Positions 1-64,000 of a stretch of 64,000 nucleotides of DNA are shown here, one piece after another (within the stretch, counting starts at the first letter, position 1; each line of letters opens with the position of its first letter). The stretch comes from Anaerolineae bacterium. GTDB taxonomy: Bacteria; Chloroflexota; Anaerolineae; JACRMK01. The notes under the pieces are model-generated. The model saw only the letters and a list, made by a program, of their open reading frames with translations. It searched no databases and was not told where the DNA came from. The stretch is from the NCBI GenBank assembly GCA_038198935.1, contig JBBPZQ010000103.1, forward strand, positions 25,649 to 89,648, in the 5' to 3' direction. A program made the translations under genes and the position numbers.

Positions 1-197
1 AAGCACAAATTAGATGCGTTTGCCCGTTTGCTCGTTTGCTCACACACATTGACGACGCTCGGCAACTATGATACACTCTGCTCATCTTACGGAAGGAGGC
101 GCACAGTTCGATGGCAGCCAAATTGATGAACGTTAACGCAATGCTCGAACTGAGTGCGCCTGCCGCGCGGTAATCTTCCTCTAAGTTTAGATGCCTC

Positions 198-230
198 GCC
201 ACGGGTGCGCTCGCACCCGTGGCTTTTTTT
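198..230 (+). terminator. Rho-independent terminator (hairpin GCCACGGGTGCG/CGCACCCGTGGC followed by T7)
   Basis: Perfect 12-bp inverted repeat with 2-nt loop followed by TTTTTTT, seen directly. Confidence 0.7.
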
Positions 231-257
231 GCGCCTTGCGCCGTTCGCGTGCGCACT

Positions 258-288
258 GCCACGGGCAATATCGGCTCGTGGCTTTTTT
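258..288 (+). terminator. Second tandem terminator-like hairpin (GCCACGGG...CTCGTGGC + T6)
   Basis: Imperfect 8-bp stem with 9-nt loop followed by TTTTTT, 28 nt after the first terminator. Confidence 0.5.
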
Positions 289-424
289 GCACCACGTTGA
301 AAATTCCGAATGTTGGTCCGAATGTTGGATTGTATGCGCGCATGCTGCGGCGCACAGAAACCAAAGACCGCGCGGGTCGCGTAGATCCGCGCGGTCGCGC
401 CACGACTGAAGGAGTCACCACACC

Positions 425-1360
425 ATGAAGAACTACGTCCACTATCTCGACGTATTTGAGCGCGATGGCTTCGAGAAGCGCAAGAAGATGCGCCGCAAAC
501 CGAAGAGCAGTACGGGGCAGACGACCGAACATCTGGCCGCCTCAGCCGATCACACCGAACTCGTGCTGAAGATGACCTATCGCCCCGCGCGCTTCGAGGC
601 GGAATGGCTCACCGATTACCTGAGCGGCTTCTACGACGACATGCAGATCACGGATGTGCTGCGCAACGTGAAGGGCGGCAAAGAGGCGACGGTCTATTGC
701 TGCCGCGCGCATCCGAACACCGGTTGCGATTTAGTCGCCGCGAAAGTCTATCGCCCACAGAAGCTGCGCAACCTGCGCAACGACGCGCTCTATCGCGAAG
801 GGCGCGTCACGCTCGACGATGCGGGCAAAGGCATCGTGCGCGGGCGGCGTCCGAAGGTGGCGATGCAGAAGCACACTCACTTCGGACAAGAACTGCGCCA
901 TACCTCGTGGCTCGGTCACGAGTACGCGACGATGCAGTTGCTGCACGCGGCGGGCGTGAGCGTGCCCAGGCCGATTGCCAGCAGCGACAACGTGATCTTG
1001 ATGGAATATGTTGGCGACGAGACCGATGCCGCGCCGCCGCTGCACGCCGTCCGACTCGAACGCGGCGAGGCACGCGTGCTGTTCGAGCGACTGATGCGCG
1101 ACGTGGAGACGATACTGGTCAACAACCGCATACACGGCGACCTGTCGGCCTACAATGTGCTGTACTGGGAAGGTGCAGTGAAGATCATTGACTTTCCGCA
1201 AGCGGTTGATCCGTTTGTCAACCCGCGCGCGTTCGATCTACTCGTGCGTGACGTGACGCGCCTCTGCGAATATTTCGCGCGCTACGGCATTGACGTAAAC
1301 GGCGCGCGGCGCGCGCATGAGATGTGGGAGCGATGCTTTCCTGTAGAGGGCATTACATGA
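425..1360 (+). CDS. RIO-type serine/threonine protein kinase
   Basis: 311-aa ORF; RIO kinase motifs (VYRPQKLRNLRND, HGDLSAYNVLYWEG, IIDFPQAVD); AAGGAG RBS 6 nt upstream of the ATG. Confidence 0.8.
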   Translation: MKNYVHYLDVFERDGFEKRKKMRRKPKSSTGQTTEHLAASADHTELVLKMTYRPARFEAEWLTDYLSGFYDDMQITDVLRNVKGGKEATVYCCRAHPNTGCDLVAAKVYRPQKLRNLRNDALYREGRVTLDDAGKGIVRGRRPKVAMQKHTHFGQELRHTSWLGHEYATMQLLHAAGVSVPRPIASSDNVILMEYVGDETDAAPPLHAVRLERGEARVLFERLMRDVETILVNNRIHGDLSAYNVLYWEGAVKIIDFPQAVDPFVNPRAFDLLVRDVTRLCEYFARYGIDVNGARRAHEMWERCFPVEGIT

Positions 1361-1438
1361 CTAAACTGTTATTCTGAGCGAACTCCTGCGCTTCGCTATG
1401 GAGCCGCAGGCTTTGACGATTTCGGGAAGTAAGACGAC

Positions 1439-1804
1439 TCATGCAATCAACTTGCATCTCGTCGGCAGCGCGCGTTCATATTCAACGTCGGCGCAGTAGC
1501 GATCGAACGCGTGCGCCAGAATCTCCTGCAGGCGCCAGTCCGCATCGCGGCTGACGCGCTCGCGCAGGAAGCGCAATGCCTCACGCGACTGTGCCGCACA
1601 CATGCCGACGATGAACGTGGCGATCATGCGCGTCTGATGCACATCTAATGCGAACAATTGCTTCGCGAGGTGCAGACTCTCCGCGTGTGTATGGCTCGCC
1701 ACGATTTCGTCGGCGGCGCTGCGCAGATCGCCGAAGCCATCAGTGGTGCGCCGCGCGCGGCGACTGACGCGATCAGTCGCCACACGCGGTTGTGCGAAAG
1801 CCAT
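1439..1804 (-). CDS. hypothetical protein, possibly HEAT-like / DNA-alkylation-repair-like C-terminal fragment
   Basis: 121-aa ORF whose ATG overlaps the upstream VOC gene stop by 1 nt (TGATG coupling); weak resemblance only. Confidence 0.35.
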   Translation of the reverse strand: MAFAQPRVATDRVSRRARRTTDGFGDLRSAADEIVASHTHAESLHLAKQLFALDVHQTRMIATFIVGMCAAQSREALRFLRERVSRDADWRLQEILAHAFDRYCADVEYERALPTRCKLIA

Positions 1805-2163
1805 CAGCCTTGCGGGTTCATGTCCTTGTACACGCCAATGCGATTGCCCGATGGGTCGGCGAACATCGCAAACCAGCCGATGCCGGGAATCTCCGTCTTG
1901 GGTTCGAGCGTCTTGCCGCCGAGCGATTCGGCTTTCTTGAGGAACGATTCGATGTCGTCGGTGGCGACATAGATGACCACACCGCCACTGCTGTTCTCGG
2001 GCCCGGTGAAGCCGCCGCCAGGTCCGCCTTCCGCTCTAAAGGTGTAGTAGTTGAACTGCGGGGCATGGTCAATCTGCCAGCCGCACAATTCCTTGTAGAA
2101 CTCGCTCGCGGCTTTGGTGTCCTTTGCCGCAATCTCGACGTGCACGATCGGGTGAGTCTTCAT
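1804..2163 (-). CDS. VOC family protein (glyoxalase/bleomycin-resistance fold)
   Basis: 119 aa, HVEIAAKD...GWFAMFADPSGNRIGVY typical of the VOC superfamily. Confidence 0.85.
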   Translation of the reverse strand: MKTHPIVHVEIAAKDTKAASEFYKELCGWQIDHAPQFNYYTFRAEGGPGGGFTGPENSSGGVVIYVATDDIESFLKKAESLGGKTLEPKTEIPGIGWFAMFADPSGNRIGVYKDMNPQG

Positions 2164-2236
2164 CTGGAGCCTCCTGAATTGGGTTTGCGTTACGGCTTGT
2201 CACTGCACGTTGCAATGACTGTGTGTAACTGATGGG

Positions 2237-2617
2237 TTAAGATTTTTTCTGCGTCCGCGATTTCGCTTCTGTCCATGCTGCCTTGACGAGCCGCTTCAGC
2301 GCGGGACGGTGCGCTTCGGTCAGCGTTCTCACTTTGACATGCCTCATGCGCTTGCCTTCGCCTTCCAACAACTGTTCGGCATCGTCTAAGTAGCCGCCAT
2401 AGTCGAAGCCGAAGCGCACGTAGTCCTGTATCGGGCAAATGTAAACGATGCGGTTGCGCATGGATTCGCGGAACGAATACCCGAAGTGATTATGCCGCGC
2501 GACGAGGATTTCGTGCGCCTGCGGCATCGTGCACTTGACGAGCGCGCGCAGTGCGCGGCTGATCGTTCGGATGTCGTCTGGATAGCGCGCCAGAAATTCC
2601 TCGACAGCATCGCTCAT
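2237..2617 (-). CDS. DUF1801 domain protein (YdhG-like)
   Basis: 126 aa; DUF1801-like C-terminal region (RPALKRLVKAAWTEA). Confidence 0.7.
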   Translation of the reverse strand: MSDAVEEFLARYPDDIRTISRALRALVKCTMPQAHEILVARHNHFGYSFRESMRNRIVYICPIQDYVRFGFDYGGYLDDAEQLLEGEGKRMRHVKVRTLTEAHRPALKRLVKAAWTEAKSRTQKKS

Positions 2618-2618
2618 A

Positions 2619-3002
2619 TCACATCAACTTGCCGCGCTTGAATTTGTCCACGCCGCGCCGTGTCAACTGCGCCAACTCGCGGAACAGTTTTGGATCGGAC
2701 GCTTTGAAATTGAAACACGCTTTGCCTTGCATGTGCCGGCGCAGGTCGTCCGAGATGCCGTCGAGCAGTTCGGGAAAGACGTACACTGGGACCAAGTGAT
2801 AACTGACATAGTTCTTTTTGATCTGTACCGCGCCGAACATCAATTCCTTCTTCCACTGTTCGGCGTATGGCGTGCTCAGACAATAATTCTGCGGTGTGTC
2901 AGCGACGACGACGAGGCGCGGCTCGTGTTTTTGCAAGATCGCTTTCAGTTGCGCGAACACTGCCGAGAAGTCGGCTTGAGTTGTTTTCATCAAGGCAGCC
3001 AA
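2619..3002 (-). CDS. DUF1801 domain protein
   Basis: 127 aa; second DUF1801-like paralog directly upstream of the first. Start may be at MKTTQ (2990), overlapping the upstream VOC stop. Confidence 0.65.
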   Translation of the reverse strand: MAALMKTTQADFSAVFAQLKAILQKHEPRLVVVADTPQNYCLSTPYAEQWKKELMFGAVQIKKNYVSYHLVPVYVFPELLDGISDDLRRHMQGKACFNFKASDPKLFRELAQLTRRGVDKFKRGKLM

Positions 3003-3391
3003 TATTCCAGTTGGATATTGTCGGGGTCACGGAAGGCGACATACCAGTTTCCTGATGGCTTGAACTGTTCAACGCCGTTCGTCTCGACGCCTGCCGCTTG
3101 CAGCGTCGCGGTCAGTTCGTGCAGTGCCTCCATGCTCGGCGCACGAAACGAGATGTGATCAAGCCCGATACGGAACTCGCTGAAGCGGTCGGCGGCGATG
3201 GGCTTCGCCGACGGAATGAGGAAGAACCACATGTCGCTCAACATGAAATAGAATCCGCCGTGCGGCAGCATCTTCACGTCGAAGCCGAGCAGGTCGCCGT
3301 AGAACGCGCGCGAGCGTTCCAAATCGGAGATAGTGAGGATGATGTGGTCGAGTCCTATGGGTTGCATCTGTTTTAGTTCTCCCAATTGCAC
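2990..3391 (-). CDS. VOC family protein
   Basis: 133 aa; GLDHIILTISDLERSRAFY and GLDHISFRAP glyoxalase motifs. Confidence 0.8.
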   Translation of the reverse strand: MQLGELKQMQPIGLDHIILTISDLERSRAFYGDLLGFDVKMLPHGGFYFMLSDMWFFLIPSAKPIAADRFSEFRIGLDHISFRAPSMEALHELTATLQAAGVETNGVEQFKPSGNWYVAFRDPDNIQLEYWLP

Positions 3392-3421
3392 GACGATGAC
3401 TCTGCGGTTGTCAAGCAGCGA

Positions 3422-3805
3422 TCAAGCCTGATAAAGCTGGATGAGGTTGCCGCACGTGTCGTCAAATACGGCGATGGTCACGGGTCCCATTTGCGTTGGC
3501 TCCTGAGCGAACTTCACGCCCAGCGCCTTCATGCGCGCAAACTCACTTTGAATATCGTCAACGGCAAACGCGGTTAACGGTATGCCCTGCTCGAACAGAG
3601 CCTGTTGATAGGTCTTGGCGGCTGGGTTGACGTTTGGCTCCAACAGCAGCTCCGTGCCGTTGGGTTCGTCGGGCGAGACGACGGTCAGCCATTTGAACTC
3701 ACCGAGCGGGACGTCTTGTTTCTTCACGAATCCCAAGACCTCCATGTAAAACTTGAGCGCCTTGTCTTGGTCGTCCACGAAGACGCTATTCAGTCGAATT
3801 TTCAT
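3422..3805 (-). CDS. VOC family protein
   Basis: 127 aa; glyoxalase-like fold motifs. Confidence 0.8.
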   Translation of the reverse strand: MKIRLNSVFVDDQDKALKFYMEVLGFVKKQDVPLGEFKWLTVVSPDEPNGTELLLEPNVNPAAKTYQQALFEQGIPLTAFAVDDIQSEFARMKALGVKFAQEPTQMGPVTIAVFDDTCGNLIQLYQA

Positions 3806-3901
3806 TAAGGTCTTCCTCTTATGGTCTGCTGCAATCAGTGTAATAGCGCAGTGTCCCCGATGCTGTCGCTTGTTTTTACTGCACGATGTCAGCGCTCATT
3901 A

Positions 3902-4447
3902 TTATTTTCTGACAGGCTGGTACGTGAGGAGCACCACACCCGTGCGGGTCGTTTTGGAATCTACAAGTTTCATTCGCTTTAGATCGCTCCCATCCGTAAA
4001 GAGACGCTTGCCCTTACCCACAACGACAGGATGAATCATCAGCATCAATTCATCAAGCAGATCGTTTTGCAGCAGAGATCGAACAAGGGTGGGACTACCC
4101 TGGACTCCAATGTTCTTGCCGGGTTGCTGCTTGAGCTTGGCGATTTCCTCGGCGAGATTTCCCGTGATCAGTGTTGAGTTTTTCCACTCGACCTTTTTCA
4201 GAGTCGTTGAGACGATGTACTTGGGCACGTTGTTAATAAAGCTTGCATACGGTTCGTCAGTCGCGGTGGGCCAGTAGGATGCCCAATCCTGATAGGTCAC
4301 TCGCCCGAGCAGAGCGGCATCCAGTTCAGCGAGGGCTGTCCCCATGGCGGTCATCATGTCCTCGTCAAAGTTGTCGAATTGCCATTTGTCGGGCGATTCC
4401 GTAACGCCGTCCAGTGAGGTGAACAGTGCTGAAACGACTTGTCTCAT
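3902..4447 (-). CDS. dihydrofolate reductase family protein (RibD C-terminal domain, YwjB-like)
   Basis: 181 aa; FTSLDGV...GRVTYQDWASYWP...PKYIVSTTL...IHPVVVGKG motifs of the RibD_C/DHFR-like family. Confidence 0.8.
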   Translation of the reverse strand: MRQVVSALFTSLDGVTESPDKWQFDNFDEDMMTAMGTALAELDAALLGRVTYQDWASYWPTATDEPYASFINNVPKYIVSTTLKKVEWKNSTLITGNLAEEIAKLKQQPGKNIGVQGSPTLVRSLLQNDLLDELMLMIHPVVVGKGKRLFTDGSDLKRMKLVDSKTTRTGVVLLTYQPVRK

Positions 4448-4495
4448 TCCAATTACTCCTTTGCGTTACTCATTTATGTTGATTCATTCCATTGA

Positions 4496-4660
4496 TCATG
4501 TTGACTCCGGCATCGGCGCGTCGAGGAAGGCTATGATCATCGGCAGCAGCAGCTCGGCGCGCTGTACGAGCGTCACGTGCGAAGTGCCGGGCAGGATGGC
4601 GAGCTGTGAATGCGGCAGACCGACGGGCGAATCACCGAAGACGCCGCCGCCCAGCAGCCG
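4496..4660 (-). pseudogene. 3' remnant of an alpha/beta hydrolase gene
   Basis: Translated ...LLGGGVFGDSPVGLPHSQLAILPGTSHVTLVQRAELLLPMIIAFLDAPMPEST aligns to the C-terminus of the intact hydrolase at 7582..8394 (...LLGGGKRDGSWDGSG...LAVLPATTHYDII...FLDAPMPDEKGS). No N-terminal catalytic part is present. Confidence 0.55.
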
Positions 4661-4697
4661 AAATCGAGGCCGTTGACGTTGACGTACTTGCCGTGCG

Positions 4698-5282
4698 TCA
4701 TCTCGATGCCTCGTCTGAATTTTGAGGTGCCCCGTAGTAGAGCAAAACGTTGCCATTGTGAAACGTTTTGGTTCTGAGCAGTTTCAGATTCAGTTTGTCG
4801 TTCACGCCTTGAAACAACGGTGTGCCCTTGCCCAAGACGACGGGATTCACGATGATGCGAAATTCGTCAATCAAACCTGCGGGGATGAGGCTGGCCGCCA
4901 AGTTGGCGCTGCCGAAGATCGCCATGTCTTTGCCGGGCTGCTGCTTCAAGTTCGAGATTTCTACCTCCGCGTTCTTCGCCAGCCGTGAATGGCTCCAGTC
5001 TGCGCTGTCGAGTGTTCTGGAAAAGACGACCTTTGGCAGCTCGTTCATCTTCGCGGCGACGATGGGATCGCTCTCGATGGCGACTGGCGTGGGCCAGTAA
5101 CTCGCCATGAGTTGGTAGGTGAGTCTGCCGAATAGCAGGGTGTCCAGCTCGTCGAGCTGATGAATGGCGAACTTATTGAATTCGTCGTCAACGTTATGCC
5201 AACTGATGTCGTGGTTGGGTCCCTCGAAGAAACCGTCGAGCGTGACCAAATTGAACAAGATCACTTTTCTCATCACGGTCAC
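4698..5282 (-). CDS. dihydrofolate reductase family protein (RibD C-terminal domain)
   Basis: 194 aa paralog of 3902..4447 and 8536..9105 (LTYQLMASYWP, PKVVFSRTL, VNPVVLGKG). Confidence 0.8.
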   Translation of the reverse strand: MTVMRKVILFNLVTLDGFFEGPNHDISWHNVDDEFNKFAIHQLDELDTLLFGRLTYQLMASYWPTPVAIESDPIVAAKMNELPKVVFSRTLDSADWSHSRLAKNAEVEISNLKQQPGKDMAIFGSANLAASLIPAGLIDEFRIIVNPVVLGKGTPLFQGVNDKLNLKLLRTKTFHNGNVLLYYGAPQNSDEASR

Positions 5283-5286
5283 CGCT

Positions 5287-5721
5287 TCAGGCCTTCTTGG
5301 ATTTCTTGCGCGCCGATGTCGGCTTCGATTTCGCTCGTGCTGCGGATGTCTTGGGAGCGGTGGATTTGGCGCTGTTAAGCGTGGCAGCAGCGCGCACCAA
5401 CTCTTTCAACGCACTCTCGTCGAGGGCATCGCTTTCGTAGATGTCAACGGCGCGACTCGTCTTGGCGTCTAAACCAGCGTTGAACAACCCGTGCGGATCG
5501 GGCAGGGATGCGCCCTTGAAAAAGTTGAGCTTGACATGATCGGCGAACGCTCCAACCGCGACGACATTTCCGTTGTGCGACCACACGGGCGTGTCCCATT
5601 TCCATTCCTCGACGATCTGCTGGTCTGCTTCGCGGATCAGCTGGCGCAGCCGCGCGAGCCGCTTGCCGCGCCAATCGGCCAGTTCGTTAATGTGTTTGCT
5701 GATTTGCTCTGATACGTTCAT
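5287..5721 (-). CDS. DUF1801 domain protein with Lys/Ala-rich C-terminal tail
   Basis: 144 aa; YdhG-like N-terminal region plus basic tail. Confidence 0.65.
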   Translation of the reverse strand: MNVSEQISKHINELADWRGKRLARLRQLIREADQQIVEEWKWDTPVWSHNGNVVAVGAFADHVKLNFFKGASLPDPHGLFNAGLDAKTSRAVDIYESDALDESALKELVRAAATLNSAKSTAPKTSAARAKSKPTSARKKSKKA

Positions 5722-5749
5722 CGGCTAAAGAACTCCTTCGACTCACCTG

Positions 5750-5968
5750 CTACTGGTTGGCACGGAATGACAAGCCATGTGCCGCCAGCGCGCGGCGCAG
5801 TTGCTCCAGTGCATTGGGGCCAATGCCGTGCAACCGCCTGATGTCGTCTTCAGTGAACTTCGCCAGTTGAGCGAGTCGCCGAATGCCGGCGGCCGCGAGC
5901 GCCCGCTGCGCCGGCGCAGACAGCTTGGGTAGATTACTTTCGGCCTGATGTGCTTGTTGACGCTTCAT
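5750..5968 (-). CDS. small helix-hairpin-helix DNA-binding protein
   Basis: 72 aa; LHGIGPNALEQL HhH motif. Confidence 0.45.
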   Translation of the reverse strand: MKRQQAHQAESNLPKLSAPAQRALAAAGIRRLAQLAKFTEDDIRRLHGIGPNALEQLRRALAAHGLSFRANQ

Positions 5969-6021
5969 GACTTTTCCATTTGGAGTTGCGCCGCTGAATA
6001 TGTTTCACCACACAGACAGTT

Positions 6022-6282
6022 CTAGCCGCCGCTGAGCGCCATGCTGATGCGCACCGTATCGCCGCTGTGCAGCGGGTGAGACAGGTCGCTCGCGAGTTCC
6101 TGATTGACGAAAATCTTAATGTGCTCGCGAATGCGATCCTGCTCGTTGACGACGCGAAAGCGCATGCCGGGAAATTGGCGATCCAGATCGGCAAACAGCT
6201 CCACCAGCGTCGCGCCTTCGGCCTCGACCGTGCTGCGCTTGCCTGTGTACATGCGCAGCGGCGACGGCACATAGACTTTCAT
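6022..6282 (-). CDS. MoaD/ThiS-family ubiquitin-fold protein with C-terminal Gly-Gly
   Basis: Internal start MKVYV...; ends ...ISMALSGG*; start overlaps the stop of the upstream beta-propeller gene by 4 nt (ATGA). Confidence 0.7.
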   Translation of the reverse strand: MKVYVPSPLRMYTGKRSTVEAEGATLVELFADLDRQFPGMRFRVVNEQDRIREHIKIFVNQELASDLSHPLHSGDTVRISMALSGG

Positions 6283-7451
6283 GCGGGCTCGGCGACCTCG
6301 ACGGAATAGATTTCGGGAAGCGAATGAGCCACTTGCGCCCAACTCTCGCCTTCGTCAGCGCTAGCCCACACCTCGCCGCCCGTCGTGCCGAAATAGACGC
6401 CGACGGGATCGCGCGAATCGCAGCACATCGCTTGGCGCTTCAGACTGAACCACGCATCATGCGGCGGCAGCCCCTTGTCTTGGCGTTTCCAGCTTTTGCC
6501 CCCATCGCGCGTGATGTACGTCGCGGGTTTGCCATTCGGCGTGATGCGACCGAGTGGAAAGCCGCCGTCGAGCGGGAGCAACCAGACCGTGTCGGGGTCG
6601 CGCGGGTGCAGCACGATGGGGAACGAGTAGTCGCTGATGTCGTTTTCCTTCGGCAGGTTCTCGCCAACGCGCACCCATACACCCTCGGCGCGATCCATGC
6701 GATAGACACCGCAGTGACTTTGCTGGTACATGCGATCAGGATTGAGCGGGTGGATGCGCATGCAGTGCGGCTCCGCGCCGACTTCTGCATCCAGCGGCAC
6801 GCCGAGTTCCTGACAATCTACACCTTTATTCAATGGTTTCCAGTTCGCGCCCTGATCAGTGCTCTCGAATACGCCGCTGCCATTGGCCGAGAGACAGATA
6901 TACATGTGCTTCGGGTCGCGCGGATCAATCATGATTGAGTGCAAGGTCGAGCCGTCAGGCGGACCCTCTTGTGCGGGTCCGACCCATTGAGCGTTATTGG
7001 GGTGTTCGTTGAAGCCGGACACGGCTTGCCACGTCATACCAGCATCTTCGGAGCGGAACAGAGCGGGCGGCGACGTGCCAACATACCAAACCTGCGGCTC
7101 GCTCGGATGGCCGGGCGACAACCAGAAATTGTGATTCACAACTCGGCCCGTTTGTCCTTCGGGCGCTTTGGGGAATGCGGGCGGCTTCGTAGCTTCGGTC
7201 CACGTCTTGCCCATGTCCGTCGAACGAAAGATGGTGGGCCCCAAATGCCCCGTGCGAACCGTCATGACGATCGTTTGGCGGTCGCGCGGGTCCATCACCA
7301 TGTGATTCACGATGTTGCCGACGAACATGCCGTCGGACAGTTTCCACGTGCTGCGCGTTTCATCGCCATGAATGATGAACGCACCCTTGCGTGTGCCGAC
7401 CAGCAGCGAGAGTGCACCACGACCATTGCTCTTACCAGCGGTGTTTGACAT
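6279..7451 (-). CDS. BNR/Asp-box repeat beta-propeller protein (sialidase-like / glycosyl hydrolase BNR-repeat family)
   Basis: 390 aa; repeated S-x-D-x-G-x-T-W motifs (STDMGKTW, SEDAGMTW, STDQGANW, TRDGGKSW, SADEGESW). Confidence 0.7.
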   Translation of the reverse strand: MSNTAGKSNGRGALSLLVGTRKGAFIIHGDETRSTWKLSDGMFVGNIVNHMVMDPRDRQTIVMTVRTGHLGPTIFRSTDMGKTWTEATKPPAFPKAPEGQTGRVVNHNFWLSPGHPSEPQVWYVGTSPPALFRSEDAGMTWQAVSGFNEHPNNAQWVGPAQEGPPDGSTLHSIMIDPRDPKHMYICLSANGSGVFESTDQGANWKPLNKGVDCQELGVPLDAEVGAEPHCMRIHPLNPDRMYQQSHCGVYRMDRAEGVWVRVGENLPKENDISDYSFPIVLHPRDPDTVWLLPLDGGFPLGRITPNGKPATYITRDGGKSWKRQDKGLPPHDAWFSLKRQAMCCDSRDPVGVYFGTTGGEVWASADEGESWAQVAHSLPEIYSVEVAEPA

Positions 7452-7581
7452 TGTGTCTCCTCTTGTTTTGACTCGTGCACGCTTCGGAATCGCTCAGTTG
7501 TAAAGGCGTTACCGACTTCATCGGTGGGAGGTCTCCAGAGACCGATGTCGGGGTCAGAGACGCCTCCTACATTCTAATTGC

Positions 7582-8394
7582 TTAACTCCCTTTTTCATCG
7601 GGCATTGGCGCATCGAGGAACGACGTGACGACAGGCGCGAGCATTGGCGACATGATGATGTCGTAATGTGTCGTGGCCGGCAGGACGGCGAGCCGAGCAT
7701 TGGACATGCCCGATCCATCCCAGCTGCCGTCGCGTTTGCCGCCGCCCAGCAGCGCGAAGAACTCCGCAGCCTGAGCAGGGCTGATGCCGTCGGCATCGCC
7801 CATCACGATCAGCGTCGGCATCTTCAACAAAGCAACTGCCTCCGACCAGTCATAGTCCTGTGCGACGAGTTTGCCTGTCTTGCTCACCAGCGTCGTCCAA
7901 CCTTGCGGATCGGGTGCGACGCTCACATAGGCTTGGTGCATCGGCGACCCGACCCATGCCTGAGCCGACTCGGCATTGATCATTTTCATTGCCGCGCGCA
8001 TTTCGGAATACCAGGCATCGCTCTTGTGCGCGGTTGAGACGAGCGCCAGCTTGCGGATCACTTCGGGGTGTCGAATGGCGGTTTGCAGCGCGACACCGCC
8101 GCCGAGCGAGTAGCCCATCATGTCGGCTTTTTCAAAGCCAAGTTGCTGGATGAGCGCGGCGATGTCGTCCGCCATCTGCTCGAACGACATGGCGCGATTG
8201 AGCGCGCGCGTACGCCCATGCGCTTCCAACTCTATGGCGATGACCTGTCGGTTCTCGGCAAGCGCTGGCAGCACATCGGCGAACATCCCGATCACGCCCA
8301 TGCCGCCGTGCATCAGGATTAACGGCTTGCCCGTGCCGTAGGTCTCGTAATACATCTGCAGACCGTTCACACTTGCATAGTTGCCTTGTGTCAT
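7582..8394 (-). CDS. alpha/beta hydrolase
   Basis: 270 aa; HGGMG, GYSLGG nucleophile elbow, C-terminal His region. Confidence 0.85.
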   Translation of the reverse strand: MTQGNYASVNGLQMYYETYGTGKPLILMHGGMGVIGMFADVLPALAENRQVIAIELEAHGRTRALNRAMSFEQMADDIAALIQQLGFEKADMMGYSLGGGVALQTAIRHPEVIRKLALVSTAHKSDAWYSEMRAAMKMINAESAQAWVGSPMHQAYVSVAPDPQGWTTLVSKTGKLVAQDYDWSEAVALLKMPTLIVMGDADGISPAQAAEFFALLGGGKRDGSWDGSGMSNARLAVLPATTHYDIIMSPMLAPVVTSFLDAPMPDEKGS

Positions 8395-8535
8395 AATCTT
8401 TTCCCCAATATGACTCTCACGATCCAGGTCGTGTCCGGGTCAACGTTTTTGTCTTGAAACTGTACGCGTCGCATTTTACTTTCTGGCGGATGGCGACGTC
8501 GTTAAACTCCTTAAAGCTGCGCCATCGCAGATACG

Positions 8536-9105
8536 TCAGGCGATCGGCTTGTAGCATAGGAATACTTTCCCGTTCTTGAAGGTCCGCATCTTGCTTAGCT
8601 TGAGCGGCATCTTCTCTTGGACGCCATCGAACAGCGTCCTGCCACGCCCGATGACGACGGGATTCACTACGAGCTGGTATTCGTCAATCAACCCCGCCTG
8701 CGCCAACTGCGAGACGATGCTGCCGCTTCCCAAAATCGCCATAGCGGGTCCGGGCTCGTCCTTCAGCTTGCGTACTGCCGCCGCGAGGTTGCCCTTCACC
8801 AAGGTCGTATTGTTCCACGACGCTTTGTCCAGCGTTGTCGAGAACACGATCTTCGGCATCCGGTTCATACCTTCAGCTACGACAGGATCGTTCTGCAACG
8901 CAGCGGCTGTGGGCCAATAGCTGGCCATCAGCTCATACGTAATCCTGCCGAGCAATAACTGACCGCCGCCCTTTGCATTATCAGCGACGAACGCATCAAA
9001 CTCTGCATCCGCGTCCCCCGTGTGCGCCCAACTAAAGTCGTAGGGGTTCAGTGCGGCGAAGAATCCATCCAGGGTTACGTTGTTGAAGACGACCAATTTC
9101 CGCAT
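8536..9105 (-). CDS. dihydrofolate reductase family protein (RibD C-terminal domain)
   Basis: Start at MRKLVVFNNVTLDG; paralog of 3902 and 4698 genes. Confidence 0.8.
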   Translation of the reverse strand: MRKLVVFNNVTLDGFFAALNPYDFSWAHTGDADAEFDAFVADNAKGGGQLLLGRITYELMASYWPTAAALQNDPVVAEGMNRMPKIVFSTTLDKASWNNTTLVKGNLAAAVRKLKDEPGPAMAILGSGSIVSQLAQAGLIDEYQLVVNPVVIGRGRTLFDGVQEKMPLKLSKMRTFKNGKVFLCYKPIA

Positions 9106-9124
9106 CTTGCTTCTCCTTTGGCCA

Positions 9125-9673
9125 TCACTTGACCACACGGAACCACAAGTCTATTCGATCCGGTGACTCAATCACTCGAATTTGTTCCAGTTGCATGTGC
9201 TCGTTGGCGCCTTGCTCAAAAAAGCGCAGACCGTCGCCGAGCAGAATGGGCACGATACCGATCCGTATTTGATCAGCCAAGCCAACGCTGATGATCTGTC
9301 GGGCAGTATTCGCGCCGCCGATCACCATCACGTCTTTATCGTCGGCGGCTGTCTTCGCCTGTTCAATCGCGCTTTCGATTCCATCGGCGACGAATGTGAT
9401 CCTCAACTTGTCGTTTTGGCCTTTCGCCACTTTGTCTGGAACGTGATGCGTCAGCACGAAGATCGGTACTTGAAATTCGTAACCCGTGAAATCGCCTTGC
9501 GCCATGTCGTAGGCGCGCCTGCCCATCACGGCTGCACCGGTCGTCCGTATTTCTTCCTGAAGCATTTCGGTTTTTCGCAATGCGTCCAAATCAGGATAGA
9601 GTCGACTGATGTCGCCGTTGCGATCGGCGCTAAACCCGTCCAGTGACATGGTCGTGCCGACTATCACTTTGCT
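9125..9673 (-). CDS. dihydrofolate reductase family protein (RibD C-terminal-like)
   Basis: Start at MSKVIVGTTMSLDGF; ...VMVIGGANTARQ...IVPILLGDG motifs. Confidence 0.75.
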   Translation of the reverse strand, partial: SKVIVGTTMSLDGFSADRNGDISRLYPDLDALRKTEMLQEEIRTTGAAVMGRRAYDMAQGDFTGYEFQVPIFVLTHHVPDKVAKGQNDKLRITFVADGIESAIEQAKTAADDKDVMVIGGANTARQIISVGLADQIRIGIVPILLGDGLRFFEQGANEHMQLEQIRVIESPDRIDLWFRVVK

Positions 9674-9727
9674 CATTCGTTCTCCGCACGCTGATTCGTA
9701 ACCATCAAACACAACAACATGTGCACG

Positions 9728-10228
9728 TCAGGATCGGCTGGACTGCGCGGATTGCGAGGGTTGATCGTGCGCTCGCTGAAGCGCCGCGATGTCGAGCTTC
9801 TTCATTTTGAGCAATGCTTGCATCACGCTCTGCGCTTTGGTTGGATCCGGGTCGGACATCAATTCGCCGATCACCGTCGGGACGATTTGCCACGAGAGCC
9901 CGTACTTATCCTTCAGCCAGCCGCATTGGCTTTCTTCGCCACCCTCGGTGAGCTTGTCCCACAACTCGTCTACCTCTGCCTGTGTCTGGCAGTTGACCAT
10001 GAGCGAGATGGCTTCCGTGAATTTGAATTCGGGACCGCCATTGAGCGCCGTGAATTCTTGCCCTTCGAGTTGGAACAGCACCGTCAGAGCCATATCTGCC
10101 GGGCGCGGTGCGCCTTCGCCGTAGCGGCTCACGTTCAAGACTTTTGAATTCTTGAAGATGGAGACATAAAAATTCGCCGCCTCTTCGGCATTGTCGTCGA
10201 ACCACAAGCATGGGGTGATCTTTTGCAT
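9728..10228 (-). CDS. VOC family protein, PhnB-like
   Basis: 166 aa; MQKITPCLWFDDNAEEAANFY...SWQIVP typical of PhnB-like proteins. Confidence 0.8.
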   Translation of the reverse strand: MQKITPCLWFDDNAEEAANFYVSIFKNSKVLNVSRYGEGAPRPADMALTVLFQLEGQEFTALNGGPEFKFTEAISLMVNCQTQAEVDELWDKLTEGGEESQCGWLKDKYGLSWQIVPTVIGELMSDPDPTKAQSVMQALLKMKKLDIAALQRAHDQPSQSAQSSRS

Positions 10229-10291
10229 CGTTTGACTCCTTGTCCTCAGGTTAAGTTCAGTTCTTTACCACGTCCTGCAAGATGACTCACG

Positions 10292-10758
10292 CTACGAGGG
10301 ACTGGCGGGCTGGCCGCCCCACGTCTCAGGCGCGACATCAATCACCGATTGGCTAAACGTCCAGCGGTGACCGCCGAGGTCTTCGACGCTGTACTGACGT
10401 TCGCCGAAAGGGTAGGTCTCGGGTGGGCGGACGATGTGCGCGCCGCAACCTTTGACATGTTCGTAATGGCGATCCACATCGGCGACGCGCACCACATCAG
10501 TGAGTGTGTCACCTCGCCGCGTCGTGGCTGTAATGTATGTCCTGCACTCTGCGCGACCACGACGAGCGACGCAGCGCCCAAGACGAGTTGCGCGCGATGA
10601 TTCGCAATGCGCAGTCGCTCGCGGAAGCCAAACGTCTGGCAGAGCCAAGTGACGGCGCTATCCATGTCGCCATAGACCAGTTCAGGAATAATCGTGCCGG
10701 GCGGCATCGAGCGGTTGACGATCATACCAGACGGCTTGAATTGAGTGTCTGCAACCAT
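10292..10758 (-). pseudogene. VOC/glyoxalase family gene disrupted by a frameshift
   Basis: The N-terminal half (MVADTQFKPSGMIVNRSMPPGTIIPELVYGDMDSAVTWLCQTFGF...) and the C-terminal half (DTLTDVVRVADVDRHYEHVKGCGAHIVRPPETYPFGERQYSVEDLGGHRWTFSQ) are in two overlapping frames (10342..10758 and 10292..10648). Confidence 0.55.
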
Positions 10759-10761
10759 ACG

Positions 10762-11022
10762 CTATCCGCCGCTCAACGCGCCGATGATGTGAATCGTGTC
10801 GCTAGGTTGCGGCGGCGCACTGAGCGCATGTGCTTGCTCGGCGTTCACGAAAATTTTGATGTGCTCACGAATCTCGTCCTGCTCGTCAATGATGCGGAAG
10901 CGCACGCCGGGAAACTGCCGATCCAAGTCGCGCGTCAGTTCGTCCAGTGTCGCGCCGTGCGCCTCGACGGTGCGCTGGTTGTGGGTGTAGCCTCGCAAGT
11001 GCGTCGAGACATGCACCTTCAT
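10762..11022 (-). CDS. MoaD/ThiS-family ubiquitin-fold protein with C-terminal Gly-Gly (second copy)
   Basis: Start MKVHV...; ends ...IIGALSGG*; 4-nt ATGA overlap with the upstream BNR gene. Confidence 0.7.
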   Translation of the reverse strand: MKVHVSTHLRGYTHNQRTVEAHGATLDELTRDLDRQFPGVRFRIIDEQDEIREHIKIFVNAEQAHALSAPPQPSDTIHIIGALSGG

Positions 11023-12182
11023 CGCGCGTGCTCCATCACTTCGACGCCGAACACTTCGGGCAAATCTTTCACGAGCAGTTGCCACGTTTCGCCTTCGTCG
11101 TCGCTGCCCCACACTTCGCCGTTGGTCGTGCCGAAATAGACGCCGACGGGATCATGGCGATCCGTCGTCAACGCTTGACGCTTGACGTTGTACCACGCCT
11201 GCTGCTTTGCGAGACCCTTGTTCTGCTTCTTCCACGTCTTGCCCGCGTTGCGCGTGACGTATGCGGATGGTCTGCCGCTGACGTTGGTGCGGGGCCAGAC
11301 GAGCGTGCCGTCCATCGGGAAGACCCACGCCACATCCGAGTCGCGCGGATGCAGCGCAATGGGGAAGCCGACGTCGCCCACTTCCTTCGGCATGTTGTCG
11401 CCGATGCGCACCCATTTGCCTTCGGCGCGATCCATGCGATAGATGCCGCAGTGATTCTGCTGATAGAGCCGATCGGGGTCGAGCGGGTGCAGTTGCAGGC
11501 AGTGAGGGTCGTGACCGTATTCGGGGTCGGGAATCGGAATGAAGTCGGCGGCACAGCCCTTGTTGAGTGGCTTCCAGTCCTCGCCGCCGTCGCTGCTCTC
11601 GAACACGCCGGCGGTCGAGATGCCGAAGTAGATGTGGTCGGGATTGCGCGGATCAATTTGGATCGAGTGCAGCGTCGCGCCGCCGGGTGGCGCATCTTGC
11701 AACGAGCCAACCCACTTCGTGCGCATTGCATGCTCGTTGAAGCCGGGCATCCCTTCCCACGTCTCGCCACCATCCATCGAGCGAAACAAGCCGGGCGGCG
11801 ACGAGCCTGCGTACCACACGCCGGGCTGCAACGCGTGACCGGGTGACAGCCAGAAGACATGGTGCACCGACTCGCCTTTTTCTCCTTCGGCTGCTTTCGG
11901 GAAGGCGGGCGGCTTGCTCGCTTCCGTCCAGGTCTCGCCCATGTCGCTCGAGCGGAACACCGTCGGTCCCAGATGGCCCGTGCGCGCCGACATCAAGATC
12001 GTGCGATGGTCGCGCGGATCGGCGACCATGTGATACGCGATGCTGCCGAGCAGGAAGGGACCCGACAACTTCCAACTCTGCCGCGAGCGATTGCCGTGCA
12101 GCATGAAGCCGCCTTTGCGTGTGGCGACAAGCAGGGTGACTGGACCGTTTGCGGGCGCGGAAGCGCCATTTTGTTTGGGCAT
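11019..12182 (-). CDS. BNR/Asp-box repeat beta-propeller protein (second copy)
   Basis: 387 aa paralog of 6279..7451 (SSDMGETW, SMDGGETW, SSDGGEDW, TRNAGKTW, SDDEGETW). Confidence 0.7.
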   Translation of the reverse strand: MPKQNGASAPANGPVTLLVATRKGGFMLHGNRSRQSWKLSGPFLLGSIAYHMVADPRDHRTILMSARTGHLGPTVFRSSDMGETWTEASKPPAFPKAAEGEKGESVHHVFWLSPGHALQPGVWYAGSSPPGLFRSMDGGETWEGMPGFNEHAMRTKWVGSLQDAPPGGATLHSIQIDPRNPDHIYFGISTAGVFESSDGGEDWKPLNKGCAADFIPIPDPEYGHDPHCLQLHPLDPDRLYQQNHCGIYRMDRAEGKWVRIGDNMPKEVGDVGFPIALHPRDSDVAWVFPMDGTLVWPRTNVSGRPSAYVTRNAGKTWKKQNKGLAKQQAWYNVKRQALTTDRHDPVGVYFGTTNGEVWGSDDEGETWQLLVKDLPEVFGVEVMEHAR

Positions 12183-12276
12183 GTATTCACCGGTCAGAGT
12201 TTCATTCGGAGCAGCGCGCAGAATCTCTTTGGGGCTGCTGTCTTAGCGCGCCGCTCAGAATGTTTGTAACGGAGAC

Positions 12277-12663
12277 TTAGCGCTGCGGCGATTGCAAGAC
12301 ATCGAACGTGTTGCCGTACAAATCCTCGAACACAAAGTCGGTGCCCCAAGGATTTTGGCGCGGCTCGTTGTGGACTTTGACGCCGCGCGACTTCAATCGT
12401 TCGTAGTCCTCTTGAATATTGTCGGAGTCGAGCACCCACGTGCCTTGCTTGCCAATCAGCGAGCGCTGCTGCTCGTCCATCGTCATGCCGAGCACGATCT
12501 CCAACTCCTTCTGCTCGGCCGGCGCGACGGTCAGCCAGCGATAATTGGGCACCGTAGTCGCGTCGTCGGTGCGGACACTGAAGCCGAGTTTGTTGACGTA
12601 GAAGTCTTTGGCTTCGTCCTGATCGTTCACCCAGATCGTAACAACGGCTAGTTTGCGAATCAT
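12277..12663 (-). CDS. VOC family protein
   Basis: 128 aa glyoxalase-like. Confidence 0.8.
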   Translation of the reverse strand: MIRKLAVVTIWVNDQDEAKDFYVNKLGFSVRTDDATTVPNYRWLTVAPAEQKELEIVLGMTMDEQQRSLIGKQGTWVLDSDNIQEDYERLKSRGVKVHNEPRQNPWGTDFVFEDLYGNTFDVLQSPQR

Positions 12664-12687
12664 GGACTACTCCTGTAGAACATAATC

Positions 12688-13131
12688 TTAGGATTGCTGC
12701 TGTGACTGCGCTGCGGCACGGCGGCGCACTTCCTCGGGCGACACATCTTCGACGTGTGTGGCGAGCCACCACTGATTGCCGAACGCGTCTTTCACGCCGG
12801 CGCTGCGGTCGCCATAGAATTGATCTTCGGGCGCGCGCAGCGAGGTAGCGCCGGCTTTCAGCGCGCGGCGATACGCCTCATCCGAGTCATTGACATACAG
12901 GTGAATCATGGCGGGCATCTGGCTGGACGCGTCCGATGCCTCCGCCAGCATCACGACCGAATCGCCTATTTTCACCTCGGCATGTGCGATGCGTCCGTTT
13001 GGATCCGTCATGCGCACCGTCTCCTGCGCGTCGAATGCATCTTGTAAAAATTGCATCAACGCTGGCGCGCGCTGAACGACGAGGTATGGCGTCACGCTGT
13101 GATACCCGTCGGGGATTGGTTTGACAGCCAT
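12688..13131 (-). CDS. VOC family protein, PhnB-like
   Basis: Start at MAVKPIPDGYHSVTPYLVV; ...GNQWWLATH motif. Confidence 0.75.
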   Translation of the reverse strand: MAVKPIPDGYHSVTPYLVVQRAPALMQFLQDAFDAQETVRMTDPNGRIAHAEVKIGDSVVMLAEASDASSQMPAMIHLYVNDSDEAYRRALKAGATSLRAPEDQFYGDRSAGVKDAFGNQWWLATHVEDVSPEEVRRRAAAQSQQQS

Positions 13132-13157
13132 CGGTGTTTCTCCTTTGCGCTTGTGGC

Positions 13158-14558
13158 TCAAGCTAGCGAGAGTGAATTCAAGAAGTCGAGCACGATGCGA
13201 TTGAACTCGTCGGGTCGTTCCATGTTGGGCAGATGTGCGGTGCCGCGCATCACTCTCGTCTGCGCGTTGGGGATTTGCTCGCCCAGCACTTTGCATGTCT
13301 GGTCAGTCTCCGTTGGGTCAAGGTCACCATAGATGATGAACGTCGGCATCCGAATCTCGTTCAAGCGGTTCACCGCTGGCGGGTCGAGCTGCTTGGGCGT
13401 CCACTCGGTCGTGTCCTCGTCCTGCATCATCGTGCGCACCTTGTCGCGCATCGCGGCGGGTACACGCTCGCGCGGTTGCAGCGGTCCATCAACCCACACC
13501 TGCATCTGCAACTCAATATATTGCGCGCTGTCTTTGTCTTTCCAGGCTTGTTGGCCGCGCGCGAACGTTTCTTTTTCCCACTGTGCTTTCGCGTCGTCCC
13601 CCATCGGGGGCCAGTAGCCGCTCAGACCCGGGGCGACGGCGATGAACGCCGCTACCATCTCCGGATGTTCGAGCGCGAAATCAATCGTCAAGCCGCCGCC
13701 CATCGAGACGCCGCACAGATACGCGCGCTCCACCTCGAGATGGTTGAGCAGGGCGAACAGGTCGTCGCGCAGGCTGTAGGTGCCGGCCTCGGTTTTGGAT
13801 TTGCCGAAGCCGCGCATGTCCCAACGGATCACGCGATAACGTTCCGCGAACTCCGCAACCTGCTCGTCCCACATGCGATGGTCGGCAATGCCTGCATGCA
13901 GCAAGACGAGTGGATGTCCTTCGCCCTGCTCCTCGTAATACAAATTACAGCCGTCCACTTTGATGAAGCCTGATGACATCGCTATCCCTCCATGCTGTCG
14001 CAAGCTGCGCGCAATCTCGTCGCGTTTGTTGCTGACGGCAGCCGTGAGCGCAGTGCGGTTCTGGTAATCGCGCGCGTTCACGTCCGCGCCGTGCACGAGC
14101 AGCCACTCGACCAACGGTGGGTGATTGAAATACACAGCGCCATGCAGCGGCGGACTAATACCGTCGCCGCCGTTCACAGGCGCGCCGTGCGCGAACAGCA
14201 GCTCGGCAATGTCCAAACGACCGCTGATGGCGGCAAAATAGAGCGCGGGCAAGCCGTGTGCGCCGCTGGCTTTTGCGAGTGAGGCATCGCCTTGCAGCAT
14301 TGCCGCGACGCGCTCATGCTCGCCGAGCATTGCGGCGGTGCAGATGTCAAGCGGCGCGCCAGCATCCAGCAAGAGTTGCACAATCTCCCGCTGGCCCGTT
14401 TGTGCTGCCGCTTGAATCGGGGTCTCTATCCAACTGGCATTCGTCGTCGCTAACACGGGGTATTGCGCCAGTAGCGTCTTGACGCGCGCGAAGTCACCAT
14501 GACAGACGCCGACGAATTCATCAATGATGTTTTGGGGGATGGCTGTGCTCGAACTCAT
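13158..14558 (-). CDS. ankyrin-repeat domain fused to an alpha/beta hydrolase domain
   Basis: 466 aa; N-terminal ankyrin repeats (TPIQAAAQTGQREIVQLLLDAGAPLD...), C-terminal hydrolase (HPLVLLHAG, GVSMGGG). Confidence 0.75.
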   Translation of the reverse strand: MSSSTAIPQNIIDEFVGVCHGDFARVKTLLAQYPVLATTNASWIETPIQAAAQTGQREIVQLLLDAGAPLDICTAAMLGEHERVAAMLQGDASLAKASGAHGLPALYFAAISGRLDIAELLFAHGAPVNGGDGISPPLHGAVYFNHPPLVEWLLVHGADVNARDYQNRTALTAAVSNKRDEIARSLRQHGGIAMSSGFIKVDGCNLYYEEQGEGHPLVLLHAGIADHRMWDEQVAEFAERYRVIRWDMRGFGKSKTEAGTYSLRDDLFALLNHLEVERAYLCGVSMGGGLTIDFALEHPEMVAAFIAVAPGLSGYWPPMGDDAKAQWEKETFARGQQAWKDKDSAQYIELQMQVWVDGPLQPRERVPAAMRDKVRTMMQDEDTTEWTPKQLDPPAVNRLNEIRMPTFIIYGDLDPTETDQTCKVLGEQIPNAQTRVMRGTAHLPNMERPDEFNRIVLDFLNSLSLA

Positions 14559-14712
14559 CGTCGTCGCTCCAAAAAAAAATCACCACAGCGATGCAGTTGC
14601 TCGTAAACCTCCCGTGCTCTCTGCGCCTCTGCGGTGAACTAGACTAACCCCATTGTATCACAACGTGCCCTCGACCGTACAAATATTCAGTTGTCACTGC
14701 ACTCTCCCGCAT

Positions 14713-14810
14713 CCCAGACCCTCTGCCGATTTATCGCTCCGAGCGGAGCGATAAATCGGCAGAGAGGTGAACTCCTCCCCTACAACGCGGGGGAGGGCTG
14801 GGGTGGGGTC
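14713..14810. repeat. intergenic nested palindromic element of the GC-rich family
   Basis: Perfect 21-bp IR CTCTGCCGATTTATCGCTCCG/CGGAGCGATAAATCGGCAGAG, then CTCCTCCCC-N8-GGGGGAGGG, flanked by CCCAGACCC...GGGGTGGGGTC. Confidence 0.65.
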
Positions 14811-14815
14811 GAAAT

Positions 14816-15085
14816 TTATTCTGCCACGCCCAACCAGAAGTGATTGGGCAGAATCGAACGCGCTTGCTTCAACATTACTTGAGGTATGTGCGCTGCCGCG
14901 ACGCTCTTGCCGCTGTTCGCTTTCAGATTGATCGTCGGCTGCGCGTCGCCGACGGTGCGCGGGTTCGCATAGCACAGGTTCGGCGGCTCGCCGTACTTCT
15001 CTTGGTAACGCTTGGCGGCGCGCTCGATCTTTTCCTCCAACGGCCGTTTCGGATCATCGTCAAACCAAAGCATCCCGATCTTCAT
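14816..15085 (-). CDS. hypothetical protein
   Basis: ORF starting MKIGMLWFDDDPKRP; no recognisable family. Confidence 0.35.
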   Translation of the reverse strand: MKIGMLWFDDDPKRPLEEKIERAAKRYQEKYGEPPNLCYANPRTVGDAQPTINLKANSGKSVAAAHIPQVMLKQARSILPNHFWLGVAE

Positions 15086-15485
15086 AGTGAAAATCCTCCT
15101 GCCCCACAATTTTAAATTCACGGGCAGGGCGCGAGTAAGTTGCCATGGGGCTCGGCGGGTTGAGGTACGCGCCCTGAACAGGCTGCTGGTACTGCGTGCT
15201 TTGCACGTACTGCGGCGCAGCGTATGGCTGCGGTTGAATGACCATGATGCGCGGCGCTTCTTCGCGCGGCGCGGGTTCGGAGCGAGTGAGGGGCTGTGCG
15301 TAGCGCGTGGTCTCGCGCGAGCGCAATGTCAGCCACAGCACGACAGCCGTCATCGGCATGGAGGCGACGACGCCGATCACAGAGCCGACGATCACCGCCA
15401 TCGCTTGGTCGCTGAGTCGCTGACCAATCAGAACGGCGAGCGTGATGCTGAACGCCAACACGCCGAAGGCAATCAATCTGTTCAT
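15060..15485 (-). CDS. hypothetical membrane protein (2 predicted TM helices, Pro/Gln-rich C-terminus)
   Basis: 141-aa ORF with hydrophobic N-terminal segments. Confidence 0.4.
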   Translation of the reverse strand: MNRLIAFGVLAFSITLAVLIGQRLSDQAMAVIVGSVIGVVASMPMTAVVLWLTLRSRETTRYAQPLTRSEPAPREEAPRIMVIQPQPYAAPQYVQSTQYQQPVQGAYLNPPSPMATYSRPAREFKIVGQEDFHYEDRDALV

Positions 15486-15510
15486 GTGTCGCTCCTGTGG
15501 AGTACGCGAT

Positions 15511-15786
15511 TTAATCGCTTTGGGTTCCGACGATAGTAGTCACCTCTTTCCAGATTCGAGTTTTAGGTATGGTTAAAGTTAGAGGTTCTGGCAAAACATT
15601 GGGCAGTGCGATGCCCAGAGCAATGGCGACGGCGCGCAGCGCATCACAGTAGCCGTCGCGATAAGTTTGTAATTCAGAAAGATCATTGGCATTGGCGGCG
15701 AGTCGCACGAGCATCGTGCCGTTCGCCTCGTTCAGCGCGAGAAGCGTGTGCTGGATGTCTTCCTTAAACCACACGTCGAGGCTCAC
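15511..15786 (-). CDS. hypothetical small protein, translationally coupled to the FtsK-like gene
   Basis: 91 aa; start overlaps the upstream gene stop (ATGA). Confidence 0.4.
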   Translation of the reverse strand: MSLDVWFKEDIQHTLLALNEANGTMLVRLAANANDLSELQTYRDGYCDALRAVAIALGIALPNVLPEPLTLTIPKTRIWKEVTTIVGTQSD

Positions 15787-16826
15787 GCAGCCATCCTCTG
15801 CAATAGCGCCGACTGTGGCATGCGCATTGCACTCAGCAACTCGTGCGTATCATCGCGCGTAGCGAACGCGGATTGGAAGCGAATCGTCTGCCCCTCGGCG
15901 ACGAGCAGAAACTCGCCGTGTCCGCCCAACTTCTCTGCGCCTGTGCCGCCGATGCCTGAGGCGGTGCGCGCGTCTTCCGGGCTTGCGACTTTGCCGATGA
16001 GGCGCGTCGGGAAGTTGCTCTTCACGATGCCGCTCATCACTTTGCTGCTCGGTTTTTGCGTCGCCGCGATGACGTGAAAGCCGGCTTCGCGTCCGCGCTG
16101 CACCAGCCGCATCAACGGCTGCTCGATTTGCTTGCCGCCGGTTTGCAGCAAGTCTGCCAACTCGTCAATCGCGATCACCACGCGTGGACGGCTCACTTGC
16201 TCCGCGTCGCGCCGCTCCATGTGCGCCACCAATTTATTCAACACTTGAATCGCATCGTTCGTCTCGCGCACGGCGGGGTAGAGCAGGTGCGGCAATTCGC
16301 TCAGGTGTTCGAAGCCGCGCCCTTTGGGGTCAATCAACACCAAGCGCAATTCGCTGGAGCGATTGAAGCGCGCGAGCGAGAGCAACATGCTGCGCACGAG
16401 CGCGGTCTTGCCCGAACCTGTCGTGCCCGCGACCAGCACATGGGCGATGGATGGACTTGACAAGCGCAGCAGCAATGGATTGCCGTTCGCATCCAAGCCG
16501 AGCACGGCCGTGGTGGCGGGTGCATTGCCCAATTGCTTGCACAACTTTGCGAGCGCAACCGGCTCGCGGTCGTCGCGCGGCAACTCGATCTGTACCATGC
16601 CGCCCTCGCGCTGGATGCGCACGTTCGACGCGCCGAGCGCGAGCGCGATCTCCTCGGTCAACGCGGCGAGCTTGTTCAACTTGATGCTGGGCGACAGATT
16701 GAGATTGAAGCGCACGACGCTTGGCGTGACCGTGCCGCCCGCGACATGCGCGGGCAGCTTGTGCTGCGCCAAGACCATTTCAATCTGGTCGGCTTGCAAG
16801 TTGAGGCGAGTGGTTCGGTTGCTCAT
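15783..16826 (-). CDS. FtsK/SpoIIIE family ATPase (motor domain only)
   Basis: 347 aa; Walker A GTTGSGKT, Walker B VVIAIDELADL, FtsK-like layout without a membrane or gamma domain. Confidence 0.75.
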   Translation of the reverse strand: MSNRTTRLNLQADQIEMVLAQHKLPAHVAGGTVTPSVVRFNLNLSPSIKLNKLAALTEEIALALGASNVRIQREGGMVQIELPRDDREPVALAKLCKQLGNAPATTAVLGLDANGNPLLLRLSSPSIAHVLVAGTTGSGKTALVRSMLLSLARFNRSSELRLVLIDPKGRGFEHLSELPHLLYPAVRETNDAIQVLNKLVAHMERRDAEQVSRPRVVIAIDELADLLQTGGKQIEQPLMRLVQRGREAGFHVIAATQKPSSKVMSGIVKSNFPTRLIGKVASPEDARTASGIGGTGAEKLGGHGEFLLVAEGQTIRFQSAFATRDDTHELLSAMRMPQSALLQRMAA

Positions 16827-16901
16827 AGAACAATTGTGCTAAACGACTATAAGCCCGTTTGGGAATGGCTGTCAAGTAAGTTGGGATAAGTTTGGGAAAA
16901 A

Positions 16902-16930
16902 GTAGAGACGACCCGACGGGTCGTCTCTAC
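16902..16930 (-). terminator. lexA terminator hairpin (GTAGAGACGACCCG/CGGGTCGTCTCTAC)
   Basis: Perfect 14-bp inverted repeat 26 nt after the lexA stop, followed on the minus strand by CTTTTTCCC. Confidence 0.65.
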
Positions 16931-16955
16931 ACGAATTCTGAATTGCGAGGGAAAC

Positions 16956-17627
16956 TTACGCGGCGAGTTGGCGGATGACGACCAGCACCTTGCCTTGAAT
17001 CTCGACGTTGCCGGGGTGAGCGAAGATCGGCTGCATCGTCGGGTTGGCGGGCTGCAAGCGGATGCGGCCCTTCTCGCGATAGAATCGCTTCAAGGTCGTC
17101 TCGCCCTTGTCCTTCAGCCACACCGCAACCATATCGCCGTTGTGCACATCGGCTTCGCGCTTCATCACCACAATGTCGCCATCGTTGATGAGCGCGTCCA
17201 CCATCGAGTTGCCTTTGACGCGCAGCGCATACAAGCCTTCTTGCTCGCGCACGATGTCGCGCGTCAGCTCGACGCTCTCCTTCGGGATGTGCGAGAACGC
17301 ATCTTCGGCGACGGGCGCAGGCTTGCTCGCCACAATCGTGCCGACGAGCGGAATGCGGAAGCGATTGTCGCGCATCAGTGCGTCAAGCACTACAGGCGCA
17401 CGCGCGCCATCACGGCCCGCAATCTTCAAGCCGCGCGAGATCGTGCGGTCGCGTTCCAGCAAGCCTTCTTTTTCCAATTTGTCGAGATTGTAGTTGACGA
17501 CGGAGGTGGAACTGATGCCGACTTCTTTCCCGATCTCGCGAATAGTCGGTGGATAGCCTTGGCGATCCGAGAAGTCACGGATGAACCTCAGCATGTGATC
17601 TTGGCGGGGGGATAGCGCCATAGCCAT
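16956..17627 (-). CDS. lexA: LexA repressor
   Basis: 223 aa; HTH N-domain, Ala-Gly cleavage region, S24 peptidase motifs (GNSM, VVMKREADVHNGDMVAV, TLKRF). Confidence 0.9.
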   Translation of the reverse strand: MAMALSPRQDHMLRFIRDFSDRQGYPPTIREIGKEVGISSTSVVNYNLDKLEKEGLLERDRTISRGLKIAGRDGARAPVVLDALMRDNRFRIPLVGTIVASKPAPVAEDAFSHIPKESVELTRDIVREQEGLYALRVKGNSMVDALINDGDIVVMKREADVHNGDMVAVWLKDKGETTLKRFYREKGRIRLQPANPTMQPIFAHPGNVEIQGKVLVVIRQLAA

Positions 17628-17686
17628 TCTCCTCTAAATAAAGAGCCTGTGTTCAGAAACTCTGTTCTATAGAGCCCATTATAAGA

Positions 17687-17698
17687 GAACACTCGTTC
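17687..17698. promoter_or_regulatory. LexA (SOS) box GAACACTCGTTC
   Basis: Perfect GAAC-N4-GTTC palindrome about 60 bp upstream of the lexA start. A second imperfect box GAAACTCTGTTC lies at 17656..17667. Confidence 0.65.
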
Positions 17699-17884
17699 TA
17701 TGTCAAGCAGAATGTTTGTGCTAATGCGGCGGACGCTGCGTGTGCGTCGGGACAGCCTACAGATGCGGCTACGGTGATGCTAGGCGACAATTTGTGTGGT
17801 CGACCCGTTTGACACGGTTGCTACACTGAATGAGTAGATTGAGCCTTGTGCTGTCCGTTTCGGTTTGCCGCAAGGAGATGCGCA

Positions 17885-20275
17885 ATGAAAGAAAACGTCA
17901 TCAAGGTTGACGGACTGCTGACCGCAGGCTGTGCGCGCAACGTCGAGAACGCGCTGCTGAAAATTCCTGGCGTGCACCATGTGTCCGCCAACTACCTCAA
18001 TAGCACGGCGACCGTGCATTACGACGAGTCGCAAGTCTCGCTGCCCACATTGCAGTCTGCCGTGAAAGATTGCGGTTATGTCTGCGCGGGCGAGAGCCGC
18101 CCCGAGCACATGCAGCACGCTGCGCACGAGGCTCACTCGATGCACGCGCAAACTGAACACGCGATGCACACTGCGCCGTCCGCCGTCAGTCGTCCACCGT
18201 CCACCGCCCAAGACCACAGCGCACATGCGGCGATGAGCGCAATGGAAGATCACAGCGCGCACGGCGGCAGACCCGGCATGAGCGCCGCCGACATGGAACG
18301 CGACATGCGCAATCGCTTCCTTATCTCGCTCGTACTGACCGTGCCCGTGTTCCTGTTCTCGCATCTCGCGCGGCAGATTCTCGGCATCATGCTGCCGATG
18401 CCGTTCGGCATGGACGACAAGTTGTTCGGCTTTGTCCTGACCACGCCCGTCGTACTCTACGGCGGCTGGCCGTTTTTTGTCGGCGCGCGCAACGGCTTGC
18501 GGCAGGGCGTACTGAACATGAGCGTGCTCGTCACGCTCAGTGTGCTCACGGGTTATATCTTTTCGGTCGCCGCCACGTTCCTGTTCAACGGCGAAGTGTT
18601 CTACGAAGCGGCGGCGATGCTCGTCACGTTCGTGCTGTTCGGGCATTGGATGGAGATGCGCGCGCGTCGCACGACGGGTCAGGCGATTGAGAAGTTGCTG
18701 CAACTCGCGCCGCCGCACGCGACGGTCATTCGCGACGGCAACGAGATGGAAGTGCCGACGGAGCAGATCGTCGTCGGCGATGTGTTGCTCGTGCGGCCGG
18801 GTGAGAAGGTCGCGGTGGATGGCGCCGTCATTGAAGGCGAATCGTCGGTTGACGAAAGCATGATTACCGGCGAGAGCCTGCCCGTGCACAAGCAGAATGG
18901 CGATGCGGTTATCGGCGCGAGCCTCAACAAAACCGGTGCGTTCAAGTTTCGCGCAACCAAAGTCGGCACGGACACGACGCTCGCGCAAATCGTCAAACTC
19001 GTGCAAGCCGCGCAAAACTCCAAAGCGCCAGCGCAGCGATTGGCAGACCGCGCCGCGCATTATCTGGTGCTGGTCGCCGTCATCGCCGGCGTGAGCACGT
19101 TCCTGCTGTGGTATTTCGTGCTCGCGCCGCGCTTCATGCCGCCCGACGCCGACCGACTGGTGTTCGCGCTGACGTTCGCCATCACCGTCGTGGTCATCAC
19201 GTGCCCTGATGCACTCGGTCTCGCCACGCCGACCGCCATCATGGTTGGCACTGGACTGGGCGCGCGGCACGGAATTCTCTTCAAAGATGCCGCCGCGCTC
19301 GAAGGCGCCGCCAAGATTAACGCGGTCATCTTCGATAAGACCGGCACGTTGACCAAAGGCGAACCCGAAGTCGTGGATGTTGCCGTGCGTGATGGTATCA
19401 CGCAGGATGAACTGCTCGCGCTTGTCGCGTCTGCCGAGCAAAGCAGCGAGCATCCGCTGGCGCACGCCATCGTCAAAGCCGCTCACGCAAAAGGACTTGC
19501 GCTCTCAGACGTGCATCAGTTCGAGGCGGTGCCGGGACTCGGCTTGCAAGCGCACGTCGCCGAGCACGCGCTCTTGATTGGCAATCGCAAACTGCTCGAC
19601 GACCATCGCATCTCGCTCGACGGACTTGGTTCGCGGGCGGACGAGTTGGCGAGCGGCGGACGCACGGTCATTCACATTGCGCTGGATGGACGCGCGGCGG
19701 GACTCATCGCCGTCGCCGACGCGCCACGCGAGTCCGCCAAGCAAGCCATCGCGCAACTGAGCGCGCTCGGCATCGAGTCGGTGATGCTGACAGGCGACAA
19801 CCACGCGACGGCCGAACGCATCGCGCGCGACCTCGGCATCACGACCGTGTTTGCGGAAGTGTTGCCTGGCCAGAAGGCGGATAAGGTGAAGGAGATTCAG
19901 TCGCGCGGAAAGCATGTGGCGATGGTCGGCGACGGCATTAACGATGCGCCCGCGCTCGCGCAAGCCGACGTGGGCATCGCCATTGGTGCGGGCACCGACG
20001 TGGCGGTCGAGACCGCCGACGTGGTTTTGATGCGCTCCGACCCGCTCGACGTGGCGCGCGCGGTGCGGCTCGGACGCGAGACGGTGCGGAAGATGAAGCA
20101 GAACTTGGCGTGGGCAGTCGGCTACAACAGCGTGGCGATTCCGATTGCGGCAGGCTTGCTCTATCCGGCGTTCCACATTTACTTGCAGCCTGCGATTAGC
20201 GCGCTCTCGATGTCCGGCTCTTCGATTCTCGTCGCCGTCAACGCCGTGCTGCTCAAGAACGCGCGCATTGATTGA
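17885..20275 (+). CDS. heavy metal-translocating P-type ATPase (P1B type)
   Basis: [19 protein letters not shown] motifs; HMA-like N-terminal domain with a single Cys; His-rich stretch; membrane CPD (not CPC) motif; AAGGAG RBS before ATGAAAGAA. Confidence 0.9.
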
Positions 20276-20294
20276 GAGCGGTCGTGCGAAAAGC

Positions 20295-20331
20295 AAATCG
20301 GGCCACCTGACGGTGGCCCGATTTCTTTTTG
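20295..20331 (+). terminator. Rho-independent terminator after the P-type ATPase
   Basis: AAATCGGGCCACC-TGA-CGGTGGCCCGATTT hairpin followed by CTTTTTG. Confidence 0.8.
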
Positions 20332-20353
20332 TAAATGTTGAAGACTTGTAAGG

Positions 20354-21151
20354 CTACTGTACCCAGATGACGAACGTGACGACTTTTTCGCCGCCGCCGA
20401 AATCGCGTACGAAAGTCGCCTCGCGTGCACTGTTGCTGACGAGGGTGCCCCACTCACTGCGCTCGCTGACGTCAACGTTGGATGCGCCGCCTTTCATACT
20501 GAAGGCAGGCATGCCACTCAATGTGCTGAACGAGTCGAGGTGTGTGTAGATTGTCACCAACTCGTTGTAGTCGTGCGTATTGGGGTGCGTGCTCGTGGTG
20601 TCCGAATTACTCGTATTGTGATAGTAATCCATGCACGTGTTCTGTGACGACCCATCGGTGCTTTGATGATCGAGACCGAATGTGTGACCGATCTCCTGGC
20701 AGATCACGTGCTGCATCTCCTGCGTGTTATTGTATTGGTACGACGAGCTACCGAAGTAGTAGTCGTTGTTCTTCACCACACCCTGCGTGATGTGCTCGCC
20801 GCCCGTGATCCAGATTTGCGCCAAACCGAGCCAGCCGGTGTTGCCGTAGTCGGCGCTGCAGACCTCGTCTTGCCCGCTAGTTGGACGGCAACCCTTGGGT
20901 CGGGTCCCACCCGGGACGATCGTCGTATTGAGCACCGTGGAAGCTGTCCAATCGGATGATGCGGTGATAAGCATTCCATCCCACAGTCCTGAGACGTTAT
21001 CGCCGAGTTTGAGCGTAAACGGGTTGGCCGTGCGCGCCCAGTGGTATCCGCCCCACGAATTGGTTGCGCTGGCGTTCGATGGAAACGCAAACACGCCGAC
21101 GACTGCGATCACGACGACGGCATACAGAATTGAACGCATGTTGAACTTCAT
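20354..21151 (-). CDS. secreted metzincin-type zinc metalloprotease
   Basis: Start MKFNMRSILYAVVVIAVVGVFA (signal peptide) with AGGAGAG RBS; HEIGHTFGLDH = HExxHxxGxxH zinc motif. Confidence 0.7.
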   Translation of the reverse strand: MKFNMRSILYAVVVIAVVGVFAFPSNASATNSWGGYHWARTANPFTLKLGDNVSGLWDGMLITASSDWTASTVLNTTIVPGGTRPKGCRPTSGQDEVCSADYGNTGWLGLAQIWITGGEHITQGVVKNNDYYFGSSSYQYNNTQEMQHVICQEIGHTFGLDHQSTDGSSQNTCMDYYHNTSNSDTTSTHPNTHDYNELVTIYTHLDSFSTLSGMPAFSMKGGASNVDVSERSEWGTLVSNSAREATFVRDFGGGEKVVTFVIWVQ

Positions 21152-21256
21152 AGGTAGCACTCTCCTCTTGAGTAGTTGACCTGCAACGATCCTGACTGCG
21201 TGCTGAAAGTGGCGTGAGGTTATTTCGGCGCACCTCCTTTCGATTGTCGCCATCAA

Positions 21257-21361
21257 ACAAAAAGCGATGACCCGCGCGCAAACGCAAGTCACCGCTTCGT
21301 TCTTAGGCTTCCATCGCCGACGTACATGCAAATATTCTACATAGTTCAAAGCGTATTGCAA
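21257..21361 (-). promoter_or_regulatory. leader of the metalloprotease gene: promoter (TTGCAA-N16-TAGAAT), conserved box CATGTACGTCGGC, intrinsic terminator-like hairpin + U-run
   Basis: On the minus strand: -35 at 21356..21361, -10 at 21334..21339, box at 21316..21328, hairpin at 21264..21295 followed by TTTTTGT. Confidence 0.5.
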
Positions 21362-21432
21362 ATTTTCCGTTTAGGACTTGTGTACTATTGGACAATACAA
21401 AGCGGGCAACTCGTGAATTGCCCGCTCTTGTC

Positions 21433-23061
21433 CTATATACAACTGCTGAATTTGAACGAAACGATCCACGTGCTCCAGTTGAACGTGCCACTCGACTTTA
21501 GATACTCCGACGTGAACCAGAACGTGCAGTCGTCAACCGGATCAACGGTCATCGCGCTGTAGTCGCCCCAGCGGCTCAGGTTCGGCAGCTGTGAGCCGCC
21601 GCCCGGCTTTACGATCGTTTCTGCACCCATCGTGTTGAGCGCATCAGTCGCCGCGCGCCCCGTGTAGCGCAGTGACGGCAATACGCTGCTGGACGACGCG
21701 CTGTAGCCAAGTGCGATGTCGCCATTCTTGTCCATCGCGATACTGCCCATCCAGCGCGAGGTCGAATCGGGTGAGTACGTCCCTTGCTGATACACGACGG
21801 GCGTACCATTTGCCATCGTGTTGCCCGACGGATTGCGCAGTTCATACCAGCGCACACCCGTGACACTGCTGTGCTTGTTGCCGGAAATGGCAACAGAGTG
21901 ATTGACGACCAGCGATTCAACGCCGGCGCGATTGCGATAGGCGAGGCGATACATCAAGCGGTCGGCGAGCGAATCCAACTGCTGGCGCGTGTTGGGCTGC
22001 GGGATGCAGTTGCCGCCGCCACTGCACGCCGTATTGAACGCGGCGACGGGAATATTGGTGGGACCCGTGAGCGTGCTGTTCGCGCTGTTCGTCCAGTCCA
22101 CGTGGAACTTCCACAGGTTCAGCGAGTTGTTGGCGAAATTCATGAAGAAGTTCGGCGACCCGGTGGGCGGCGCCGTCGAGCCATCGAGATCGGACGGCAG
22201 CAGTCCGCCGTAAGCAGTGCTCAATTGGTAGCACTGCTGATTTGCCGAAGCGCCCGCGAGCATCGCGGTGCGATCAAACGCGCACACCTTCGAACCGGCG
22301 AATGTCTGCCCGTTGTTGAAGATGTTGTAAGAAATGTAGTAGCCGTCGGGCCACACGCCGAGCTTGGGATAGTCGTTGAACTGCGAGCCGTAGCTGAACG
22401 AGTAGCGGTTGTACGTGCCTGTTGCGTCGGAAGTCGTCGAAACAGCAACGCACTGCAAGTAGGGCAGTGTGGACACCGAGAACTGTGTCATGATCCAGCG
22501 CCCGGCAGCCTTGTCATATTGCACAATCGGGTCGCCGTCGTTGTTCGTCTCGCACGCGCCGCCAAAACCAGCCCACAGCGCATTGCCTGCCTTGGGGTAT
22601 CCAGCCAGTATCGCGCCCGTTGTCTTGTCGTAGACCGCAAACGCTGTGTTGACCCACTGCACGTACTGTGTCGCTCCGACTGCGCCGTTGGTGTCTGGCG
22701 GCGCGCAGTTGCAGGGATTGGAGGGCGTGTTACTCGTGTCGCCAATGCCGTCGAAGCTCAAAGCACCAGCCACGTTCACGACGGGCCCCGCTTGCGATTG
22801 CACCACCGGGTCATTCTCCGCATTCGACGCGCCATGCACGCCGAGAATGCGCAGCGGGCGTTCGGTTAAATTCCGCGCGCTCGGCGATGACGGCTGATTG
22901 CCGATTGGCCCCGACACATCGTGATGCACATTGGCGCTCACTTCGACTTGCGGCGCTTGCTCGTTCGGCTGCGCCAGCACGCTCTGTGCTGTCGAAGCGA
23001 TCACGACGAGCACGAGCGCCAATGCGAAAACTGCAAACCACTTCATGTTCTTGTAAGACAT
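21433..23061 (-). CDS. secreted hypothetical protein (Cys-containing, Asn/Thr/Ser-rich)
   Basis: 542 aa; signal peptide MKWFAVFALALVLVVIASTAQSVLA; AGGAGAG RBS; no recognisable family. Confidence 0.6.
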   Translation of the reverse strand: MSYKNMKWFAVFALALVLVVIASTAQSVLAQPNEQAPQVEVSANVHHDVSGPIGNQPSSPSARNLTERPLRILGVHGASNAENDPVVQSQAGPVVNVAGALSFDGIGDTSNTPSNPCNCAPPDTNGAVGATQYVQWVNTAFAVYDKTTGAILAGYPKAGNALWAGFGGACETNNDGDPIVQYDKAAGRWIMTQFSVSTLPYLQCVAVSTTSDATGTYNRYSFSYGSQFNDYPKLGVWPDGYYISYNIFNNGQTFAGSKVCAFDRTAMLAGASANQQCYQLSTAYGGLLPSDLDGSTAPPTGSPNFFMNFANNSLNLWKFHVDWTNSANSTLTGPTNIPVAAFNTACSGGGNCIPQPNTRQQLDSLADRLMYRLAYRNRAGVESLVVNHSVAISGNKHSSVTGVRWYELRNPSGNTMANGTPVVYQQGTYSPDSTSRWMGSIAMDKNGDIALGYSASSSSVLPSLRYTGRAATDALNTMGAETIVKPGGGSQLPNLSRWGDYSAMTVDPVDDCTFWFTSEYLKSSGTFNWSTWIVSFKFSSCI

Positions 23062-23206
23062 TCAACTCTCTCCTCTTGAACTGTCGGCAGTCATTCACCG
23101 CCGAAACTTACGTTGCCTTTGAACTCGCAACGCGCATGGGACAGCACGACGGGTGGTTCGTCGAAATACAATCAATTGGGAGTGGCGCCTCCTTACACTG
23201 GCGAGC

Positions 23207-23322
23207 AAATAAAAAGCGATGACCTGCGCTTGTGCGCAAGTCATCGCTCGCTTGTTAGGCTGACTTTGCCGACGTACATGAGATGTATTTTACAGGAGGT
23301 TAGCGCGCTATCCAAAAAGTGC
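23207..23322 (-). promoter_or_regulatory. leader of the secreted-protein gene: promoter (TTGGAT-N17-TAAAAT), conserved box CATGTACGTCGGC, strong hairpin + U-run
   Basis: -35 at 23310..23315, -10 at 23287..23292, box at 23268..23280, hairpin GCGATGACTTGCGC/GCGCAGGTCATCGC at 23216..23247 followed by TTTTTAT on the minus strand. Confidence 0.5.
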
Positions 23323-23499
23323 GATAGCATATATTGCCTATTGCCTACTGCTTATTTTCGGCTAACGTGTTCGCCTTGTACAAAGACGCGAAGCCGCACG
23401 TTTCTCAATCATTGTATCGTTGCGTACTTTGTGTTTGCTGTGAGCACGAATCAGTCACGGGCGACCACTACGGTCGCCCGTTGTTGCTCATCAATAAGA

Positions 23500-25737
23500 T
23501 TAGCTTCGCGGTCCGCGGTCGCCGCCGCCACGGAATGGCGGACGTCCGCCACGATCTCCGCCGCGGTCGCCACCACCACGATAGCCGCCACCGTCACGTC
23601 CACCGCCAGAGCGCCCGCCACTGCTCGGCTTGCGGTCGGCATCACGCGCTTGCTCCGCCGTCCAGCCCGCCAGTACTGCCTGGCGCGACAAACGCACCTT
23701 GCCGGCCGGATCAATGTCAATCACCATCACCGTCAACTCGTCGCCGAGCTTCACGATGTCCTCGACGCGGTTCACGCGATAGTCGGCTAACTGCGAGATG
23801 TGTACCATGCCGTCCAGCCCGGGCAGAATCTCCACGAACGCGCCAAAGTCGGCGACGCGCGTGACCTTGCCCGTGTAAATGTCGCCGATCTTCGCGTCTT
23901 CGGTCATGGCGCGAATCTTCGCCTCGGCGGCCGCAGCACCCGCGCCGTCGGGCGACGAGATGAACACCGAGCCGTCGTCCTCCACGTCAATCTTCACCTT
24001 GAACTCTTCGATCATCGCGCGAATCGTCTTGCCGCCAGGCCCGATGACCTTGCCGATCTTCTCCGGATCAATCTTGACGACGGTCACGCGCGGCGCGTAC
24101 TGACTCATCTCTGCGCGCGGCTGGTTGATCGCCGCCAGCATCTTGTCCATGATGAACATGCGGCCCTCGCGCGCCTGCGCCAATGCTTGCGTCATGATGT
24201 CGGCACGCAATCCTTTGATCTTCATGTCCATCTGCAACGCGGTGATGCCCTTCGCGGTGCCCGCGACCTTGAAGTCCATATCGCCGAGCGCGTCTTCCAT
24301 GCCCTGAATGTCGGACAGCACGGCGTACTTGCCGTCGTCGCGCGTGACGAGTCCCATGGCGATGCCAGCGACAGGCGCTTTGATCTTCACGCCCGCGTCC
24401 ATGAGCGCCAGCGTGCTCGAGCACACCGACCCCATCGAGGTCGAGCCGTTCGACGAGAGCACTTCGGACACGACGCGCACGGTGTACGGAAAGTCTTGCT
24501 CGTCAGGAATCACATTGCGCAGTGCAGTCTCCGCCAGCGCGCCGTGGCCGATCTCGCGGCGGCGCGGTCCCCGCATCGGATACGCTTCGCCCGTGCTGAA
24601 CGGCGGGAAGTTGTAATGATGGATGTAGCGTTTCGATTCTTCGGGGCGCAGTCCGTCCAAGGATTGCTCTTCGCCCACGGTGCCGAGTGTGGCGATGGAC
24701 AGCACTTGCGTCTGGCCGCGCGTGAACAAGCCCGAACCGTGCGCACGCGGCGAGAGGCCGACCTCAGAGCTGATGGGGCGAATCTCTGTCAGGCCGCGTC
24801 CATCAGGGCGAATGCCCTTGTCGAGGATCGCATTACGGACTTCGGTCTTCATCGCCGCGTCGAAACCCGCTTTGACTTCGGCCGGGTCCAGATCGGACAG
24901 CGACGCTTTCAGGTTGTCTTCAATGGTGTCGAGCGCGGACTCGCGCGCTTCTTTCGAGAGCGATTGCGAGAGCACATCGGTGATGCGCGTGCCGAGTTTC
25001 GCGACGACGGCGTCATGCGCGTCGCTCTTCGCGGCGGCGGGGTAGCTCATCTTCGGCTTGCCCATCTCTTTGGCCATCTGGTTCTGCAACACGATGACAT
25101 TTTGGATCGCCTGGTGTCCGCTGTTGAGCGCATTCAGCATCACATCTTCGGGCACTTCGTTCGCGCCCGCTTCGACCATCAGGATCGCTTCGCTCGTGCC
25201 CGCCAAACGCAGGTCGAGTTGCGACTTTTCCATCTGGTCGGCGGTCGGGTTCATCACAAAAGCGCCGTCAATCATGCCGACGCGCACCGCGCCGATGGGG
25301 CCATAGAACGGGATACTGCTGATCATCAATGCGGCGGACGCGCCGATAATGGCGGGGATGTCGAGATAGTTTTGTACGTCGTAAGAGATGGTCGTGGCGA
25401 CGACTTGCACGTCGTTGCGGAAATCTTTGGGGAAGAGGGGCCGCAGCGGGCGGTCTATCAGACGGGCGACCAGGATCGCGGCTTCGCTCGGTCGGCCCTC
25501 GCGGCGGAAGAATGAGCCGGGGATGCGGCCTGCCGCGTAGAGCCTCTCTTCAAATTCGACCGACAGCGGGAAGAAATCAATGTCGGGACGCGCGCTTTTG
25601 CTGGCAGTGGCTGTGACGAGCACGACCGTGTCGCCGATGCGCACCGTCACCGCGCCGCCGGCCAGCTGTGCCAGCTTGCCCGTCGAGATAACAACGTCTT
25701 GTTCGCCAAGTTTGGCGGTATAAACTTTTTCGTCCAT
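23500..25737 (-). CDS. pnp: polyribonucleotide nucleotidyltransferase (PNPase) with Arg/Gly-rich C-terminal tail
   Basis: 745 aa; two RNase PH domains, KH and S1 domains, plus about 50 aa of RGG-type tail. Confidence 0.95.
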
Positions 25738-25856
25738 GTGTGACTCCTGAGATAGTTGATTAGTTTGTTAGTTGGCTGATGCTTGAGTTGGCTAACCAAC
25801 GAACAAACCATCCAACCAACCAACGATTCTCCACAGAAGTCAGGGACTGGAAACTG

Positions 25857-25908
25857 GATCCAACCTTTGCTCTCTCCCTTGTGAAACGGGGGAGGGTGGG
25901 GGTTGGAT
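25857..25908. repeat. GC-rich palindromic element / stem-loop in the pnp 5' leader
   Basis: GATCCAACC-TTTG-CTCTCTCCC-ttgtgaaac-GGGGGAGGG-TGGG-GGTTGGAT. Confidence 0.55.
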
Positions 25909-25969
25909 GCACTCTCCAATTCCTGCCCTTCTGAGGATCAATTCATTGTGGGGTGAGCGCGCCTCCTTT

Positions 25970-26018
25970 GTCAAAACGACAAAACGAGCAGAGGAGTATG
26001 CCGCCTCTACTCGTTTTC
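25970..26018 (-). terminator. rpsO terminator / pnp leader hairpin
   Basis: AAAACGAG..CCTCTACTCGTTTT inverted repeat directly downstream of the rpsO stop, with T-runs on both sides. Confidence 0.55.
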
Positions 26019-26054
26019 AGTGTTCGGGATTGCAGTCGTGTCTGTCAAACCAGA

Positions 26055-26324
26055 TTACTTGCGCAAACCGAGCTTGGCGATGATCTCTTTGTAGCGGTTG
26101 GCGTCTTTCTTGCTCAGATATGTCAGATGCCGTCTGCGCTGCCCGACCAGTTTCAACAAGCCATGCCGTGAGCCATGATCGTGCTTATGTGACTTCAGGT
26201 GCTCGATCAACTGATTGATACGAGTCGTGAGCAGCGCGATCTGCACCTCTGGCGAACCGGTATCACTGGTGTGAATGTGGTATTGCTTGATAATATTTTC
26301 CTTGGCTTGACCTTTCAGAGCCAC
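26055..26324 (-). CDS. rpsO: 30S ribosomal protein S15
   Basis: 89 aa, canonical S15 sequence ([48 protein letters not shown]). Confidence 0.95.
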
Positions 26325-26403
26325 AAACTGCCTCCTTCTAGGATAGGAACAATCACCAAACCTTAAAATATTATAGCACAGCGGCCGATGAGCGACAAAC
26401 GAC

Positions 26404-26574
26404 GCGATTTGCGATTTGCCATTTCACTGTGGAGACATAACGCATAGAGCGCAGCGTGCCCGCCAACCGTATTCTGCTATTACGCCGATGAATCTTCCTC
26501 ATAGCCGACCCAATCGCAATTCGCAATGAGTTTTGCAATTCGCAATTCGCAACACGCTTGTTATAATCAATTTC
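26404..26574. repeat. short direct-repeat array (GCGATTT x2; GCAATTCGCAAT x3-4) in the rpsO-iscS divergent intergenic region, ending in TGTTATAAT
   Basis: cgcgatttgcgatttgcc at 26404..26421; caatcgcaattcgcaatgagttttgcaattcgcaattcgcaac at 26511..26553; extended -10 TGTTATAAT at 26559..26567, 7 nt before the iscS ATG. Confidence 0.5.
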
Positions 26575-27855
26575 ATGGCGACCCGACGTTTTATCTATCT
26601 CGATCACGCGGCGACAACGCCCGTACATCCCGACGTATTAGCCGCGATGACGCCATATTTTACGGAAGAATTCGGGAACCCCGGCGGCTTGTACTCGCTC
26701 AGTCAGCGCGCGAAGGATGCGGTCGAAACGGCGCGGCGCGACGTGGCTCGCGTGCTCGGCTGCTCGCCGTCGGAAATCATTTTTACCAGCGGTGGCTCGG
26801 AGAGCGACAACCTTGCGATTAGGGGCGTAGCGTTTGCGGCTCGGCCCATGTTCCGCCACGGTGCGCGTGTCCGTCGCGACAACCCAGCCATTCGCGGTGC
26901 AGCGTTTGAGGCAATTACTCGCTCCTCCGCGCAGAAAGGAAGGGCAGCGACGGGGGTTCGCGGTCATCTCATCACTTCGACCATCGAGCATCACGCCGTC
27001 GAGAGCACCTGCCATCAACTGCGCGATCATTTTGGCTTCGAGGTGACTGAGGTTGGCGTGGACGCTTATGGCCAGGTTGATCCTGACGACGTGCGGAAGT
27101 CAATCAGGCCAAACACCATCGCGATCTCGATCATGTATGCGAACAACGAGGTCGGCACCATTCAGCCGCTTGCGGAAATTGGCAGCATCGCGCGCGAGTA
27201 CGGCATTCCGTTCCATACCGACGCAGTGCAGGCAGCTGCGTACTTGCCCGTCAACGTCAACGCGCTTAATGTTGACTTGCTCTCGCTCGGCGCACATAAG
27301 TTTTATGGACCCAAAGGCGTCGGCGTGCTGTACGTGCGCAAAGGTACGCCGCTTATGCCGACGCAGACTGGCGGCGGACACGAGAGCAATCGGCGCGCGG
27401 GCACCGAGAACGTGCCGTACATCGTCGGCTTAGCGAAGGCGCTCGAACTGACGCAAGCCAATCGCGAGCAAAACGTCGCGCTGCTCAATCCACTGCGCAC
27501 ACGATTGATTGACGGCGTGACCAGCACGATCGAGCGCTCGCAGCTCACGGGTCACCCGACCGAGCGGTTGCCGCACAATGCGAGTTTCGTCATCGAAGGT
27601 GTCGAGGCGGGCCCCGTCTTGCTCGCGCTTGACATGGCTGGTATCGCCGCGTCGTCGGGCTCCGCCTGCACATCGGCGGCGATGGAGCCAAGCCACGTGC
27701 TCAAGGCGATAGGCGTGCCGCGCAAACACTCGCACGGCGCGCTGCGTATGACGCTTGGCCCAGAGAACAAGATGGACGAGATGGATGTGGTGTTGGAGAC
27801 GGTGGCGGATGTGGTGGCGCGGTTGCGGAAGATGACGACACGGAGTACAGGATAA
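26575..27855 (+). CDS. iscS: cysteine desulfurase (NifS/IscS family, class V aminotransferase)
   Basis: Start MATRRFIYLDHAATTP; PLP-lysine region SLGAHKFYGPKGVGVLY; active-site SSGSACTS. Carries an extra insertion of about 24-33 aa near residues 80-130. Confidence 0.9.
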   Translation: MATRRFIYLDHAATTPVHPDVLAAMTPYFTEEFGNPGGLYSLSQRAKDAVETARRDVARVLGCSPSEIIFTSGGSESDNLAIRGVAFAARPMFRHGARVRRDNPAIRGAAFEAITRSSAQKGRAATGVRGHLITSTIEHHAVESTCHQLRDHFGFEVTEVGVDAYGQVDPDDVRKSIRPNTIAISIMYANNEVGTIQPLAEIGSIAREYGIPFHTDAVQAAAYLPVNVNALNVDLLSLGAHKFYGPKGVGVLYVRKGTPLMPTQTGGGHESNRRAGTENVPYIVGLAKALELTQANREQNVALLNPLRTRLIDGVTSTIERSQLTGHPTERLPHNASFVIEGVEAGPVLLALDMAGIAASSGSACTSAAMEPSHVLKAIGVPRKHSHGALRMTLGPENKMDEMDVVLETVADVVARLRKMTTRSTG

Positions 27856-27925
27856 GTTCTGCTTGCTGCTCACGATGGCGGGGTGTATGCATAGTTGTAT
27901 TGACGTGAATCAGAAAGGTGGACAG

Positions 27926-30613
27926 ATGACTCAGGAATCCTCAAGAAAAATCGAAACAAGCAACCAAAGTGGCGGTATCAACATCAGCGGCGGCAATATC
28001 ATTAGTGTTGAAGGGGATTTTGTCGGGCGTGATCAGATCGTCAAGATTTCTGCTCCTGTTGCCATACACCAACTACCACCTGATTCGACTAACTTCATCG
28101 GTCGAGAAGAGGAAGTTAGCAAGGCACTCGCAATTCTGTCAACTAACATGGAAGCCCCTACAATTCTTATCTTCAACGGCAACGGGATGGGTGGGGTGGG
28201 TAAGACAGCGTTAGCTATACATATTGCTCATCAACTAATAGCGAGATACCCTGATAGTCAGCTGTTCGTGAATCTGCGTGGGGGAAGTGGTTCACCAATG
28301 AGTTCATCAGCGGCCATGGCCCATGTCATCAGATCATTTCACCCTGATGTGCGACTGCCTAACACTGTAGAGGATTTAACAGCGATCTATCGCAGTGTTT
28401 TGTACGGGCAGAGGATTCTGTTAATTCTCGATGACGCGGCAGATGCTGAGCAAGTGACCCCACTTCTCCCTAGTTCTTCATCGTGTGCGGTATTCATAAC
28501 CTCACGTAAACGCTTTGACCTGCCCGGCGTTCCCAGGGTTGATTTGGATGTGCTTTCGGCAGACGCTTCACGCGAGTTGCTGATGCGTTTGGACCCGCGC
28601 CTTCGTGATACCCCTGATATAGCTGCCCGAATTGCCTCTCTGTGTGGGCATTTGCCACTTGTCTTACGAATTGCCGGCTCTACCCTGAGAGCTAGGCCCC
28701 ATCTGATTCCAGCCGAATATGCCGGCGAATTGGCGGCAATAAGCCTCAGTTCACTTTCACAAGGGTCTGCTCACATCACCATCCAAGAGGTTTTCGACCT
28801 TAGTTACGGACAATTAAGCCCACAACTACAAGCAGCATGGGTTAAATTGGCTGTGTTCACATCTACGTTTGATCGCACGGCAGCGGCTGCTGTATGGAAC
28901 GTGGATGAAAGACAGACCAAGACGTGGCTAGACGAATTGGCGAACTCTAGCTTGATCAATCGGTACAATGAAACCCAACGTTATGCTCTACATCCCTTAT
29001 TGCTCGATTTCGCCTTGAGTTTCTCACCACAGTTTGATCTAACTGAAGCACATGAACGACACGCTCACTACTACCTCTCTGTAGCTCGCCAAGCTGGTAA
29101 ACTATACTTTGAGAGTGGAGAAGGGGTGCTGCGTGGTTTAGCTCTATATGACCAAGAGTGGCCGAACATTCAGTCAGCATTGACACGACTAGCTAAACAG
29201 GCCCCGGATAATTCCGTGGCTGCGCGGTTGTACTGCGATTACATTGACGCGAGTATTTATTACCTTGAACTTCGCCTGTCTCCAAAGGAACTAATCATGT
29301 GGTTGGAACGAGCAGTCGCCGCCGCTCGTTTATTAGGCGATAGACAGGCGGAAAGCAGCCACCTGAGCAACTTAGGCTTGAATTATTCAACACTAGGGGA
29401 AAGCCGTCAGGCCATAGAATATTACCAACAAGCGCTCACCATCGCGCGTGAAATAGGAGACAAACATGCCGAAAGTGTAGACCTAGTGAATCTTGGACAA
29501 GCGTATGCTACACTAGGTGAGATAAGGCATGGCATAGAGTTCTACACCGAAGCATTGCAAATAGCCAGAGAAATTGGAGATCGCCTCACAGAAAGCACAG
29601 TGCTGGATGGTTTGGGAGGGGCTTATTCTGCTCTAGGTGACTATCGGCGCGCCATTGAGTCCCATGAACAAGCATTACTAATTGCTCGTGCAATTGGAAA
29701 TAGACGAGGCGAAGGGAATATTCTCGGAAACCTAGGGGTTGCCTACGCCGCATTAGGCAATCTTCGCCACGCTATTGAGTTCTATGAACAGGCATTGATC
29801 ATTGCTCGCGAGATTGGTGATCGACGCAGCGAAAGTAACCAACTGGGCAGTTTAGGGAATGCTTATGCGGTCCTTGGTGAGGCTCACCACGCGATCGAAT
29901 ATTATGAACAAGCGTTACATATTGCGCGTGAATTGGGTGACCAAGTTAATCAAGGAGTCAATCTAGCAAATCTAGGAATAGCGTACACTCGTCTCGGGGA
30001 CATTCAACGCGCCTTTGAATTGTCTGAACAATCTCTGCTTATTGCACAGAGGACCGGCGACCGTCGAAGCGAAAGTAGCCGACTTGGTAATCTGGGAATG
30101 GCCTACGCATCACTAGGTGAAATACCCAATGCAATTCAATACTATGAGAAGGCGCTTGTCATCGCCCAGCAACTGGAGGATGCACGGTCTCTCGCTAACG
30201 TTTCGTTTGAGCTGGGCGTACTCTATGCCGAACATGATCGCTGGCACGACGGCCTCCGGTTGCTCGAACAGAGCCTTGCCATCCGTCGCCAATTCGACGA
30301 CCTCAACGCGCGCGCCGACACAATTTTTCAAATTGCTCGCACACACCACCTAATGAGTAATCTTGAAAATGCACGGGTACATTACCGCGATGCACTGCGC
30401 TTGTATCAACGGACCCATAACCAGCGCGGCATCGCCGCCTGCAAAAACGGTTTGGGCCGCCTGGCGATTCAGTTGGGCTTCAGTGCCGATGCGACACGGG
30501 AACTTGCTCAGGCGCACGAAATGTATGTTGAATTAGGAGACACGCAACGCGCCAGCGAGGTCGAAGAGGTTCTCCGGCTGGCTAATCACGCGAAGGAGAA
30601 ACAACCCGCATGA
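27926..30613 (+). CDS. STAND-family NTPase (NB-ARC-like P-loop) with C-terminal tetratricopeptide (TPR_12-type) repeat array
   Basis: AAAGGTGGA RBS; FIGREEE pre-Walker motif, Walker A GMGGVGKT, Walker B ILLILDD, about 10 TPR-like repeats (NLG.AY..LG....AIE.YEQAL.IAREIGDR). Local GC is visibly lower than the flanks. Confidence 0.8.
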   Translation: MTQESSRKIETSNQSGGINISGGNIISVEGDFVGRDQIVKISAPVAIHQLPPDSTNFIGREEEVSKALAILSTNMEAPTILIFNGNGMGGVGKTALAIHIAHQLIARYPDSQLFVNLRGGSGSPMSSSAAMAHVIRSFHPDVRLPNTVEDLTAIYRSVLYGQRILLILDDAADAEQVTPLLPSSSSCAVFITSRKRFDLPGVPRVDLDVLSADASRELLMRLDPRLRDTPDIAARIASLCGHLPLVLRIAGSTLRARPHLIPAEYAGELAAISLSSLSQGSAHITIQEVFDLSYGQLSPQLQAAWVKLAVFTSTFDRTAAAAVWNVDERQTKTWLDELANSSLINRYNETQRYALHPLLLDFALSFSPQFDLTEAHERHAHYYLSVARQAGKLYFESGEGVLRGLALYDQEWPNIQSALTRLAKQAPDNSVAARLYCDYIDASIYYLELRLSPKELIMWLERAVAAARLLGDRQAESSHLSNLGLNYSTLGESRQAIEYYQQALTIAREIGDKHAESVDLVNLGQAYATLGEIRHGIEFYTEALQIAREIGDRLTESTVLDGLGGAYSALGDYRRAIESHEQALLIARAIGNRRGEGNILGNLGVAYAALGNLRHAIEFYEQALIIAREIGDRRSESNQLGSLGNAYAVLGEAHHAIEYYEQALHIARELGDQVNQGVNLANLGIAYTRLGDIQRAFELSEQSLLIAQRTGDRRSESSRLGNLGMAYASLGEIPNAIQYYEKALVIAQQLEDARSLANVSFELGVLYAEHDRWHDGLRLLEQSLAIRRQFDDLNARADTIFQIARTHHLMSNLENARVHYRDALRLYQRTHNQRGIAACKNGLGRLAIQLGFSADATRELAQAHEMYVELGDTQRASEVEEVLRLANHAKEKQPA

Positions 30614-31881
30614 ACGAGGCAGACCGTCTTTGGGATGAACTGGACATCACCTACGCGCACTGGGGATTGAACGAGATTCCGTTTTCCGAAGTCCCGCCCT
30701 TGTTGCGCGAGTCGCAGTTGTCAGAGATTTTCACAGGCCGCACACAAGAATTGCGCGAGGTATTCAATCTGTTTCGCGGGCGCGAACGCAAACGCCTGTT
30801 TGTGTATGGCTGGGTCGGCATCGGCAAAACTGCCTTCATTCTTGAAGTGTTGAGCGTATTGCGCCGCCGAGCGAAAGATACATTAGCCGCGTACATCAGC
30901 CTGCCCCCAGAGACCGATTTGGCGACCGCGGCTCTGATCGCGCTCGCTCGCGAAATGGAAGACGACGAATGGGCGCAACACCAACTGAACCAGATGGGAT
31001 TGCGCCCGCGAACGCGCGCAGTCGAAAAAGAAACGACGGTGAAGGCTGGCTTAGCTGGCATGGGCGTCGAGACCAAAGAAGAAACCGTCCCGATTTCTCC
31101 GCCGCGTTTTCCTGCGCTGAGTTTTGAAGACCTATTGAAACGCGCGTTGCAGAAGTATCACCGCGTTGTCATTGCGATAGATGACCTCGACAAGCAAGAC
31201 CCGGCGCGCGTGCGCGAATTGCTGCGGAACGATCAGGGAATGCTCAAGGGCGGCGCTTGGTTCATGCTCACGGGGCATCCATCAGGCTTGACGCGCGATA
31301 TTGTAACGCGCGAACTGGGGTTGTTCGATCTCGCTATCGAGTTGAAGAAACTGGATCAACCCACAACCTATCGGATGCTGATCAACTACCTCAATAGCGC
31401 GCGTCCACACAATGCGCGGCGCGACCACGAAGATCCGCTTTCAGTCCGCCCCTTCACGCCTGAAACTGCGCGTATTCTTTGCGAACGGTCAGATGGGGTG
31501 CCACGTTGGCTCAATCGGCTGGGCAGTTATGTTTTGCTCAAGGCGGCTGAACTTCACGCCGACATCATCACTCCCGATGTGTTGCAGCACGGATTAGAGT
31601 ATGCCGATCAACAGTTGCGCGGACAAACAGGGCTGACGCTTGAAGATCGCTATGTGCTTGAGCTGGTGTTAGAGAAAGGCACTTTCTCAGATGACTCCGC
31701 AACACTGGATGATCTTGAACACCTCAAGGTTAAAGAGTTCAACGAGGTCATGCCGATCCTAGAGAAACTGGTGCAACTCGATCTGTTGCGTCGCGTGCCG
31801 ACCGAACGCGCAACGGAGTATGCGCCCACGCCGATGGTGTCAGGCAAGAGCGAATCGTCTTCTGAAATCGCGCATGACTAA
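30610..31881 (+). CDS. AAA+/STAND-like ATPase (AAA_16 / Orc1-Cdc6-like P-loop NTPase)
   Basis: 4-nt ATGA overlap with the upstream gene; FTGRTQEL motif, Walker A GWVGIGKT, Walker B VVIAIDDLD. Confidence 0.7.
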   Translation: MNEADRLWDELDITYAHWGLNEIPFSEVPPLLRESQLSEIFTGRTQELREVFNLFRGRERKRLFVYGWVGIGKTAFILEVLSVLRRRAKDTLAAYISLPPETDLATAALIALAREMEDDEWAQHQLNQMGLRPRTRAVEKETTVKAGLAGMGVETKEETVPISPPRFPALSFEDLLKRALQKYHRVVIAIDDLDKQDPARVRELLRNDQGMLKGGAWFMLTGHPSGLTRDIVTRELGLFDLAIELKKLDQPTTYRMLINYLNSARPHNARRDHEDPLSVRPFTPETARILCERSDGVPRWLNRLGSYVLLKAAELHADIITPDVLQHGLEYADQQLRGQTGLTLEDRYVLELVLEKGTFSDDSATLDDLEHLKVKEFNEVMPILEKLVQLDLLRRVPTERATEYAPTPMVSGKSESSSEIAHD

Positions 31882-31933
31882 CCATTTGCAACACACCACT
31901 TCGCGTCCCGAGCCTGTCGAAGGGCGCCCCCGT

Positions 31934-31985
31934 GTCGTCGTCGCCCTCAGCGGCAGAGTGGATAGTTCGAGCGTTGCCCACTGCT
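31934..31985 (+). pseudogene. degenerate duplicate of the mnmA 5' end (encodes RVVVALSGRVDSSSVA)
   Basis: About 52 bp at roughly 85% identity to mnmA codons 6-22 at 32348..32400 (KVVVALSGGVDSSTTA). Confidence 0.55.
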
Positions 31986-32031
31986 CGCCTAACAGGAGCA
32001 GGATCAAGTAGATTCCGATTGGAGGCTTATC

Positions 32032-32319
32032 GTGATGAATCCAACGATGACGACAACTAATATCCTGACATTAGAAGAAGTCGCCGAGTATCTGCGACTA
32101 CCAAAAGAGACCGTAGAGCGTCAGGCATTGCGCGGTCAAATTCCAGGACGGCGTATCGAAGATACTTGGCGTTTCCTCAAAACGGCGATTGACGAATGGT
32201 TGCGTAGCCACGACAGCCGCGCGATTTTGTTACAGCAAGCAGGCGCATTAGCAGACGATGAGTCTTTGCCGCAACTGGTCGAGACGATTTACGTAGGGCG
32301 CGGACATTGCGCGTCGTGA
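32032..32319 (+). CDS. helix-turn-helix DNA-binding protein, excisionase/HTH_17 family
   Basis: 95 aa; ILTLEEVAEYLRLPKETVERQALRGQIPGRRI...WRF matches excisionase-family DNA-binding domains. Confidence 0.6.
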   Translation: MMNPTMTTTNILTLEEVAEYLRLPKETVERQALRGQIPGRRIEDTWRFLKTAIDEWLRSHDSRAILLQQAGALADDESLPQLVETIYVGRGHCAS

Positions 32320-32329
32320 ACTGAATGGA

Positions 32330-33445
32330 TTGAAGATGAGCACGAAAGTCGTCGTCGCCCTCAGCGGCGGCGTGGACAGTTCGACAACCGCCGCGCTGCT
32401 CGTCGAGCGCGGTTATGATGTCGTCGGCGTGATGATGCGCCTGTGGGCGGGCGTGGGGCCCGACGGCGGCGAGTACAATCGCTGCTGCTCGCCCGAAGCC
32501 GTCGCCGACGCGCGCTCGGTGTGCGTGCGCCTCGGCATTCCGTTTCACTTACTGAACTTTGAAGCGCCGTTCAAGCAATACGTCGTGGATTTCTTTCTCG
32601 ACGGCTACACGCGCGGCGTCACGCCGAATCCGTGTGTCGAATGCAATCGGCACGTCAAGTTCGACGCGCTGCTCAAGCAGGCGCTCGCGCTCGGCGCGGA
32701 TTATCTGGCGACAGGTCACTACGCGCGTGTGCAAACACTTCAAGATGAAAGCGTTCAGTTGTTGAAGGGTGTTGATCCCCTGAAGGATCAATCGTATGCG
32801 CTCTGCATGTTGACGCAGGCGCAACTCTCGCGTTCGATGTTTCCGCTCGGCGAGTTCACGAAGCAGCAGGTGCGGCAGATGGCGCGCGAGCGCAACATCA
32901 TCGTCGCCGAGAAGAGCGAGAGTCAGGAATTGTGTTTCGTGCAGAAAGACTATCGCGAGTTTGTGCAAGAGCAGCGCCCAGACGCGTTCGTGTCGGGCCC
33001 CATTCTCGATTTGCACGGCAATGTTGTAGGCGAGCACGATGGCTTGCCCGCGTACACGATTGGCCAGCGTAAGGGCTTGCATATACATCCTGAGCCGCAT
33101 CGAACGATGGCGGCCGGCGAGCCGCTGTATGTGGTTGACGTGGACGCTGCTCGCAATGCGCTGGTCGTTGGGCGCAAGCACCAGGTGTGGCAAGAGCACA
33201 TGCTTGTCACGCACATTAACTGGATCAGCGGAGAAGCGCCGAGCGAGACGCTTGAAGTGAACGTGAAGATTCGCTACAAGAGTGAAGAAAAGTCCGCGCG
33301 CGTCGAGCCGTTGGCTGATGCGAGCGCGCGCGTGACATTCGCCCAGCCACAGCGTGCGATCACCCCCGGTCAAGCAGCCGTGTTCTATCGTGGCGACGCT
33401 TGTCTGGGCGGCGGCATCATCACGCGCATGGGAGCGAGCCAATGA
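32330..33445 (+). CDS. mnmA: tRNA 2-thiouridine(34) synthase MnmA
   Basis: 371 aa; PP-loop VVVALSGGVDSS, catalytic Cys motifs (NPCVECN, ELCF). Confidence 0.9.
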   Translation: MKMSTKVVVALSGGVDSSTTAALLVERGYDVVGVMMRLWAGVGPDGGEYNRCCSPEAVADARSVCVRLGIPFHLLNFEAPFKQYVVDFFLDGYTRGVTPNPCVECNRHVKFDALLKQALALGADYLATGHYARVQTLQDESVQLLKGVDPLKDQSYALCMLTQAQLSRSMFPLGEFTKQQVRQMARERNIIVAEKSESQELCFVQKDYREFVQEQRPDAFVSGPILDLHGNVVGEHDGLPAYTIGQRKGLHIHPEPHRTMAAGEPLYVVDVDAARNALVVGRKHQVWQEHMLVTHINWISGEAPSETLEVNVKIRYKSEEKSARVEPLADASARVTFAQPQRAITPGQAAVFYRGDACLGGGIITRMGASQ

Positions 33446-33699
33446 TGGTGCCGACCGTCGTGCCCGCCGTGCTGCTCGGCGTGGTGAGCAGCACGATGCT
33501 GGCTGCCGTCGTGCATCTCACGCGCGGCAACACTATTCGCGACCTGATCGTGATCTGGATTGCCGTCTCGCTTGGCTTTTGGCTCGCGGCTGTCGCAGCC
33601 GCTTGGCTGCACGCGCCACTGTTCACGATTGGCGAGTTGCAATTGATCGCAGGATTGGTCGGCGGGATGATTGCCGCGCTGATTGTCACACGCAAGTGA
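33442..33699 (+). CDS. small membrane protein (2-3 TM helices)
   Basis: ATGA overlap with the mnmA stop; hydrophobic 85-aa product. Confidence 0.45.
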   Translation: MMVPTVVPAVLLGVVSSTMLAAVVHLTRGNTIRDLIVIWIAVSLGFWLAAVAAAWLHAPLFTIGELQLIAGLVGGMIAALIVTRK

Positions 33700-33717
33700 G
33701 TGTGCTATAATTTTTTT

Positions 33718-34023
33718 ATGTCAGTACCTGAAATCATTGCAACCATTCGTGACATCTTCATCATCCTGTTGGCGTTGGCGGGCGTCGTCGTCGTCGGGTT
33801 GATGGTGTGGCTGATTTTTGAACTCAGAGGACTGATTCGCTTTTTGCGCGACGAGCTCAAACCGATTCTCGTCTCGGCGCAAGACACCGTGAGCACGGTG
33901 CGCGGCACGACGACCTTCGTCAGCAAGAACGTGCTGGAACCGGTCGTCAAAGTGTCGAGCTATGTCGCCGGCGTGCGCGCCATCTTCGACACGGTGCTGG
34001 GCCGCGGCAAGCAAAAGAGTTGA
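33718..34023 (+). CDS. DUF948-like membrane-anchored protein
   Basis: N-terminal TM helix followed by a helical region (LIRFLRDELKPILVSAQDTVSTV). Confidence 0.55.
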   Translation: MSVPEIIATIRDIFIILLALAGVVVVGLMVWLIFELRGLIRFLRDELKPILVSAQDTVSTVRGTTTFVSKNVLEPVVKVSSYVAGVRAIFDTVLGRGKQKS

Positions 34024-34051
34024 GAAATCTTGTTTTTGAAAGGAGTCTGAC

Positions 34052-34480
34052 ATGGCAGACAGAGACAGTGGCGGTTGGGAATTTTCCGCGGGGTTCTTCA
34101 TCGGCGGATTGGTGGGCGGTTTGCTCGGCGCAGTGGCAGCATTGCTGATGGCGCCGCAGGCCGGCGAAGACACGCGCGCAGTGCTGCGCGAGAAGGGCAT
34201 CGAGTTGAAAGAGCGCGCTGAGGACGTGACCTACGACGCGCGGCACAAGGCTGAAGAGACAGCGATGCAAGCGCGTATGCGCGCCGAAGAAGCCGCTGCG
34301 CAAGCGCGTGACCGCGCTTCGACGATGCGTGAGAGCGCGAAGCTGACGCTCGACGAGAAGGTGTCGCAAGTGAAGGACGCGATTGACACGGGCAAGCAAG
34401 CCGCCGACCGCAAGAAGGATGAGATGATGCAGAACCTCAATGCCGACAAGGGCAACAAGACGCCCGGCATGGAAAGCTGA
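34052..34480 (+). CDS. YtxH-domain protein (general stress-like, TM + coiled coil)
   Basis: FFIGGLVGGLLGAVAALLMAPQAGEDTR YtxH signature followed by a charged coiled-coil. Confidence 0.65.
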   Translation: MADRDSGGWEFSAGFFIGGLVGGLLGAVAALLMAPQAGEDTRAVLREKGIELKERAEDVTYDARHKAEETAMQARMRAEEAAAQARDRASTMRESAKLTLDEKVSQVKDAIDTGKQAADRKKDEMMQNLNADKGNKTPGMES

Positions 34481-34499
34481 GGCAGTCTCTCATCGAATG

Positions 34500-34531
34500 A
34501 AAATCCCGCTCACACGAGCGGGATTTTTTTA
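34500..34531 (+). terminator. Rho-independent terminator
   Basis: AAAATCCCGCTC-ACAC-GAGCGGGATTTTTTTAT. Confidence 0.85.
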
Positions 34532-34617
34532 TCAATCTATCTCAACCGCAGAGACGCAGAGAACGCAGAGAAAACAAGAATAACCTCTGCGCGCTCTGCG
34601 CCTTTGCGGTTATGTGT

Positions 34618-36192
34618 TTAGCCCATCTGCTTGATCGCCCTGAGTGCGCGCGGGATGCGCGGCAACAAGTCGCTCGCAATCACGCCAGCATCGCCGATGT
34701 CGTCGCGCGCAAGTTCGCCCGCGCTGCCGTGAAGGTAGCCGCCGACAATCGCCGCATCGCGTGGCGACAAACCTTGCGCCATCAATCCGACGAGGATGCC
34801 CGACAGCACGTCTCCACTGCCGGCCGTCGCGAGCGCGGGATTAGCAAACGGCAGCAGCGTCACTTGGCCGCTTGGCTCCGCGATCAACGTGAACGCACCT
34901 TTAAATAACACAATCTGATTCCACTGCTGCGAGTGTTCACGCGCACAAGTCTCTCGATTGTCGGTTATCGCCTTGCTGTCCAGCCCCGACAGCCGCGCGA
35001 ACTCGCCGACGTGCGGCGTGAGCACGCAGTTCGGCGGCAACGTGCGCCACCACTCGCGCTGTTCGCTCAAAATGTTCAGCGCGTCGGCGTCAATCACCGT
35101 GCGCGCGAAGGCAGGGGATTGTTCATGCGCATCGAGCAGGCGATAGATGAACTGCTGCGTGCCGCGCGCGCGCCCCAAGCCCGGCCCGATCAGCAGCGCA
35201 TCGTAATCCTTCAGTCCGTCCAGCAGTACACGCGTTGCATTGCTCGCAATCGCACCCGCGGCATCGGGCAGCGGCACGAACGTCGCTTCGTGCAGTGATG
35301 CCGCGACGATGTGCTGCACCTCGCTCGTCGTCGCCAACGTGACCAAGCCTGTGCCGACGCGCGCGGCTGCTGCCGCCGACAGATATGGCGCGCCCGTGTA
35401 GTAGCTCGACCCGGCGACGATCATCGCCTTGCCGAAGGTGCCCTTGTGTCCCGTGCGCGGGCGCGTGGGCAGCAGTTTGGCAATCTCAATTTGAGTGGCC
35501 AAGTTGAGCGCGATTGAATCGGCGAACTCAGGCGGGATACCAATGTCGGCAATCACCCACTCGCCGAGCGCATCCGCCGCAGGAAATTTGTAGAAGCCAA
35601 CTTTCGGAAATGCGAACGTGACCGTGAGATCGGCGGACACGGTCGCGGGATCGAGCGTGCCCGTGTCGGCGTTCAATCCGCTCGGCAGGTCAACGGCGAT
35701 GATGGAGGGTGGAGGGTGGGATTTGGGATTGGGGATTTGGGGATTGACGAGCACGAGGATTTCTTTGAGCGTTCCTTCAATCGGACGATTCGCGCCGGTG
35801 CCGAGCAGTGCATCCACGCTGATCGTGCTGCCATCGAGTGCGGCGCGCAGTTGCGAAAAGTTTTCGTCGCCCTCAGCGCGCAACGTCTTGATGCCCCGCG
35901 CTTGCGTCTGCGCGAAGTTGAAATCGCCTTCGGTTTTGCGCTTCCACAAGTAGAGCGTCACTTGCGCGCCCATGTCATGCAGATGGCGCGCGGCGACCAA
36001 GCCGTCGCCGCCGTTGTTGCCGGGTCCCACGAGCACGAGCATGTTCTGATCGCGTACACTCCAGCGCGCGACAATCGCATCGGCGACGGCGCGACCCGCC
36101 GCCTCCATCATCTGCGCGTAACTCACGCCCGCTACATCCGCGCGCTGTTCGAGCTGGCGCATCTGCTCGACCGTGACGATTTTCATGTGCAC
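34618..36192 (-). CDS. nnr: bifunctional NAD(P)H-hydrate repair enzyme Nnr (epimerase + ADP-dependent dehydratase)
   Basis: 524 aa; YjeF-N motifs (LVLVGPGNNGGDG) and dehydratase domain (GPGLG, GSGDVLSG). Carries a Pro-rich linker insertion. Confidence 0.9.
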   Translation of the reverse strand: MHMKIVTVEQMRQLEQRADVAGVSYAQMMEAAGRAVADAIVARWSVRDQNMLVLVGPGNNGGDGLVAARHLHDMGAQVTLYLWKRKTEGDFNFAQTQARGIKTLRAEGDENFSQLRAALDGSTISVDALLGTGANRPIEGTLKEILVLVNPQIPNPKSHPPPSIIAVDLPSGLNADTGTLDPATVSADLTVTFAFPKVGFYKFPAADALGEWVIADIGIPPEFADSIALNLATQIEIAKLLPTRPRTGHKGTFGKAMIVAGSSYYTGAPYLSAAAAARVGTGLVTLATTSEVQHIVAASLHEATFVPLPDAAGAIASNATRVLLDGLKDYDALLIGPGLGRARGTQQFIYRLLDAHEQSPAFARTVIDADALNILSEQREWWRTLPPNCVLTPHVGEFARLSGLDSKAITDNRETCAREHSQQWNQIVLFKGAFTLIAEPSGQVTLLPFANPALATAGSGDVLSGILVGLMAQGLSPRDAAIVGGYLHGSAGELARDDIGDAGVIASDLLPRIPRALRAIKQMG

Positions 36193-36222
36193 ATCTGATA
36201 GTCCAAAATTTTCGGAGGGTCG

Positions 36223-38010
36223 CTATTGCAGAAGATGTAATTGCTTACCTGTCGCGGATTCCCAGATCCGTGCGCTGCCATCATGGCTTGCCGTCGCTAC
36301 CGTCCTGCCATCTGGGCTCCAGGCTACCATGTTCACTGCGCCTTGATGCCCGCGCAAGACCGCGACGACTTGTCCGGAATTGGCGTCCCAAATTTGCGGT
36401 TCTTGGGCTGTCAGCACTCGGCTGGTTGCCACCCGTTGCCCGTTCGGGCTCCACGCCACATCGAAACTCTCTCCAGACGTTTTCAACGTCAACAGAATTT
36501 CACCCCTGGAGGGCTCCCAAACGCGCACCTCATTAATGGCAGCGGTGGCGATCCGCTTCCCCTCAGGACTCCAGACCGCATCAAAAACGCGATCGTTGTG
36601 CGGTAAGATGATAAGATTTTTCCCGCTGTTGGGATCCCACACCCGTGCCGTCTGATCGTCACTGGCTGTGAGCAGGCGCTGTCCGTCGGGACTCCAACTT
36701 ACCATGCGCACGCCTAACAAGTGCCCTGCAAGAACCGCCAAAGGCTTGCCCGTGTCGGCATCCCATACCCGTGCTGTCAGATCCAAACTTGCGGTGGCAA
36801 GGCGCTTCCCATCTGGGCTCCATGCCACCCGACTGACTAGAATTTGATGCCCCGTCAACGTTGAGAGCAGTTGGCCCGTCTGTGCGTCCCACACCCGCGC
36901 CCACACCCGCGCCCGCACATCCAAAGTCGCGGTCGCGAGGCGATCGCCTTTTGGGCTCCACGTGATCTGATTGACTTTCCCAAAGTCTGTCACTCCCAAC
37001 GTCAGCAGCAACTTGCCGCTGCCCACGTCCCATACACGCGAAACGTCGCTGGCGGTGGCGAGTTGTTTTCCATCGGGACTCCACTCCACGTTGAAAATCG
37101 CGGCCTTGCGAGTACCAAAAGTTTCGGAGAGAGTTCGTAGTCGCTTACCCGAGACGGAGTCCCACACATACGCCACGCCGTCGGAGTCCGCAGTTGCCAA
37201 CTGTGTGCCATCGGGACTCCATGCCACGCTGGTTACGCGTGGAAGGTTCGGCACGGCGCTTGCCGCGGGTGTTGGCGCAGCGGTGGTGCGGCTGATGGGC
37301 GTGAGGGTGGGCGCAACTGCCGCCGTCACAGTTAACAACATCTGATCATTCCACTTCCCGCCTGTCAATTCGCCTAAATCGGGAAAGCCGCTGTCCAGCA
37401 CTGCTCGTGTGGCTGGACTCGGCGCCGCAGGCGGCACGCCATCCGGCACGACGATCTGCTGCCCCGACACCGCCTCAACGGTCACGCCCGCAGCTGCTGC
37501 CTCCACGCTTCCCGTTTTGACGATTGTCCAGGTACGGTGCAAGCGCACATCGTAATTAACGAAGAACTCGGTGCCAGTGGCGGTGATCGTGACGCCACCA
37601 GGCGTTTGAAATTGTATGCGCTGTGCTGCGCGCGCTTGTGGCGTGATGGTGTTGAACACGCTGCCATTATTCAGCAGGAACTGAATGAGCAGCGGCGCGC
37701 TAGGGTCAACTCCTGCGTACTTCAGTTGCACCTCAGAATCATGGAAGATGTCCACCACGAGCAGGTCGGCAAACCTCAACAGTGCTTCGCCTTGAGGCTT
37801 CACATCAATCTTGTCACCTTGGCGCGCGACACGCGTAGAGCCGACGGGGATCGTTTCGCCTGCTGCGGATTGCGGCTGGAAAACGACTTCGGCCTTTTGC
37901 GTTTCCAGCGTCGCATCGGTTTCGGATGAAGATGGCCCCAATGGGCTAATCGGACCACATGCGAACAGCAATAGCAGCATCGCGAACAGTCGGCGATTAC
38001 GCGCGTGCAT
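36223..38010 (-). CDS. WD40-repeat lipoprotein with N-terminal non-WD domain
   Basis: Signal peptide with lipobox LLLFAC; at least 8 WD40 repeats (AWSPDG.QLATAS.D.TARVWD). Confidence 0.8.
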   Translation of the reverse strand: MHARNRRLFAMLLLLFACGPISPLGPSSSETDATLETQKAEVVFQPQSAAGETIPVGSTRVARQGDKIDVKPQGEALLRFADLLVVDIFHDSEVQLKYAGVDPSAPLLIQFLLNNGSVFNTITPQARAAQRIQFQTPGGVTITATGTEFFVNYDVRLHRTWTIVKTGSVEAAAAGVTVEAVSGQQIVVPDGVPPAAPSPATRAVLDSGFPDLGELTGGKWNDQMLLTVTAAVAPTLTPISRTTAAPTPAASAVPNLPRVTSVAWSPDGTQLATADSDGVAYVWDSVSGKRLRTLSETFGTRKAAIFNVEWSPDGKQLATASDVSRVWDVGSGKLLLTLGVTDFGKVNQITWSPKGDRLATATLDVRARVWARVWDAQTGQLLSTLTGHQILVSRVAWSPDGKRLATASLDLTARVWDADTGKPLAVLAGHLLGVRMVSWSPDGQRLLTASDDQTARVWDPNSGKNLIILPHNDRVFDAVWSPEGKRIATAAINEVRVWEPSRGEILLTLKTSGESFDVAWSPNGQRVATSRVLTAQEPQIWDANSGQVVAVLRGHQGAVNMVAWSPDGRTVATASHDGSARIWESATGKQLHLLQ

Positions 38011-40273
38011 CGGCTACCTCCCGTCGAGATGCTTCATCCGCCGACGCAAAAACATAAAAGCCCAGCCCGCCCAACGCGCCGATGCTGAGACCGCAGATCA
38101 ATGCCAACGCGAAATTGTTCGACCAAAGATCGCTGAACAACGCCGACAAGATGGCTGCGAGCGCGGTACCCATTGGGATGAACAACAATCGCTGCGTTCG
38201 CGCGCGCGCCAACGCGGCGCTCACACCCAAGCCAGCACCAAGCAGCGCACCAACGATTAGGTGTCCCGCGTTCAGCGGGGGAGCAGCTACGGCAACATAG
38301 AGCGCAAAGGCGATAGCGCTCAGGGGCGCGCAGACGAGTAGCATAGCCAACCATTTGCGTTTGGGTTGTGCTTGCCAACGCCACAAACACAGCCCCATAC
38401 CGAAACCGATCGCCGCGCCGATTGGGAACATGGTGAGAAACGCCAGTGCCACAACGCCGATCAGCAAATTCGGTAAGAGCGCAGCCGACTTGAAGTATGT
38501 GAGCAATGCGAAGCCGAGCGCAAAACCTAAGCCAACGCCTAAAGCGCCGCCGCCGGCTTGCTTCAAGAAGCGAAACTGCCTGTCTCTCTCATCGGCTAGC
38601 GCGTCCGATACCGCGCGCCTCTTTTCGATTTCACTTTCGCGCGCTTGTCTCTCTTCGTTCTGTTGCTGCTCGCGCTCGTGTGCTGCCTTGCTTGCGTCCA
38701 AGAAGGCTCGCGCCGAATCGTCCAGCGTGTCCTCGTGCTGTGCGCGCCACTGCATCGCGCCATCTAACTGGTACCCGTGATACAAGAAACTTTCGTTTTG
38801 ATCTGACTGCTCCCATTCTTGCGCGCGCTCGTTGAGGCGGCGCTTCACCCGCTCATCAGCGCGGCGGTCGTCGAGCCACGTTCGCAGCAAGTCCCATTCG
38901 CGGATGAGCGCTTCGTGTGCCACCTCGACCGTATCGGACTCCGCGATGACTAATCTCGCCTCCACCAGCATCGTTAGCACCGCATCCACACTTGGTTGAT
39001 CCGCACGGTGTGGAGACAATGAGCGGCGGGCGACCCGTCTCCGTGTATCGGGCGCGTCATCTCGCATCTCCGTCAAACTCACGAAGATGCCGCGCGCGAT
39101 GCGCTGCTGCTCGTCGCGCAATTGCAAATAGACAGCCGTAGCACTTTGTGCAATCGCGCCCCGCACGCCGCCTGCCTCGTGATAGCCTTGCAGCGTCAGT
39201 TGTCGCCCCCGCCGACGCTTCCACGTTTCGAGCAGCGCGTGAGAGAGCAAGGGCAGAGCACCAGGCTCATGGCCCACATCGGTGAGCAGCAAGTCCACCA
39301 AGCCTGCCTCAAACTGCCAGTTGCCCTCTCGCGCAGGTTGCTCGATGGCGCGGCGCAGTTCGTCGGGCTGCATTGCGTTGAGGTTGTACTGGTGCTGCGG
39401 CAGCACGCGGAAGAAGTCGGGGAAGACCGCGCACTGCTCGTAGAAGTCGGCGCGAACGGTGAGCACGACGCGCACTGGCCCCGCCGTGTCGTCCGCGACG
39501 GCATGGAGCAAGTTGTCCACGAACGCCTTGCGCTCGATGGGCTCTTTGCACGCGGTGAACACTTCCTCGAACTGGTCCACGACGAGCAGCAGTCGCTCGC
39601 CGCCATCCTGCTTGAGCGCGCGCGACGCGGCTAGGTCGAGGCTGCGCGCGTCGTGCGCGAGGTCGTCTATCAGCGTCGCCTGCGCGGTGACGGATTCGGA
39701 CGCGCGCGTGAGTGATGCCGCGAGTTCTTTCAGTGGATGCTCGGTCGGTTTGATGAGGTGCAGTTGCCAGCGTGGGCTGCCGTCGGGCATGACGAAGTGC
39801 TGCGGCTTGTCGGGATGCATAGCGGCGACGAGACCTGCGCGCACTACCGACGATTTGCCGCTGCCCGACGCGCCGACGACGGCGAGCAAGCGCTGCTCGC
39901 GCACATGGGCGACCAATTTGGCGGTGACCGCTTCGCGGCCGAAGAACAGCGGCGCATCCGCCACGTCGAAGTAGAGTAAGCCTTTGAACGGCGGCTCGCC
40001 GGGCGCGGGTTCGTCGGATTCAGCAGCGGCTGGCGCAGCCCGCTCACCAAAAATGACAGTCGCGCCCTCTCCAACGTTATAGATGTCGCGGATCACCTTG
40101 TCACGCCCGACAACATCTCCGCCGGCACGAACATGGCCGCTGCTGACGTTCACACCACCCGATTGGCTGGTGGTGGACCCACCCGCGGCGGAATTCGTCG
40201 GGGTATCTGCGCTGGGTTCATCGTTTGCGTTCGCACTCACGAGCTTTCTCCTGTCGAGCATCGTATGCCTCAC
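37997..40273 (-). CDS. STAND-type P-loop NTPase with N-terminal Gly-rich motif, coiled-coil and C-terminal multi-pass transmembrane domain
   Basis: FFGREAV pre-Walker motif, Walker A GASGSGKSS, Walker B LLLVVDQFEE, Glu/Arg-rich coiled coil, about 6 hydrophobic helices at the C-terminus; overlaps the WD40 gene by 14 nt. Confidence 0.7.
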   Translation of the reverse strand: MRHTMLDRRKLVSANANDEPSADTPTNSAAGGSTTSQSGGVNVSSGHVRAGGDVVGRDKVIRDIYNVGEGATVIFGERAAPAAAESDEPAPGEPPFKGLLYFDVADAPLFFGREAVTAKLVAHVREQRLLAVVGASGSGKSSVVRAGLVAAMHPDKPQHFVMPDGSPRWQLHLIKPTEHPLKELAASLTRASESVTAQATLIDDLAHDARSLDLAASRALKQDGGERLLLVVDQFEEVFTACKEPIERKAFVDNLLHAVADDTAGPVRVVLTVRADFYEQCAVFPDFFRVLPQHQYNLNAMQPDELRRAIEQPAREGNWQFEAGLVDLLLTDVGHEPGALPLLSHALLETWKRRRGRQLTLQGYHEAGGVRGAIAQSATAVYLQLRDEQQRIARGIFVSLTEMRDDAPDTRRRVARRSLSPHRADQPSVDAVLTMLVEARLVIAESDTVEVAHEALIREWDLLRTWLDDRRADERVKRRLNERAQEWEQSDQNESFLYHGYQLDGAMQWRAQHEDTLDDSARAFLDASKAAHEREQQQNEERQARESEIEKRRAVSDALADERDRQFRFLKQAGGGALGVGLGFALGFALLTYFKSAALLPNLLIGVVALAFLTMFPIGAAIGFGMGLCLWRWQAQPKRKWLAMLLVCAPLSAIAFALYVAVAAPPLNAGHLIVGALLGAGLGVSAALARARTQRLLFIPMGTALAAILSALFSDLWSNNFALALICGLSIGALGGLGFYVFASADEASRREVADARA

Positions 40274-40396
40274 CGGTCAACAGTCGTTGCGCGCTATGAT
40301 ACTGCTTTCCAAACGTGGCTGCAACCAAAACGCGCACCCTTGCTGCTCAGGTGCGCTTGTTCCTTGAAGACGTACTGAAGAATGTGAGACTCAATG

Positions 40397-40868
40397 CTAA
40401 TCCGGCACTACCTCCCACATTGGAAGCAATTGCTCCAGCGATTCCTTCTGCTCGTCGGGCAACGTCACGAACAGCCCTTTCGCTTCAACAGCGACTGAAT
40501 CATCCGCGAGGCGAATCTCGCCGCTGCCGCTCATGCCGTGCCGACTCAGTTTGTCCACGCGACCGATCACGGTGAGCGGCTGGCCAATCGGCACGGGTTT
40601 CAAGAAGCGCAGTTCGAGTTTCGCCGTCATCATCCACTGTTCGCGGCCCGCCGTCATCGAAGCGCGGCCAATCGTCTCATCGAGCAGTGCCGTCGCGATG
40701 CCGCCGTGCAGCACGCCGGGATACCCTTGATGCTGTTCCTCTGGCGTGAAGCGCACGACCACGCTGCCGTCGTCTTGCTCGTAGAAAAAAGTCTTGAGTC
40801 CGATCGGATTGTGCATCCCGCAGATGAAACACATCTGCGAGTTGGGTTGTTTGCGAGTGATGTCCATG
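40397..40868 (-). CDS. PaaI-family hotdog-fold thioesterase
   Basis: Start MDITRK; FICGMHNPIGL...GVLHGGIATALLDETIG motifs. Confidence 0.75.
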
Positions 40869-40886
40869 TGAAAGTGAAACGAAAAA

Positions 40887-40962
40887 GAAATCACCAAGAT
40901 ACCAAGACACAAAGAAGTGTTCGGAATCTTTGTGTCTTGGTGTCTTGGTGTCTTGGTGATTT
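40887..40962. repeat. intergenic hairpin with tandem-repeated arms (ACCAAGA / TGTCTTGG x3)
   Basis: aaatcaccaagataccaagacacaaag...ctttgtgtcttggtgtcttggtgtcttggtgattt. Confidence 0.7.
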
Positions 40963-41767
40963 AATAGATTTGTTTCTGCTTCTTGCGCCGCTTCTCTTTT
41001 TTGCTGACGGGCTGCGATGGCGTCTCGTCGGCAGGCTCATCATCGCTCGATACAGCGTCGGCTTGCGGCGTGATCGCATCAGCCAGCGCGCGATACATCG
41101 CGCTCGACAGTGCGGGCGTCGTGTGTCGCTGCAAGTAGGACTTCAAACCATTGAGCGGCATGATGTGCTCTGCCTGCTCAGGCACTTGCAATTCGACCTC
41201 CGGTTTCGTGAACACGATCAAGGGCTTCACGGGCGCGTCCGCACCTTCGCCGTTCGGCTTCAACCATTTTTGCAACCGAGCGATTTGGGATTGCGCTTCG
41301 GCCGTCGGGTTGCCCAAGCCGCCGTGCCGCCAATCGTGCCACACGCGGCTGAGCGAGAACGGCTGTCGCCACTGCTTGCCGTCGAAACTGACAAGTCCCG
41401 TTTCGTCTTTTATCACGATCACGTGCAGACCCGTCGGTGTGAGCAAGACGTGTTCCGCAGGTGTGTAGTAGTTGATCAGACGATAGCGCTTGTCCAATCC
41501 CTTCAACACCTTCTCCAGTCGCTGATCGTCGCGCGGCTCGATCTGCCAACGCTCTGCCAGCCGTCCGCCGATGGTCGCCACAATCGTGCCGACGATCAGC
41601 GACACGTAGGAGAGCGCGATGTACTCTGGCGCCGTCAGCGTTGGATTGGCCAAGCCGCCGAGCGCGATGAACAAACCCGGCAGCATGATCGCCAGCCCGC
41701 CGAGGCTCGCGTACTTTGCGAACTTAGTTTTGCGATCAATTTGTGATTGGTTGGTGTAAGTGATCAT
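40961..41767 (-). CDS. NERD-domain protein with N-terminal TM helices
   Basis: 268 aa; NERD-like core (RYRLINYYTPAEHVLLTPTGLHVIVIKDETG) and KKEKRRKK tail. Confidence 0.6.
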   Translation of the reverse strand: MITYTNQSQIDRKTKFAKYASLGGLAIMLPGLFIALGGLANPTLTAPEYIALSYVSLIVGTIVATIGGRLAERWQIEPRDDQRLEKVLKGLDKRYRLINYYTPAEHVLLTPTGLHVIVIKDETGLVSFDGKQWRQPFSLSRVWHDWRHGGLGNPTAEAQSQIARLQKWLKPNGEGADAPVKPLIVFTKPEVELQVPEQAEHIMPLNGLKSYLQRHTTPALSSAMYRALADAITPQADAVSSDDEPADETPSQPVSKKEKRRKKQKQIY

Positions 41768-41771
41768 AATC

Positions 41772-41825
41772 TAATGCGTGATGCGTCATGCGTAACAAGG
41801 AATTACGCATCACGCATGACGCATT
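41772..41825. repeat. palindrome built from ATGCGT/ACGCAT hexamer repeats (3 per arm) overlapping the fabF stop
   Basis: taATGCGTgATGCGTcATGCGTaacaaggaattACGCATcACGCATgACGCATta. Confidence 0.7.
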
Positions 41826-43086
41826 ACTCCTTGTATCTCCCCATCACCAGACACGCATTCTGCCCGCCGAGTCCAAACGAATTTGAAAGCGTGTAATTGA
41901 CTTCCGCTTTGCGCGCAACGTTAGGCACGTAGTCGAGGTCACACTGCGGGTCGGGCGTCTCGTAGTTGATCGTCGGATGAATGACTTGCGTGTGCAGCGT
42001 CATCACGCACGAGAGCGCCTCAATCGCGCCCGTCGCGCCAAACGAGTGGCCGCACATGGATTTGGTCGAGCTGATCGGAATGGCGTATGCCTTCTCGCCG
42101 AACAGCGTCTTGATCGCGAGCGTTTCGATCGCATCGCCGAGCGGCGTGCTGCTGCCGTGCGCGTTGATGTAGCCGATCTGCTCCGGCGCGACGCCTGCAT
42201 CTTGAATCGCCCAACGCATCGCGCGGATCGCACCGTCGCCGACGGGATCGGGCGCGGCGACATCGTAGGCGTCGGTTGATGCGCCATAGCCGAGCACCTC
42301 GCAATAGATTTTCGCGCCGCGCTGCTGGGCATGCTCCAATTCTTCGAGCATCAGCACGCCGCAGCCCTCGCTGAACACAAAACCGTCGCGGTTCTTATCG
42401 AACGGACGGCTGGCACGTTCCGGTTCGTCGTTGCGCATAGACAGCCCGCGCATCGCGGTGAAGCCGACGACACATTCCGGAATAATCAAGGCTTCCGCAC
42501 CGCCCGCAAACATGATCTCGGCGCGGCCCAATTGGATCGCTTCCATCGCTTCGCCAATGGCTTGCGTGCCGGCCGCGCACGCCGTTACGACGGTGTTATT
42601 GAAACCCTTCGCGCCATAGTGCAGGCTCACGTGATGCGACGGCATGTTTGCGAGCGACTCCGGCAGTGAGAACGGGCTGACGCGCTTCCAGCCTTTCTCG
42701 CGCATCGTCTGCACGCCGAGCAGTGCCATGTCGAAGCCGCCAATCGCGCTGCCCATCAGCGCGCCGACGCGCTCGGCTTCGCTCGCGATGTCGTTCAGTC
42801 CCGCATCGTCCATCGCTTCTTTCGCGGCGGCGATGGCGAACTGCGAACAGCGCGCCATCCGACGCGCTTCCTTAAAGTTCATGTACTGGGCCGGATCAAA
42901 GCCTTTCACCTCGCCCGCGATCTGCGTCGGATACTCGGAGGCATCGAATGCGGTAATCTTCTTGATGCCCGACACGCCAGCGACTAGCTTATCCCAATGC
43001 TCTTTTGCTTTCAATGCCAGCGGCGTGATTGCACCCACACCCGTCACGACGACGCGCCGCAACTGCCGTGAACCATTGCTGCTCAT
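41824..43086 (-). CDS. fabF: beta-ketoacyl-ACP synthase II
   Basis: RRVVVTGVGAITPLA..., active-site Cys region TACAAG, His motifs; GGAGAC RBS. Confidence 0.9.
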   Translation of the reverse strand: MSSNGSRQLRRVVVTGVGAITPLALKAKEHWDKLVAGVSGIKKITAFDASEYPTQIAGEVKGFDPAQYMNFKEARRMARCSQFAIAAAKEAMDDAGLNDIASEAERVGALMGSAIGGFDMALLGVQTMREKGWKRVSPFSLPESLANMPSHHVSLHYGAKGFNNTVVTACAAGTQAIGEAMEAIQLGRAEIMFAGGAEALIIPECVVGFTAMRGLSMRNDEPERASRPFDKNRDGFVFSEGCGVLMLEELEHAQQRGAKIYCEVLGYGASTDAYDVAAPDPVGDGAIRAMRWAIQDAGVAPEQIGYINAHGSSTPLGDAIETLAIKTLFGEKAYAIPISSTKSMCGHSFGATGAIEALSCVMTLHTQVIHPTINYETPDPQCDLDYVPNVARKAEVNYTLSNSFGLGGQNACLVMGRYKE

Positions 43087-43107
43087 GAATACGTCTCCAG
43101 TGAACAA

Positions 43108-43162
43108 GTCCTGAGTGCTGAGTCCTGAGCAAACGTGACTTGGCACTCAGCACTCAGGACTG
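43108..43162. repeat. palindrome with AGTCCTGAG/GTGCTGAG repeat arms between plsX and fabF
   Basis: agtcctgagtgctgagtcctgagc...cactcagcactcaggact. Confidence 0.65.
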
Positions 43163-44149
43163 AATCGCTCTGATCGCGCCGACCACATCGCTCTCGACTG
43201 CGCGCATCGCCGTGCGAATCATGTTCTTGATCGCGCGCGCGTCGCTGCGACCATGACCGATAATCACAACACCGTCCACGCCCAAAAGTGGCGCACCGCC
43301 GACTTCCGACGGGTCGAGCCGCTGGCGAATGCGATCGAAGGCCGAGCGCGAGAGCAGCCCGCCAATTTTAGTCAGCGTACTCGCCATCAACTCTTGGCGG
43401 ATCGTGCTGCTCATCATGCTCGCCACACCTTCAGCCGTCTTGAGCATGATGTTGCCGACGAAGCCATCGCACACGACCACATCCGCGCCGTGCTTCAGCA
43501 CATCTTTCGGCTCGATGTTGCCGACGAAGTTGAGCGTGCTCAGCGTCTTGAGCAGTGCGTGTGCTTCCTGCACGAGTTGGTCGCCCTTCGTGTCCTCTTC
43601 GCCGTTCGCCAGCAGTGCAACGCGCGGCGACTTCACGCCAAGCACGCGCTCGGCATACAGGCTGCCCATTTGCGCGAATTGCACCAAGTATTCAGGCTTG
43701 CAATCCGTGTTCGCACCGACGTCGAGCACGATAACGGGCGTGTCATCTTGCGGCAGTGCTGCGACGAGACCCGGCCGCTCGATACCTTTGATGCGCCCGA
43801 CGCGTCCGCTGCCGATGAGCGCGCCCGCCATGACCGCGCCCGTGTTGCCTGCCGACGCAAAGCCGTCGGCTTGCTTATCGCGCAGCAATTTCAAACCGAC
43901 GTTGATCGTTGCGTCCTTCTTGTCGCGGATCGCATTCGCGGGGTGCTCCTGCATCTCGATCACTTGTGTCGCGTTCACAACGTCAATGGACAGACCGTCC
44001 GTCTTGTGCTTCGCCAATTCCGTTTTGAGCAGTTGTTCGGGCCCGGCGAGGACGATGTCGACGCCGAACTCGCGCGCCGCTTCCACCGCGCCCGCGACAT
44101 CGTTCACAGGTCGGCTGTCGCTGCCCATTGCGTCAAGGACGATTTTCAT
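43154..44149 (-). CDS. plsX: phosphate acyltransferase PlsX
   Basis: 331 aa; MKIVLDAMGSD..., canonical PlsX. Confidence 0.9.
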   Translation of the reverse strand: MKIVLDAMGSDSRPVNDVAGAVEAAREFGVDIVLAGPEQLLKTELAKHKTDGLSIDVVNATQVIEMQEHPANAIRDKKDATINVGLKLLRDKQADGFASAGNTGAVMAGALIGSGRVGRIKGIERPGLVAALPQDDTPVIVLDVGANTDCKPEYLVQFAQMGSLYAERVLGVKSPRVALLANGEEDTKGDQLVQEAHALLKTLSTLNFVGNIEPKDVLKHGADVVVCDGFVGNIMLKTAEGVASMMSSTIRQELMASTLTKIGGLLSRSAFDRIRQRLDPSEVGGAPLLGVDGVVIIGHGRSDARAIKNMIRTAMRAVESDVVGAIRAIQS

Positions 44150-44154
44150 GTGGA

Positions 44155-45222
44155 TTACAACACACCGACTTGGCTGTGATCGCCGAGCATCAGGCGCAAG
44201 ACCTTGGGCTGCGGCGGCGTCTGATAGATTTCGACGAAGCGGCCGATGAGCGAATCGGAGATGCGGTCGCGCACGTTCTGTATCTGGCTGCGCTCCATCA
44301 CGATGCTGTTCTCGATCTCGGCACAGTAGAGCAGGCAGTCGTGGTCAATGGCAGTGAACGGGCCCACGAACGAGTTTTCGATGCGTGTATTCGCGCCGAT
44401 GATGGCGGGACCGCGCACGAGGCTGTTCACAATCTGCACGCCCTTTTCGATGATCGCGCGCCCGATCACCTTCGATCTCGCATCCACGCAGCCATCAATC
44501 TTCGGCTCGATCGTTTCGAGAATCAAGCGATTGGCGTCGAGCATGTCGTCGCTCTTGCCCGTGTCAATCCAATGGCTCTTGAGCAAGTGCGCGCGCACGT
44601 TCAGTCCGCGATCCACCAGATACTGGATCGCGTCGGTGATCTCCAATTCGCCACGTGCCGACGGTCGGATGGAGTTCACTGCCTCGAACACGTTGTGATC
44701 GAACATGTAGATGCCGATCACGGCGAACGGCGAGATGAACTGTTTCGGCTTCTCGACCAACTTCACCACGCGGTCGCTGCCATTCAGCACCGCCACGCCG
44801 AGCGAACTGGGATCGCTCATCTCTTTCAAGATGATCTGCGCGTTCATCGCGCCGTCGTGGAACGCATTGACCTGCGGCACGATGCCGTCACGGATGAAGT
44901 TGTCGCCGAGGAACAGTACGAAGCGGTCGTCCTGCAAAAAATCGCGCGCGATCTTTATGCCGTGCGCGATACCGAGCGGCGCGTCCTGCGGGATGTATGT
45001 GACTTTCGCATTGAACTTCGCGCCATCGCCGACGGCAGCCTTGATCTGATTGGCGGTGTCGCCGACGACGATGCCAATCTCGTCAATGCCCGCCTCGACC
45101 AAGTCTTCAATTGCATAAAACAAGACGGGCTTATTCGCCACCGGCACCAATTGCTTCGCGCCGGTATAAGTGAACGGCCGCAAGCGCGTGCCCTTGCCGC
45201 CGGAGAGTATGAGTCCCTTCAT
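44155..45222 (-). CDS. glucose-1-phosphate thymidylyl/nucleotidyltransferase, long form with C-terminal left-handed beta-helix
   Basis: Start MKGLILSGGKGTRLRPFTYTGAKQL with GGGAG RBS; the larger ORF N-terminal extension is judged spurious. Confidence 0.8.
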   Translation of the reverse strand: MKGLILSGGKGTRLRPFTYTGAKQLVPVANKPVLFYAIEDLVEAGIDEIGIVVGDTANQIKAAVGDGAKFNAKVTYIPQDAPLGIAHGIKIARDFLQDDRFVLFLGDNFIRDGIVPQVNAFHDGAMNAQIILKEMSDPSSLGVAVLNGSDRVVKLVEKPKQFISPFAVIGIYMFDHNVFEAVNSIRPSARGELEITDAIQYLVDRGLNVRAHLLKSHWIDTGKSDDMLDANRLILETIEPKIDGCVDARSKVIGRAIIEKGVQIVNSLVRGPAIIGANTRIENSFVGPFTAIDHDCLLYCAEIENSIVMERSQIQNVRDRISDSLIGRFVEIYQTPPQPKVLRLMLGDHSQVGVL

Positions 45223-45241
45223 CCTGCGCTCCCTATCGCAT

Positions 45242-45270
45242 GTAGAGACGTTGCACTGCAACGTCTCTAC
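45242..45270. terminator. hairpin GTAGAGACGTTGCA/TGCAACGTCTCTAC overlapping the BY-kinase stop
   Basis: Perfect 14-bp inverted repeat. Shares its 9-nt ends GTAGAGACG...CGTCTCTAC with the lexA terminator at 16902..16930. Confidence 0.55.
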
Positions 45271-45947
45271 GATTCGTTCCCATAATATTTGTGCAAACTG
45301 TTGTCGAACTTCACGTTGTTGAGCACCGCGCCGATCAGCGGCGCGTTCACTTTTTTCAAGAGTGCGTGCGCCTTCTGCATGTGCTCGCGCTTCGTGCCAC
45401 CCGCGTTGACGACCAATAGCACGCCATCCACTTTGGAAGCCAGCACGGCTGCGTCGGTCACGGCGAGGATCGGCGGCGCGTCGAAGATCACCATGTCCGC
45501 GCGCGACTTCAGCATCGCGATCACATCCTCCATGCGCTTCGAGCCGATCATCTCCGACGGATTCGGCGGCAGCGGACCCGCCGTGAGCAATTGCAATCCG
45601 TCTTGCGGCGTCGCTTGCAAGGGCGGATTGTTCCAGTCCGCATCGGGAATCATCAGGCTGGTCAAGCCGCGCTCGTTGCGCAGACCGAACGCGAGATGCT
45701 GCGACGGTTTGCGCAGATCGCAATCCACCAGAATCACTTTTTTGCCCGCCTGCGCCATGGTGACGGCGAGGTTGGCGAGCGTGGTGGACTTGCCTTCTTC
45801 GGGACTGGCGGACGTGACGACGAGCGTTTGCAGTTTCTTGTCGAACGAGGAGAATTCGATGTTGGTGCGCAGCGTGCGATACGCTTCGCTAATCGGCGAG
45901 CGCGGATTGCTCAGTGTGATGAGTGCGCTCGGACGGTGGTTCAGCAT
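45267..45947 (-). CDS. CpsD/CapB-family tyrosine-protein kinase (BY-kinase) for polysaccharide export
   Basis: Walker A SASPEEGKSTT, Walker B VILVDCDLR, ILAVTDA motif. Confidence 0.8.
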   Translation of the reverse strand: MLNHRPSALITLSNPRSPISEAYRTLRTNIEFSSFDKKLQTLVVTSASPEEGKSTTLANLAVTMAQAGKKVILVDCDLRKPSQHLAFGLRNERGLTSLMIPDADWNNPPLQATPQDGLQLLTAGPLPPNPSEMIGSKRMEDVIAMLKSRADMVIFDAPPILAVTDAAVLASKVDGVLLVVNAGGTKREHMQKAHALLKKVNAPLIGAVLNNVKFDNSLHKYYGNES

Positions 45948-45965
45948 GAACTGACTCCAAACAAT

Positions 45966-46036
45966 AGTCCTGAGTGCTGAGTGCGGAGTCCTGAGTATAC
46001 AATTCACCCAGCACTCAGCACTCCGCACTCAGGACT
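45966..46036. repeat. palindrome with AGTCCTGAG/GTGCTGAG/GTGCGGAG repeat arms (paralog of 43108..43162)
   Basis: agtcctgagtgctgagtgcggagtcctgag...cagcactcagcactccgcactcaggact. Confidence 0.65.
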
Positions 46037-46039
46037 GAT

Positions 46040-46756
46040 TTACGCTCGTTTCCAAAACGCCAGCCGCGCGCGCGGCGCGTTGGCAGTCTGTGCTTCACGC
46101 GCCGTGATGGTGGGAATCGAGCCGATGACGGGCAAGCCTGTGTAGCGTTCCACGTCCTCGCTGGAACGCACGACATCCGACTCCAGCCATTCGAGCGCGA
46201 ACACGACGACGACGCCGAGCAGTGCGCCGAGCACGCCGCCCGCCAGCATATTGATGCTCGTCTTCGGCGAGAACACTTCGGGTGCGCTGGCGTTGTCAAT
46301 GATGGTCGTGAGGATGCGGTCGCGCTGATCAATTTCCAGATTCTCGAGCTGCCGCTGCTGCACGAATAATTCTGCAAACGTCTGCGCGACACGCTGCGCC
46401 GTTGCGCCGTCGCGATGTTTGGCGTCCACCTGAATCGTGAGGTCTGCTTCGTCCGACGTGAAATTCACCATGCCCAGCACGGCTTCGGATCGCATATCCA
46501 ATTGAAGTTTAGTGTTGACCTTCTGCGCCATCGTGAGCGAACTGAGTTTCTTCGTGTAACTGCGCAGGATGTTCTTGATGGTGAGCGTCTGACCGTAGTC
46601 GGGGCGTGCGGGCTCATTGTTCAGCGTGATGATGGAGCGGTAGATGGTCGGCTGCGTCTTGCTGAAGACGTAGGCACTGGCGACGGCGATCACGGCGACG
46701 AGCGCGATGATCCACCAGCGTTTGCGCAAAATTTTTAGATAGTCCCGCAAGTCCAT
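46040..46756 (-). CDS. Wzz/chain-length-determinant (polysaccharide copolymerase) domain protein
   Basis: MDLRDYLKILRKRWWIIALVAV N-terminal TM helix, C-terminal TM helix and GLP motif. Confidence 0.7.
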   Translation of the reverse strand: MDLRDYLKILRKRWWIIALVAVIAVASAYVFSKTQPTIYRSIITLNNEPARPDYGQTLTIKNILRSYTKKLSSLTMAQKVNTKLQLDMRSEAVLGMVNFTSDEADLTIQVDAKHRDGATAQRVAQTFAELFVQQRQLENLEIDQRDRILTTIIDNASAPEVFSPKTSINMLAGGVLGALLGVVVVFALEWLESDVVRSSEDVERYTGLPVIGSIPTITAREAQTANAPRARLAFWKRA

Positions 46757-46878
46757 GAGCGTACTCCTCGCAAAACTTCGCGGATTGTAACATGAGAGGA
46801 AGCAATCACGAAAAGCGAATCACAATGCGCGATACGTAATGCGTGATGCGCAATGGTTACGAATTACGAATTGACGGA

Positions 46879-47571
46879 TCACCGCCGCAGCCAACTCCGA
46901 CTCTGCCGAGGAATCTCGCCGAGTACGGGCATGCCGAGTTGCTCGACATCGCGGGTGCCGCGCACGGAATCGTCCAGGTAGTCAATCAGAAACGCGAGCG
47001 CGACACCCGCGATGGCTGCGAGCGCGATGCGAATCGGCAGGTCCAGCCGCCCACGCAGGTCGGTGGTGGATTCGCTGATGGTAGGCCCGTCAATGATTTG
47101 AATCGAAGCGCGATAGGTGTTCAGTTGCGCGAAGTATTTCGCGTTGTCTTCCCTCAGTGCCTTCGCCGCGCAGTTCGCAACCTTCGTCAGCTGCTCGCGG
47201 TCTTGGCTGCTGATGCTGAGCGTCAGGATGCGATGCTGCTTCTGCGTATTCGCCGCGCCTTGAATGCCGCCGACTGGCACGCCCGCGCACGTGCTGACGC
47301 CTTGCGCGAATAGACCCGACTTCACCACTTCGGAAAAATCGTCGGTGATGTATTCGGACACGAGCCAGTCGTAGTAGGCGGGATCATAATAGATCGTGTT
47401 GGTGACCGGCACGCTCTCGCGCGCCAGTCCAATGGTGAAGCGCATCGTCGCCGTGTACGTCGTCGTCGGCTTCGGCGTGAGCAAGTACGATGCAGCGAAC
47501 ACGACGGCGACCAGCACGGCGATAATCCACCAGCGGCGGCGCACGACGTTCCAGTAGGCTCGAAGTTCCAT
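46879..47571 (-). CDS. Wzz/chain-length-determinant domain protein (second copy)
   Basis: MELRAYWNVVRRRWWIIAVLVAV...; same layout as 46040..46756. Confidence 0.65.
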   Translation of the reverse strand: MELRAYWNVVRRRWWIIAVLVAVVFAASYLLTPKPTTTYTATMRFTIGLARESVPVTNTIYYDPAYYDWLVSEYITDDFSEVVKSGLFAQGVSTCAGVPVGGIQGAANTQKQHRILTLSISSQDREQLTKVANCAAKALREDNAKYFAQLNTYRASIQIIDGPTISESTTDLRGRLDLPIRIALAAIAGVALAFLIDYLDDSVRGTRDVEQLGMPVLGEIPRQSRSWLRR

Positions 47572-47584
47572 GCAGACTCCAGCA

Positions 47585-47654
47585 GTCAGTAGCCAGTAGT
47601 CGGTAGTCAGACGAATCCATCTGGCTACTGGCGACTGGCGACTGGCGACTCTAC
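47585..47654. repeat. palindrome with GTAGYC / CTGGCGA repeat arms
   Basis: agtcagtagccagtagtcggtagtcag...ctggctactggcgactggcgactggcgact. Confidence 0.6.
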
Positions 47655-48731
47655 AAAATTCGTGAACTGTTCGCGAAACCGCTCGCGGCTGAACTGCTGT
47701 GCGTGCGCTTGGATCGCGGTCGCGTCAAAATGCAATTTTTCAAAACGGCGCACTGCATCCACGAGCGACTTCGCGCTGGGTTCGTGGAAAAAAATGCCGG
47801 TCACCCCTTTTGCCACCGTGTCGAGCGCGCCACCCGTGCCGAACGCGATCACAGGCCGGCCCGCCGCCATCGCCTCGACGGGCGCGATGCCGAAGTCGTC
47901 TTCGCCCGGGAAGATGAACGCGCGGCAGCGGTAGCGATAGCGGTCGCACTGAGCGTCGTCGAGCCGTCCGAGAAATTTGATGTGGGGCTTCGCCAGCGCT
48001 TGCAGCCGCGCGCGATCACGCCCATCGCCGATGACGACGAGCGGCAGTCCAAGCATGTTGAACGCCTCGACGACGAGATCAATGCGCTTGTATGGCAGCA
48101 GCCGCGAGACAACCAGATAAAATTTTTCAGGCGGCGCGTCATTCGCGTGGAAGCGCTCGGTGTTCACCGGCGGATAGATGACCTGCGAGTCGCAGCGATA
48201 AAATCGTTGAATGCGCTGTTGGATCGCGTGCGAGATGGCGGCGAAGCGCGTCACGCGCTGTGCCGCCTTGTACTCGACGCGCTTCAGCAGCGGCAGCAGC
48301 GGCGGCACGGCAATGCGCGCGATCCCGCCCGCGCCTTCGCCTTGCACGTAGTTGGCGAAATTCCAGACGAAGCGCGTCGGCGTGAGGCAGTAGCACAGGT
48401 GGCGCGCGTCGTGCCGCACGCGCACGTTGAGGCAGAACGCGCTCTTGTTGCTGATGACCAGATCGTATTCAGAGAGGTCGAGCGAGCGGAACGCAAACGG
48501 ATAGGCGAGCAGAAACCATTGGTGGTGCGTCTTGCTGAGGCGAATGCGATCTAGCGGCGAAGTGCGGATGTCCCATTGCTGATACTGCGGCGGCATCCTT
48601 TCGCGCCAATAGATCGAAGTGTAGATCGGCGCGTGGGGAAACAGCGCGTGCAATTCCTCCAGCACATTTTCCGCGCCGCCAACTTGATTGAGCCAATCGT
48701 GCACGAGCGCCACGCGCGGTTTCGTGATCAT
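47625..48731 (-). CDS. glycosyltransferase family 4
   Basis: Start MITKPRVALVHDW; GT4 C-terminal E..E motif region. Confidence 0.8.
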   Translation of the reverse strand: MITKPRVALVHDWLNQVGGAENVLEELHALFPHAPIYTSIYWRERMPPQYQQWDIRTSPLDRIRLSKTHHQWFLLAYPFAFRSLDLSEYDLVISNKSAFCLNVRVRHDARHLCYCLTPTRFVWNFANYVQGEGAGGIARIAVPPLLPLLKRVEYKAAQRVTRFAAISHAIQQRIQRFYRCDSQVIYPPVNTERFHANDAPPEKFYLVVSRLLPYKRIDLVVEAFNMLGLPLVVIGDGRDRARLQALAKPHIKFLGRLDDAQCDRYRYRCRAFIFPGEDDFGIAPVEAMAAGRPVIAFGTGGALDTVAKGVTGIFFHEPSAKSLVDAVRRFEKLHFDATAIQAHAQQFSRERFREQFTNFVESPVASRQ

Positions 48732-48790
48732 GCACGGCGAGTATAACGCAGGTTCGAGAAAATAGGGAAACAGGAAAATGCGATGGCGGA

Positions 48791-48895
48791 CAGGTGTCAA
48801 GTGTCACATGTCACGTCTGTGATCATTCACACATGACACATGACACATGGCACGTGACACTTGGCGCTTCCCGCTCCACACCTGTCACTTGTCTC
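48791..48895. repeat. palindrome with GTGTCA/TGACAC repeat arms upstream of the glycosyltransferase / downstream of arcC
   Basis: caggtgtcaagtgtcacatgtcacgtctgtgat...acatgacacatgacacatggcacgtgacacttg...cacctgtcacttgtc. Confidence 0.6.
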
Positions 48896-49829
48896 CTATG
48901 ATTCTTGTGCCCGTCTCGCCGCGCAGGGCGCGCGCGATGTTCTCGGGGTTCGTGATGATGGCTTCCTGTCCGCCGTTCACGATGAAGCGCACGCAGGCCT
49001 CGATCTTCGGACCCATGCTGCCCGCGGGGAACTGTCCTGCGGCGAGGAACCGCTGCGCATCGGCAACGCTGAGTTGCGCGAGCGGCTGCGGATTAGGGTT
49101 TTTGTAATTGAGCATGACCTGCTCGACGGCGGTGGAGATCAGGAACAGGTCGGCGTGAATCGAACTGGCAAGCAATGACGATGCGTAATCTTTATCAATC
49201 ACCGCTTCGACGCCGTGCAGCAGCCCATGCTCGTCGCGCACGACGGGGATGCCGCCGCCACCGACCGCGATCACGATGAAGCCGTCGCCAATCAATCGCT
49301 TGATCACGTCCACTTCGACAATCGCTTGCGGCTGTGGCGACGGCACGACACGCCGCCAGCCGCGCCCCGCGTCCTCGACCATCGCCCAGCCGCGCGTCTG
49401 CATGTGCTCGCGCGCCTTCGCGTCGTCGTAGAACGAGCCGATCGGCTTGCTCGGTTTTTGAAACGCCGGGTCGTCACGATCCACCAGCACCTGCGTGACG
49501 ACGGTCGCCGCCTGTCGCGCGATGCCTCGCTGCTGAAACTCGTTCTGCAAGCATTGCTGGATCATGTAGCCGAGCGCGCCCTGTGTGTCCGCGCCGCACG
49601 AATCGAGCGGGACGGTGTGCAGCACGTGCACCGACAAATCCGAGCGCAGCAAGATGAAGCCAACTTGGGGCCCGTTGCCGTGCGTCACGACGAGGTTCCA
49701 ACCGTCCTGCACCATCGCCGCGAGGTGCTTCGCGGTCTCGCGCGTGGCCGCGAACTGGTCGGGCACGCTCTGATGATGCGGATCGCTGATGAGGCTATTG
49801 CCGCCAATGGCGACGACGGCGGTGGGCAA
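48885..49829 (-). CDS. arcC: carbamate kinase
   Basis: 314 aa; VVAIGGN, THGNGPQVG motifs. Apparent TTG start. Confidence 0.85.
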   Translation of the reverse strand: MPTAVVAIGGNSLISDPHHQSVPDQFAATRETAKHLAAMVQDGWNLVVTHGNGPQVGFILLRSDLSVHVLHTVPLDSCGADTQGALGYMIQQCLQNEFQQRGIARQAATVVTQVLVDRDDPAFQKPSKPIGSFYDDAKAREHMQTRGWAMVEDAGRGWRRVVPSPQPQAIVEVDVIKRLIGDGFIVIAVGGGGIPVVRDEHGLLHGVEAVIDKDYASSLLASSIHADLFLISTAVEQVMLNYKNPNPQPLAQLSVADAQRFLAAGQFPAGSMGPKIEACVRFIVNGGQEAIITNPENIARALRGETGTRIIGDK

Positions 49830-49941
49830 TTGACATCTCCATCATCGGATGTTATATTGTGTTCGAGCGGTCTCGTAAGTCCTGGTGTCACTGGCTCCAC
49901 ATTTGGGAGTCCCACTCCGTCCAAACGGTCTTCAGTGATCG

Positions 49942-50581
49942 TCACTGGTCACGGTGGTCATCGGTGCCTAGGGTGAGCCGCTTTTTCTTTTTGGTGCTCA
50001 AATCGTCGAAGTGGATGATCTTCGAGCGGATGATGTTGTAGTACTCGCTGTGATGATGACGATAGTGCTGCATCACAGCCCAAGCCACGAAGTCGGGCGC
50101 GATCATCTCAGGCATTGTCTGTGAGTCGGTCTGATGCAGACGGACGATGTTGCCAGCAACGCCCGCAATCGCCTCGCGTAACCCCAGCCTCCAAGTCCGC
50201 TTGTTGTCTCTTGTTGGTGTGACGTTTGTCAATAAACAGGTCTATGCGAATGTGTCGCCTCACTGCTTGAAGCGCACAACCCTCAATCAATTCTTGGTAA
50301 AGTCTTTCGTAATCCTCAAGCGCATTTCCTCTATTACGCCAGATTGCAACATCAATCGAGATAACCGGATCGTCAGCAAGCGCATTCAGAACCTTTCGCA
50401 ATGTGCGCGGCGGTGAAACGGACGCTTTCAACTCGGAACGCGCTTTCAATTTCAGGACACGCCTCAAGCGTCGCATCGCCAATTCTAGATGGCGGCGATT
50501 CGTCGTGACGACCGAGACGACGGCGACGAAGTGGTCGTCGCTAGTTGCGTACAAGGACTCGTCAACGAAGGCTGCAATCAC
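49942..50581 (-). pseudogene. DUF3800-family gene disrupted by a frameshift
   Basis: The N-terminal part (MIAAFVDESLYAT..., GTG start at 50581) is in the 50108..50581 frame; a plausible C-terminal continuation is in the 49942..50232 frame. Confidence 0.45.
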
Positions 50582-50639
50582 TAGAGCATCCGTGCTGCAA
50601 TGTCATATGGACGACGCAGTGTCTTAAGAGAGCACTCAC

Positions 50640-50686
50640 TGGATTGCCGCTAATGGCGACGAAGGCGGTGGGCAATAGACACCCAC
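50640..50686 (-). pseudogene. degenerate duplicate of the arcC 5' end (encodes LPTAFVAISGNP)
   Basis: About 45 bp with 41 identities to 49793..49838 (LPTAVVAIGGNS). Confidence 0.55.
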
Positions 50687-50694
50687 CTGGTTTT

Positions 50695-53361
50695 TCAAAG
50701 CAATGCTGGTTGTGCAATCACCACCACATCGGCAAATTCGGTTGCTTGCAGTGCTTCGTATTCTGCTTGCTTGACCTTGATGTACTTCCATTCCGTGCCC
50801 GTCAGCCGCGTGGCGTTCTCCGCCCAGAGCGTGGCCGCGCGGTCTTTGTTTGCCACGTCCACATCCTCACGCCCTTTGGTCTCTATCAGGTAATTCGTAC
50901 CCTGTTCGGCCACAGCCACGAAGTCAGGCTCATAGTAGCGCAAGTTGTTGTTGGCGTCGGTGTATTCGATGGCGAAGCCAAATTGCTCAGGCAGCTTGGC
51001 GAAGGCCGCAACGTCGGGCGCGTTGTGCAGGAACTTGGCGAATGATTTTTCAAACTCGTTGCCACACGGCACGAGGTTGAACACGCACTTGCGCGAGTCG
51101 AACGTCGGGCGTGAATACGGAAACGGCGGCGTCACCGATAGTTTCCGACCCGCATCCAAGAGTTGCGGTTGCAGTTCTTGCACGACGAGCGGACGCAGCA
51201 CACGCACAAACTCTCGCACCGTGACGAACTGAACCACTTCGGAACTGATGGCTTTGATGAGCGCGGGGTCGTCCAAGTTGACGCGCTCACCAAAGGCGTA
51301 CACCTCCAAGAACTCGCGGACTTTCGGCACGAGCGCGGCGAACTGCGACGGCAGTTTTACATCTTGTGCGATGCGCTTGGCGTAGTAGGAGATGACCTCT
51401 TGCGAAGTTTGTACGTCGGGCAGTTTGTAGTCGCGCTCGACAATCTTTTGCAGCGTGATGAAGTCGTAGCCTTCATAGTGGAACTGCTGAATATCCGCCT
51501 GCTCGGACTTGCGCGGCAGCTTGGGTGCGCGTATCGCGGACACGTCTAGCGCGACAATCTCGTCGGCTAAGGTGCGCTTGCGCGTCAGTATCGGGCTGAG
51601 GACGGGCAGCGCGATGTCTTTGTCTAGCTTGTCTGGGTCGGGCGCGATGGTGACGATGGTGAGTTTGTCTTTGCCGACTTCAAATGTGTCTAATTTGATG
51701 TCCTCGTCTTTTTCGAGTTGCTCGACAAACTCGATGAATGCCTTATTGCCGATGACGTCCACGCGCTCGGTGTAGGCTGTAGCGAAGCCGCGAAACATGA
51801 GCCGCAAGCCGCGCCCGATGGTTTGTTCGGGCAAGATGTTGGCCTTCGATGAGTAAGGTCGCAAACCCACCACCACTGTTACGTTCTGCACGTCCCAGCC
51901 TTCGCGCAGCATCAACACGCTGACAATCGCATTGATGGGACTGTGCAGGTCGTCCACTTCGCGGGCGACGGTGCGCGCTTTGTCGAGGTCGCGCTTCGAC
52001 ACTTCGCCTTTGCGGTCGGTGTGGATGACGAGCAATTGGTCGCCGCCGAACTCGGATGGGTACTTGGTGCGCAGGTAGTCGCCCACGTCCTCGGCTTCGT
52101 CGGTGGTGTTCATCATCACGAACAACAGCGGCTTGCGCTTGAGTTGTGCGAGTTGTTCGCGGTATTCGCGCCAGCGTTCCACGCCTGCCGTGAGGTATGC
52201 CTTGTATTTGGTGCTCGTAACAGACGAAGGAGTTTCACGGATGCCCGTCGTGATGCCTTTCGTTGGACGCTTGACGATGCCATCAATAATGGCTTGCTTG
52301 AGCGGGTAATCGTAAATCGTCCAGGTGAACAGGCTGCCCATGCTGTAACGCGGCGTGGCGGAGAAGTCGAGTTGGGCAGCGACCCCCACCCCAACCCTCC
52401 CCCGTTCGCCAACTGCGCGAACAGGGGAGGGAGTTTGCTCCCCTTCCCCTGTCCGTGCTTTTTCGGACGGGGGAAGGGGTAGGGGGATGGGGGTCAGGCT
52501 CGCGTGCAACTGGCGGATACTCTTGTTCCATTCGCTTTCTTCGTCGTGGGTGTGGTGCGCCTCGTCGTTGACGACCAACAATCGCCCGCCGCGTTTGATG
52601 ATGCGCGTATCGAAGTCCGCAATCTCCATTGGTTGTGCGGGCGGCTTCGCGCCAAGCACCGCCGTCATGATGTCGGGTTCGTCGCCGTCGCCGTTGTCTC
52701 GTTCGTAAAATTGTTGGATGTTGGTCAGGTATAACGCGCCGAGCGAGTGTGCGCGTTCGCCATCGCCGCGCATGTAGCAATCGAAGTCCCAGTGGATTTT
52801 CAGTTCGGGCGGGATGAGCGGGTCAACCTTGAAGATTCTGCCGCTGGCAAAATCGGCCTTCAATCGCTCGAAGACAATCACGTTGGGAGCGATGACGAGA
52901 AACGTCGTGGCGTAATCGTCGGCATTTTCCAACACGGCATTGAAGTATTGCCACACGATCGCCAGCGACATGATTTTCGTTTTGCCGCTGCCCGTCGCCA
53001 TCTTGATGCAGTAGCGCGCGAACTCGTCGTATTGCAAGAGCCGCAAGTCTTTGTTCGAGCCTGCGTATTGCTCGACCAAATCCTTGTGACGGCGCACGCG
53101 CGCGACTTCGTACAGATAAATCAGCGTCTCGATGGCGAACTTCTGCGAGTCGTGATAGGTGAAGGCGCGGCCATTGGGCAGGCGATGGTCGGTCTTGAAC
53201 CAATGATTGAGCAGGGCGCGTGTCGTCGCGGTGACGCCTTTGTACTTGTCAGCGCGCCAGGCGTCAACGGCTTTGCGGATGGCGGGCACGCACGGCGCGG
53301 TCTTGAGGCGTGGCTCCAGTAGCGAGAGTTGGCTATCAGGTTTGCGAGCGCGGCGGGGCAT
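50695..53361 (-). CDS. res: Type III restriction enzyme Res subunit (helicase-like)
   Basis: 888 aa; helicase motif I TGSGKT, motif II VVNDEAHH, Type III Res C-terminal region. Contains an in-frame GC-rich palindromic insert. Confidence 0.85.
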   Translation of the reverse strand: MPRRARKPDSQLSLLEPRLKTAPCVPAIRKAVDAWRADKYKGVTATTRALLNHWFKTDHRLPNGRAFTYHDSQKFAIETLIYLYEVARVRRHKDLVEQYAGSNKDLRLLQYDEFARYCIKMATGSGKTKIMSLAIVWQYFNAVLENADDYATTFLVIAPNVIVFERLKADFASGRIFKVDPLIPPELKIHWDFDCYMRGDGERAHSLGALYLTNIQQFYERDNGDGDEPDIMTAVLGAKPPAQPMEIADFDTRIIKRGGRLLVVNDEAHHTHDEESEWNKSIRQLHASLTPIPLPLPPSEKARTGEGEQTPSPVRAVGERGRVGVGVAAQLDFSATPRYSMGSLFTWTIYDYPLKQAIIDGIVKRPTKGITTGIRETPSSVTSTKYKAYLTAGVERWREYREQLAQLKRKPLLFVMMNTTDEAEDVGDYLRTKYPSEFGGDQLLVIHTDRKGEVSKRDLDKARTVAREVDDLHSPINAIVSVLMLREGWDVQNVTVVVGLRPYSSKANILPEQTIGRGLRLMFRGFATAYTERVDVIGNKAFIEFVEQLEKDEDIKLDTFEVGKDKLTIVTIAPDPDKLDKDIALPVLSPILTRKRTLADEIVALDVSAIRAPKLPRKSEQADIQQFHYEGYDFITLQKIVERDYKLPDVQTSQEVISYYAKRIAQDVKLPSQFAALVPKVREFLEVYAFGERVNLDDPALIKAISSEVVQFVTVREFVRVLRPLVVQELQPQLLDAGRKLSVTPPFPYSRPTFDSRKCVFNLVPCGNEFEKSFAKFLHNAPDVAAFAKLPEQFGFAIEYTDANNNLRYYEPDFVAVAEQGTNYLIETKGREDVDVANKDRAATLWAENATRLTGTEWKYIKVKQAEYEALQATEFADVVVIAQPALL
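52381..52495. repeat. GC-rich nested palindromic element inserted in-frame in res
   Basis: gacccccaccccaaccctcccccg...ggggtagggggatgggggtc outer arms plus two inner hairpins; encodes ...PLPLPPSEKARTGEGEQTPSPVRAVGERGRVGVGV.... Confidence 0.7.
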
Positions 53362-53433
53362 AAAATTTTCTTACCTTGTTATTGACATACCCAAACGATG
53401 TGACTATACTGTGCCTGCAAACAAAAGTATTGC

Positions 53434-53715
53434 AGCCAGTCGCTTGTAGGTGAACGCCGGCTCCAAAGTCCCAGCACTGCTCAGTGCAGGGATGCCGTGC
53501 GCTGGGTAAACCAGCCTAGCCTACAGGGGGCTGGCGGCGATAGATGCGCCACCGACCACCGAAACCCGTACCGAGTGTATGGTGAACCTTCCGTCGGAAG
53601 GAGTTAGGGGGCAGGGCGTGTCCACTGTGTTGGAATAGCCAGTCGGCTGTAGGTGAAAGTCGGCTTCATGCCGTGCGCTCGACATCCGAGCCTAGCCTAC
53701 AGAGGGCTGGCTTTT
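53434..53715 (+). repeat. two tandem structured repeat units (GCCAGTCGSYTGTAGGTGAA...GCCTAGCCTACAGRGGGCTGG), the second ending in hairpin + TTTTTC
   Basis: Unit 1 about 53434..53545, unit 2 about 53640..53715; long-range CTGTAGG/CCTACAG and GCCAG/CTGGC pairing. Confidence 0.5.
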
Positions 53716-54479
53716 TCTATGTCAAACGGATTGTCGCGGCTATACCAGTTCTTCGGATACATGGCGCTGTCATAGCGGTCCACCAGTAAACTTACTTTGT
53801 CCTCGACGTAGCGATAGTAACGCATCTCCCTCCTCACAAAAGCGCGATAGACTGCCCAGTTCATGTAATCAATCACTTGCAGACACGGCTCGCCTACCGC
53901 ATTCTGAGGTAAGACGACAATCTCTGTTTCCACCTTGGTCTCCCAACGGGTTTCAAAATTGGCGACGCCGCGTTGAATCGCTTGCTCCAATTGGGCTTGA
54001 CGCTTGCGCGAGCCACGTTGGGCAAAGTAGATCAGATTGCGCGCATAGCGATGCAAGACATTCTCGAAAAGCAAACTGATCAAGTAATCATAGAACGTGC
54101 TTTCATTAGCATGAAACGAATTGCGAAAAACGCGCTCAACTTTGCGCGCAACGACGAACTGGGCTTTGAAATCCTGCGCGCGCAACATTTTGAACACGGC
54201 CTGGCGAACTTCGGGCGTATCATCCTTCGCATGAAACGCTGCGTATGTTTTGCCGATGGAAGGAATATCTCGCAAATACTCGTCGGCGGCAAGCTCGGCG
54301 TGCAATTCCGCCAGCGCGCGGCGAATCGGGCTCGCGTCGCTCGTCTCGATGAATCCCAAAATCAATATAGGCGAGCAGCCCTCCTGCCCGACAATCAGGT
54401 TGCCGTGGCGGTCGTAGAACGTCGGGTCGCCTGACTCGTCCACAAAATACCAACACGACCCCTCTGCCGCTTCCTTCAT
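53697..54479 (-). CDS. DUF3800-family protein
   Basis: 260 aa; N-terminal [12 protein letters not shown] motif typical of DUF3800; start overlaps the mod stop by 4 nt. Confidence 0.6.
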
Positions 54480-56584
54480 TCGTCCACCTTCACCCGCACC
54501 GTCTTCGTCGTGTCGTTCCCCAGAATGTCAATCACCTTGACGACAATCGTGTACTCGCCCGCCGCGTCGTAGCTGTGCGTCGTCGTCTTCTGCAAGTCGC
54601 GGTCTTTGCGCGTGCGATAGGTCTGCCATTCGTTGTGGAACGTGTCGCCCTTGTTGTCCCAATCCACCGCCCAATAGTCAATCCACTGCGACCAATGCTT
54701 GATGGCGCGCTGCACGTCGGCGGGCACGTCGTCGGGCGGGGTGACGAAATCGGTTAGGGTGAGAGTGACCGTGCGCGTAGAGACGGCTCGCCGAGCCGTC
54801 TCTACCTTCACATCCACCGCGAGCGCGGCGAGTTCAAAAAATTTGATGTCGCCTTGCTCGACGGCCTTCTTCTCCAACACTTCGCGCGGGATACGCACGA
54901 AGCGCACGGTGAGGTTGGCGAGCGCGGCTTGCTGCTTGGCGACTTCGTTCAATTCGAAGGCGAAGTCCCAACCGAGCACGTCCACGCCATTCGTCGTGGG
55001 CGCATCCGCGCCGGTGCCGACCGCGCGCTTGAACTCGGTGACGATATTGGTCACGTCGCCGACCGCGATGGGCGCGTCCACCACGCCGACATGCACCATG
55101 CGCCCCGCCTTCAAACCGTGCAGCCATGTGTAGCCCGTGATGGGGCGCGCGTTGTACAGTTTGAGAATGAAGTCGGTGTAAGCGCGATGCACGGCGTGGA
55201 GCTCTCCCTCACCCCTAACCCCTCTCCCGCTGGGCGAGGGGGACGCACTGCTCCCTTCTCCCTGCGGGAGAAGGGCTGGGGATGAGGGAGAGCTGCCGAA
55301 TTCATCCTTTACCCACAACTGCCGCTCGTACTTGCCCAAGTTTTGCACGACGAACGGGCGCACGTTGTCAATCGAGAGCAGACGCTTGCGCGTGGTGTGG
55401 ATGGCGAAGCGCCCCAGGTCGCAGGTAATCCAACGGCGGTTCAACTTCTCCGCGACGGCGGCGGTCGTGCCGCTGCCGCAGAAGCAATCGAGCACGAGGT
55501 CGCCTTCGTTCGATGACGCTTTGAGGATGCGTTCGAGTAAGGCTTCGGGTTTTTGTGTGGGGTAATCCACTCGTTCTAAAGCAGTCGGTGACAAAATGGG
55601 AATATCCATCCAAAGAGTGGACGCCGAAACTCCAGGTCTCTCGTCGAGATAGTATTTGATATAAGGTTGTCCTGGGCCGCTGAAATACAGTTTTCCAGTC
55701 TTATACATTTCTTCCATTTTGTCTCTTGTATAAGCCCAATAACGACCTTCTGGCGGGTAAACGCCATGAAACTCATATCGCGTATCGCCACCAGGTTTTG
55801 CAGCGGTGGGAGTTACAAGTCTGTATCGCCTGCCTTGCTCATCAATCTTGTTATACTGTTGTGCAATCTGCTGGTCGCTAAATGGAACGTACTGAGTTCG
55901 CCACTGAAAGTTTTGTGATTTCACGTAGAAAAAAATAGTGTCGTGCACCACATCATAGTGACGAGCGCCCTGTTTAGTATCGCCGTGTGCAGTAGTTCTT
56001 TTCCAAACGACCTCGTTCACAAAATTCTGTAAGCCAAACACCTCATCCATTACAGCCTTTGCATAGTGTGACACATGGTAATCTAAATGCACATAGATAC
56101 TCCCATCCTCCGTCAGCAACTCGCGCAACAACACGACCGTCTCGTAAAACCATTGCAAGTACGAATCGAGCCCGCGGCCCCACGTATCGCGGTAGGCTTT
56201 CATCTCGATGACGCTTGGCTCTTTGGTGAAGGATTCGATGTCGTCGGACTCTCCCTCACCCCCGTCCCCTCTCCCGCTGGGCGAGGGGGGCACGGTCGCC
56301 GTGAACGAAAAGTCCGCGCCGACGTTGAACGGCGGGTCAATGTAAATCAAGTTCACCTTGCCCGCGAACTCGTCGAGCAGCGACGGCAGCACATATTTCT
56401 TGTCGCCCCAAATCAAGCGGTTGCGCCATTCGGAATCGCGTCCCGCGCTGAACATATCGAGCGCGCGCTGGCGTTGCTGCGCGGACTCGTTCACCGTCTC
56501 GACAGTCTGAAACGGCAGCGCCACGCGCAACGGGGCGACGCGCTTGCCGTCTTTGTATTTGCCATCCCACATCAGTTCGGTCAT
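54476..56584 (-). CDS. mod: Type III restriction-modification methyltransferase Mod subunit (N6-adenine)
   Basis: 702 aa; IYIDPPF motif [13 protein letters not shown] motif I, Type III target-recognition domain between them. Carries two in-frame GC-rich inserts. Confidence 0.85.
55199..55295. repeat. GC-rich nested palindromic element inserted in-frame in mod
   Basis: gagctctccctcacccc...ggggatgagggagagctg outer arms; inner CCCTTCTCCC-TGC-GGGAGAAGGG hairpin. Confidence 0.7.
56248..56290. repeat. half copy of the GC-rich element in mod
   Basis: actctccctcacccccgtcccctctcccgctgggcgagggggg: left outer arm and first inner hairpin only. Confidence 0.55.
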
Positions 56585-56666
56585 GGTGTGCCTCGTGTCA
56601 AAGACCTCACAGGCTTGCCCTGAGCACAGCGAAGGGTCTGAAGACCTGTGAGGTCTAGTGCCCTTC

Positions 56667-56852
<186 letters not shown>

Positions 56853-57098
56853 TCACGCAGCCATCTGCTCCAAGCGCACCGCAGGCCTGTCGGCATGCGT
56901 CGGTAAGCGCAGTGCGTTGGCGGGCAGCGTTACGACGGCAACCGTGTTGCCGAGCATGTCAAAGAATTCGACACTGTAGCCTGTCTCGCGTGCAGCGACA
57001 TTGTGACGCTCGACCACCGTTCCGACATCGCCAACGCGCAAGTGGTATTCGGGGACATCAAGCACGAGCACGACATCACTATAGAATTGAAAGTCCAA
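56853..57098 (-). CDS. small DUF4926-like protein
   Basis: 81 aa (MDFQFYSDVVLVLDVPEYHLRVGDVGTVVE...); lies exactly between the arcB stop and the arcB 3' fragment. Confidence 0.5.
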   Translation of the reverse strand: MDFQFYSDVVLVLDVPEYHLRVGDVGTVVERHNVAARETGYSVEFFDMLGNTVAVVTLPANALRLPTHADRPAVRLEQMAA

Positions 57099-57099
57099 T

Positions 57100-58071
57100 T
57101 TACTTCTTTGCCTTGCGCCTCACTGCCTTCTTCTCACTCGCCAACTTCACGCCCCCCAGCAGCCACGCGAGGATCGCTTTCTGCGCGTGCAGGCGGTTCT
57201 CGGCTTGGTCGAACACAATCGAGTTGGGCGAGTCGGCCACCGCGTCGGTGATCTCTTCGCCGCGATGGGCGGGCAGGCAGTGCATGATGAGCGCGCGTGA
57301 CGGCGCACTCTGCATCAGCGTCGCATTCAATTGATAATCTTTGAACGCCTTGCGTCGCACCTCGTTCTCCGCTTCTTGGCCCATACTCGTCCACACGTCG
57401 GTATAGACGACATCGGCATTGCGCAGCGCGTCGTGCGGGTCGGTTGTCCAGCGCACACGCGCGCCGCTGTCTTCGGAAAATTCCATCGCGCGCGCCATCA
57501 CCTCTTTGCTCGGCTTGTATGCTTCGGGTGTCGCGACGGTGATGTGCAGTCCGACTTTGCTCGCGCCGAACAGCAAGCCGTTCGCCATGTTGTAGCCATC
57601 GCCGATGAACACGAGTTGTTTGTCGCGCACATCTTTGCCGAGCTGCTCGCGGATGGTGAGCAGGTCTGCCATTACCTGACACGGATGATCGTAATCGCTT
57701 AAGCCATTGATGACCGGCACGCTCGCGTACTGCGCCATCGTTTCCAGATCGCGGTGTCGGAACACGCGCGCCATGATGCCCTGCGTGTAGCGGCTGAGCA
57801 CGCGCGCAATGTCGGGCACAGACTCGCGCTTGCCCATGCCGATCTCCGCGTCGGACAAATACAGTCCGCGCCCGCCGAGCTGATCCATGCCGACCTCGAA
57901 CGAGACGCGCGTGCGCAGCGACGGCTTCTGAAAATACAGCGCGAGCGTTTGTCCCGCGAGAATCGGTTTGTTACCGGCGCGCTTCCATTCGCGCTTCAAC
58001 TTTTCCGCGAGCTGCAGCAGGCCTTCGATTTCAGCAGGTGTGAGATCGGCGAGCGTGAGCAAGTGACGCAT
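57100..58071 (-). CDS. arcB: ornithine carbamoyltransferase
   Basis: Start MRHLLTLADL with AAGGAG RBS; STRTR, HCLP, DVVYTDVWTSMG motifs. Confidence 0.9.
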   Translation of the reverse strand: MRHLLTLADLTPAEIEGLLQLAEKLKREWKRAGNKPILAGQTLALYFQKPSLRTRVSFEVGMDQLGGRGLYLSDAEIGMGKRESVPDIARVLSRYTQGIMARVFRHRDLETMAQYASVPVINGLSDYDHPCQVMADLLTIREQLGKDVRDKQLVFIGDGYNMANGLLFGASKVGLHITVATPEAYKPSKEVMARAMEFSEDSGARVRWTTDPHDALRNADVVYTDVWTSMGQEAENEVRRKAFKDYQLNATLMQSAPSRALIMHCLPAHRGEEITDAVADSPNSIVFDQAENRLHAQKAILAWLLGGVKLASEKKAVRRKAKK

Positions 58072-58150
58072 AGGACTCCTTCGGAGAGACGGCGGACGAC
58101 GGACGGCAGACGGCTGATGTCTTGCCTCCATCGTCCGCCGTCTGCCGTCG

Positions 58151-59584
58151 TCAGTAGGCACCATCCGCGAGCAGCACGCTCGGAACGGTGCGCAGCATGA
58201 TTTTCAGATCGAGCGCGAGCGACCAGTTCTCGATGTAGAACAAGTCGAGCATGACCATCTCGTCGAACGTGAGCAGCGAGCGCCCGCTCACTTGCCACAA
58301 GCCGCTCATGCCCGGCGCGACTTCGAGCCGCTTCTTGTGCCACTCTTCGTATTGCGCGACTTCGCGCGGCAAGGGCGGACGCGGACCGACCAAACTCATT
58401 TCGCCGCGCAGCACGTTGAGCACCTGCGGCAGTTCGTCGAGCGAGGTGCGGCGGAAGAAGCGGCCCATGCGCGTCAGGCGCGGATCGTTTTTGATCTTGA
58501 ACAGGGGCCCCGTCGCTTCGTTCATCTCCAACAATTTTTCCACTTCCTCGTCCGCGCCCTCGCGCATCGAGCGGAACTTGAAGCAGGTGAACAGTTTACC
58601 GCCGCGTCCCACGCGTGTCTGTCGGAACAGAATGGGACCGGGCGAATCGAGTTTAAGCGCGACGGCAAACGGCAAAAATATCAGGGGCCCAAAAATCGCC
58701 AACACGATCACGCTGAGCACGATATCAATCGCGCGCTTGAGCGCGTAGTTCCAACCGCTGATGCTCACGTCGCGCACGCTGATCAGCGGGATGCCGTTGA
58801 TGTCGTCCACCGCGACGCGGCTGAGCGACATTTCGTACAGGTCGGGCACGATCTTCACGCGCGCGCCGTGCCGCTCGCATTCGTCCAGCATCGCCAAGAC
58901 TTGTTGATGGTGATCGGCCGGCAAGGCGATCACCACTTCGTCGGGCTGATGCGCGTGCAGCACCTCGCGCAAGTGCCGCGTGTCGCCGAGCGCGGGGAAG
59001 CGGCCGATGTTCACTTGCTGCGTCGGGTCGTCGTCGAGGAAGCCGATCACGCGATAGCCGAGTTCGGGCCGCGCGACGATGCTGCGCATCAACGTGCGAC
59101 TGCGCTCGCCCGCGCCGATGATCAGCAGCCGATCAACGGCGATGCCGCGCTTGCGCAAGCGCGCCAGCACGACGCCGAGCACGAGGCGGAACAGCGCGAG
59201 CGTAGCCACGATGAACGCGAGCGCGAACGCGAACATCAAGCGCGAGTACGAATACGGACGCAGATAGAAGAACACGACGATCATTGCCGCGACGCCGACC
59301 AGCGTGCCGTTGAAGATGGTCACGGTGCGGTCGAGCCACGATGCGCCGCGCTGCGAGGTATAGACGCCTTCGACCTTGTAAATGACGAGCAGCGTCGCGG
59401 TGAGGAAAACGGCGATGGGCACGTACTCGCCAAACGGGACGAAGTTGAATTCGTCCACAGGGCGAACCCACTCGCCGATGTAGCGCGCCCAGTACGCCAG
59501 CGCGAAGCCGACGTTAATCAGCAGCGCGTCAGCAATGACGAGCGCGAGCGATTGGTAGCGGTGGAGTCGTGCGAGCATGGTCAT
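58151..59584 (-). CDS. exopolysaccharide polyprenyl-phosphate glycosyl-1-phosphate transferase (WbaP/EpsB-type bacterial sugar transferase)
   Basis: 477 aa; 4-5 N-terminal TM helices, C-terminal sugar-transferase domain (KRAIDIVLS...PGP(I/L)F.Q.RVG..G..F...KFR(S/T)M). Confidence 0.85.
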   Translation of the reverse strand: MTMLARLHRYQSLALVIADALLINVGFALAYWARYIGEWVRPVDEFNFVPFGEYVPIAVFLTATLLVIYKVEGVYTSQRGASWLDRTVTIFNGTLVGVAAMIVVFFYLRPYSYSRLMFAFALAFIVATLALFRLVLGVVLARLRKRGIAVDRLLIIGAGERSRTLMRSIVARPELGYRVIGFLDDDPTQQVNIGRFPALGDTRHLREVLHAHQPDEVVIALPADHHQQVLAMLDECERHGARVKIVPDLYEMSLSRVAVDDINGIPLISVRDVSISGWNYALKRAIDIVLSVIVLAIFGPLIFLPFAVALKLDSPGPILFRQTRVGRGGKLFTCFKFRSMREGADEEVEKLLEMNEATGPLFKIKNDPRLTRMGRFFRRTSLDELPQVLNVLRGEMSLVGPRPPLPREVAQYEEWHKKRLEVAPGMSGLWQVSGRSLLTFDEMVMLDLFYIENWSLALDLKIMLRTVPSVLLADGAY

Positions 59585-59660
59585 GTGCGAGGACGAGAAC
59601 GGGCAGACGGCTGGCCGAGTGCAAGCGCGAGCTGATGCCGACCCGTCACTCGCGTACCGT

Positions 59661-60791
59661 TCACGTCAACACCTCGGAGTACACCTGCGCCGTCTGCCGC
59701 GCGGCTTCGTGCCAACTGAACTTGGCGGCTTGGCGTAGGCTGCGCTCGCGCATCTGCGTTCGCAGCGCAGTATCGTGCAGCGCATGTTCAATCGCCTCAC
59801 TCAACGCGAGCGTGTCGTCGGGCGCGATAGTGAGCGCGGCGTCGCCCGCCACTTCGGGTAGCGACGAGACGTTGGAGGTGATGGCGGGCGTGCCACATGC
59901 CATTGCTTCGAGCACGGGCAAGCCGAAGCCCTCGTACAGCGACGGGAACACGAACAGGTCGGCGGCGTTGTACCACAACGCCAATTCTGCTTGCGGCACG
60001 TAGCCCGTGAAGATCACGTCGCTCTGAGCGCCGCTTTGCTCGACGGCCGCAAACACGTCGTCGTAGCCCCAACCCTTCGCGCCGGCAATCACCAGTTTGG
60101 GTTTGTCGCTGCCGTTGCGCCTCAATGCAGCGTACGCGCGCACGAGTTGCGCGACGTTCTTGCGCGGCTCCAATGTGCCGAGATACAAAATGAAATGTGA
60201 CGGCAGCCCTTTCGCCGCGCGGAACTGCTCGACCTGCGCGCGGCTGATCGGATGGAACTCGTCGTCCACGCCACAATAAATGACGCGCACAAGCTCGGCG
60301 GGCACGCCGCAAAATTTCAGCACGTCGTCTTTGCTGCTCTGCGAGATGACCACGATGCGCGCGGCATGTTGCGCGGAGTAGCGGGTGATGAGACGCAAGT
60401 AGTGGCGTTGAAAACGCGGAAAGCGTTCGGGCATGCGCACGAAGCTCATGTCGTAAATCGTGAGCACGACGGGGCAGCGCGCGACGACGGGCCGCGCGAA
60501 TGCGAGCGCGTGCAGCAGGTCGAGTTTGTCCGTGAATGTGCTAATGGGCAGCACGCTCTGCTCCCACACAATGCGCCCAAAAGGGGTGCGCGTGGGGAGG
60601 TGCGTGAAGTGCAGGTGCATTGCGGGATGCGGCGCACGCATCGCGCGCTCGTTCAGGTACACGTCGTAGCGATGCTTTGGCGCGACCTGCGGCAGATTGA
60701 GGAGCAGACGATGGATGTAGTGATGAATGCCCGCGCCGCGATACGAGGCGGAGAGGTTGAGCAACTGCGCGTTCAGTCCGATGCGGCTCAT
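59661..60791 (-). CDS. glycosyltransferase family 4
   Basis: 376 aa GT4 fold (EGFGLPVLEAMACGTPAI). Confidence 0.8.
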   Translation of the reverse strand: MSRIGLNAQLLNLSASYRGAGIHHYIHRLLLNLPQVAPKHRYDVYLNERAMRAPHPAMHLHFTHLPTRTPFGRIVWEQSVLPISTFTDKLDLLHALAFARPVVARCPVVLTIYDMSFVRMPERFPRFQRHYLRLITRYSAQHAARIVVISQSSKDDVLKFCGVPAELVRVIYCGVDDEFHPISRAQVEQFRAAKGLPSHFILYLGTLEPRKNVAQLVRAYAALRRNGSDKPKLVIAGAKGWGYDDVFAAVEQSGAQSDVIFTGYVPQAELALWYNAADLFVFPSLYEGFGLPVLEAMACGTPAITSNVSSLPEVAGDAALTIAPDDTLALSEAIEHALHDTALRTQMRERSLRQAAKFSWHEAARQTAQVYSEVLT

Positions 60792-60888
60792 AGTGTGCTG
60801 CGGCGATTATACCATTCTTACGTGCGCAGCGGCGAAGCCATCGCGGCACGTCACAGTCTCGCTAGAGCGCCTCGCGCTTGCTTCGCCC

Positions 60889-62058
60889 CTACACCATTTG
60901 TTGATATACGCCGACCGTTTGTTCCGCGATACTTGCTTGCGTGAAATTTTGTAAGACACGCGTGCGCCCACGCTCCGCCAATGCGCAGCGCAATGATTCG
61001 TCGCGCATGAGTTGCACGAGACATGCTTGCAAGCCGCTGACATCATCTTCGTGGAAGATCAGCCCGGCATCGCCGATGGTGTTTGGAATCTCGCCCGTGT
61101 CCGAGCCGATCACCGGCACGCCGCACGCCATCGCTTCGATCAGCACGCGCCCGAACTGCTCGACCCAGTTGTGCGCGCGGCGCGAGGGAAGCACGAACAC
61201 GTCGAGCGCGCGATAGAAGTCCGGCATCTGCGTTGACGCGATCTGCGTCTCAAAGTGCACACGCTCGGCAATGGTGAGTTCGTGCGCGAGTCGCTGCAAG
61301 TGTGCCAGTGCGGGTCCTGAACCCGCGAGTCGCAATTGCCAATCTGCGTCGCCGAGTTGCGCAACGGCGCGCAGCAGTGTGTCAATGCCTTTCTCGCGCG
61401 TGAAGCGGCCCGCATAGCCGACGGTAAAAGAACCCCCACCCCAACCCTCCCCCGTCGAAGTGTGCGACCGGGAAGGGGGTCTGGCCTCCGCCCCTGCGAA
61501 GCGGGGGAGGTTGGGTGGGGGTTGAAAAATTTCCGGATCAACGCCGAACTGCGGGATGACGCGCACCACGCCGCGATAGCCTTTCGCGCGCAAGACGTTC
61601 ACCGCATCGGCGTTGCCCGCGATAGCGTGCGCGCAATGATGGAACGTGAAGCGTTGAAAGTAACTGAACGGGAACGGATAACGCCGCCGCAAATTCTGCC
61701 ACGTAAAGAACAGCGGACGCGCTCCGACCTGAAGGGCATGACGCACCGCATGGAACGTCACCAAATCCCACGGCTCTTCGTCCACATGCACGATGTCGGG
61801 TCGCAGTTCGCGCAAGATGCGCGCCAACTCTGGATAGAAATGAATGTGAAAGTGGCCATTGAAGCGCATCGGCGAGACGAGCAGCCGATAGCCGCGCGTG
61901 TATTTTTTTTCGAGCGTGCGCGTGCCGCTGGGGTCTTTCCATGCGGGCGGCACGACGACGGTGAGCGCAACGCCGCGCGCCGCGATCTCTTCCAGCTTGC
62001 GCTGATACGCGCCGACGACGCACGCTTTGGAGAGCAGCAAGACTTTCATAGACGCCAT
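60889..62058 (-). CDS. glycosyltransferase family 4 (with in-frame GC-rich insert)
   Basis: Start MASMKVLLLS; EQFGRVLIEAMACGVPVIGSD; insert encodes PSRSHTSTGEGWGGGS. Confidence 0.8.
   Translation of the reverse strand: MASMKVLLLSKACVVGAYQRKLEEIAARGVALTVVVPPAWKDPSGTRTLEKKYTRGYRLLVSPMRFNGHFHIHFYPELARILRELRPDIVHVDEEPWDLVTFHAVRHALQVGARPLFFTWQNLRRRYPFPFSYFQRFTFHHCAHAIAGNADAVNVLRAKGYRGVVRVIPQFGVDPEIFQPPPNLPRFAGAEARPPSRSHTSTGEGWGGGSFTVGYAGRFTREKGIDTLLRAVAQLGDADWQLRLAGSGPALAHLQRLAHELTIAERVHFETQIASTQMPDFYRALDVFVLPSRRAHNWVEQFGRVLIEAMACGVPVIGSDTGEIPNTIGDAGLIFHEDDVSGLQACLVQLMRDESLRCALAERGRTRVLQNFTQASIAEQTVGVYQQMV
61431..61524. repeat. GC-rich nested palindromic element inserted in-frame in the glycosyltransferase
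   Basis: aacccccaccccaaccctcccccg...cgggggaggttgggtgggggttg; left arm nearly identical to the res copy at 52381. Confidence 0.7.
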
Positions 62059-62083
62059 ATAGGGGTGAGTCGCCGACTCGCCC

Positions 62084-63166
62084 CTACGACAATACCTGAC
62101 AATAGACTTGCGCCGTCTCTCTCGCGCACTGTGCCCACGAGAACTTAGCCGCCTGCGCCAATCCTTTCGCGCGATGCTCTTGGCGCAGCCCTTCATCTAT
62201 CAGGCTGGCGATGATTGCGCCCGCCATTCGATTCACATCGTCGGGCTGGATGAGAAAGCCGGCATCGCCGACGATCTCCGGCAGCGAACTGCTGTCGCCC
62301 GCGACGACGGGCGTGCCGCACGCCATCGCTTCGAGCACCGGCAGACCGAAGCCTTCATAGTAGGAGGGCCAAGCAAAACAACTGGCGAGCGAATAGAGCG
62401 CCGGCTTGTCGTCGTCGCTCACCTCGCCGATGAAGCGCACGTGCTCGGTGAGTTGCAAGTCTTTGATGAGCGGCTGCACGTCAGGGAACAACGCCGAGTG
62501 ACTCAACCGTAGGCGGCCCGCGAGCACGAGCGAGTAGTCTGCGCCGAGACCGCGCGCCACTTTCTCAAATGCGCGAATCAGGTTCGGCACGTTTTTGCGC
62601 TGATCGAACCCGCCGAGATACAGGACGAACTGCTCGGGCAATTTGTATTTTGCACGCACGCGCTCCAGTGTGACGGCATCCGTGATCGGCTGATAGCGTT
62701 CGTCGGCAGCCAGATAGATCACGCGCACCTTGCGCTCGTCCACGCCAAGCAGTCGGATGATGTCGCGCTTGGATGCATCGGAGTCGGCGATGATCGCACG
62801 TGCGCGGCGTGCGGCAAGTGCGACCAAGCGAGTATATGCGCGCACCTTGAGTGAGCCGCGATAGGCGGGCAGCAGCATCGGAATCAAGTCGTGAATGGTG
62901 ACGACGGTCGGCACGCGCGTGCCGACCGCCGATCCGAAGTACGGCACGTGCGCGAGGTCGGCGCTCGCGGCGCGTGCGGCACGCGGAAAACCGATCTGCT
63001 CAAAACGCAGCTTATCAACGTTGTCGTCCGACGGCGGCTCGATCAACTGAGTTTCGATAGCGTATTCGGGTTTGCGAAATTCTTCGAGCAAGTGACTGAG
63101 ATACTGCCCGCTGCCCGTGTCGGGGCGATGGAGATACGAGGCATTAATCGCAACGCGGATTGGCAT
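62084..63166 (-). CDS. glycosyltransferase family 4
   Basis: 360 aa; EGFGLPVLEAMACGTPVVAGD. Confidence 0.8.
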   Translation of the reverse strand: MPIRVAINASYLHRPDTGSGQYLSHLLEEFRKPEYAIETQLIEPPSDDNVDKLRFEQIGFPRAARAASADLAHVPYFGSAVGTRVPTVVTIHDLIPMLLPAYRGSLKVRAYTRLVALAARRARAIIADSDASKRDIIRLLGVDERKVRVIYLAADERYQPITDAVTLERVRAKYKLPEQFVLYLGGFDQRKNVPNLIRAFEKVARGLGADYSLVLAGRLRLSHSALFPDVQPLIKDLQLTEHVRFIGEVSDDDKPALYSLASCFAWPSYYEGFGLPVLEAMACGTPVVAGDSSSLPEIVGDAGFLIQPDDVNRMAGAIIASLIDEGLRQEHRAKGLAQAAKFSWAQCARETAQVYCQVLS

Positions 63167-63213
63167 GGTGAAGGAGTGAAGAGGTGAAGGGTGAGTGATT
63201 CAAGGGTACCCGC

Positions 63214-64000
63214 TCACCCTCTCAGCTGTTGCGCCCACTGTTCGGGCAGCGCATCGGTGACGAACGTGCCCGCGCCGCTCTCGCAGCCTGCGCGATATTT
63301 CAGTTTCTCTTTGCTGCGGTTGAGCGGATAGAACTCGATATGGAAGTGCGCGTCCGGGTCGCCGCCGACGGGCGCTTGGTGCAGCACCATCATGTACGGC
63401 AGCGACATAGCGAACAGCGCATCGTAGCGCACGAGCACATCCTTGAGAATACGTGCGAGCGACCAGCGATCCGTCTCGTCGAAATCGAGCAGCGACTCGC
63501 GATGCGGAATCATCGCGACATGCACTTCATATGGAAAGCGTGCGAAGAATGGCACATATGCCACGCACGTTTCGTCTTGCGCGATGACGCGCCGCCCGTC
63601 GTCACGCTCTTGCTGCACGATGTCGCACAGCAAGCAGCTGCCCGTCTCGGCGCGGTGCGCGCGCGCCGCTTCGAGTTCGCGCGCGGGAATCGGCGGCACG
63701 AATGGGAACGCATAAATCTGGCCGTGCGGATGGTGGATCGTCGTGCCGACGACGTTGCCCTTGTTCTCAAAAATGAAAACGTATTTGACGAATGGCAGTT
63801 CAGCGAGCGACTTGTAGCGATCCGTCCAAACCAAAATCAATTTGTAGATGTGCGTGATCGGTTGATCGGTCAGCGTGCCTTCGTGCTGCGGCGTATAGAC
63901 GACGACTTCACACACGCCCTGCGCCGCTCGCACGGGTTCGAGTTCCGTTGCCTCGACATCGGGTGACGGTGGATTGCGCCGCAGCGCGGGAAAACGATTC
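63214..64000 (-). CDS. galT: galactose-1-phosphate uridylyltransferase (partial, 5' end beyond the window)
   Basis: HPHGQIYAF HxHxQ motif; the reading frame continues past position 64000. Confidence 0.7.
   Translation of the reverse strand, partial: NRFPALRRNPPSPDVEATELEPVRAAQGVCEVVVYTPQHEGTLTDQPITHIYKLILVWTDRYKSLAELPFVKYVFIFENKGNVVGTTIHHPHGQIYAFPFVPPIPARELEAARAHRAETGSCLLCDIVQQERDDGRRVIAQDETCVAYVPFFARFPYEVHVAMIPHRESLLDFDETDRWSLARILKDVLVRYDALFAMSLPYMMVLHQAPVGGDPDAHFHIEFYPLNRSKEKLKYRAGCESGAGTFVTDALPEQWAQQLRG

Follow-up and report, generated by a model that had tools for sequence, protein, structure and literature searches.

A putative split, NLR-like sensor-ATPase cassette and an HTH_17-PIN remnant stacked between iscS and mnmA in an Anaerolineae bacterium

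The window analysed here is a 64,000-nt stretch from an Anaerolineae bacterium (GCA_038198935.1, JBBPZQ010000103.1:25649-89648), numbered from its first nucleotide. In this window iscS ends at 27855 and mnmA starts at 32330 or 32336, leaving a gap of 4.47 kb between the iscS stop and the mnmA start. The gap was found to hold a large NB-ARC/TPR gene (hereafter the partner gene), an AAA+ ATPase gene which overlaps it, and a short HTH_17 gene. The features are as follows:

27856-31881, plus strand: Module A, the two-gene cassette (NB-ARC/TPR gene and AAA+ ATPase gene)
27856..27925, plus strand: leader and left edge of the variable slot, where homology to loci L109 and L002 stops at the iscS 3' end
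27926..30613, plus strand: partner (putative sensor) gene, 895 aa, with G-rich motif, NB-ARC STAND module, eight 40-aa TPR units and C-terminal dock
27962..28042, plus strand: N-terminal G-rich, beta-type motif SNQSGGINISGGNIISVEGDFVGRDQIV, with no domain match and recurring elsewhere
30158..30610, plus strand: constant C-terminal TPR-like dock (residues ~745-895), co-conserved in partners, where GC rises to 0.565
30610..31881, plus strand: constant ATPase gene, 423 aa, with N-terminal WGLxEIPFSE motif, AAA+ core, lid and C-terminal winged helix
31874-32347, plus strand: Module B, the HTH_17-PIN remnant (mnmA 5' relic and orphan antitoxin)
31874..32011, plus strand: relic of the original mnmA 5' end and right edge of the variable slot, a pseudo-ORF (MTNHLQ...RVVVALSGRVDSS...) containing a direct repeat
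32032..32319, plus strand: orphan HTH_17 antitoxin (VapB-like), 95 aa (HTH_17, E 7.7e-13), with homologs paired with PIN
32330..33445, plus strand: functional mnmA (tRNA_Me_trans domains), its first ~60 nt being the second copy of the duplicated 5' end

The genes iscS and mnmA are neighbours in most Chloroflexota relatives, lying ~25-350 nt apart in 8 of the 10 related loci in which both are present, and the original prediction that the pair is split here by ~4.5 kb was borne out. Relatives do not conserve the three genes of the insert between iscS and mnmA, although such conservation had been set in advance as a refutation of the proposal, and in L002, L006 and L109 the slot is occupied by differing small modules. 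Compared with the other window ORFs of at least 150 aa (GC 0.594±0.032, GC3 0.717±0.086), the partner gene is ~3 sd low (GC 0.50, GC3 0.46) and is the window minimum, so the first gene of the insert, noted at the outset as visibly richer in A+T than the flanks, is the most AT-rich long ORF of the window. Intermediate values were obtained for the ATPase gene (GC 0.555, GC3 0.63) and the HTH gene (GC 0.52, GC3 0.53). These data support an insert which is lineage-specific, compositionally foreign and disruptive of a conserved iscS-mnmA adjacency. The cassette was horizontally acquired, as iscS and mnmA adjoin in relatives, the contents of the slot vary and the partner gene is an outlier in GC and GC3. 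Phage, plasmid and viral contigs yielded no copies, and no conserved cassette ends were identified. A Shine-Dalgarno-like GGTGGA is located 6 nt before the ATG at 27926.

The right-hand part of the insert contains a direct repeat (31934-31970 and 32348-32384) with 34 of 37 positions matching (92%). The predicted degenerate copy of the mnmA 5' end therefore exists, but it does not terminate the insert: it precedes the HTH gene and leaves ~340 nt of insert to its right. The repeats bound only a 414-bp HTH segment. In L109 the same mnmA relic (7896-7969) lies upstream of an intact HTH_17-PIN pair, and the STAND/ATPase cassette is absent. The window HTH_17 protein shares 89% identity with its L109 counterpart (the antitoxin P0122), and homologs (70-89% identity) in L109, L110, L112 and L113 each precede and overlap a 139-aa PIN gene, those other than L109's sharing 70-78% identity and the same arrangement. 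No PIN toxin gene is present downstream of the window HTH_17 gene, the 3' end of which is fused to the last ~35 nt of a PIN gene, with ~409 bp deleted relative to L109. By these comparisons the HTH_17 protein is the orphan antitoxin of an HTH_17-PIN (VapBC-type) pair, the L109 ortholog having kept its overlapping PIN gene whereas the window has the antitoxin alone. The excisionase-type identity first proposed for this gene was ruled out by the PIN pairing, in which no integrases feature, and by the structure of L109. The HTH_17-PIN pair was inserted into the mnmA 5' end with duplication of ~60 nt, which accounts for the duplicated mnmA start, and the window lineage later lost the PIN toxin by deletion while retaining the antitoxin. 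As L109 has this insertion without the cassette, the insertion is independent of the STAND/ATPase cassette, and also older. The 4.47-kb insert is a composite of two independent accessory modules stacked in the variable iscS-mnmA slot; the idea of one acquired conflict module lacking a recognisable effector can be kept for the two NTPase genes but not for the HTH_17 gene.

The partner protein possesses an NB-ARC domain (AP-ATPase, PF00931) at residues 61-260 (E 2.7e-11; 43.6 bits against a Pfam cut-off of 23.5) and eight 40-aa TPR units at residues 456-775, which are mutually 40-65% identical (TPR_12, E 4.7e-52). Reading of the translation by eye identified Walker A (GMGGVGKT) and Walker B (LLILDDA) and, again by eye and not by profile, sensor-1 FITSR (TSR), GHLPLV (GLPL) and ALHPLL (MHD-like). 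With NB-ARC above the Pfam threshold, intact motifs and C-terminal repeats, the protein qualifies as a STAND AP-ATPase. The architecture originally described, an 896-aa NB-ARC protein with ~10 TPR repeats, was upheld with corrections to 895 aa and to eight clear TPR units plus a TPR-like C-terminal region. The likeness to an Avs/bNACHT sensor layout extends to the NB-ARC and TPR parts but not to PADLOC, which for the partner yielded nothing beyond generic TPR models (PDLC01169, PDLC01078) and a weak PDC-S39 match, with no Avs, bNACHT or NLR model.

The N-terminal ~55 aa of the partner matched no Pfam or NCBIfam domain, and hence no recognisable effector domain. The G-rich motif takes the site at which the effector or adaptor of STAND proteins is normally found. 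This motif is also present in the partners of L057, L107 and L103, in a C-terminal extension of one ATPase (P0068) and at the N-terminus of an unrelated nSTAND1 protein (37997-40273). A motif HMM run over the 64-kb window detected only the partner itself and the nSTAND1 protein, and no adjacent effector with a matching C-terminal motif. At the other end of the protein lies the dock; BLAST placed it at the very C-terminus of all 51 partner ORFs, and an HMM added 4 further such cases. The window dock shares 30-64% identity with the C-termini of 50 other partners, with W773, D822, A823, R825, G835, G844 and G851 invariant. Nucleotide homology to other cassettes starts at ~30056-30229, inside the partner gene, and GC and nucleotide homology both shift at ~30060-30230.

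The ATPase gene begins within the partner stop (ATGA), and its product has an AAA_16 match (E 2.7e-11). The size, domain and overlap agree with the original prediction of a STAND-like ATPase, but the protein does not belong with the classical STAND clades, and its features identify it as a probable Orc/Cdc6- and ExeA-like AAA+ protein with a winged helix. Its fold resembles both Cdc6/Orc and STAND, and it scored below the family threshold of TIGR02928 (Orc1/Cdc6). The GLxxxPF motif, an AAA_22-type core and the GxPR sensor-2 are defining marks of ExeA/GspA-like ATPases; the window protein has WGLNEIPF (GLxxxPF), GVPRWLNR (GxPR sensor-2) and an AAA_22 score of 28.4 bits against 27, but it matched no NCBIfam GspA or ExeA model. 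No PADLOC model matched the ATPase. Catalytic residues are invariant across the family, and with the fold they suggest that the enzyme is competent. The family is small and sharply bounded, with 50-82% identity across Chloroflexota, Cyanobacteria and other phyla (57-82% among the best 120 matches, also across phyla). Such conservation is unusually high for a defence gene.

A partner ending in the dock precedes the ATPase in 55 of 55 loci with enough upstream sequence, and in most of these the partner stop overlaps the ATPase start. The window cassette fits this family, as its same-strand upstream gene ends in the ~150-aa dock and the ATGA overlap is present. Genes downstream of the ATPase differ and are unrelated between loci. 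The coupled pair of dock and ATPase is the constant core of the cassette, and the NB-ARC domain (~9 of 39 partners) is optional. A constant-plus-variable pattern is observed even between alleles at the same locus: identity is 97% in the flank, 98.5% in the ATPase and ~99% over the final 480 nt of the partner, while the remaining partner sequence reaches only ~71-75%, in fragments, with lengths from 488 to 1000 aa. Variation in repeat number seen in metagenome contigs may reflect assembly artefacts. L034 and L035 have ATPases which are 94% identical, with a P-loop module present in one partner and absent from the other. L064 and L079 share a constant module of 99.8% identity in different flanks, and in L024 the cassette lies within a Wadjet operon, separating jetB from jetC. 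Several cassettes adjoin housekeeping-looking genes, and PADLOC matches around cassettes are confined to scattered neighbours (Jet, MADS-like, kinase, Mokosh-like). The recovered loci are mostly from Cyanobacteria and Chloroflexota, including the filamentous Moorena and Okeania.

No effector domain was recognisable in the window cassette or in its ATPase clade. Among the top 150 matches, 17 family members exceed 500 aa, of which 7 carry Mrr_cat, 4 TIR_2 and 1 CHAT. In these divergent members the effector domains are C-terminal, and in the readable cases (one CHAT-fused and one Mrr-fused member) the upstream gene also ends in the dock. The constant ATPase, the hypervariable partner and the Mrr/TIR/CHAT fusions point to the two-gene cassette being a split, NLR-like conflict system, and a role in immunity or conflict is probable. 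A joint reading, in which an acquired sensor-ATPase cassette with a conflict role (Module A) and an HTH_17-PIN remnant (Module B) were stacked in one slot, is on balance favoured. The part of the partner N-terminal of the dock would be a fast-changing sensor, here comprising a complete NB-ARC STAND NTPase, eight TPR units and the G-rich motif. In such a defence role this variable part would bind a trigger, most probably one of an invading element's proteins, and the dock would relay the signal to the ATPase; physical contact between the two is suggested by gene order and co-conservation only. The ATPase would then switch or oligomerise in an ATP-dependent manner. In divergent relatives, oligomerisation may activate the C-terminally fused Mrr nuclease, TIR or CHAT protease. 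In the window clade the ATPase and winged helix may themselves provide the output (e.g., by binding DNA), or it may come from an effector whose gene lies elsewhere and which the G-rich motif might recruit.

Other explanations of the cassette were weighed against this conflict reading. The pair could be a STAND-type signalling or transcription regulator (AfsR-, MalT- or LAL-like) with no conflict role, its TPR sensing a cellular ligand and its winged helix binding DNA, with iscS/mnmA or developmental genes of filamentous bacteria as possible targets. The partner shows sub-threshold similarity to AfsR and RiPP-associated TPR proteins in NCBIfam, the ATPase is highly conserved, ends in a winged helix and belongs to an effector-free clade, and co-transcription is possible, given that no terminator was detected in the iscS-mnmA interval. 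However, relatives lack the cassette at this locus, its contexts are unrelated and without conserved neighbours, the sensor part is hypervariable between alleles, and the outputs carried by relatives are nuclease, TIR or protease domains and not DNA-binding ones; a regulator is considered unlikely. An assembly chaperone is a much less probable identity. In msh and PEP-CTERM loci, TPR proteins accompany ExeA-like ATPases, and the pair could resemble those of secretin, pilus or exopolysaccharide systems (GspA/ExeA; MshM-MshN), given the GLxxxPF motif, the name ExeA given by JGI to some homologs and a faint PG_binding_1 match in a Moorena partner. Against this, no NCBIfam GspA, ExeA, MshM or PEP-CTERM ATPase model matched, the ATPase has neither a transmembrane nor a peptidoglycan-binding domain, the neighbourhoods examined lack secretion and pilus genes, and effector fusions and allelic hypervariability fit poorly.

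The mobility of the cassette would be explained if the pair served a mobile element in target selection or regulation (a TnsC-, TniB- or MuB-like ATPase with a TPR adaptor). The precise position inside the Wadjet operon and the different flanks agree with this, as does the ExeA-like name of some homologs, which we take to reflect a TniB neighbourhood. It is nevertheless quite improbable, as no transposase or integrase is consistently near the cassettes in the neighbourhoods examined, terminal repeats and conserved ends were not found, Cdc6/Orc and PF01637 ATPases outscore TnsC, and Mrr, TIR and CHAT fusions are foreign to transposons. Lastly, the whole 4.5 kb could be a single decayed integrative element which entered at the mnmA 5' end, with the HTH_17 gene as excisionase and the mnmA repeats as attL/attR. 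The HTH_17 gene does pass the TIGR01764 'excise' cut-off (37.9 against 28.8 bits) and the 37-nt direct repeat exists. Yet the repeats leave the STAND and ATPase genes outside, the same repeats flank the intact HTH_17-PIN pair of the cassette-free L109, which contradicts this explanation, HTH homologs are followed by PIN genes and not integrases, no integrase was called between iscS and mnmA or immediately beside them, and cassettes at other loci have no HTH_17 gene. Such an element is extremely improbable.

Like Avs, bNACHT and AP-ATPase-TPR proteins, the cassette combines an NTPase switch with a rapidly diversifying TPR sensor, some members have nuclease, TIR or caspase-like effectors, and the window partner has the bona fide NB-ARC with intact motifs seen in STAND proteins. 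It differs in that sensor and constant ATPase are separate, coupled polypeptides, presumably joined via the C-terminal dock, the constant ATPase is outside the classical STAND clade, NB-ARC is optional, and effectors, when present, are at the ATPase C-terminus as opposed to the N-terminus in Avs/NLR-like proteins. The ATPase shares only 13-19% identity with Orc1/Cdc6 and the PF01637 'archaeal ATPases' (2qby, 2qen, 2fna), with all family models below cut-off; unlike Orc1/Cdc6 it lacks a replication context, is distributed patchily among bacteria in the manner of a cassette and is obligately paired with a TPR protein. Conflict systems of multicellular bacteria have been described in which variable modules include TPR, HEAT and Clp_N repeats, around cores such as MoxR-vWA, GTPase-GAP1, EACC1-caspase and TRADD-N (Kaur, Burroughs, Iyer & Aravind, eLife 2020, PMC7159879; eLife 2021, PMC8195603). 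The cassette resembles these in its constant NTPase-centred core with modules varying between close relatives and in a common effector pool (TIR, REase, caspase/CHAT), and a term search of both papers found no ExeA/Orc-like ATPase with a TPR-dock partner. No description of this widespread cassette family was found in the literature searched, and PADLOC has no model for it. The G-rich motif is similar, by description and not by family match, to BASS amyloid motifs (Dyrka et al., bioRxiv 10.1101/2020.01.06.895854), as it spans ~25-30 aa, is G/N/V/I-rich with a predicted preference for beta structure, sits N-terminally on an NB-ARC/TPR protein of a filamentous-type lineage and recurs on other proteins. 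It differs from a BASS pair in that no adjacent effector (Bell, TIR, CHAT, etc.) with a matching motif occurs in the window.

A bolder proposal, which is offered tentatively, is that the cassette is an undescribed, widespread two-component immune system in which a near-invariant Orc/ExeA-like AAA+ executor is dock-loaded by an interchangeable, hypervariable sensor. As the sensor here is itself a full NB-ARC STAND, the window would contain a two-NTPase cascade, and the G-rich motif, also carried by the second STAND protein 6 kb away, may act as a homotypic amyloid-like adaptor recruiting effectors from elsewhere. If the conflict reading is right, the cassette would be a split version of the NLR/STAND design, in which one conserved ATPase is re-targeted by swapping or reshaping a separate sensor. 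Natural alleles differing only in the sensor provide material for studying how bacterial pattern-recognition specificity diversifies, and relatives bearing Mrr, TIR or CHAT domains have outputs that can be tested; the majority, lacking any effector, prompt one to ask what a lone Orc-like ATPase with a winged helix does. The iscS-mnmA junction shows, at nucleotide resolution, a housekeeping gene boundary turning into a place where selfish or defence modules pile up, and the locus also records the decay of a toxin-antitoxin pair to an orphan antitoxin.

The insert between iscS and mnmA was found to have the ORF positions and domain content given by the original prediction, as borne out by ORF calls and by Pfam (NB-ARC/TPR, AAA_16, and HTH_17). 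Its genes and their flanks are as follows:

iscS, 3′ end at 27855: left flank (Pfam Aminotran_5)
27926–30613: partner (sensor) gene, 895 aa; NB-ARC at residues 61–260 and many TPR matches; the ATG at 27926 is the most likely start, with GGTGGA 5′ of it
30610–31881: ATPase gene, 423 aa; AAA_16, ATPase_2, and AAA_22; start inside the partner stop (ATGA)
32032–32319: HTH gene, 95 aa; HTH_17
mnmA, start at 32330/32336: right flank (tRNA_Me_trans)

The partner is a true STAND protein of the NB-ARC/TPR type. Its gene, the first of the insert, had been described as AT-rich, and its G+C content of 0.50 and GC3 of 0.46 are indeed the lowest among window ORFs of at least 150 aa (0.594 ± 0.032 and 0.717 ± 0.086 for the others), with intermediate values for the ATPase gene (0.555 and 0.63) and the HTH gene (0.52 and 0.53). 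A promoter and terminator scan gave matches at chance level. No DNA-level tandem repeats were detected by TRF within the TPR region of the window, the units of which are pairwise only 50–66% identical as DNA.

The neighborhoods of three ATPase homologs and of 78 metagenome loci were examined. Wherever enough upstream sequence was available, a TPR protein gene preceded that of the ATPase on the same strand, with the partner stop overlapping the ATPase start at most loci and a gap of ~130 nt in one lineage. TPRs were present in all 39 non-redundant partners and a STAND P-loop module in about nine of the 39, other N-termini being Clp_N-like repeats, HEAT-like repeats or a cyanobacterial helical N-terminus; minimal partners of 128–265 aa were also found. 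The last ~150 residues were common to all partners and always formed the extreme C-terminus; this domain is referred to here as the dock, as it may dock onto the ATPase. A word-indexed homolog search with the dock alone returned only 11 matches, too few for an architecture census. The genes 3′ of the ATPase were unrelated across 38 loci, with no conserved third gene or effector, and often lay on the opposite strand. No sequence after the ATPase stop codon was conserved between loci, neither attC-like sites nor target duplications nor any conserved ends of the cassette were seen, and searches for phage, plasmid or viral carriage of the cassette gave no matches. As the partner is always upstream, the dock is shared and the downstream genes are unrelated, the unit consists of two genes, one for a variable N-terminal region joined to a constant C-terminal dock and, following it, one for a constant ATPase. 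In the window, AAGGAGAAACAA (30585–30613) encodes the conserved C-terminal residues of the partner (...KEKQ..) and also provides the Shine-Dalgarno of the overlapping ATPase start; because of this double role, the apparent protein conservation at the partner C-terminus may partly reflect translational coupling.

Among cyanobacterial metagenome contigs with a common downstream flank (97% identical), identity was 98.5% for the ATPase and ~99% for the final 480 nt of the partner gene, and the remaining partner sequence matched only as fragments of ~71–75% identity, with partner lengths of 488–1000 aa. The same constant module (99.8% identical) recurs at loci L064 and L079, where the flank is another one and the partner is of the Clp_N type. 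At two further loci with ATPases 94% identical (L034 vs. L035), one partner carries the P-loop module and the other TPRs only. The partners of a hot-spring lineage (L047, L077, L050, L048, and L049) have lengths of 627, 667, 707, 747, and 787 aa and are otherwise identical, differing by whole near-identical 40-aa TPR units; these differences reflect either true alleles in copy number or repeats that collapsed during metagenome assembly. Within the window partner gene, the G+C content steps from 0.48–0.49 to 0.565 at the dock, and nucleotide homology to other cassettes has its onset at ~30056–30229 and continues through the end of the ATPase gene. The window partner shows the same seam between constant and variable parts as other cassettes. 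The nearest ATPase (82% identical) is that of locus L024, where the partner is without an NB-ARC domain and the cassette is placed as follows:

L024, 4498–14394: cassette and a small 126-aa downstream ORF (no domain match) between jetB and jetC of a Wadjet operon

This Wadjet operon is flanked by a SNF2 helicase gene and a kinase-FGE-sulfatase gene. The Moorena loci (L027/L028, 10461–13521) have, 1.2 kb downstream of the cassette, a second TPR gene (440 aa) that is not paired with an ATPase gene. An Eco57I-type N6-methyltransferase/restriction gene comes after it, and a resolvase gene is close by.

A word-indexed search with the ATPase yielded >440 homologs, the best 120 of which (57–82% identity) belong to Chloroflexota, Cyanobacteria (Moorena, Okeania, Nostocales, and Crocosphaera), an Omnitrophica MAG and a Methanothermobacter MAG. 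The homolog labeled as derived from a Methanothermobacter tenebrarum MAG (P0071, 76% identical) points either to transfer between domains or to contamination during binning. When 1.84 billion representatives were searched exhaustively with a profile, no more than 298 proteins were identified at E ≤ 1e-3, and 64 at E ≤ 1e-30; almost all have 405–435 aa. The family is small and sharply bounded. Invariant catalytic residues comprise Walker A GIGKT, Walker B IDDLDK, R265, and GVPR...R299/R303, and the N-terminal motif WGLxEIPFSE is likewise invariant. Sequence searches of PDB and NCBIfam gave RuvB and Orc1/Cdc6 as sub-threshold matches only; the ATPase had no above-threshold match in PADLOC, NCBIfam or PDB and passed no curated family threshold. 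Its AF2 model (pLDDT 75.9) consists of an AAA+ base, a lid and a C-terminal winged helix, and an Orc/Cdc6-like fold is predicted; the N-terminal motif is ExeA-like.

A search of species-representative genomes with MnmA as query gave 22 loci, mostly of Chloroflexota. As anticipated for relatives, among loci with both genes iscS lies near mnmA (~25–350 nt) in eight (L003, L005, L007, L008, L011, L012, L018, and L022). Three relatives have other genes between iscS and mnmA:

L002, 9150–9929: antitoxin-like ORF and retropepsin-like ORF; MnmA 74% identical
L006, 7301–8092: Fic gene
L109, 5986–8707: two DUF5678 genes, an aspartyl-protease-like gene, a 128-aa gene and an intact HTH_17-PIN pair

The STAND and ATPase genes are absent from these three gaps, and the only other copy found of the window's insert is on an identical metagenome contig (L001). 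Given such varied gap contents, none with STAND or ATPase genes, the junction is regarded as a variable slot and the cassette as specific to the window lineage. Small selfish-type modules, DUF5678 or RHH antitoxin-like genes with genes for retropepsin-like aspartyl proteases among them, appear to have stacked repeatedly at this junction. Within iscS itself, an imperfect 37-nt direct repeat with 72-nt spacing (26804–26912) lies where a variable IscS loop has a lineage-specific insertion (DNLAIRGVAFAA...DNPAIRGAAFEA, up to ~30 aa), as compared with L002, L109, and L006.

A degenerate copy of the mnmA 5′ end had been predicted to terminate the insert. The copy is present (31934–31970 vs. 32348–32384, 37 nt, 92% identical), but it lies 5′ of the HTH gene. 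The HTH protein has >700 homologs (66–89% identity for the best 120), and an overlapping 139-aa PIN gene follows the homolog in L109, L110, L112, and L113. An HTH gene with an overlapping PIN gene is a typical VapBC-type toxin-antitoxin arrangement. The HTH_17-PIN pair of L109 is directly 5′ of mnmA, and a copy of the mnmA start (MVKRVVVALSGGVDSSTTAA..., 7896–7969), well preserved, lies on the 5′ side of the pair, so that the duplication flanks the toxin-antitoxin pair. The duplication is older than the split of L109 and the window lineage, whose common genes share ~75–80% nucleotide identity. Alignment with L109 shows that the HTH gene of the window runs at its 3′ end directly into the final ~35 nt of PIN, with ~409 bp removed. 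The original prediction was of one island with an excisionase-type HTH, and the HTH protein does pass the “excise” domain model, with a weak match to MAD1; both matches are attributable to the generic HTH_17 fold. The excisionase reading is contradicted by the absence of an integrase, by repeats which bound only 414 bp and by the pairing of homologs with PIN. A single island was rejected, since in L109, which is without the cassette, the mnmA 5′ duplication also surrounds the intact pair. It is very probable that the insert is composite and acquired, with the HTH gene as an orphan antitoxin.

Among the top 150 ATPase profile matches, 17 members exceed 500 aa, with a C-terminal Mrr-type restriction endonuclease in seven, TIR_2 in four and CHAT in one. 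Mrr, TIR, and CHAT domains are the customary effectors in bacterial immunity (e.g., PMC7159879; PMC8195603). The gene 5′ of one CHAT-fused and one Mrr-fused member ends in the dock (HMM E-values of 2.9e-18 and 8e-7), and these two members therefore share the two-gene architecture. The cassette is proposed to work most like split NLR/Avs, and likewise the constant-plus-variable conflict systems of multicellular bacteria. Such a conflict role is favored by the allelic hypervariability of the sensor, the patchy cross-phylum distribution and the placement in variable slots. Against it, the window's clade is without an effector, ATPase conservation is unusually high for a defense gene, and no mobile-element vehicle was found; PADLOC likewise has no model for the cassette and gave only scattered defense-like matches on 148 neighboring ORFs, for which no enrichment is claimed. 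On balance, a defense or conflict system working as proposed is slightly favored, and the output proposed for the effector-less form is put forward with low confidence. The TPR dock and ATPase core differs from the cores described in PMC7159879 and PMC8195603, and the dock-ATPase pair is undescribed in these papers, the BASS preprint, the 2026 Nature STAND survey and keyword searches. CORGIAS was discarded as a literature match, “TPR” there denoting true-positive rate.

No domain was detected in the N-terminal ~55 aa of the window partner. A segment within it, SGGINISGGNIISVEGDFVGRDQIV, is shared by the L057, L107, and L103 partners. The Omnitrophica ATPase homolog P0068 has a looser G-rich version in its C-terminal extension, which is the effector position in other family members. 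The motif also occurs N-terminally in an unrelated nSTAND1 NTPase of the window (37997–40273, minus strand), which belongs to a second pair:

36223–40273, minus strand: NTPase-sensor pair of a 758-aa nSTAND1 (E 5e-127) with N-terminal SGGVNVSSGHVRAGGDVVGRDKV and a 595-aa WD40 beta-propeller gene

This nSTAND1 has a hydrophobic C-terminal region, and the 3′ end of its gene overlaps the beta-propeller gene. In composition and position, the G-rich motif is like the NLR-associated amyloid signaling motifs of filamentous bacteria (bioRxiv 10.1101/2020.01.06.895854); as no effector with a matching motif is present within the 64-kb window, an amyloid-like reading is taken as a lead only. The PNPase encoded at 23500–25737 (minus strand) has an RGG/GGD-rich low-complexity C-terminal tail of ~45 aa.

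Follow-up and report, generated by a model that had tools for sequence, protein, structure and literature searches.

Two STAND NTPases in the window begin with a related motif

Why should two STAND NTPases encoded on opposite strands of the same stretch of Anaerolineae DNA begin with similar glycine-rich segments, and what might such a segment do for them? The stretch analysed, here called the window, is 64,000 nucleotides long. The NTPase on its forward strand, protein A (895 aa; 27926..30613, +), is predicted from its open reading frame to consist of the N-terminal motif, an NB-ARC NTPase, a long TPR array and a C-terminal TPR-like domain. Its start at ATG 27926, immediately preceded by a ribosome-binding site (AAAGGTGGA), was confirmed by an exact 895-aa NCBI record (P0363). 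Pfam identified NB-ARC (2.8e-11, 43.6 bits, with a gathering cut-off of 23.5) and TPR_12 (5.8e-52) in this protein; the NB-ARC core (28106..28705, +) was matched at residues 82-281 of the 916-aa open reading frame, corresponding to residues 61-260 of the 895-aa protein, and the Walker A sequence is GMGGVGKT (aa 87). The following gene (30610..31881, +) has a start that overlaps the stop of A and encodes a 423-aa AAA_16/ORC-like ATPase (Pfam AAA_16, 2.7e-11), and the two probably form a two-gene cassette. This arrangement, represented by the C-terminus of A and the AAA_16/ORC-like gene, is kept in locus L010 at 68% DNA identity and in another genomic context.

Protein B (754 aa; 37997..40261, -) comprises the motif module, a Pro/Ala linker, an nSTAND1 NTPase and a C-terminal hydrophobic region. 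The start at ATG 40261, with GGTGAGG as the ribosome-binding site on its 5' side, was likewise confirmed by an exact NCBI record of 754 aa. The match to Pfam nSTAND1 (PF20703) was strong (5e-127, 425 bits, gathering cut-off 27.1); the core (38792..39991, -; aa 95-494 of the 758-aa open reading frame) begins PFKGLLYFD, and the Walker A sequence is GASGSGKS (aa 130). Seven 19-residue hydropathy windows exceeded the threshold in the C-terminal region (aa 569-734; 38060..38557, -), which gives about seven predicted transmembrane segments. The gene downstream of B (36223..38010, -) encodes a 595-aa WD40 beta-propeller protein (Pfam WD40, 3.6e-57) whose N-terminus resembles a signal/lipobox sequence; the first 14 nt of this gene overlap the end of B, and an independent assembly (L085) has the same gene order. 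Look-ups for exact matches to the longest open reading frames of A and B found none; the NCBI models use internal ATG starts.

In A the motif (TSNQSGGINISGGNIISVEGDFVGRDQIVKI) occupies residues 11-41 of the 895-aa protein (27956..28048, +), near the N-terminus of the NB-ARC/TPR protein as reported in an initial annotation of this DNA. In B the module covers residues 30-73 (40043..40174, -) and consists of a core, TTSQSGGVNVSSGHVRAGGDVVGRDKVIRD (aa 30-59, nt 40174-40085), and an extension, IYNVGEGATVIFGE, which aligns with a ..GGHIIHAE.GATVIIGE segment common to nSTAND1 homologs; the peptide is the one first described, at a position about 35 nt lower than then given. That annotation had also called the copies near-identical, at about 60% identity, which overstates the likeness: 14 of 30 residues are identical (47%) when a one-residue gap is allowed, and 9 of 30 when the strings first reported are aligned ungapped. 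The two NTPases had been described as unrelated as well; they do fall into different STAND clades (NB-ARC and nSTAND1), but unrelated in the strict sense they are not.

The local BLOSUM62 score between the two motif copies was 81, compared with 26.5 +/- 4.8 (maximum 57) for composition-preserving shuffles, none of 2000 of which reached the observed score (∼11 SD above the shuffles). At the DNA level the copies are only ∼64% identical, on which ground recent gene conversion or copying between them was rejected. Nor are A and B each other's closest motif relatives, ranking 25th and 39th of 252, so that a special co-evolution of the two is not supported; the closest relatives of A's copy are found in small TCAD2-type proteins. 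A scan of the window in all six frames with an HMM of the motif family found these two copies only, at 42.9 bits for A and 43.4 bits for B (next best, 5 bits), and A's copy also scored 39.6 bits against a profile made from nSTAND1 homologs alone.

The motif defines a widespread family without an existing model

The initial annotation had proposed a database search with a motif HMM, and this proved productive beyond the window: a profile of 19 motif segments, searched against 1.84 billion representatives, matched 467 clusters (50% identity) at E ≤ 1e-3. The consensus, xN[VQR]SGG[VI]NxxAxxVxIGGDVVGRDKI, is built of GG-x-hydrophobic-hydrophobic pseudo-repeats around GD-V-V-G-R-D-K; positions D20, G23, R24 and D25 are invariant and K26 is invariant or nearly so. 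The core is about 25 aa long, increasing to about 45 aa in nSTAND1 proteins, and in some proteins the whole unit is tandemly duplicated. Its composition is dominated by G (19.1%), V (15.5%), D (10.8%), I (8.8%) and N (6.7%), with 4.1% K, 1.7% L and 0.1% P.

The position of the motif was strongly biased. It started within the first 60 aa in 136 of the 146 top matches; of the 32 carriers 300 aa or longer, 29 showed such a start, against 3.4 predicted for a uniform position. In genome loci, 76 of 90 carrier ORFs had an N-terminal motif. These results bear on the idea that the likeness of A and B is a chance or low-complexity similarity of Gly-rich N-termini. The segments are indeed G/S/V-rich and only 47% identical, but the shuffles, the scores of about 40 bits or more that both segments reach against a profile from other proteins, and the library-wide matches refute this explanation, and we give it virtually no chance of being correct. 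The broader objection, that the motif is a common low-complexity feature with no enrichment at STAND N-termini, likewise fails on the invariant residues, the N-terminal bias and the abundance of STAND domains among the carriers.

No Pfam or NCBIfam model covers the motif, and the N-terminal segments of A and B had no Pfam match even at E ≤ 10. This applies to the bactofilin repeats (PF04519) with which the segment had first been compared, so membership of that family is not supported. The literature searched contained no mention of the motif or its core strings, Aravind-group papers included, and a literature search on TCAD2 returned nothing relevant. A word-index search with the motif alone, a query too short for the index, produced one candidate and no match, and PADLOC run on the window proteins returned generic TPR or P-loop matches only, none of them specific. 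Only two weak loci turned up in 2.9 million viral contigs, so the motif is not characteristic of phages. An AF2 monomer model, weak evidence because its alignment had only 15 sequences, and uninformative on the assembled state, assigned the motif a pLDDT of ∼50 and no secondary structure. The motif is a real, conserved, widespread and unannotated N-terminal module, of which A and B carry one copy each.

Carriers include STAND receptors and candidate effectors

On the receptor side, the 93 carrier ORFs found in reference genomes included 34 with AAA_16, 21 with nSTAND1, 18 with NACHT and 8 with NB-ARC domains, and among 55 carriers from metagenomes (180 aa or longer) there were 16 nSTAND1, 7 NACHT and 6 NB-ARC proteins; nSTAND3/5/6 proteins are also represented. 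Of the 120 nSTAND1 homologs closest to B, 35 had the motif, which a conserved linker joins to the nSTAND1 domain. Other homologs of B have Pfam EAD1, EAD7, CHAT, trypsin, BTAD, kinase or TIR domains, and inspection of their N-terminal sequences showed EAD-like, trypsin-like, BTAD, CHAT, TIR and kinase starts.

The motif also heads small TCAD2-type proteins and single-pass membrane proteins, and further carriers had the architectures motif-PNP_UDP, motif-FGE-sulfatase, motif-TPR-TIR and motif-TRADD-N-EAD7, the last being an adaptor (L032). A different arrangement was found in proteins of about 205 aa (P0287 type), in which the motif is C-terminal; in three short loci these adjoin not NLR genes but caspase (Peptidase_C14) genes, which follow directly (804-2315 in L004). 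The N-terminal domain of these small proteins had no match to any Pfam model, EACC1 included, even at E ≤ 10. In one protein (P0248) the motif is internal, in the order PNP_UDP-TRADD-N-motif-NB-ARC, an arrangement that counts against a coupling role.

Adjacent genes sharing the motif were found at L025, L052, L053/L061 and L042, the copies of the L025 pair, which has a TCAD2-type partner at 7611-7997, being the most alike (88% identical). Mean identity was 0.65 for motif pairs within a locus and 0.58 for the background (p=0.02, n=11), a weak co-variation between partners. Most copies lie scattered over the genome instead of in pairs: 11 Chloroflexota MAGs contained 2-10 carrier genes each, and six of them at least 6, all as lower bounds, with at least 10 in Thermoflexales JTS-AC314, at least 9 in BIN19 and at least 6 in BIN20, the BIN20 set including NB-ARC, nSTAND1, TCAD2, TM and caspase-linked proteins. 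In the 64-kb window no motif-bearing protein besides A and B was found, nor any TCAD2-like or caspase-linked small protein, which also counts against coupling of A and B to a common partner.

A probable role in coupling receptors to effectors

The initial annotation had suggested a short shared adaptor or oligomerisation module resembling the effector-associated domains (EADs), one that could link both NTPases to a common partner, and this gains support from the conservation of the motif, its N-terminal position and its occurrence on receptors as well as on putative effectors and adaptors. From these architectures we infer that it is probably, with some reservation, a homotypic coupling motif linking STAND receptors to effectors. 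The receptor side would be the N-terminus of STAND/NLR-like NTPases of several clades, and the effector or adaptor side would comprise the TCAD2-type, PNP_UDP, TIR, single-pass membrane, TRADD-N/EAD7 and caspase-adjacent small proteins. Ligand-driven oligomerisation of the NTPase would gather several copies of an otherwise unstructured motif, and the gathered copies could then fold on each other into stacked beta-arches, as in amyloid signalling, or into a finite beta-oligomer. Such an assembly would recruit effectors that bear the motif, or template their copies of it, and so activate them; self-association, templating and activation are all suggested by domain architecture. As A and B share the motif, homotypic coupling would have them feed into a common effector or effectors, encoded outside the window.

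Whether the assembly would be truly amyloid-like is a more tentative matter, and we lean against it. The invariant charged R-D-K would be unusual in an in-register stack, which counts against an amyloid form, but the fibril-forming BASS1 motif has GRDQ. More doubtful still is a wider proposal: that Chloroflexota, and sporadically Acidobacteria, possess a many-to-many immune or cell-death network wired by a single short beta-arch prion-like motif instead of a helical death-fold or EAD. In such a network NB-ARC, nSTAND1, NACHT and other receptors would nucleate the same fold and template in trans TCAD2-type effectors, whose C-terminal tail is hydrophobic, as well as PNP_UDP, TIR and caspase-linked effectors, and the N-terminal position of the effector motif would be the reverse of that in all described amyloid pairs.

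If homotypic coupling is correct, many bacterial NLR-like receptors would be tied, through a large unannotated family, to effectors whose genes lie elsewhere in the genome, which would explain how STAND proteins that seem "effector-less", A and B among them, could signal. The logic of amyloid signalling and of EADs would then extend to nSTAND1 and to Chloroflexota, and the motif HMM would be a sequence handle with which to pair orphan receptors with effectors in metagenomes.

We consider it unlikely that the motif instead acts in cis, as an N-terminal beta-strand cap or as a finite oligomerisation or autoinhibition segment that aids assembly of the NTPase ring and recruits nothing. The motif heads small TCAD2-type, PNP_UDP, TIR, membrane and TRADD-N-EAD7 proteins that are not NTPases and ends the caspase-linked ones, it occurs on several STAND clades with unrelated N-terminal boundaries, and in other homologs of B its place is taken by EAD/effector or enzymatic domains, all of which counts against such an element; on the other hand, most carriers are STAND NTPases, the linker to the nSTAND1 domain is conserved, the internal copy of P0248 directly precedes NB-ARC and the window encodes no partner. 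A further explanation, which appears improbable, makes the G-R-D-K core a recognition or cleavage site for Arg/Lys-specific peptidases (caspase/CHAT, trypsin-like) and the motif a removable pro-segment or processing tag. This would account for the invariance or near-invariance of R24, D25 and K26 and for the Peptidase_C14 gene that always adjoins the small proteins with a C-terminal motif (three loci); CHAT and trypsin domains are also frequent in the same protein families, and processing by proteolysis has been put forward as a theme of such conflict systems (PMC7159879). It leaves unexplained, however, some 25 conserved positions with their GG-x-V-x repeat pattern, the tandem duplication of the whole unit and the higher similarity of copies in adjacent genes, and no peptidase gene lies near most carriers, A and B included.

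Relation to amyloid signalling motifs and effector-associated domains

The reading that best fits these comparisons is that the motif would work like the EAD adaptors while recalling, in its length and composition, the bacterial amyloid signalling motifs (BASS); it belongs to neither BASS1 nor any Pfam EAD family. Like BASS1-10, fungal HRAM/HET-s-NWD2 and PUASM, it is about 25 aa long and sits at the very start of NB-ARC/NACHT-type receptors. As in BASS, it recurs on separately encoded effectors, sometimes in an adjacent collinear gene, PNP_UDP, TIR and CHAT occur as alternative effector domains, and some proteins have pseudo-repeated copies or are "all-in-one" fusions. BASS are enriched in G, N, Q, V and I and depleted in P, L and K (Dyrka et al. 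2020, bioRxiv 10.1101/2020.01.06.895854); the present motif is similarly G/V/I/N-rich and P/L-poor, with K at 4.1%, and D (10.8%) is enriched as well. BASS1 (..ASGxARIYQAGRDQHITER), whose fibril formation is established experimentally, shares with it a GRD[QK] core, but there is no detectable homology: a BASS1 HMM built from 27 published sequences scored A at 3.1 bits and B at -0.6 bits, and the hhalign probability was 7%. Direct profile scoring covered BASS1 and the cyanobacterial cluster-20, whose HMM scored at most 6.5 bits; membership of both was rejected, and the strings VGRD and GRDK were absent from the published table of BASS pairs.

In a departure from BASS, none of the partners examined had a non-motif domain recognised by a Bell model or by any other Pfam profile; partners usually have the motif at their N-terminus, together with TCAD2-type or enzymatic domains, and most copies are dispersed. 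In classical amyloid signalling the effector copy is C-terminal and the NLR copy N-terminal. The window contains no such effector gene, and both copies are N-terminal in most adjacent pairs, a difference from the classical layout that counts against the proposed coupling. In Bab/Agp (BASS11), an antiphage abortive infection system of E. coli, two adjacent proteins are described as having in common a short amyloid motif, through which the sensor signals to an effector that kills the cell by acting on the membrane (bioRxiv 10.1101/2024.11.07.622273); the sensor and effector families differ from the window proteins.

A two-gene layout resembling that of the caspase-linked carriers is known from the EACC1-caspase system (Kaur et al. 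2020, System 4), in which the gene for a small constant protein lies 5' of that for a caspase-domain protein, and EACC1 occurs in some cases as a fusion with EAD1 or EAD2 (PMC7159879). Here, in contrast, the N-terminal domain of the small protein has no EACC1 match, and neither gene occurs in the window. EAD1-11 (Kaur, Burroughs, Iyer and Aravind 2020, PMC7159879) are small globular domains, alpha-helical or alpha+beta, unlike a Gly-rich peptide of 25-45 aa with no predicted monomer fold, and membership of the Pfam EAD families was rejected (no match at E ≤ 10). The likeness lies in the wiring: one copy is on the core STAND component and others are joined to effector or signalling domains, in many cases those of neighbouring genes; EAD1 or EAD7 replaces the motif in other nSTAND1 homologs, and the L032 carrier combines motif, TRADD-N and EAD7 in one protein. 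The many paralogous copies per genome also follow the pattern that defines EADs (PMC7159879).

Two STAND-type NTPases of the window share an N-terminal motif

The NB-ARC/TPR protein (A) is encoded by an ORF at 27863-30613 (+), in which the likely start, ATG 27926 with AAAGGTGGA just before it, gives a product of 895 aa, in which Pfam identifies NB-ARC and, in addition, a long array of TPRs. The membrane-anchored protein (B) lies at 40273-37997 (-); its likely start, ATG 40261, has GGTGAGG just before it and gives 754 aa, with an nSTAND1 domain (Pfam, E=5e-127) and seven hydropathy segments in the C-terminal region (aa 569-734). Both of these products, shorter than the full ORFs, have exact NCBI records (106,451-bp contig), and a cluster relative of B is named from a Chloroflexota MAG.

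Both proteins carry a Gly/Val-rich motif ahead of the NTPase: TSNQSGGINISGGNIISVEGDFVGRDQIVKI in A (aa 11-41, nt 27956-28048, +) and TTSQSGGVNVSSGHVRAGGDVVGRDKVIRD in B (aa 30-59, nt 40174-40085, -). The initial annotation had recognised this shared motif, but its description as near-identical, at 60%, was too high, as 14/30 positions are identical with one gap, and its coordinates for the B copy were about 35 nt off. Chance resemblance was excluded: the BLOSUM62 local score of 81 compares with 26.5 +/- 4.8 and a maximum of 57 in 2000 shuffles, and searching an HMM built from the motif revealed a family rather than a coincidence, with 467 clusters at E<=1e-3 (19-segment profile against 1.84 billion representatives). 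Recent copying was also ruled out, because the DNA of the two segments is only about 64% identical. A six-frame scan of the window with the family HMM found exactly two copies, those of A and B (42.9 and 43.4 bits, respectively; next match 5 bits), and the window encodes no candidate partner. The two are not notably close to each other within the family, ranking 25th and 39th of 252; the closest relatives of the motif of A are those on small TCAD2-type proteins, and acidobacterial NB-ARC-TPR proteins share the N-terminal layout of A.

Definition of the motif family

No Pfam (E<=10) or NCBIfam model covered the N-termini of A and B. The motif precedes the NTPase in 35 of the 120 homologs closest to B, and a profile from these scored A at 39.6 bits and B at 40.9 bits. 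Other close homologs of B have EAD1, EAD7, CHAT, trypsin, BTAD, kinase or TIR domains (Pfam), and by sequence the N-terminal starts of many are EAD-like, trypsin-like, BTAD, CHAT, TIR or kinase. The consensus of 253 instances is xN[VQR]SGG[VAI][ND]xxAxxVx[IV]GGDVVGRDK[IV], with D20, G23, R24 and D25 invariant, and the composition is marked by G (19%), V (15.5%), D (10.8%), I (8.8%) and N (6.7%), with P at 0.1% and L at 1.7%. In nSTAND1 proteins the core extends as ..SAGGHIIHAE.GATVIIGE, followed by a Pro/Ala linker into PFKGLQYFD; this extended form is also found in B, to aa 73. By appearance the module consists of three to four GG-x-hydrophobic-hydrophobic pseudo-repeats, and some proteins have two full tandem copies. 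Many carriers have a second, degenerate copy (..TGGGAYVAGNVNVGSGGEFVGRDKI..) behind the first (P0243, P0246, P0290, P0329, P0351, L077 4015-5694), an arrangement reminiscent of HET-s, with its two-rung pseudo-repeat, and of the repeats seen in BASS1/BASS6, and runs of GDKVGGDKV-type octads extend other proteins (P0046, P0072, P0073). Full-text searches, in which literature coverage was incomplete, found no description of the motif, and it may have been described elsewhere.

The motif is predominantly N-terminal. It begins within the first 60 residues in 136/146 new top matches and, for matches of >=300 aa, in 29/32 against 3.4 expected under uniform position. In the carrier ORFs of 80 reference-genome loci, it lies <=60 aa from an upstream Met in 76 of 90 cases and <=45 aa from the stop in seven.

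Domains and genes associated with the motif

Pfam domains were counted in two independent sets, 93 genome-derived carrier ORFs and 55 metagenomic carriers of >=180 aa. AAA_16 was the most frequent (34 and 21, respectively), followed in the genome-derived set by nSTAND1 (21 and 16), NACHT (18 and 7), nSTAND3 (16 and 8), nSTAND6 (13 and 6) and NB-ARC (8 and 6); TCAD2, PNP_UDP and CHAT occurred in 8, 2 and 2 genome-derived ORFs and were not among the 25 families listed for the metagenomic set. Carriers include NLR-type receptors (motif-NACHT-FGE-sulfatase; L006, L015, L019), small motif-TCAD2 proteins of 125-145 aa, enzymatic effectors (motif-PNP_UDP, L012; motif-TPR-TIR, L042), an adaptor (motif-TRADD-N-EAD7, L032), motif-FGE-sulfatase alone (L043), single-pass membrane proteins and an all-in-one PNP_UDP-TRADD-N-motif-NB-ARC-TPR fusion (P0248). 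In three families of ~205-aa proteins the whole extended module is C-terminal, and in 3/3 recovered loci (L003, L004, L011) the gene following such a carrier encodes a caspase-domain protein.

Carriers occur mostly in Chloroflexota MAGs (Thermoflexales, Anaerolineae, Chloroflexia), with few in Acidobacteria and Proteobacteria, and several genomes hold many: at least 10 in JTS-AC314, 9 in BIN19, 8 in binchicken_373, 7 each in fen_1063 and MFD02979, and 6 in BIN20. In these multi-copy sets, NB-ARC and nSTAND1 carriers occur together with membrane, TCAD2 and caspase-linked ones; thus, the NB-ARC and nSTAND1 combination of the window is the rule there. Two matching ORFs were present in 13/80 loci, and in-locus pairs were slightly more alike than background (0.65 vs 0.58, p=0.02, n=11). 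Clear adjacent pairs comprise Zn-ribbon-motif-TM then motif-TCAD2 (L053, L061), motif-2TM then motif-TPR-TIR (L042), and a small tailed protein directly upstream of motif-NB-ARC-TPR (L025, L052), the motifs of the L025 pair being 88% identical.

These tailed proteins belong to an acidobacterial/alphaproteobacterial family of ~125-132 aa (L025 7611-7997, L052 1288-1683, L044, L058, L066, L080), in which the motif is N-terminal and the C-terminus forms a hydrophobic tail that is Gly/Ala-rich and conserved (..LAPGAVSAVVGAFATPILGGIAGPVTKYVLDK). Neither of the two members scanned, those of L025 and L052, had a Pfam match. The family looks like a membrane-acting effector, with a domain order (the motif at the start, the hydrophobic segment at the end) opposite to that of published amyloid-signalling effectors.

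A possible mode of action and relation to known systems

Homotypic coupling by effector-associated domains (EADs) has been inferred from the presence of copies on both the core NTPase and effectors, from gene adjacency and from the large number of paralogs in a genome (Kaur et al., 2020; PMC7159879), and the motif carriers show all of these features. In physical nature the motif differs from EADs, being 25-45 aa, Gly/Val/Asn-rich, Pro-poor and pseudo-repeated; in size, composition and pseudo-repeats it resembles NLR-associated amyloid signalling motifs, as it does in lacking structure in an AF2 monomer model (pLDDT ~50, 15-sequence alignment). Because of this combination of an EAD-like coupling pattern with an amyloid-motif-like nature, we favour the interpretation that the motif acts homotypically and would fold upon assembly; the comparative evidence likewise supports the putative adaptor role proposed in the initial annotation. 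By oligomerising, the NTPase would bring the N-terminal copies together into an assembly that would in turn recruit, or act as a template for, the copies on effectors. Such an assembly could be open-ended (amyloid) or finite, and A and B may have an effector in common. If the motif were instead a purely cis-acting element of the NTPases, the non-NTPase carriers would be unexplained. A protease site is a further possibility, given the invariance of RDK and the caspase genes next to some carriers, but this would account neither for the ~25 conserved positions nor for the tandem duplication.

Membership of BASS1 and of the Pfam EAD and bactofilin families was rejected. Against the BASS1 HMM, A scored 3.1 bits and B -0.6 bits (hhalign 7%), GRD[QK] alone being common to both motifs, and neither Pfam EAD nor bactofilin models matched. 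The published table of bacterial amyloid signalling sequence (BASS) pairs does not contain the motif; that screen required a Bell-domain C-terminus beside a NACHT/NB-ARC gene (Dyrka et al., 2020; bioRxiv 10.1101/2020.01.06.895854) and was therefore blind to partners with an N-terminal motif or without a Bell domain. In gene order, the small proteins linked to caspases are similar to the EACC1-caspase system, but they had no match in Pfam, EACC1 included. We regard the motif as a new sequence family in which network wiring of the EAD type is combined with a BASS-like physical nature.

Genomic surroundings of A and B

A cassette (30227-31881), made up of the last 125 aa of A and of the AAA_16/ORC-like ATPase gene that overlaps it (30610-31881), is conserved with 68% DNA identity in L010 9722-11784 of the Anaerolineae MAG fen_1063, where it is flanked by recO/glyQS as opposed to nifS/mnmA in the window. 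The first gene of the L010 cassette encodes a 269-aa HEAT-motif-TPR protein without an NB-ARC domain; the motif is retained in both versions. Directly past the cassette and ahead of mnmA is a gene for a small HTH_17 (excisionase/MerR-like) DNA-binding protein (32032-32319, +), which could be the remnant of a mobile insertion.

In B, a hydrophobic C-terminus with about seven predicted TM segments takes the place of the WD40 or FGE-sulfatase sensor usual in nSTAND1 proteins. Overlapping B by 14 nt is a separate gene (36223-38010, -; the two genes together span 36223-40261) for a WD40 propeller protein with a signal/lipobox-like N-terminus (MHARNRRLFAMLLLLFAC). The two products may constitute a split receptor whose sensor is extracytoplasmic, and their genes are arranged in the same order in an independent assembly (L085). 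A protein that combines a NERD (nuclease-related) domain with a hydrophobic segment at its N-terminus is encoded at 40961-41767 (-), two genes upstream of B and separated from it by a 4HBT thioesterase gene.

Follow-up and report, generated by a model that had tools for sequence, protein, structure and literature searches.

Genes and features at the locus

The locus was analysed within a window of 64 kb, i.e., the whole stretch of Anaerolineae DNA under study. An iscS-like gene and mnmA lie on the same strand, and two large genes, a fragment resembling the 5' end of mnmA, and a small gene of the HTH_17 family are located between them (Table 1). mnmA retains its full length and each of its three domains, and its orthologs align end to end at 73-80% amino acid identity. 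The HTH_17 gene is preceded by a Shine-Dalgarno sequence (GGAGG, 32021-32025) 9 nt before its ATG, and the ATTCYGAT(T)GGAGG stretch of its leader is kept between the window and L039, a related locus described below.

Table 1. Features between the iscS-like gene and mnmA in the window.
Feature	Position	Strand	Basis
Cysteine desulfurase, class-V aminotransferase (IscS/NifS-like)	26575..27855	+	Pfam Aminotran_5, E=1e-75
NB-ARC + TPR STAND-type protein	27875-30613	+	Pfam
AAA_16 ATPase	30610-31881	+	Pfam
mnmA 5' relic (pseudogene fragment), left direct repeat	31931..31987	+	Alignments to live mnmA and to L039 relic 7196-7260
Degenerate tail and putative cassette leader	31988..32034	+	Sequence reading; aligns with L039 7244-7291 at ~59%
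HTH_17 gene, predicted orphan VapB-like antitoxin	32035..32319	+	Pfam PF12728, E=7.7e-13
Deletion junction (32305/32307), last 27 nt of PIN gene, 2-nt spacer	32305..32335	+	blastn against L039
Intact mnmA (tRNA 2-thiouridine(34) synthase)	32336..33445	+	Pfam tRNA_Me_trans plus M and C domains

All 4.5 kb from the iscS-like gene to mnmA is inserted DNA. A sequence-only reading made previously had overlooked this insertion as a whole; within it, the NB-ARC/TPR and AAA_16 block (27875..31881, ~4 kb), which precedes the relic, is a separate event specific to this lineage. The block is missing from all relatives, and L039 carries other cargo in the same place. PADLOC returned generic TPR matches only for the two genes, with no defence-system assignment. 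GC3 is 0.52 for the HTH_17 gene, 0.46 for NB-ARC/TPR, and 0.63 for AAA_16, compared with 0.72-0.78 for native genes; the composition of the HTH_17 gene thus appears foreign.

Counts of promoter and terminator signals from the iscS-like gene to mnmA were not above those of shuffled sequence. A third att-like copy by the iscS-like stop codon, as tandem accretion would leave, was considered and rejected (27856-27990 scored ≤10 against native spacers, mnmA 5' ends, and both relics). An RNA gene, tRNA or otherwise, was likewise rejected as the integration target: the window contains no tRNAs, and its only Rfam match is far off, at 49864-49984. The iscS-like gene of the same genome contains a ~70-nt in-frame local duplication.

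The 5' end of mnmA is present in two copies

The 64-kb window contains exactly two instances of the 21-mer GTCGTCGTCGCCCTCAGCGGC (31934-31954 and 32348-32368); none of 100 dinucleotide-preserving shuffles of the window gave two matches to it. Ungapped extension of the repeat yielded 37 nt at 92% identity. When one 1-nt gap is allowed, 31934-31987 and mnmA 32348-32402 are identical at 45 of 55 positions in direct orientation, and their Smith-Waterman score of 33 compares with maxima of 18 among 1000 shuffles and 19 among 824 other window segments. The similarity is therefore far above chance in the alignment that the sequence-only reading had proposed as a test of its degenerate mnmA copy at 31934..31985, and the copy is genuine. 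That reading had assigned it to codons 6-22, of which only the start is trivially off, being codon 5 rather than 6; counted from the ATG at 32336, the copy corresponds to codons 4/5 to ~22. It was right in placing the HTH_17 gene between the two copies and the left copy in frame with an ORF at 31820..32011. The right direct repeat is formed by the first ~67 nt of mnmA (32345-32402), and 348 bp separate the end of the left copy from the mnmA ATG.

The left copy has a broken PP-loop motif (SGRVDSS) and a 1-nt deletion, and it differs from the clade consensus at 13 of 48 nt. The ORF that spans it lies partly within the 3' end of the AAA_16 gene and matches no Pfam family; the gene calls of the Logan assembly do not include it. 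No conserved hairpin or RNA structure was found in the relic or leader (fold z-scores from +1.4 to -1.4, none significant). The segment 31931-31987 is a non-coding remnant of the first ~22 codons of mnmA. L001, an independent assembly of the same organism from Logan, has identical proteins in the region (tblastn 100%) and the relic at the corresponding position; homologous structure is also found both in a second MAG (L039) and in its own Logan assembly (L040). Hence, the relic is not an assembly artefact.

A better-preserved locus retains a PIN gene

L039 is a locus in a related Chloroflexota MAG (GCA_030157145.1). There, the iscS-like gene is followed by other cargo, then by an 80-nt relic that has an ATG of its own (MVKRVVVALSGGVDSSTTAA...), and then by HTH_17, PIN, and mnmA. 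The HTH_17 gene (7292-7579) and the PIN gene (7579-7998, 139 aa) are co-oriented and overlap by 1 nt, and mnmA begins 2 nt past the PIN stop codon. The two repeat copies of L039 are 80% identical over 80 nt. Its relic has a native-looking upstream motif and deviates from the clade consensus at 2 of 48 nt, versus 4 of 48 in its live copy. The relic and HTH_17 gene of the window are colinear with those of L039 at 79% identity.

blastn aligned the window with L039 in two blocks, 31931-32305 with 7196-7562 and 32307-33426 with 7972-9067. Since the two blocks abut at 32305/32307 in the window, 409 nt (L039 7563-7971) are lost there, comprising ~94% of the PIN gene. What is left of PIN is its final 27 nt; a tblastn search of the window detected no further remnant. 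These 27 nt are now fused to the antitoxin ORF, which ends 16 nt upstream of mnmA and is co-oriented with it. A deletion of ~409 bp thus took out the toxin gene in the window lineage.

The HTH_17 proteins of the window and L039 share 88-89% amino acid identity, and their genes 57% identity at 4-fold degenerate sites; the gap between the two values (88% vs 57%) indicates purifying selection on HTH_17. A recent transfer of the cassette between the two lineages was considered and rejected, because at 4-fold degenerate sites the cassette (57%) is as diverged as its flanks (54%).

Empty sites and distribution of the cassette

Close relatives were found by protein search and contig look-ups; a scan of metagenomes with MnmA yielded none on usable contigs. 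The comparison of mnmA upstream regions suggested by the sequence-only reading revealed empty sites: in five related lineages (L092, L043/44, L093-95, L041/42, and L089-91), the iscS-like gene abuts an unduplicated mnmA with no insert. The end of the iscS-like gene ranges from 68 bp upstream of the mnmA start to a 4-nt overlap with it (L041, L043, L089, L092, L093, and more distant Chloroflexota), and the iscS-like gene was probably the ancestral immediate upstream neighbour of mnmA. At the same junction, L096-99 and L039 carry a cassette of DUF5678 and retropepsin-like genes without a duplication.

L092 is the sister of the window with 100% bootstrap. The HTH_17 cassette occurs in two non-sister lineages, those of the window and L039, and one of these has a sister that lacks it. 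This patchy presence, together with a cassette as diverged as its flanks, fits a gain in the ancestor and repeated loss between the repeats, two independent gains, or an old recombinational transfer. The 5' part of mnmA (32336-32720) is 91% identical to that of L043 and 84% to that of the sister L092, and the 3' part is 66% identical to L092; mnmA looks mosaic in this comparison, a signal that is weak and near saturation.

The HTH_17 gene is a predicted antitoxin

Pfam HTH_17 spans residues 12-60 of the window protein, and a C-terminal tail of ~35 aa (LLQQAGALADDE.LP.L...IY..RGR), also conserved in distant homologs, extends beyond it. About 770 homologs were found at E ≤ 1e-5; the best 120 of these are 66-89% identical and include proteins named KSB3, Chloroflexota, and Deltaproteobacteria. 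In L085-L088, an HTH_17 gene is directly followed by a 139-aa PIN gene in unrelated contexts without an integrase, and the PIN C-terminus, LRVV(H/N)W(M/V)D*, is conserved among them. The PIN protein of L039 belongs to Pfam PF01850 and matches NCBIfam VapC models at E=2.9e-14, under the equivalog cut-offs; its plasmid homologs (37-39% identity) are annotated as VapC family toxins.

Because a PIN gene directly follows in L039 and in unrelated contexts, HTH_17 is read here as a VapB-like antitoxin, and the gene in the window is the predicted antitoxin of a vapBC-type cassette whose toxin has since been deleted. An adjacent antitoxin-toxin pair is present in L039 and L085-L088 and absent from the window, so the window locus is no longer a toxin-antitoxin (TA) system. 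The orphan antitoxin may still act as a DNA-binding repressor or anti-addiction factor.

Searches for recombinases and for other mnmA duplications

No integrase, transposase, or resolvase domain was detected in 50 scanned ORFs of the window (at least 200 aa), so the absence of an integrase claimed by the sequence-only reading holds within the 64 kb. Nor was an integrase or transposase found among the gene calls of L039 or in L034, a locus in a Saccharibacteria MAG, and no integrase was found around the HTH_17 homologs L084-L088. At L084-L088, other members of the TA family, no flanking target duplication was seen.

Viral contigs gave no match to the exact mnmA-core 23-mer and none to HTH_17; plasmids gave no DNA-level match to the cassette, only distant VapC homologs. 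A phage or plasmid origin of the cassette was rejected on these results.

In L034, mnmA is independently duplicated from the ATG to codon 19 around a different insert of 3.3 kb. Among ~89 mnmA loci examined, a duplication of the mnmA 5' end was found in two independent lineages. The Saccharibacteria duplication hints at an insertion hotspot.

Proposed insertion history

We consider it probable, whatever the mechanism, that the locus is the relic of a TA-cassette insertion and that HTH_17 is its orphan antitoxin. A vapBC-type cassette would have inserted into the 5' end of mnmA in an ancestral operon headed by the iscS-like gene. It would have consisted of an antitoxin of HTH_17 (Xis/MerR-like) fold and, overlapping it by 1 nt, a 139-aa PIN/VapC toxin with its stop 2 nt before the mnmA ATG. 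The insertion would have duplicated about -4 to +74 of mnmA, so that the start codon and N-terminus of mnmA stayed functional; the direct repeats left behind would be the relic and the 5' end of live mnmA. A later deletion of ~409 bp would then have removed the toxin and joined the antitoxin ORF to the final 27 nt of PIN, leaving an orphan antitoxin.

Two rival readings concern the identity of the parts. The repeat might be no relic at all, arising instead by chance, as a fragment of another PP-loop ATPase paralog, as an assembly chimera, or as a functional peptide ORF (31820-32011). SGGVDSS is a PP-loop motif common to several enzyme families, and a 63-codon ORF does cover the copy. However, the nucleotide match exceeds all nulls, the colinear homology to the L039 relic takes in the mnmA ATG and the native-like upstream motif, two independent assemblies exist for each of two organisms, and the ORF overlaps AAA_16, lacks a family match, and differs from mnmA by non-synonymous changes and a frameshift that break the motif. 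With the nulls, the colinearity, the duplicate assemblies, and the broken ORF taken together, this reading is refuted for practical purposes. The other rival takes HTH_17 as the excisionase (recombination directionality factor) of an integrative element at the mnmA 5' end that has decayed, losing its integrase and the rest. In its favour, att-like direct repeats and a reconstituted target gene do exist, the protein passes TIGR01764 'excise' (NCBIfam, 37.9 bits against a cut-off of 28.8), and many homologs are named 'excisionase family DNA binding protein' by JGI. TIGR01764, however, is a domain-level model that reports fold rather than a functional equivalog, and the pipeline labels arise because these proteins share the same DNA-binding domain family (HTH_17/TIGR01764). 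Wherever the downstream gene is intact, the partner is a PIN/VapC gene overlapping by 1 nt and not an integrase; the conserved ~35-aa tail past the HTH is antitoxin-like; and an integrase was not found in the window, L039, or L084-L088. We regard this rival as very unlikely, and the 'excisionase-like' label of the sequence-only reading is withdrawn with respect to function, as the L039 ortholog precedes PIN/VapC and the same pair occurs elsewhere without an integrase. That reading had also recognized the footprint of integration at a gene's 5' end; its geometry (direct repeats, intact mnmA, and empty sites) stands, and the 'decayed integrative element' was its own interpretation, for which the window, L039, and L034 yielded no integrase.

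How the TA cassette arrived is a more balanced question. The route we prefer, tentatively and at slightly under an even chance, is a Campbell-type single crossover at an att-like identity segment of 60-80 nt in the mnmA 5' end, with the recombinase acting in trans or since lost, leaving a CIME-like remnant. The well-kept L039 relic (2 of 48) with its native upstream motif and the independent L034 duplication speak for an att-like origin; the absence of a recombinase domain from the window, L039, and L034 speaks against it. The insert is also minimal (a 31-nt leader, an end at the PIN stop, and ~0.74 kb in total, or 0.33 kb in the window), so there is little room for classical attP arm sites. 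A serious but doubtful competitor accepts the relic and cassette as proposed and dispenses with site-specific recombination in favour of RecA-dependent or illegitimate recombination. Either the mnmA start would have undergone a short local tandem duplication that served as a neutral landing pad, or homology-facilitated illegitimate recombination would have brought in a donor fragment of the form 'X-mnmA'; spread and loss would then have proceeded by RecA recombination via the iscS-like and mnmA flanks or the 80-nt repeats. The fruitless recombinase searches in the three loci, the ORF-tight cassette boundaries, the other duplication-free cassettes at the iscS-like/mnmA junction (DUF5678 with retropepsin-like; NB-ARC/AAA_16), the other ~70-nt in-frame duplication in the iscS-like gene, and the mosaic look of mnmA (91% L043 vs 84% L092) favour such a route, although the mosaic signal is weak and near saturation. 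Against this route, the same mnmA segment is independently duplicated in another phylum, with two independent lineages showing a duplication among only ~89 loci, which argues for a targeted process; and the L039 relic is too well preserved for a long-neutral fragment. An extended form of the att-like route is improbable. In it, the PP-loop start of mnmA (~ATG to codon 20-25) would serve as a conserved attachment site for small integrase-less cassettes, with the vapBC module in Chloroflexota and the 3.3-kb block in Saccharibacteria as its examples; these would use a trans-acting recombinase and regenerate the 5' end each time. If it were true, it would mean an undescribed family of trans-mobilised mini-elements at an essential tRNA-modification gene, across phyla.

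Comparison with known systems

SXT/R391 ICEs at prfC are integrative elements that target the 5' end of a gene, and the att duplications of Streptococcus pyogenes prophages extend over tens of bp of coding sequence. Integrase-less derivatives of 5'-end-targeting integrative elements are known as CIMEs (cis-mobilizable elements). The present locus resembles these elements in that the insert lies between direct repeats of target-gene 5' sequence, the target gene is intact in a new upstream context, relatives have precise empty sites, and the left copy keeps native upstream sequence (L039). It differs in that the occupied loci all lack an integrase, relaxase, or other mobility gene and in that the insert is just ~0.74 kb (0.33 kb in the window) and ORF-tight.

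As in VapBC type II TA systems, L039 and L085-88 have two small co-oriented genes with a 1-nt overlap, a 139-aa PIN protein with VapC similarity, and a predicted antitoxin with an N-terminal HTH and a C-terminal tail, in a family spread over many phyla; as in VapBC loci with toxin loss, the toxin has been lost independently in the window and L084. Unlike in classical systems, the antitoxin fold is HTH_17 (Xis/MerR-like) and not the AbrB or RHH fold of VapB, the PIN protein falls short of the equivalog cut-offs of the NCBIfam VapC models, and the window lacks a toxin gene. Excisionases of the HTH_17 (TIGR01764) fold share the DNA-binding domain family, but the conserved partner here is PIN and not an integrase, the extra C-terminal tail is present, and no att-bounded integrase element surrounds the gene. 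In the literature, no paper was found on HTH_17 antitoxins paired with PIN, and no element was reported at mnmA codons 1-25; the nearest report is of mobile elements that integrate close to mnmA in Erysipelothrix (PMC12785378).

Overall, the locus is an ordinary kind of genomic scar. If mnmA 5' duplications recur in other phyla, they would point to a specific insertion mechanism, and otherwise to ordinary genome wear. The HTH_17 genes labelled 'excisionase family' represent an annotation trap: in this widespread, conserved family they are predicted antitoxins with PIN partners, and their presence should not count as evidence for an integrative element. Here, a predicted TA cassette lies within a housekeeping operon (the iscS-like gene and mnmA) with a recognisable scar, its toxin later lost cleanly. 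In this Chloroflexota clade, the iscS-like/mnmA junction has repeatedly collected small two-gene cassettes and STAND-type genes.

Repeat of the mnmA 5' end

The locus is very probably the scar of a vapBC-type cassette insertion into the mnmA 5' end, followed by toxin loss. The window contains the 21-mer GTCGTCGTCGCCCTCAGCGGC at exactly two places, starting at 31934 and 32348; two matches to it were obtained in 0 of 100 shuffles. The repeat extends without gaps over 37 nt (92% identity). With one 1-nt gap, 31934-31987 and 32348-32402 are identical at 45 of 55 positions. The local alignment score was 33, against a maximum of 18 in 1000 shuffles and of 19 against 824 other window segments on both strands. 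The sequence-only reading had proposed a degenerate mnmA 5' copy (hereafter the relic, 31931-31987) upstream of the live gene, in frame with an ORF, and an HTH_17 gene between the two copies. Each of these points was confirmed, and formal alignment placed the similarity above chance. The ORF has no Pfam family match and is not among the genes called in the independent assembly. In that assembly (L001, a Logan assembly of the same organism), the proteins across the region are identical and the relic lies at the corresponding place; therefore, assembly error does not account for the structure. The repeat is genuine and meaningful. The relic is clearly decaying: its PP-loop motif is broken (SGRVDSS), 1 nt is deleted, and it departs from the clade consensus at 13 of 48 nt (at two in the relic of L039, a related Chloroflexota MAG, GCA_030157145.1).

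Features of the window
Feature	Position	Strand	Remarks
Heavy-metal P-type ATPase	17846-20275	+	Between lexA and pnp
Class-V cysteine desulfurase gene (IscS/NifS-like)	26575-27855		Upstream of the region; Pfam
NB-ARC/TPR protein, STAND-type	27875-30613		Inserted; Pfam
AAA_16 ATPase	30610-31881		Inserted; overlaps NB-ARC/TPR gene by 4 nt; Pfam
Mechanical ORF	31820-32011		Left mnmA copy in frame; overlaps AAA_16 gene end
HTH_17 gene	32035-32319		Between both mnmA copies; Pfam
mnmA, live, full length	32336-33445		Pfam tRNA_Me_trans, M and C domains; start is the right copy
WD40-repeat protein	36223-38010	-
nSTAND1 NTPase	37997-40273	-
402-aa ORF of unknown function	40538-41746	+
DUF3800-III RNA	49864-49984	+	Rfam RF02962, 55.8 bits

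Inserted interval between the iscS-like gene and mnmA

In more distant Chloroflexota, the iscS-like gene directly precedes mnmA. In closer relatives without the insert (L041/42, L043/44, L089-91, L092, and L093-95; MnmA 73-80% identical), its end ranges from 68 bp ahead of the mnmA start to an overlap of 4 nt with mnmA. Synteny 3' of mnmA is maintained (two small ORFs, ytxH, and yjeF). The comparison with related genomes suggested in the sequence-only reading thus has the iscS-like gene abutting mnmA, and window 27856-32335 (4.5 kb) is therefore inserted DNA. It contains the NB-ARC/TPR gene, the AAA_16 gene, the relic, and the HTH_17 gene. The GC3 values of these three genes are 0.46, 0.63, and 0.52, respectively; those of native neighbours are 0.72-0.78. 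The NB-ARC/TPR and AAA_16 pair (27875-31881) is missing from all relatives, gave only generic TPR matches in PADLOC, and is possibly an unclassified conflict-system pair. No third repeat was found at the iscS-like gene's end of this block. The block is a separate event rather than a tandem accretion.

The HTH_17 gene and its lost partner

In L039 and its own Logan assembly, L040 (MnmA 77-78% identical to that of the window), the gene order is iscS-like gene, other cargo, mnmA relic, HTH_17 (95 aa), PIN (139 aa), and mnmA. The cargo comprises two DUF5678 genes, one retropepsin-like gene, and one ORF resembling a gene fragment. Using blastn, window 31931-32305 matched L039 7196-7562 (79% identity) and 32307-33426 matched 7972-9067 (75%). 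The L039 relic is better preserved than that of the window; it has its own ATG, reads MVKRVVVALSGGVDSSTTAA and then diverges, and its reading ends at a stop codon overlapping the ribosome-binding site of the cassette (the HTH_17 and PIN gene pair). Its direct repeat with the live 5' end spans 80 nt (7181-7260 and 7995-8074, 80% identical). Upstream of the relic is an AATTYGC-type motif resembling the sequence that natively precedes mnmA in L043 and L096. Only 2 nt separate the PIN stop codon from the mnmA ATG. The PIN protein ends in LRVVHWMD*, corresponding to LRVVNWVD* in a distant homolog; hence, the stop codon that closes the cassette is its own.

At E ≤ 1e-5, about 770 proteins of 90-126 aa are homologous to the window HTH_17 protein. 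Identity to it is 66-89% for the best 120, some of which are named by their sources as KSB3, Chloroflexota, and Deltaproteobacteria. Where the context of a homolog was readable, the same antitoxin stands in unrelated surroundings with a 139-aa PIN gene directly after it, overlapping by 1 nt (L086-L088, and L085 by tblastn). The PIN protein is similar to VapC models, below their equivalog cut-offs, and its homologs on plasmids carry the annotation VapC family toxin. The HTH_17 protein has a conserved tail of about 35 residues beyond the HTH and passes the 'excise' domain model at fold level only. Because of the PIN partner, the VapC likeness, the tail, and the fold-level 'excise' match, its predicted function is that of the antitoxin of a vapBC-type module, and the earlier label 'excisionase-like' was wrong. 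MerR/Xis-like HTH antitoxins paired with PIN toxins were reportedly already catalogued by Makarova, Wolf and Koonin in 2009.

Relative to L039, the window lacks 409 nt (L039 7563-7971), a stretch covering the 3'-terminal 17 nt of the antitoxin gene and 393 nt of the 420-nt PIN gene. The antitoxin ORF now continues into what is left of PIN, its final 27 nt, and terminates at 32317-32319, which leaves 16 nt to the mnmA ATG; no other PIN remnant was found in the window by tblastn. The antitoxins of the window and L039 share 88% amino acid identity and 57% identity at 4-fold degenerate sites, so the gene has been under purifying selection over most of its history. In L084 (3852-4263), an antitoxin of the same family is followed by a PIN partner that was independently reduced to its first 38 codons; thus, toxin loss with an orphan antitoxin recurs in the HTH_17-PIN family. 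All genes from the iscS-like gene through mnmA are co-oriented, no promoter- or terminator-like signals above chance were found between these two genes, and GGAGG is retained 9 nt before the orphan antitoxin ATG. The orphan antitoxin is now most likely co-transcribed and still being translated, as a DNA-binding protein without a toxin partner in view. It could be a putative local repressor or a putative anti-addiction factor against related VapC toxins elsewhere.

Distribution of the cassette

In a concatenated tree of the iscS-like gene, mnmA, and three downstream genes, L092, whose site is empty, was sister to the window (100% bootstrap), and L039 fell outside this pair. L093, also with an empty site, grouped with L039 in an MnmA-only tree without support values; this pairing had only 38% support in the concatenated tree. 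Between the window and L039, identity at 4-fold sites is 57% in the cassette and 54% in the flanking genes, with no sign of recent cassette transfer between the two lineages. The patchy distribution fits a single old gain followed by several precise losses, two gains that occurred independently at one site, or an old recombinational transfer. In the first case, a clean site would be restored if the 80-nt repeats recombined with each other. Within mnmA (32336-33430), the first ~380 nt are 91% identical to L043 and 84% to the sister L092. Identity to L092 falls to 66% in the 3' third of the gene and is 78% in the genes downstream. The signal is weak, but mnmA looks mildly mosaic, and an old recombination tract may end in it.

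Route of insertion

All 89 fetched loci containing an mnmA 5' end were scanned, and upstream self-duplication was confined to three organisms, namely that of the window, L039/L040, and L034, a Candidatus Saccharibacteria MAG. In L034 (CAYPVQ010000022.1), 6672-6730 and ~9992-10050 are about 82% identical, from the ATG to codon 19. The L034 relic is immediately preceded by a T4SS coupling-protein gene and lies 3.3 kb upstream of the live mnmA. The 3.3-kb insert holds five unrelated small ORFs, one of which encodes an ArsR-type HTH while the other four lack confident Pfam matches; no integrase was found in it. Because two independent hits fell on the same ~60-80 nt of mnmA, and because the L039 relic is near-native compared with its own live copy, we tentatively favour a targeted att-type integration. 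A Campbell-type event would have occurred at an att-like segment in the mnmA 5' end, with a recombinase that acted in trans or has since been lost. The outcome would be a cis-mobilizable element (CIME)-like remnant stabilised by its own toxin-antitoxin (TA) module. The mnmA start might be an attachment site used repeatedly in different phyla.

RecA-dependent or illegitimate recombination is a possible, somewhat less likely route. It would agree with three points that speak against att-type integration: the insert is ORF-tight, has a 31-nt leader, and ends at the PIN stop; other members of the cassette family lack flanking repeats; and the iscS-like/mnmA junction also collects cassettes without duplication, as with the two-gene DUF5678 and retropepsin-like cassette of L096-L099. 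In line with the sequence-only reading, neither integrase, transposase, nor resolvase was found in the 50 window ORFs scanned (nearly all of at least 200 aa) or among the L039 gene calls. The 'decayed integrative element' of that reading is possible, though unproven. The locus belongs with known TA cassettes, orphan antitoxins, and att-like target duplications.

Other features of the window and clade

The cassette of DUF5678 and a retropepsin-like aspartic protease is present at the iscS-like/mnmA junction in L096-L099 (e.g. L096 5113-5906) and L039 (5277-6583), and this junction seems to be a hotspot for small cassettes embedded in the operon. AATTCGC heptad repeats lie upstream of the iscS-like gene (26512-26552, inverted partner ~26405-26422), in the native mnmA upstream region of relatives (L043 1760-1806, L096 5951-5975), and upstream of the L039 relic (7160-7186); they could be a lineage-specific regulatory or repeat element. 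Within the iscS-like gene (~26806-26912), an in-frame local duplication or insertion of ~70 nt (DNLAIRGVAFAAR ... DNPAIRGAAFEAI) falls in a variable loop of the cysteine desulfurase, and the protein is 24-36 aa longer than those of relatives.

The WD40, nSTAND1, and 402-aa ORFs (36223-41746) fill the space between yjeF and fabF, which holds a 4HBT thioesterase and one other gene in L039 and L089, and 4HBT and several small genes in L041. This is a second lineage-specific STAND insertion near the 27875-31881 block. lexA (16956-17627) and pnp (23500-25737) are adjacent in L089 and ~5.3 kb apart in the window (17780-23100), where the ORFs other than the P-type ATPase had no Pfam matches. Near the DUF3800-III RNA, a type III restriction-modification-like cluster (50695-56584, - strand) carries ResIII/endonuclease, DUF3800, and N6/N4 DNA methylase genes.
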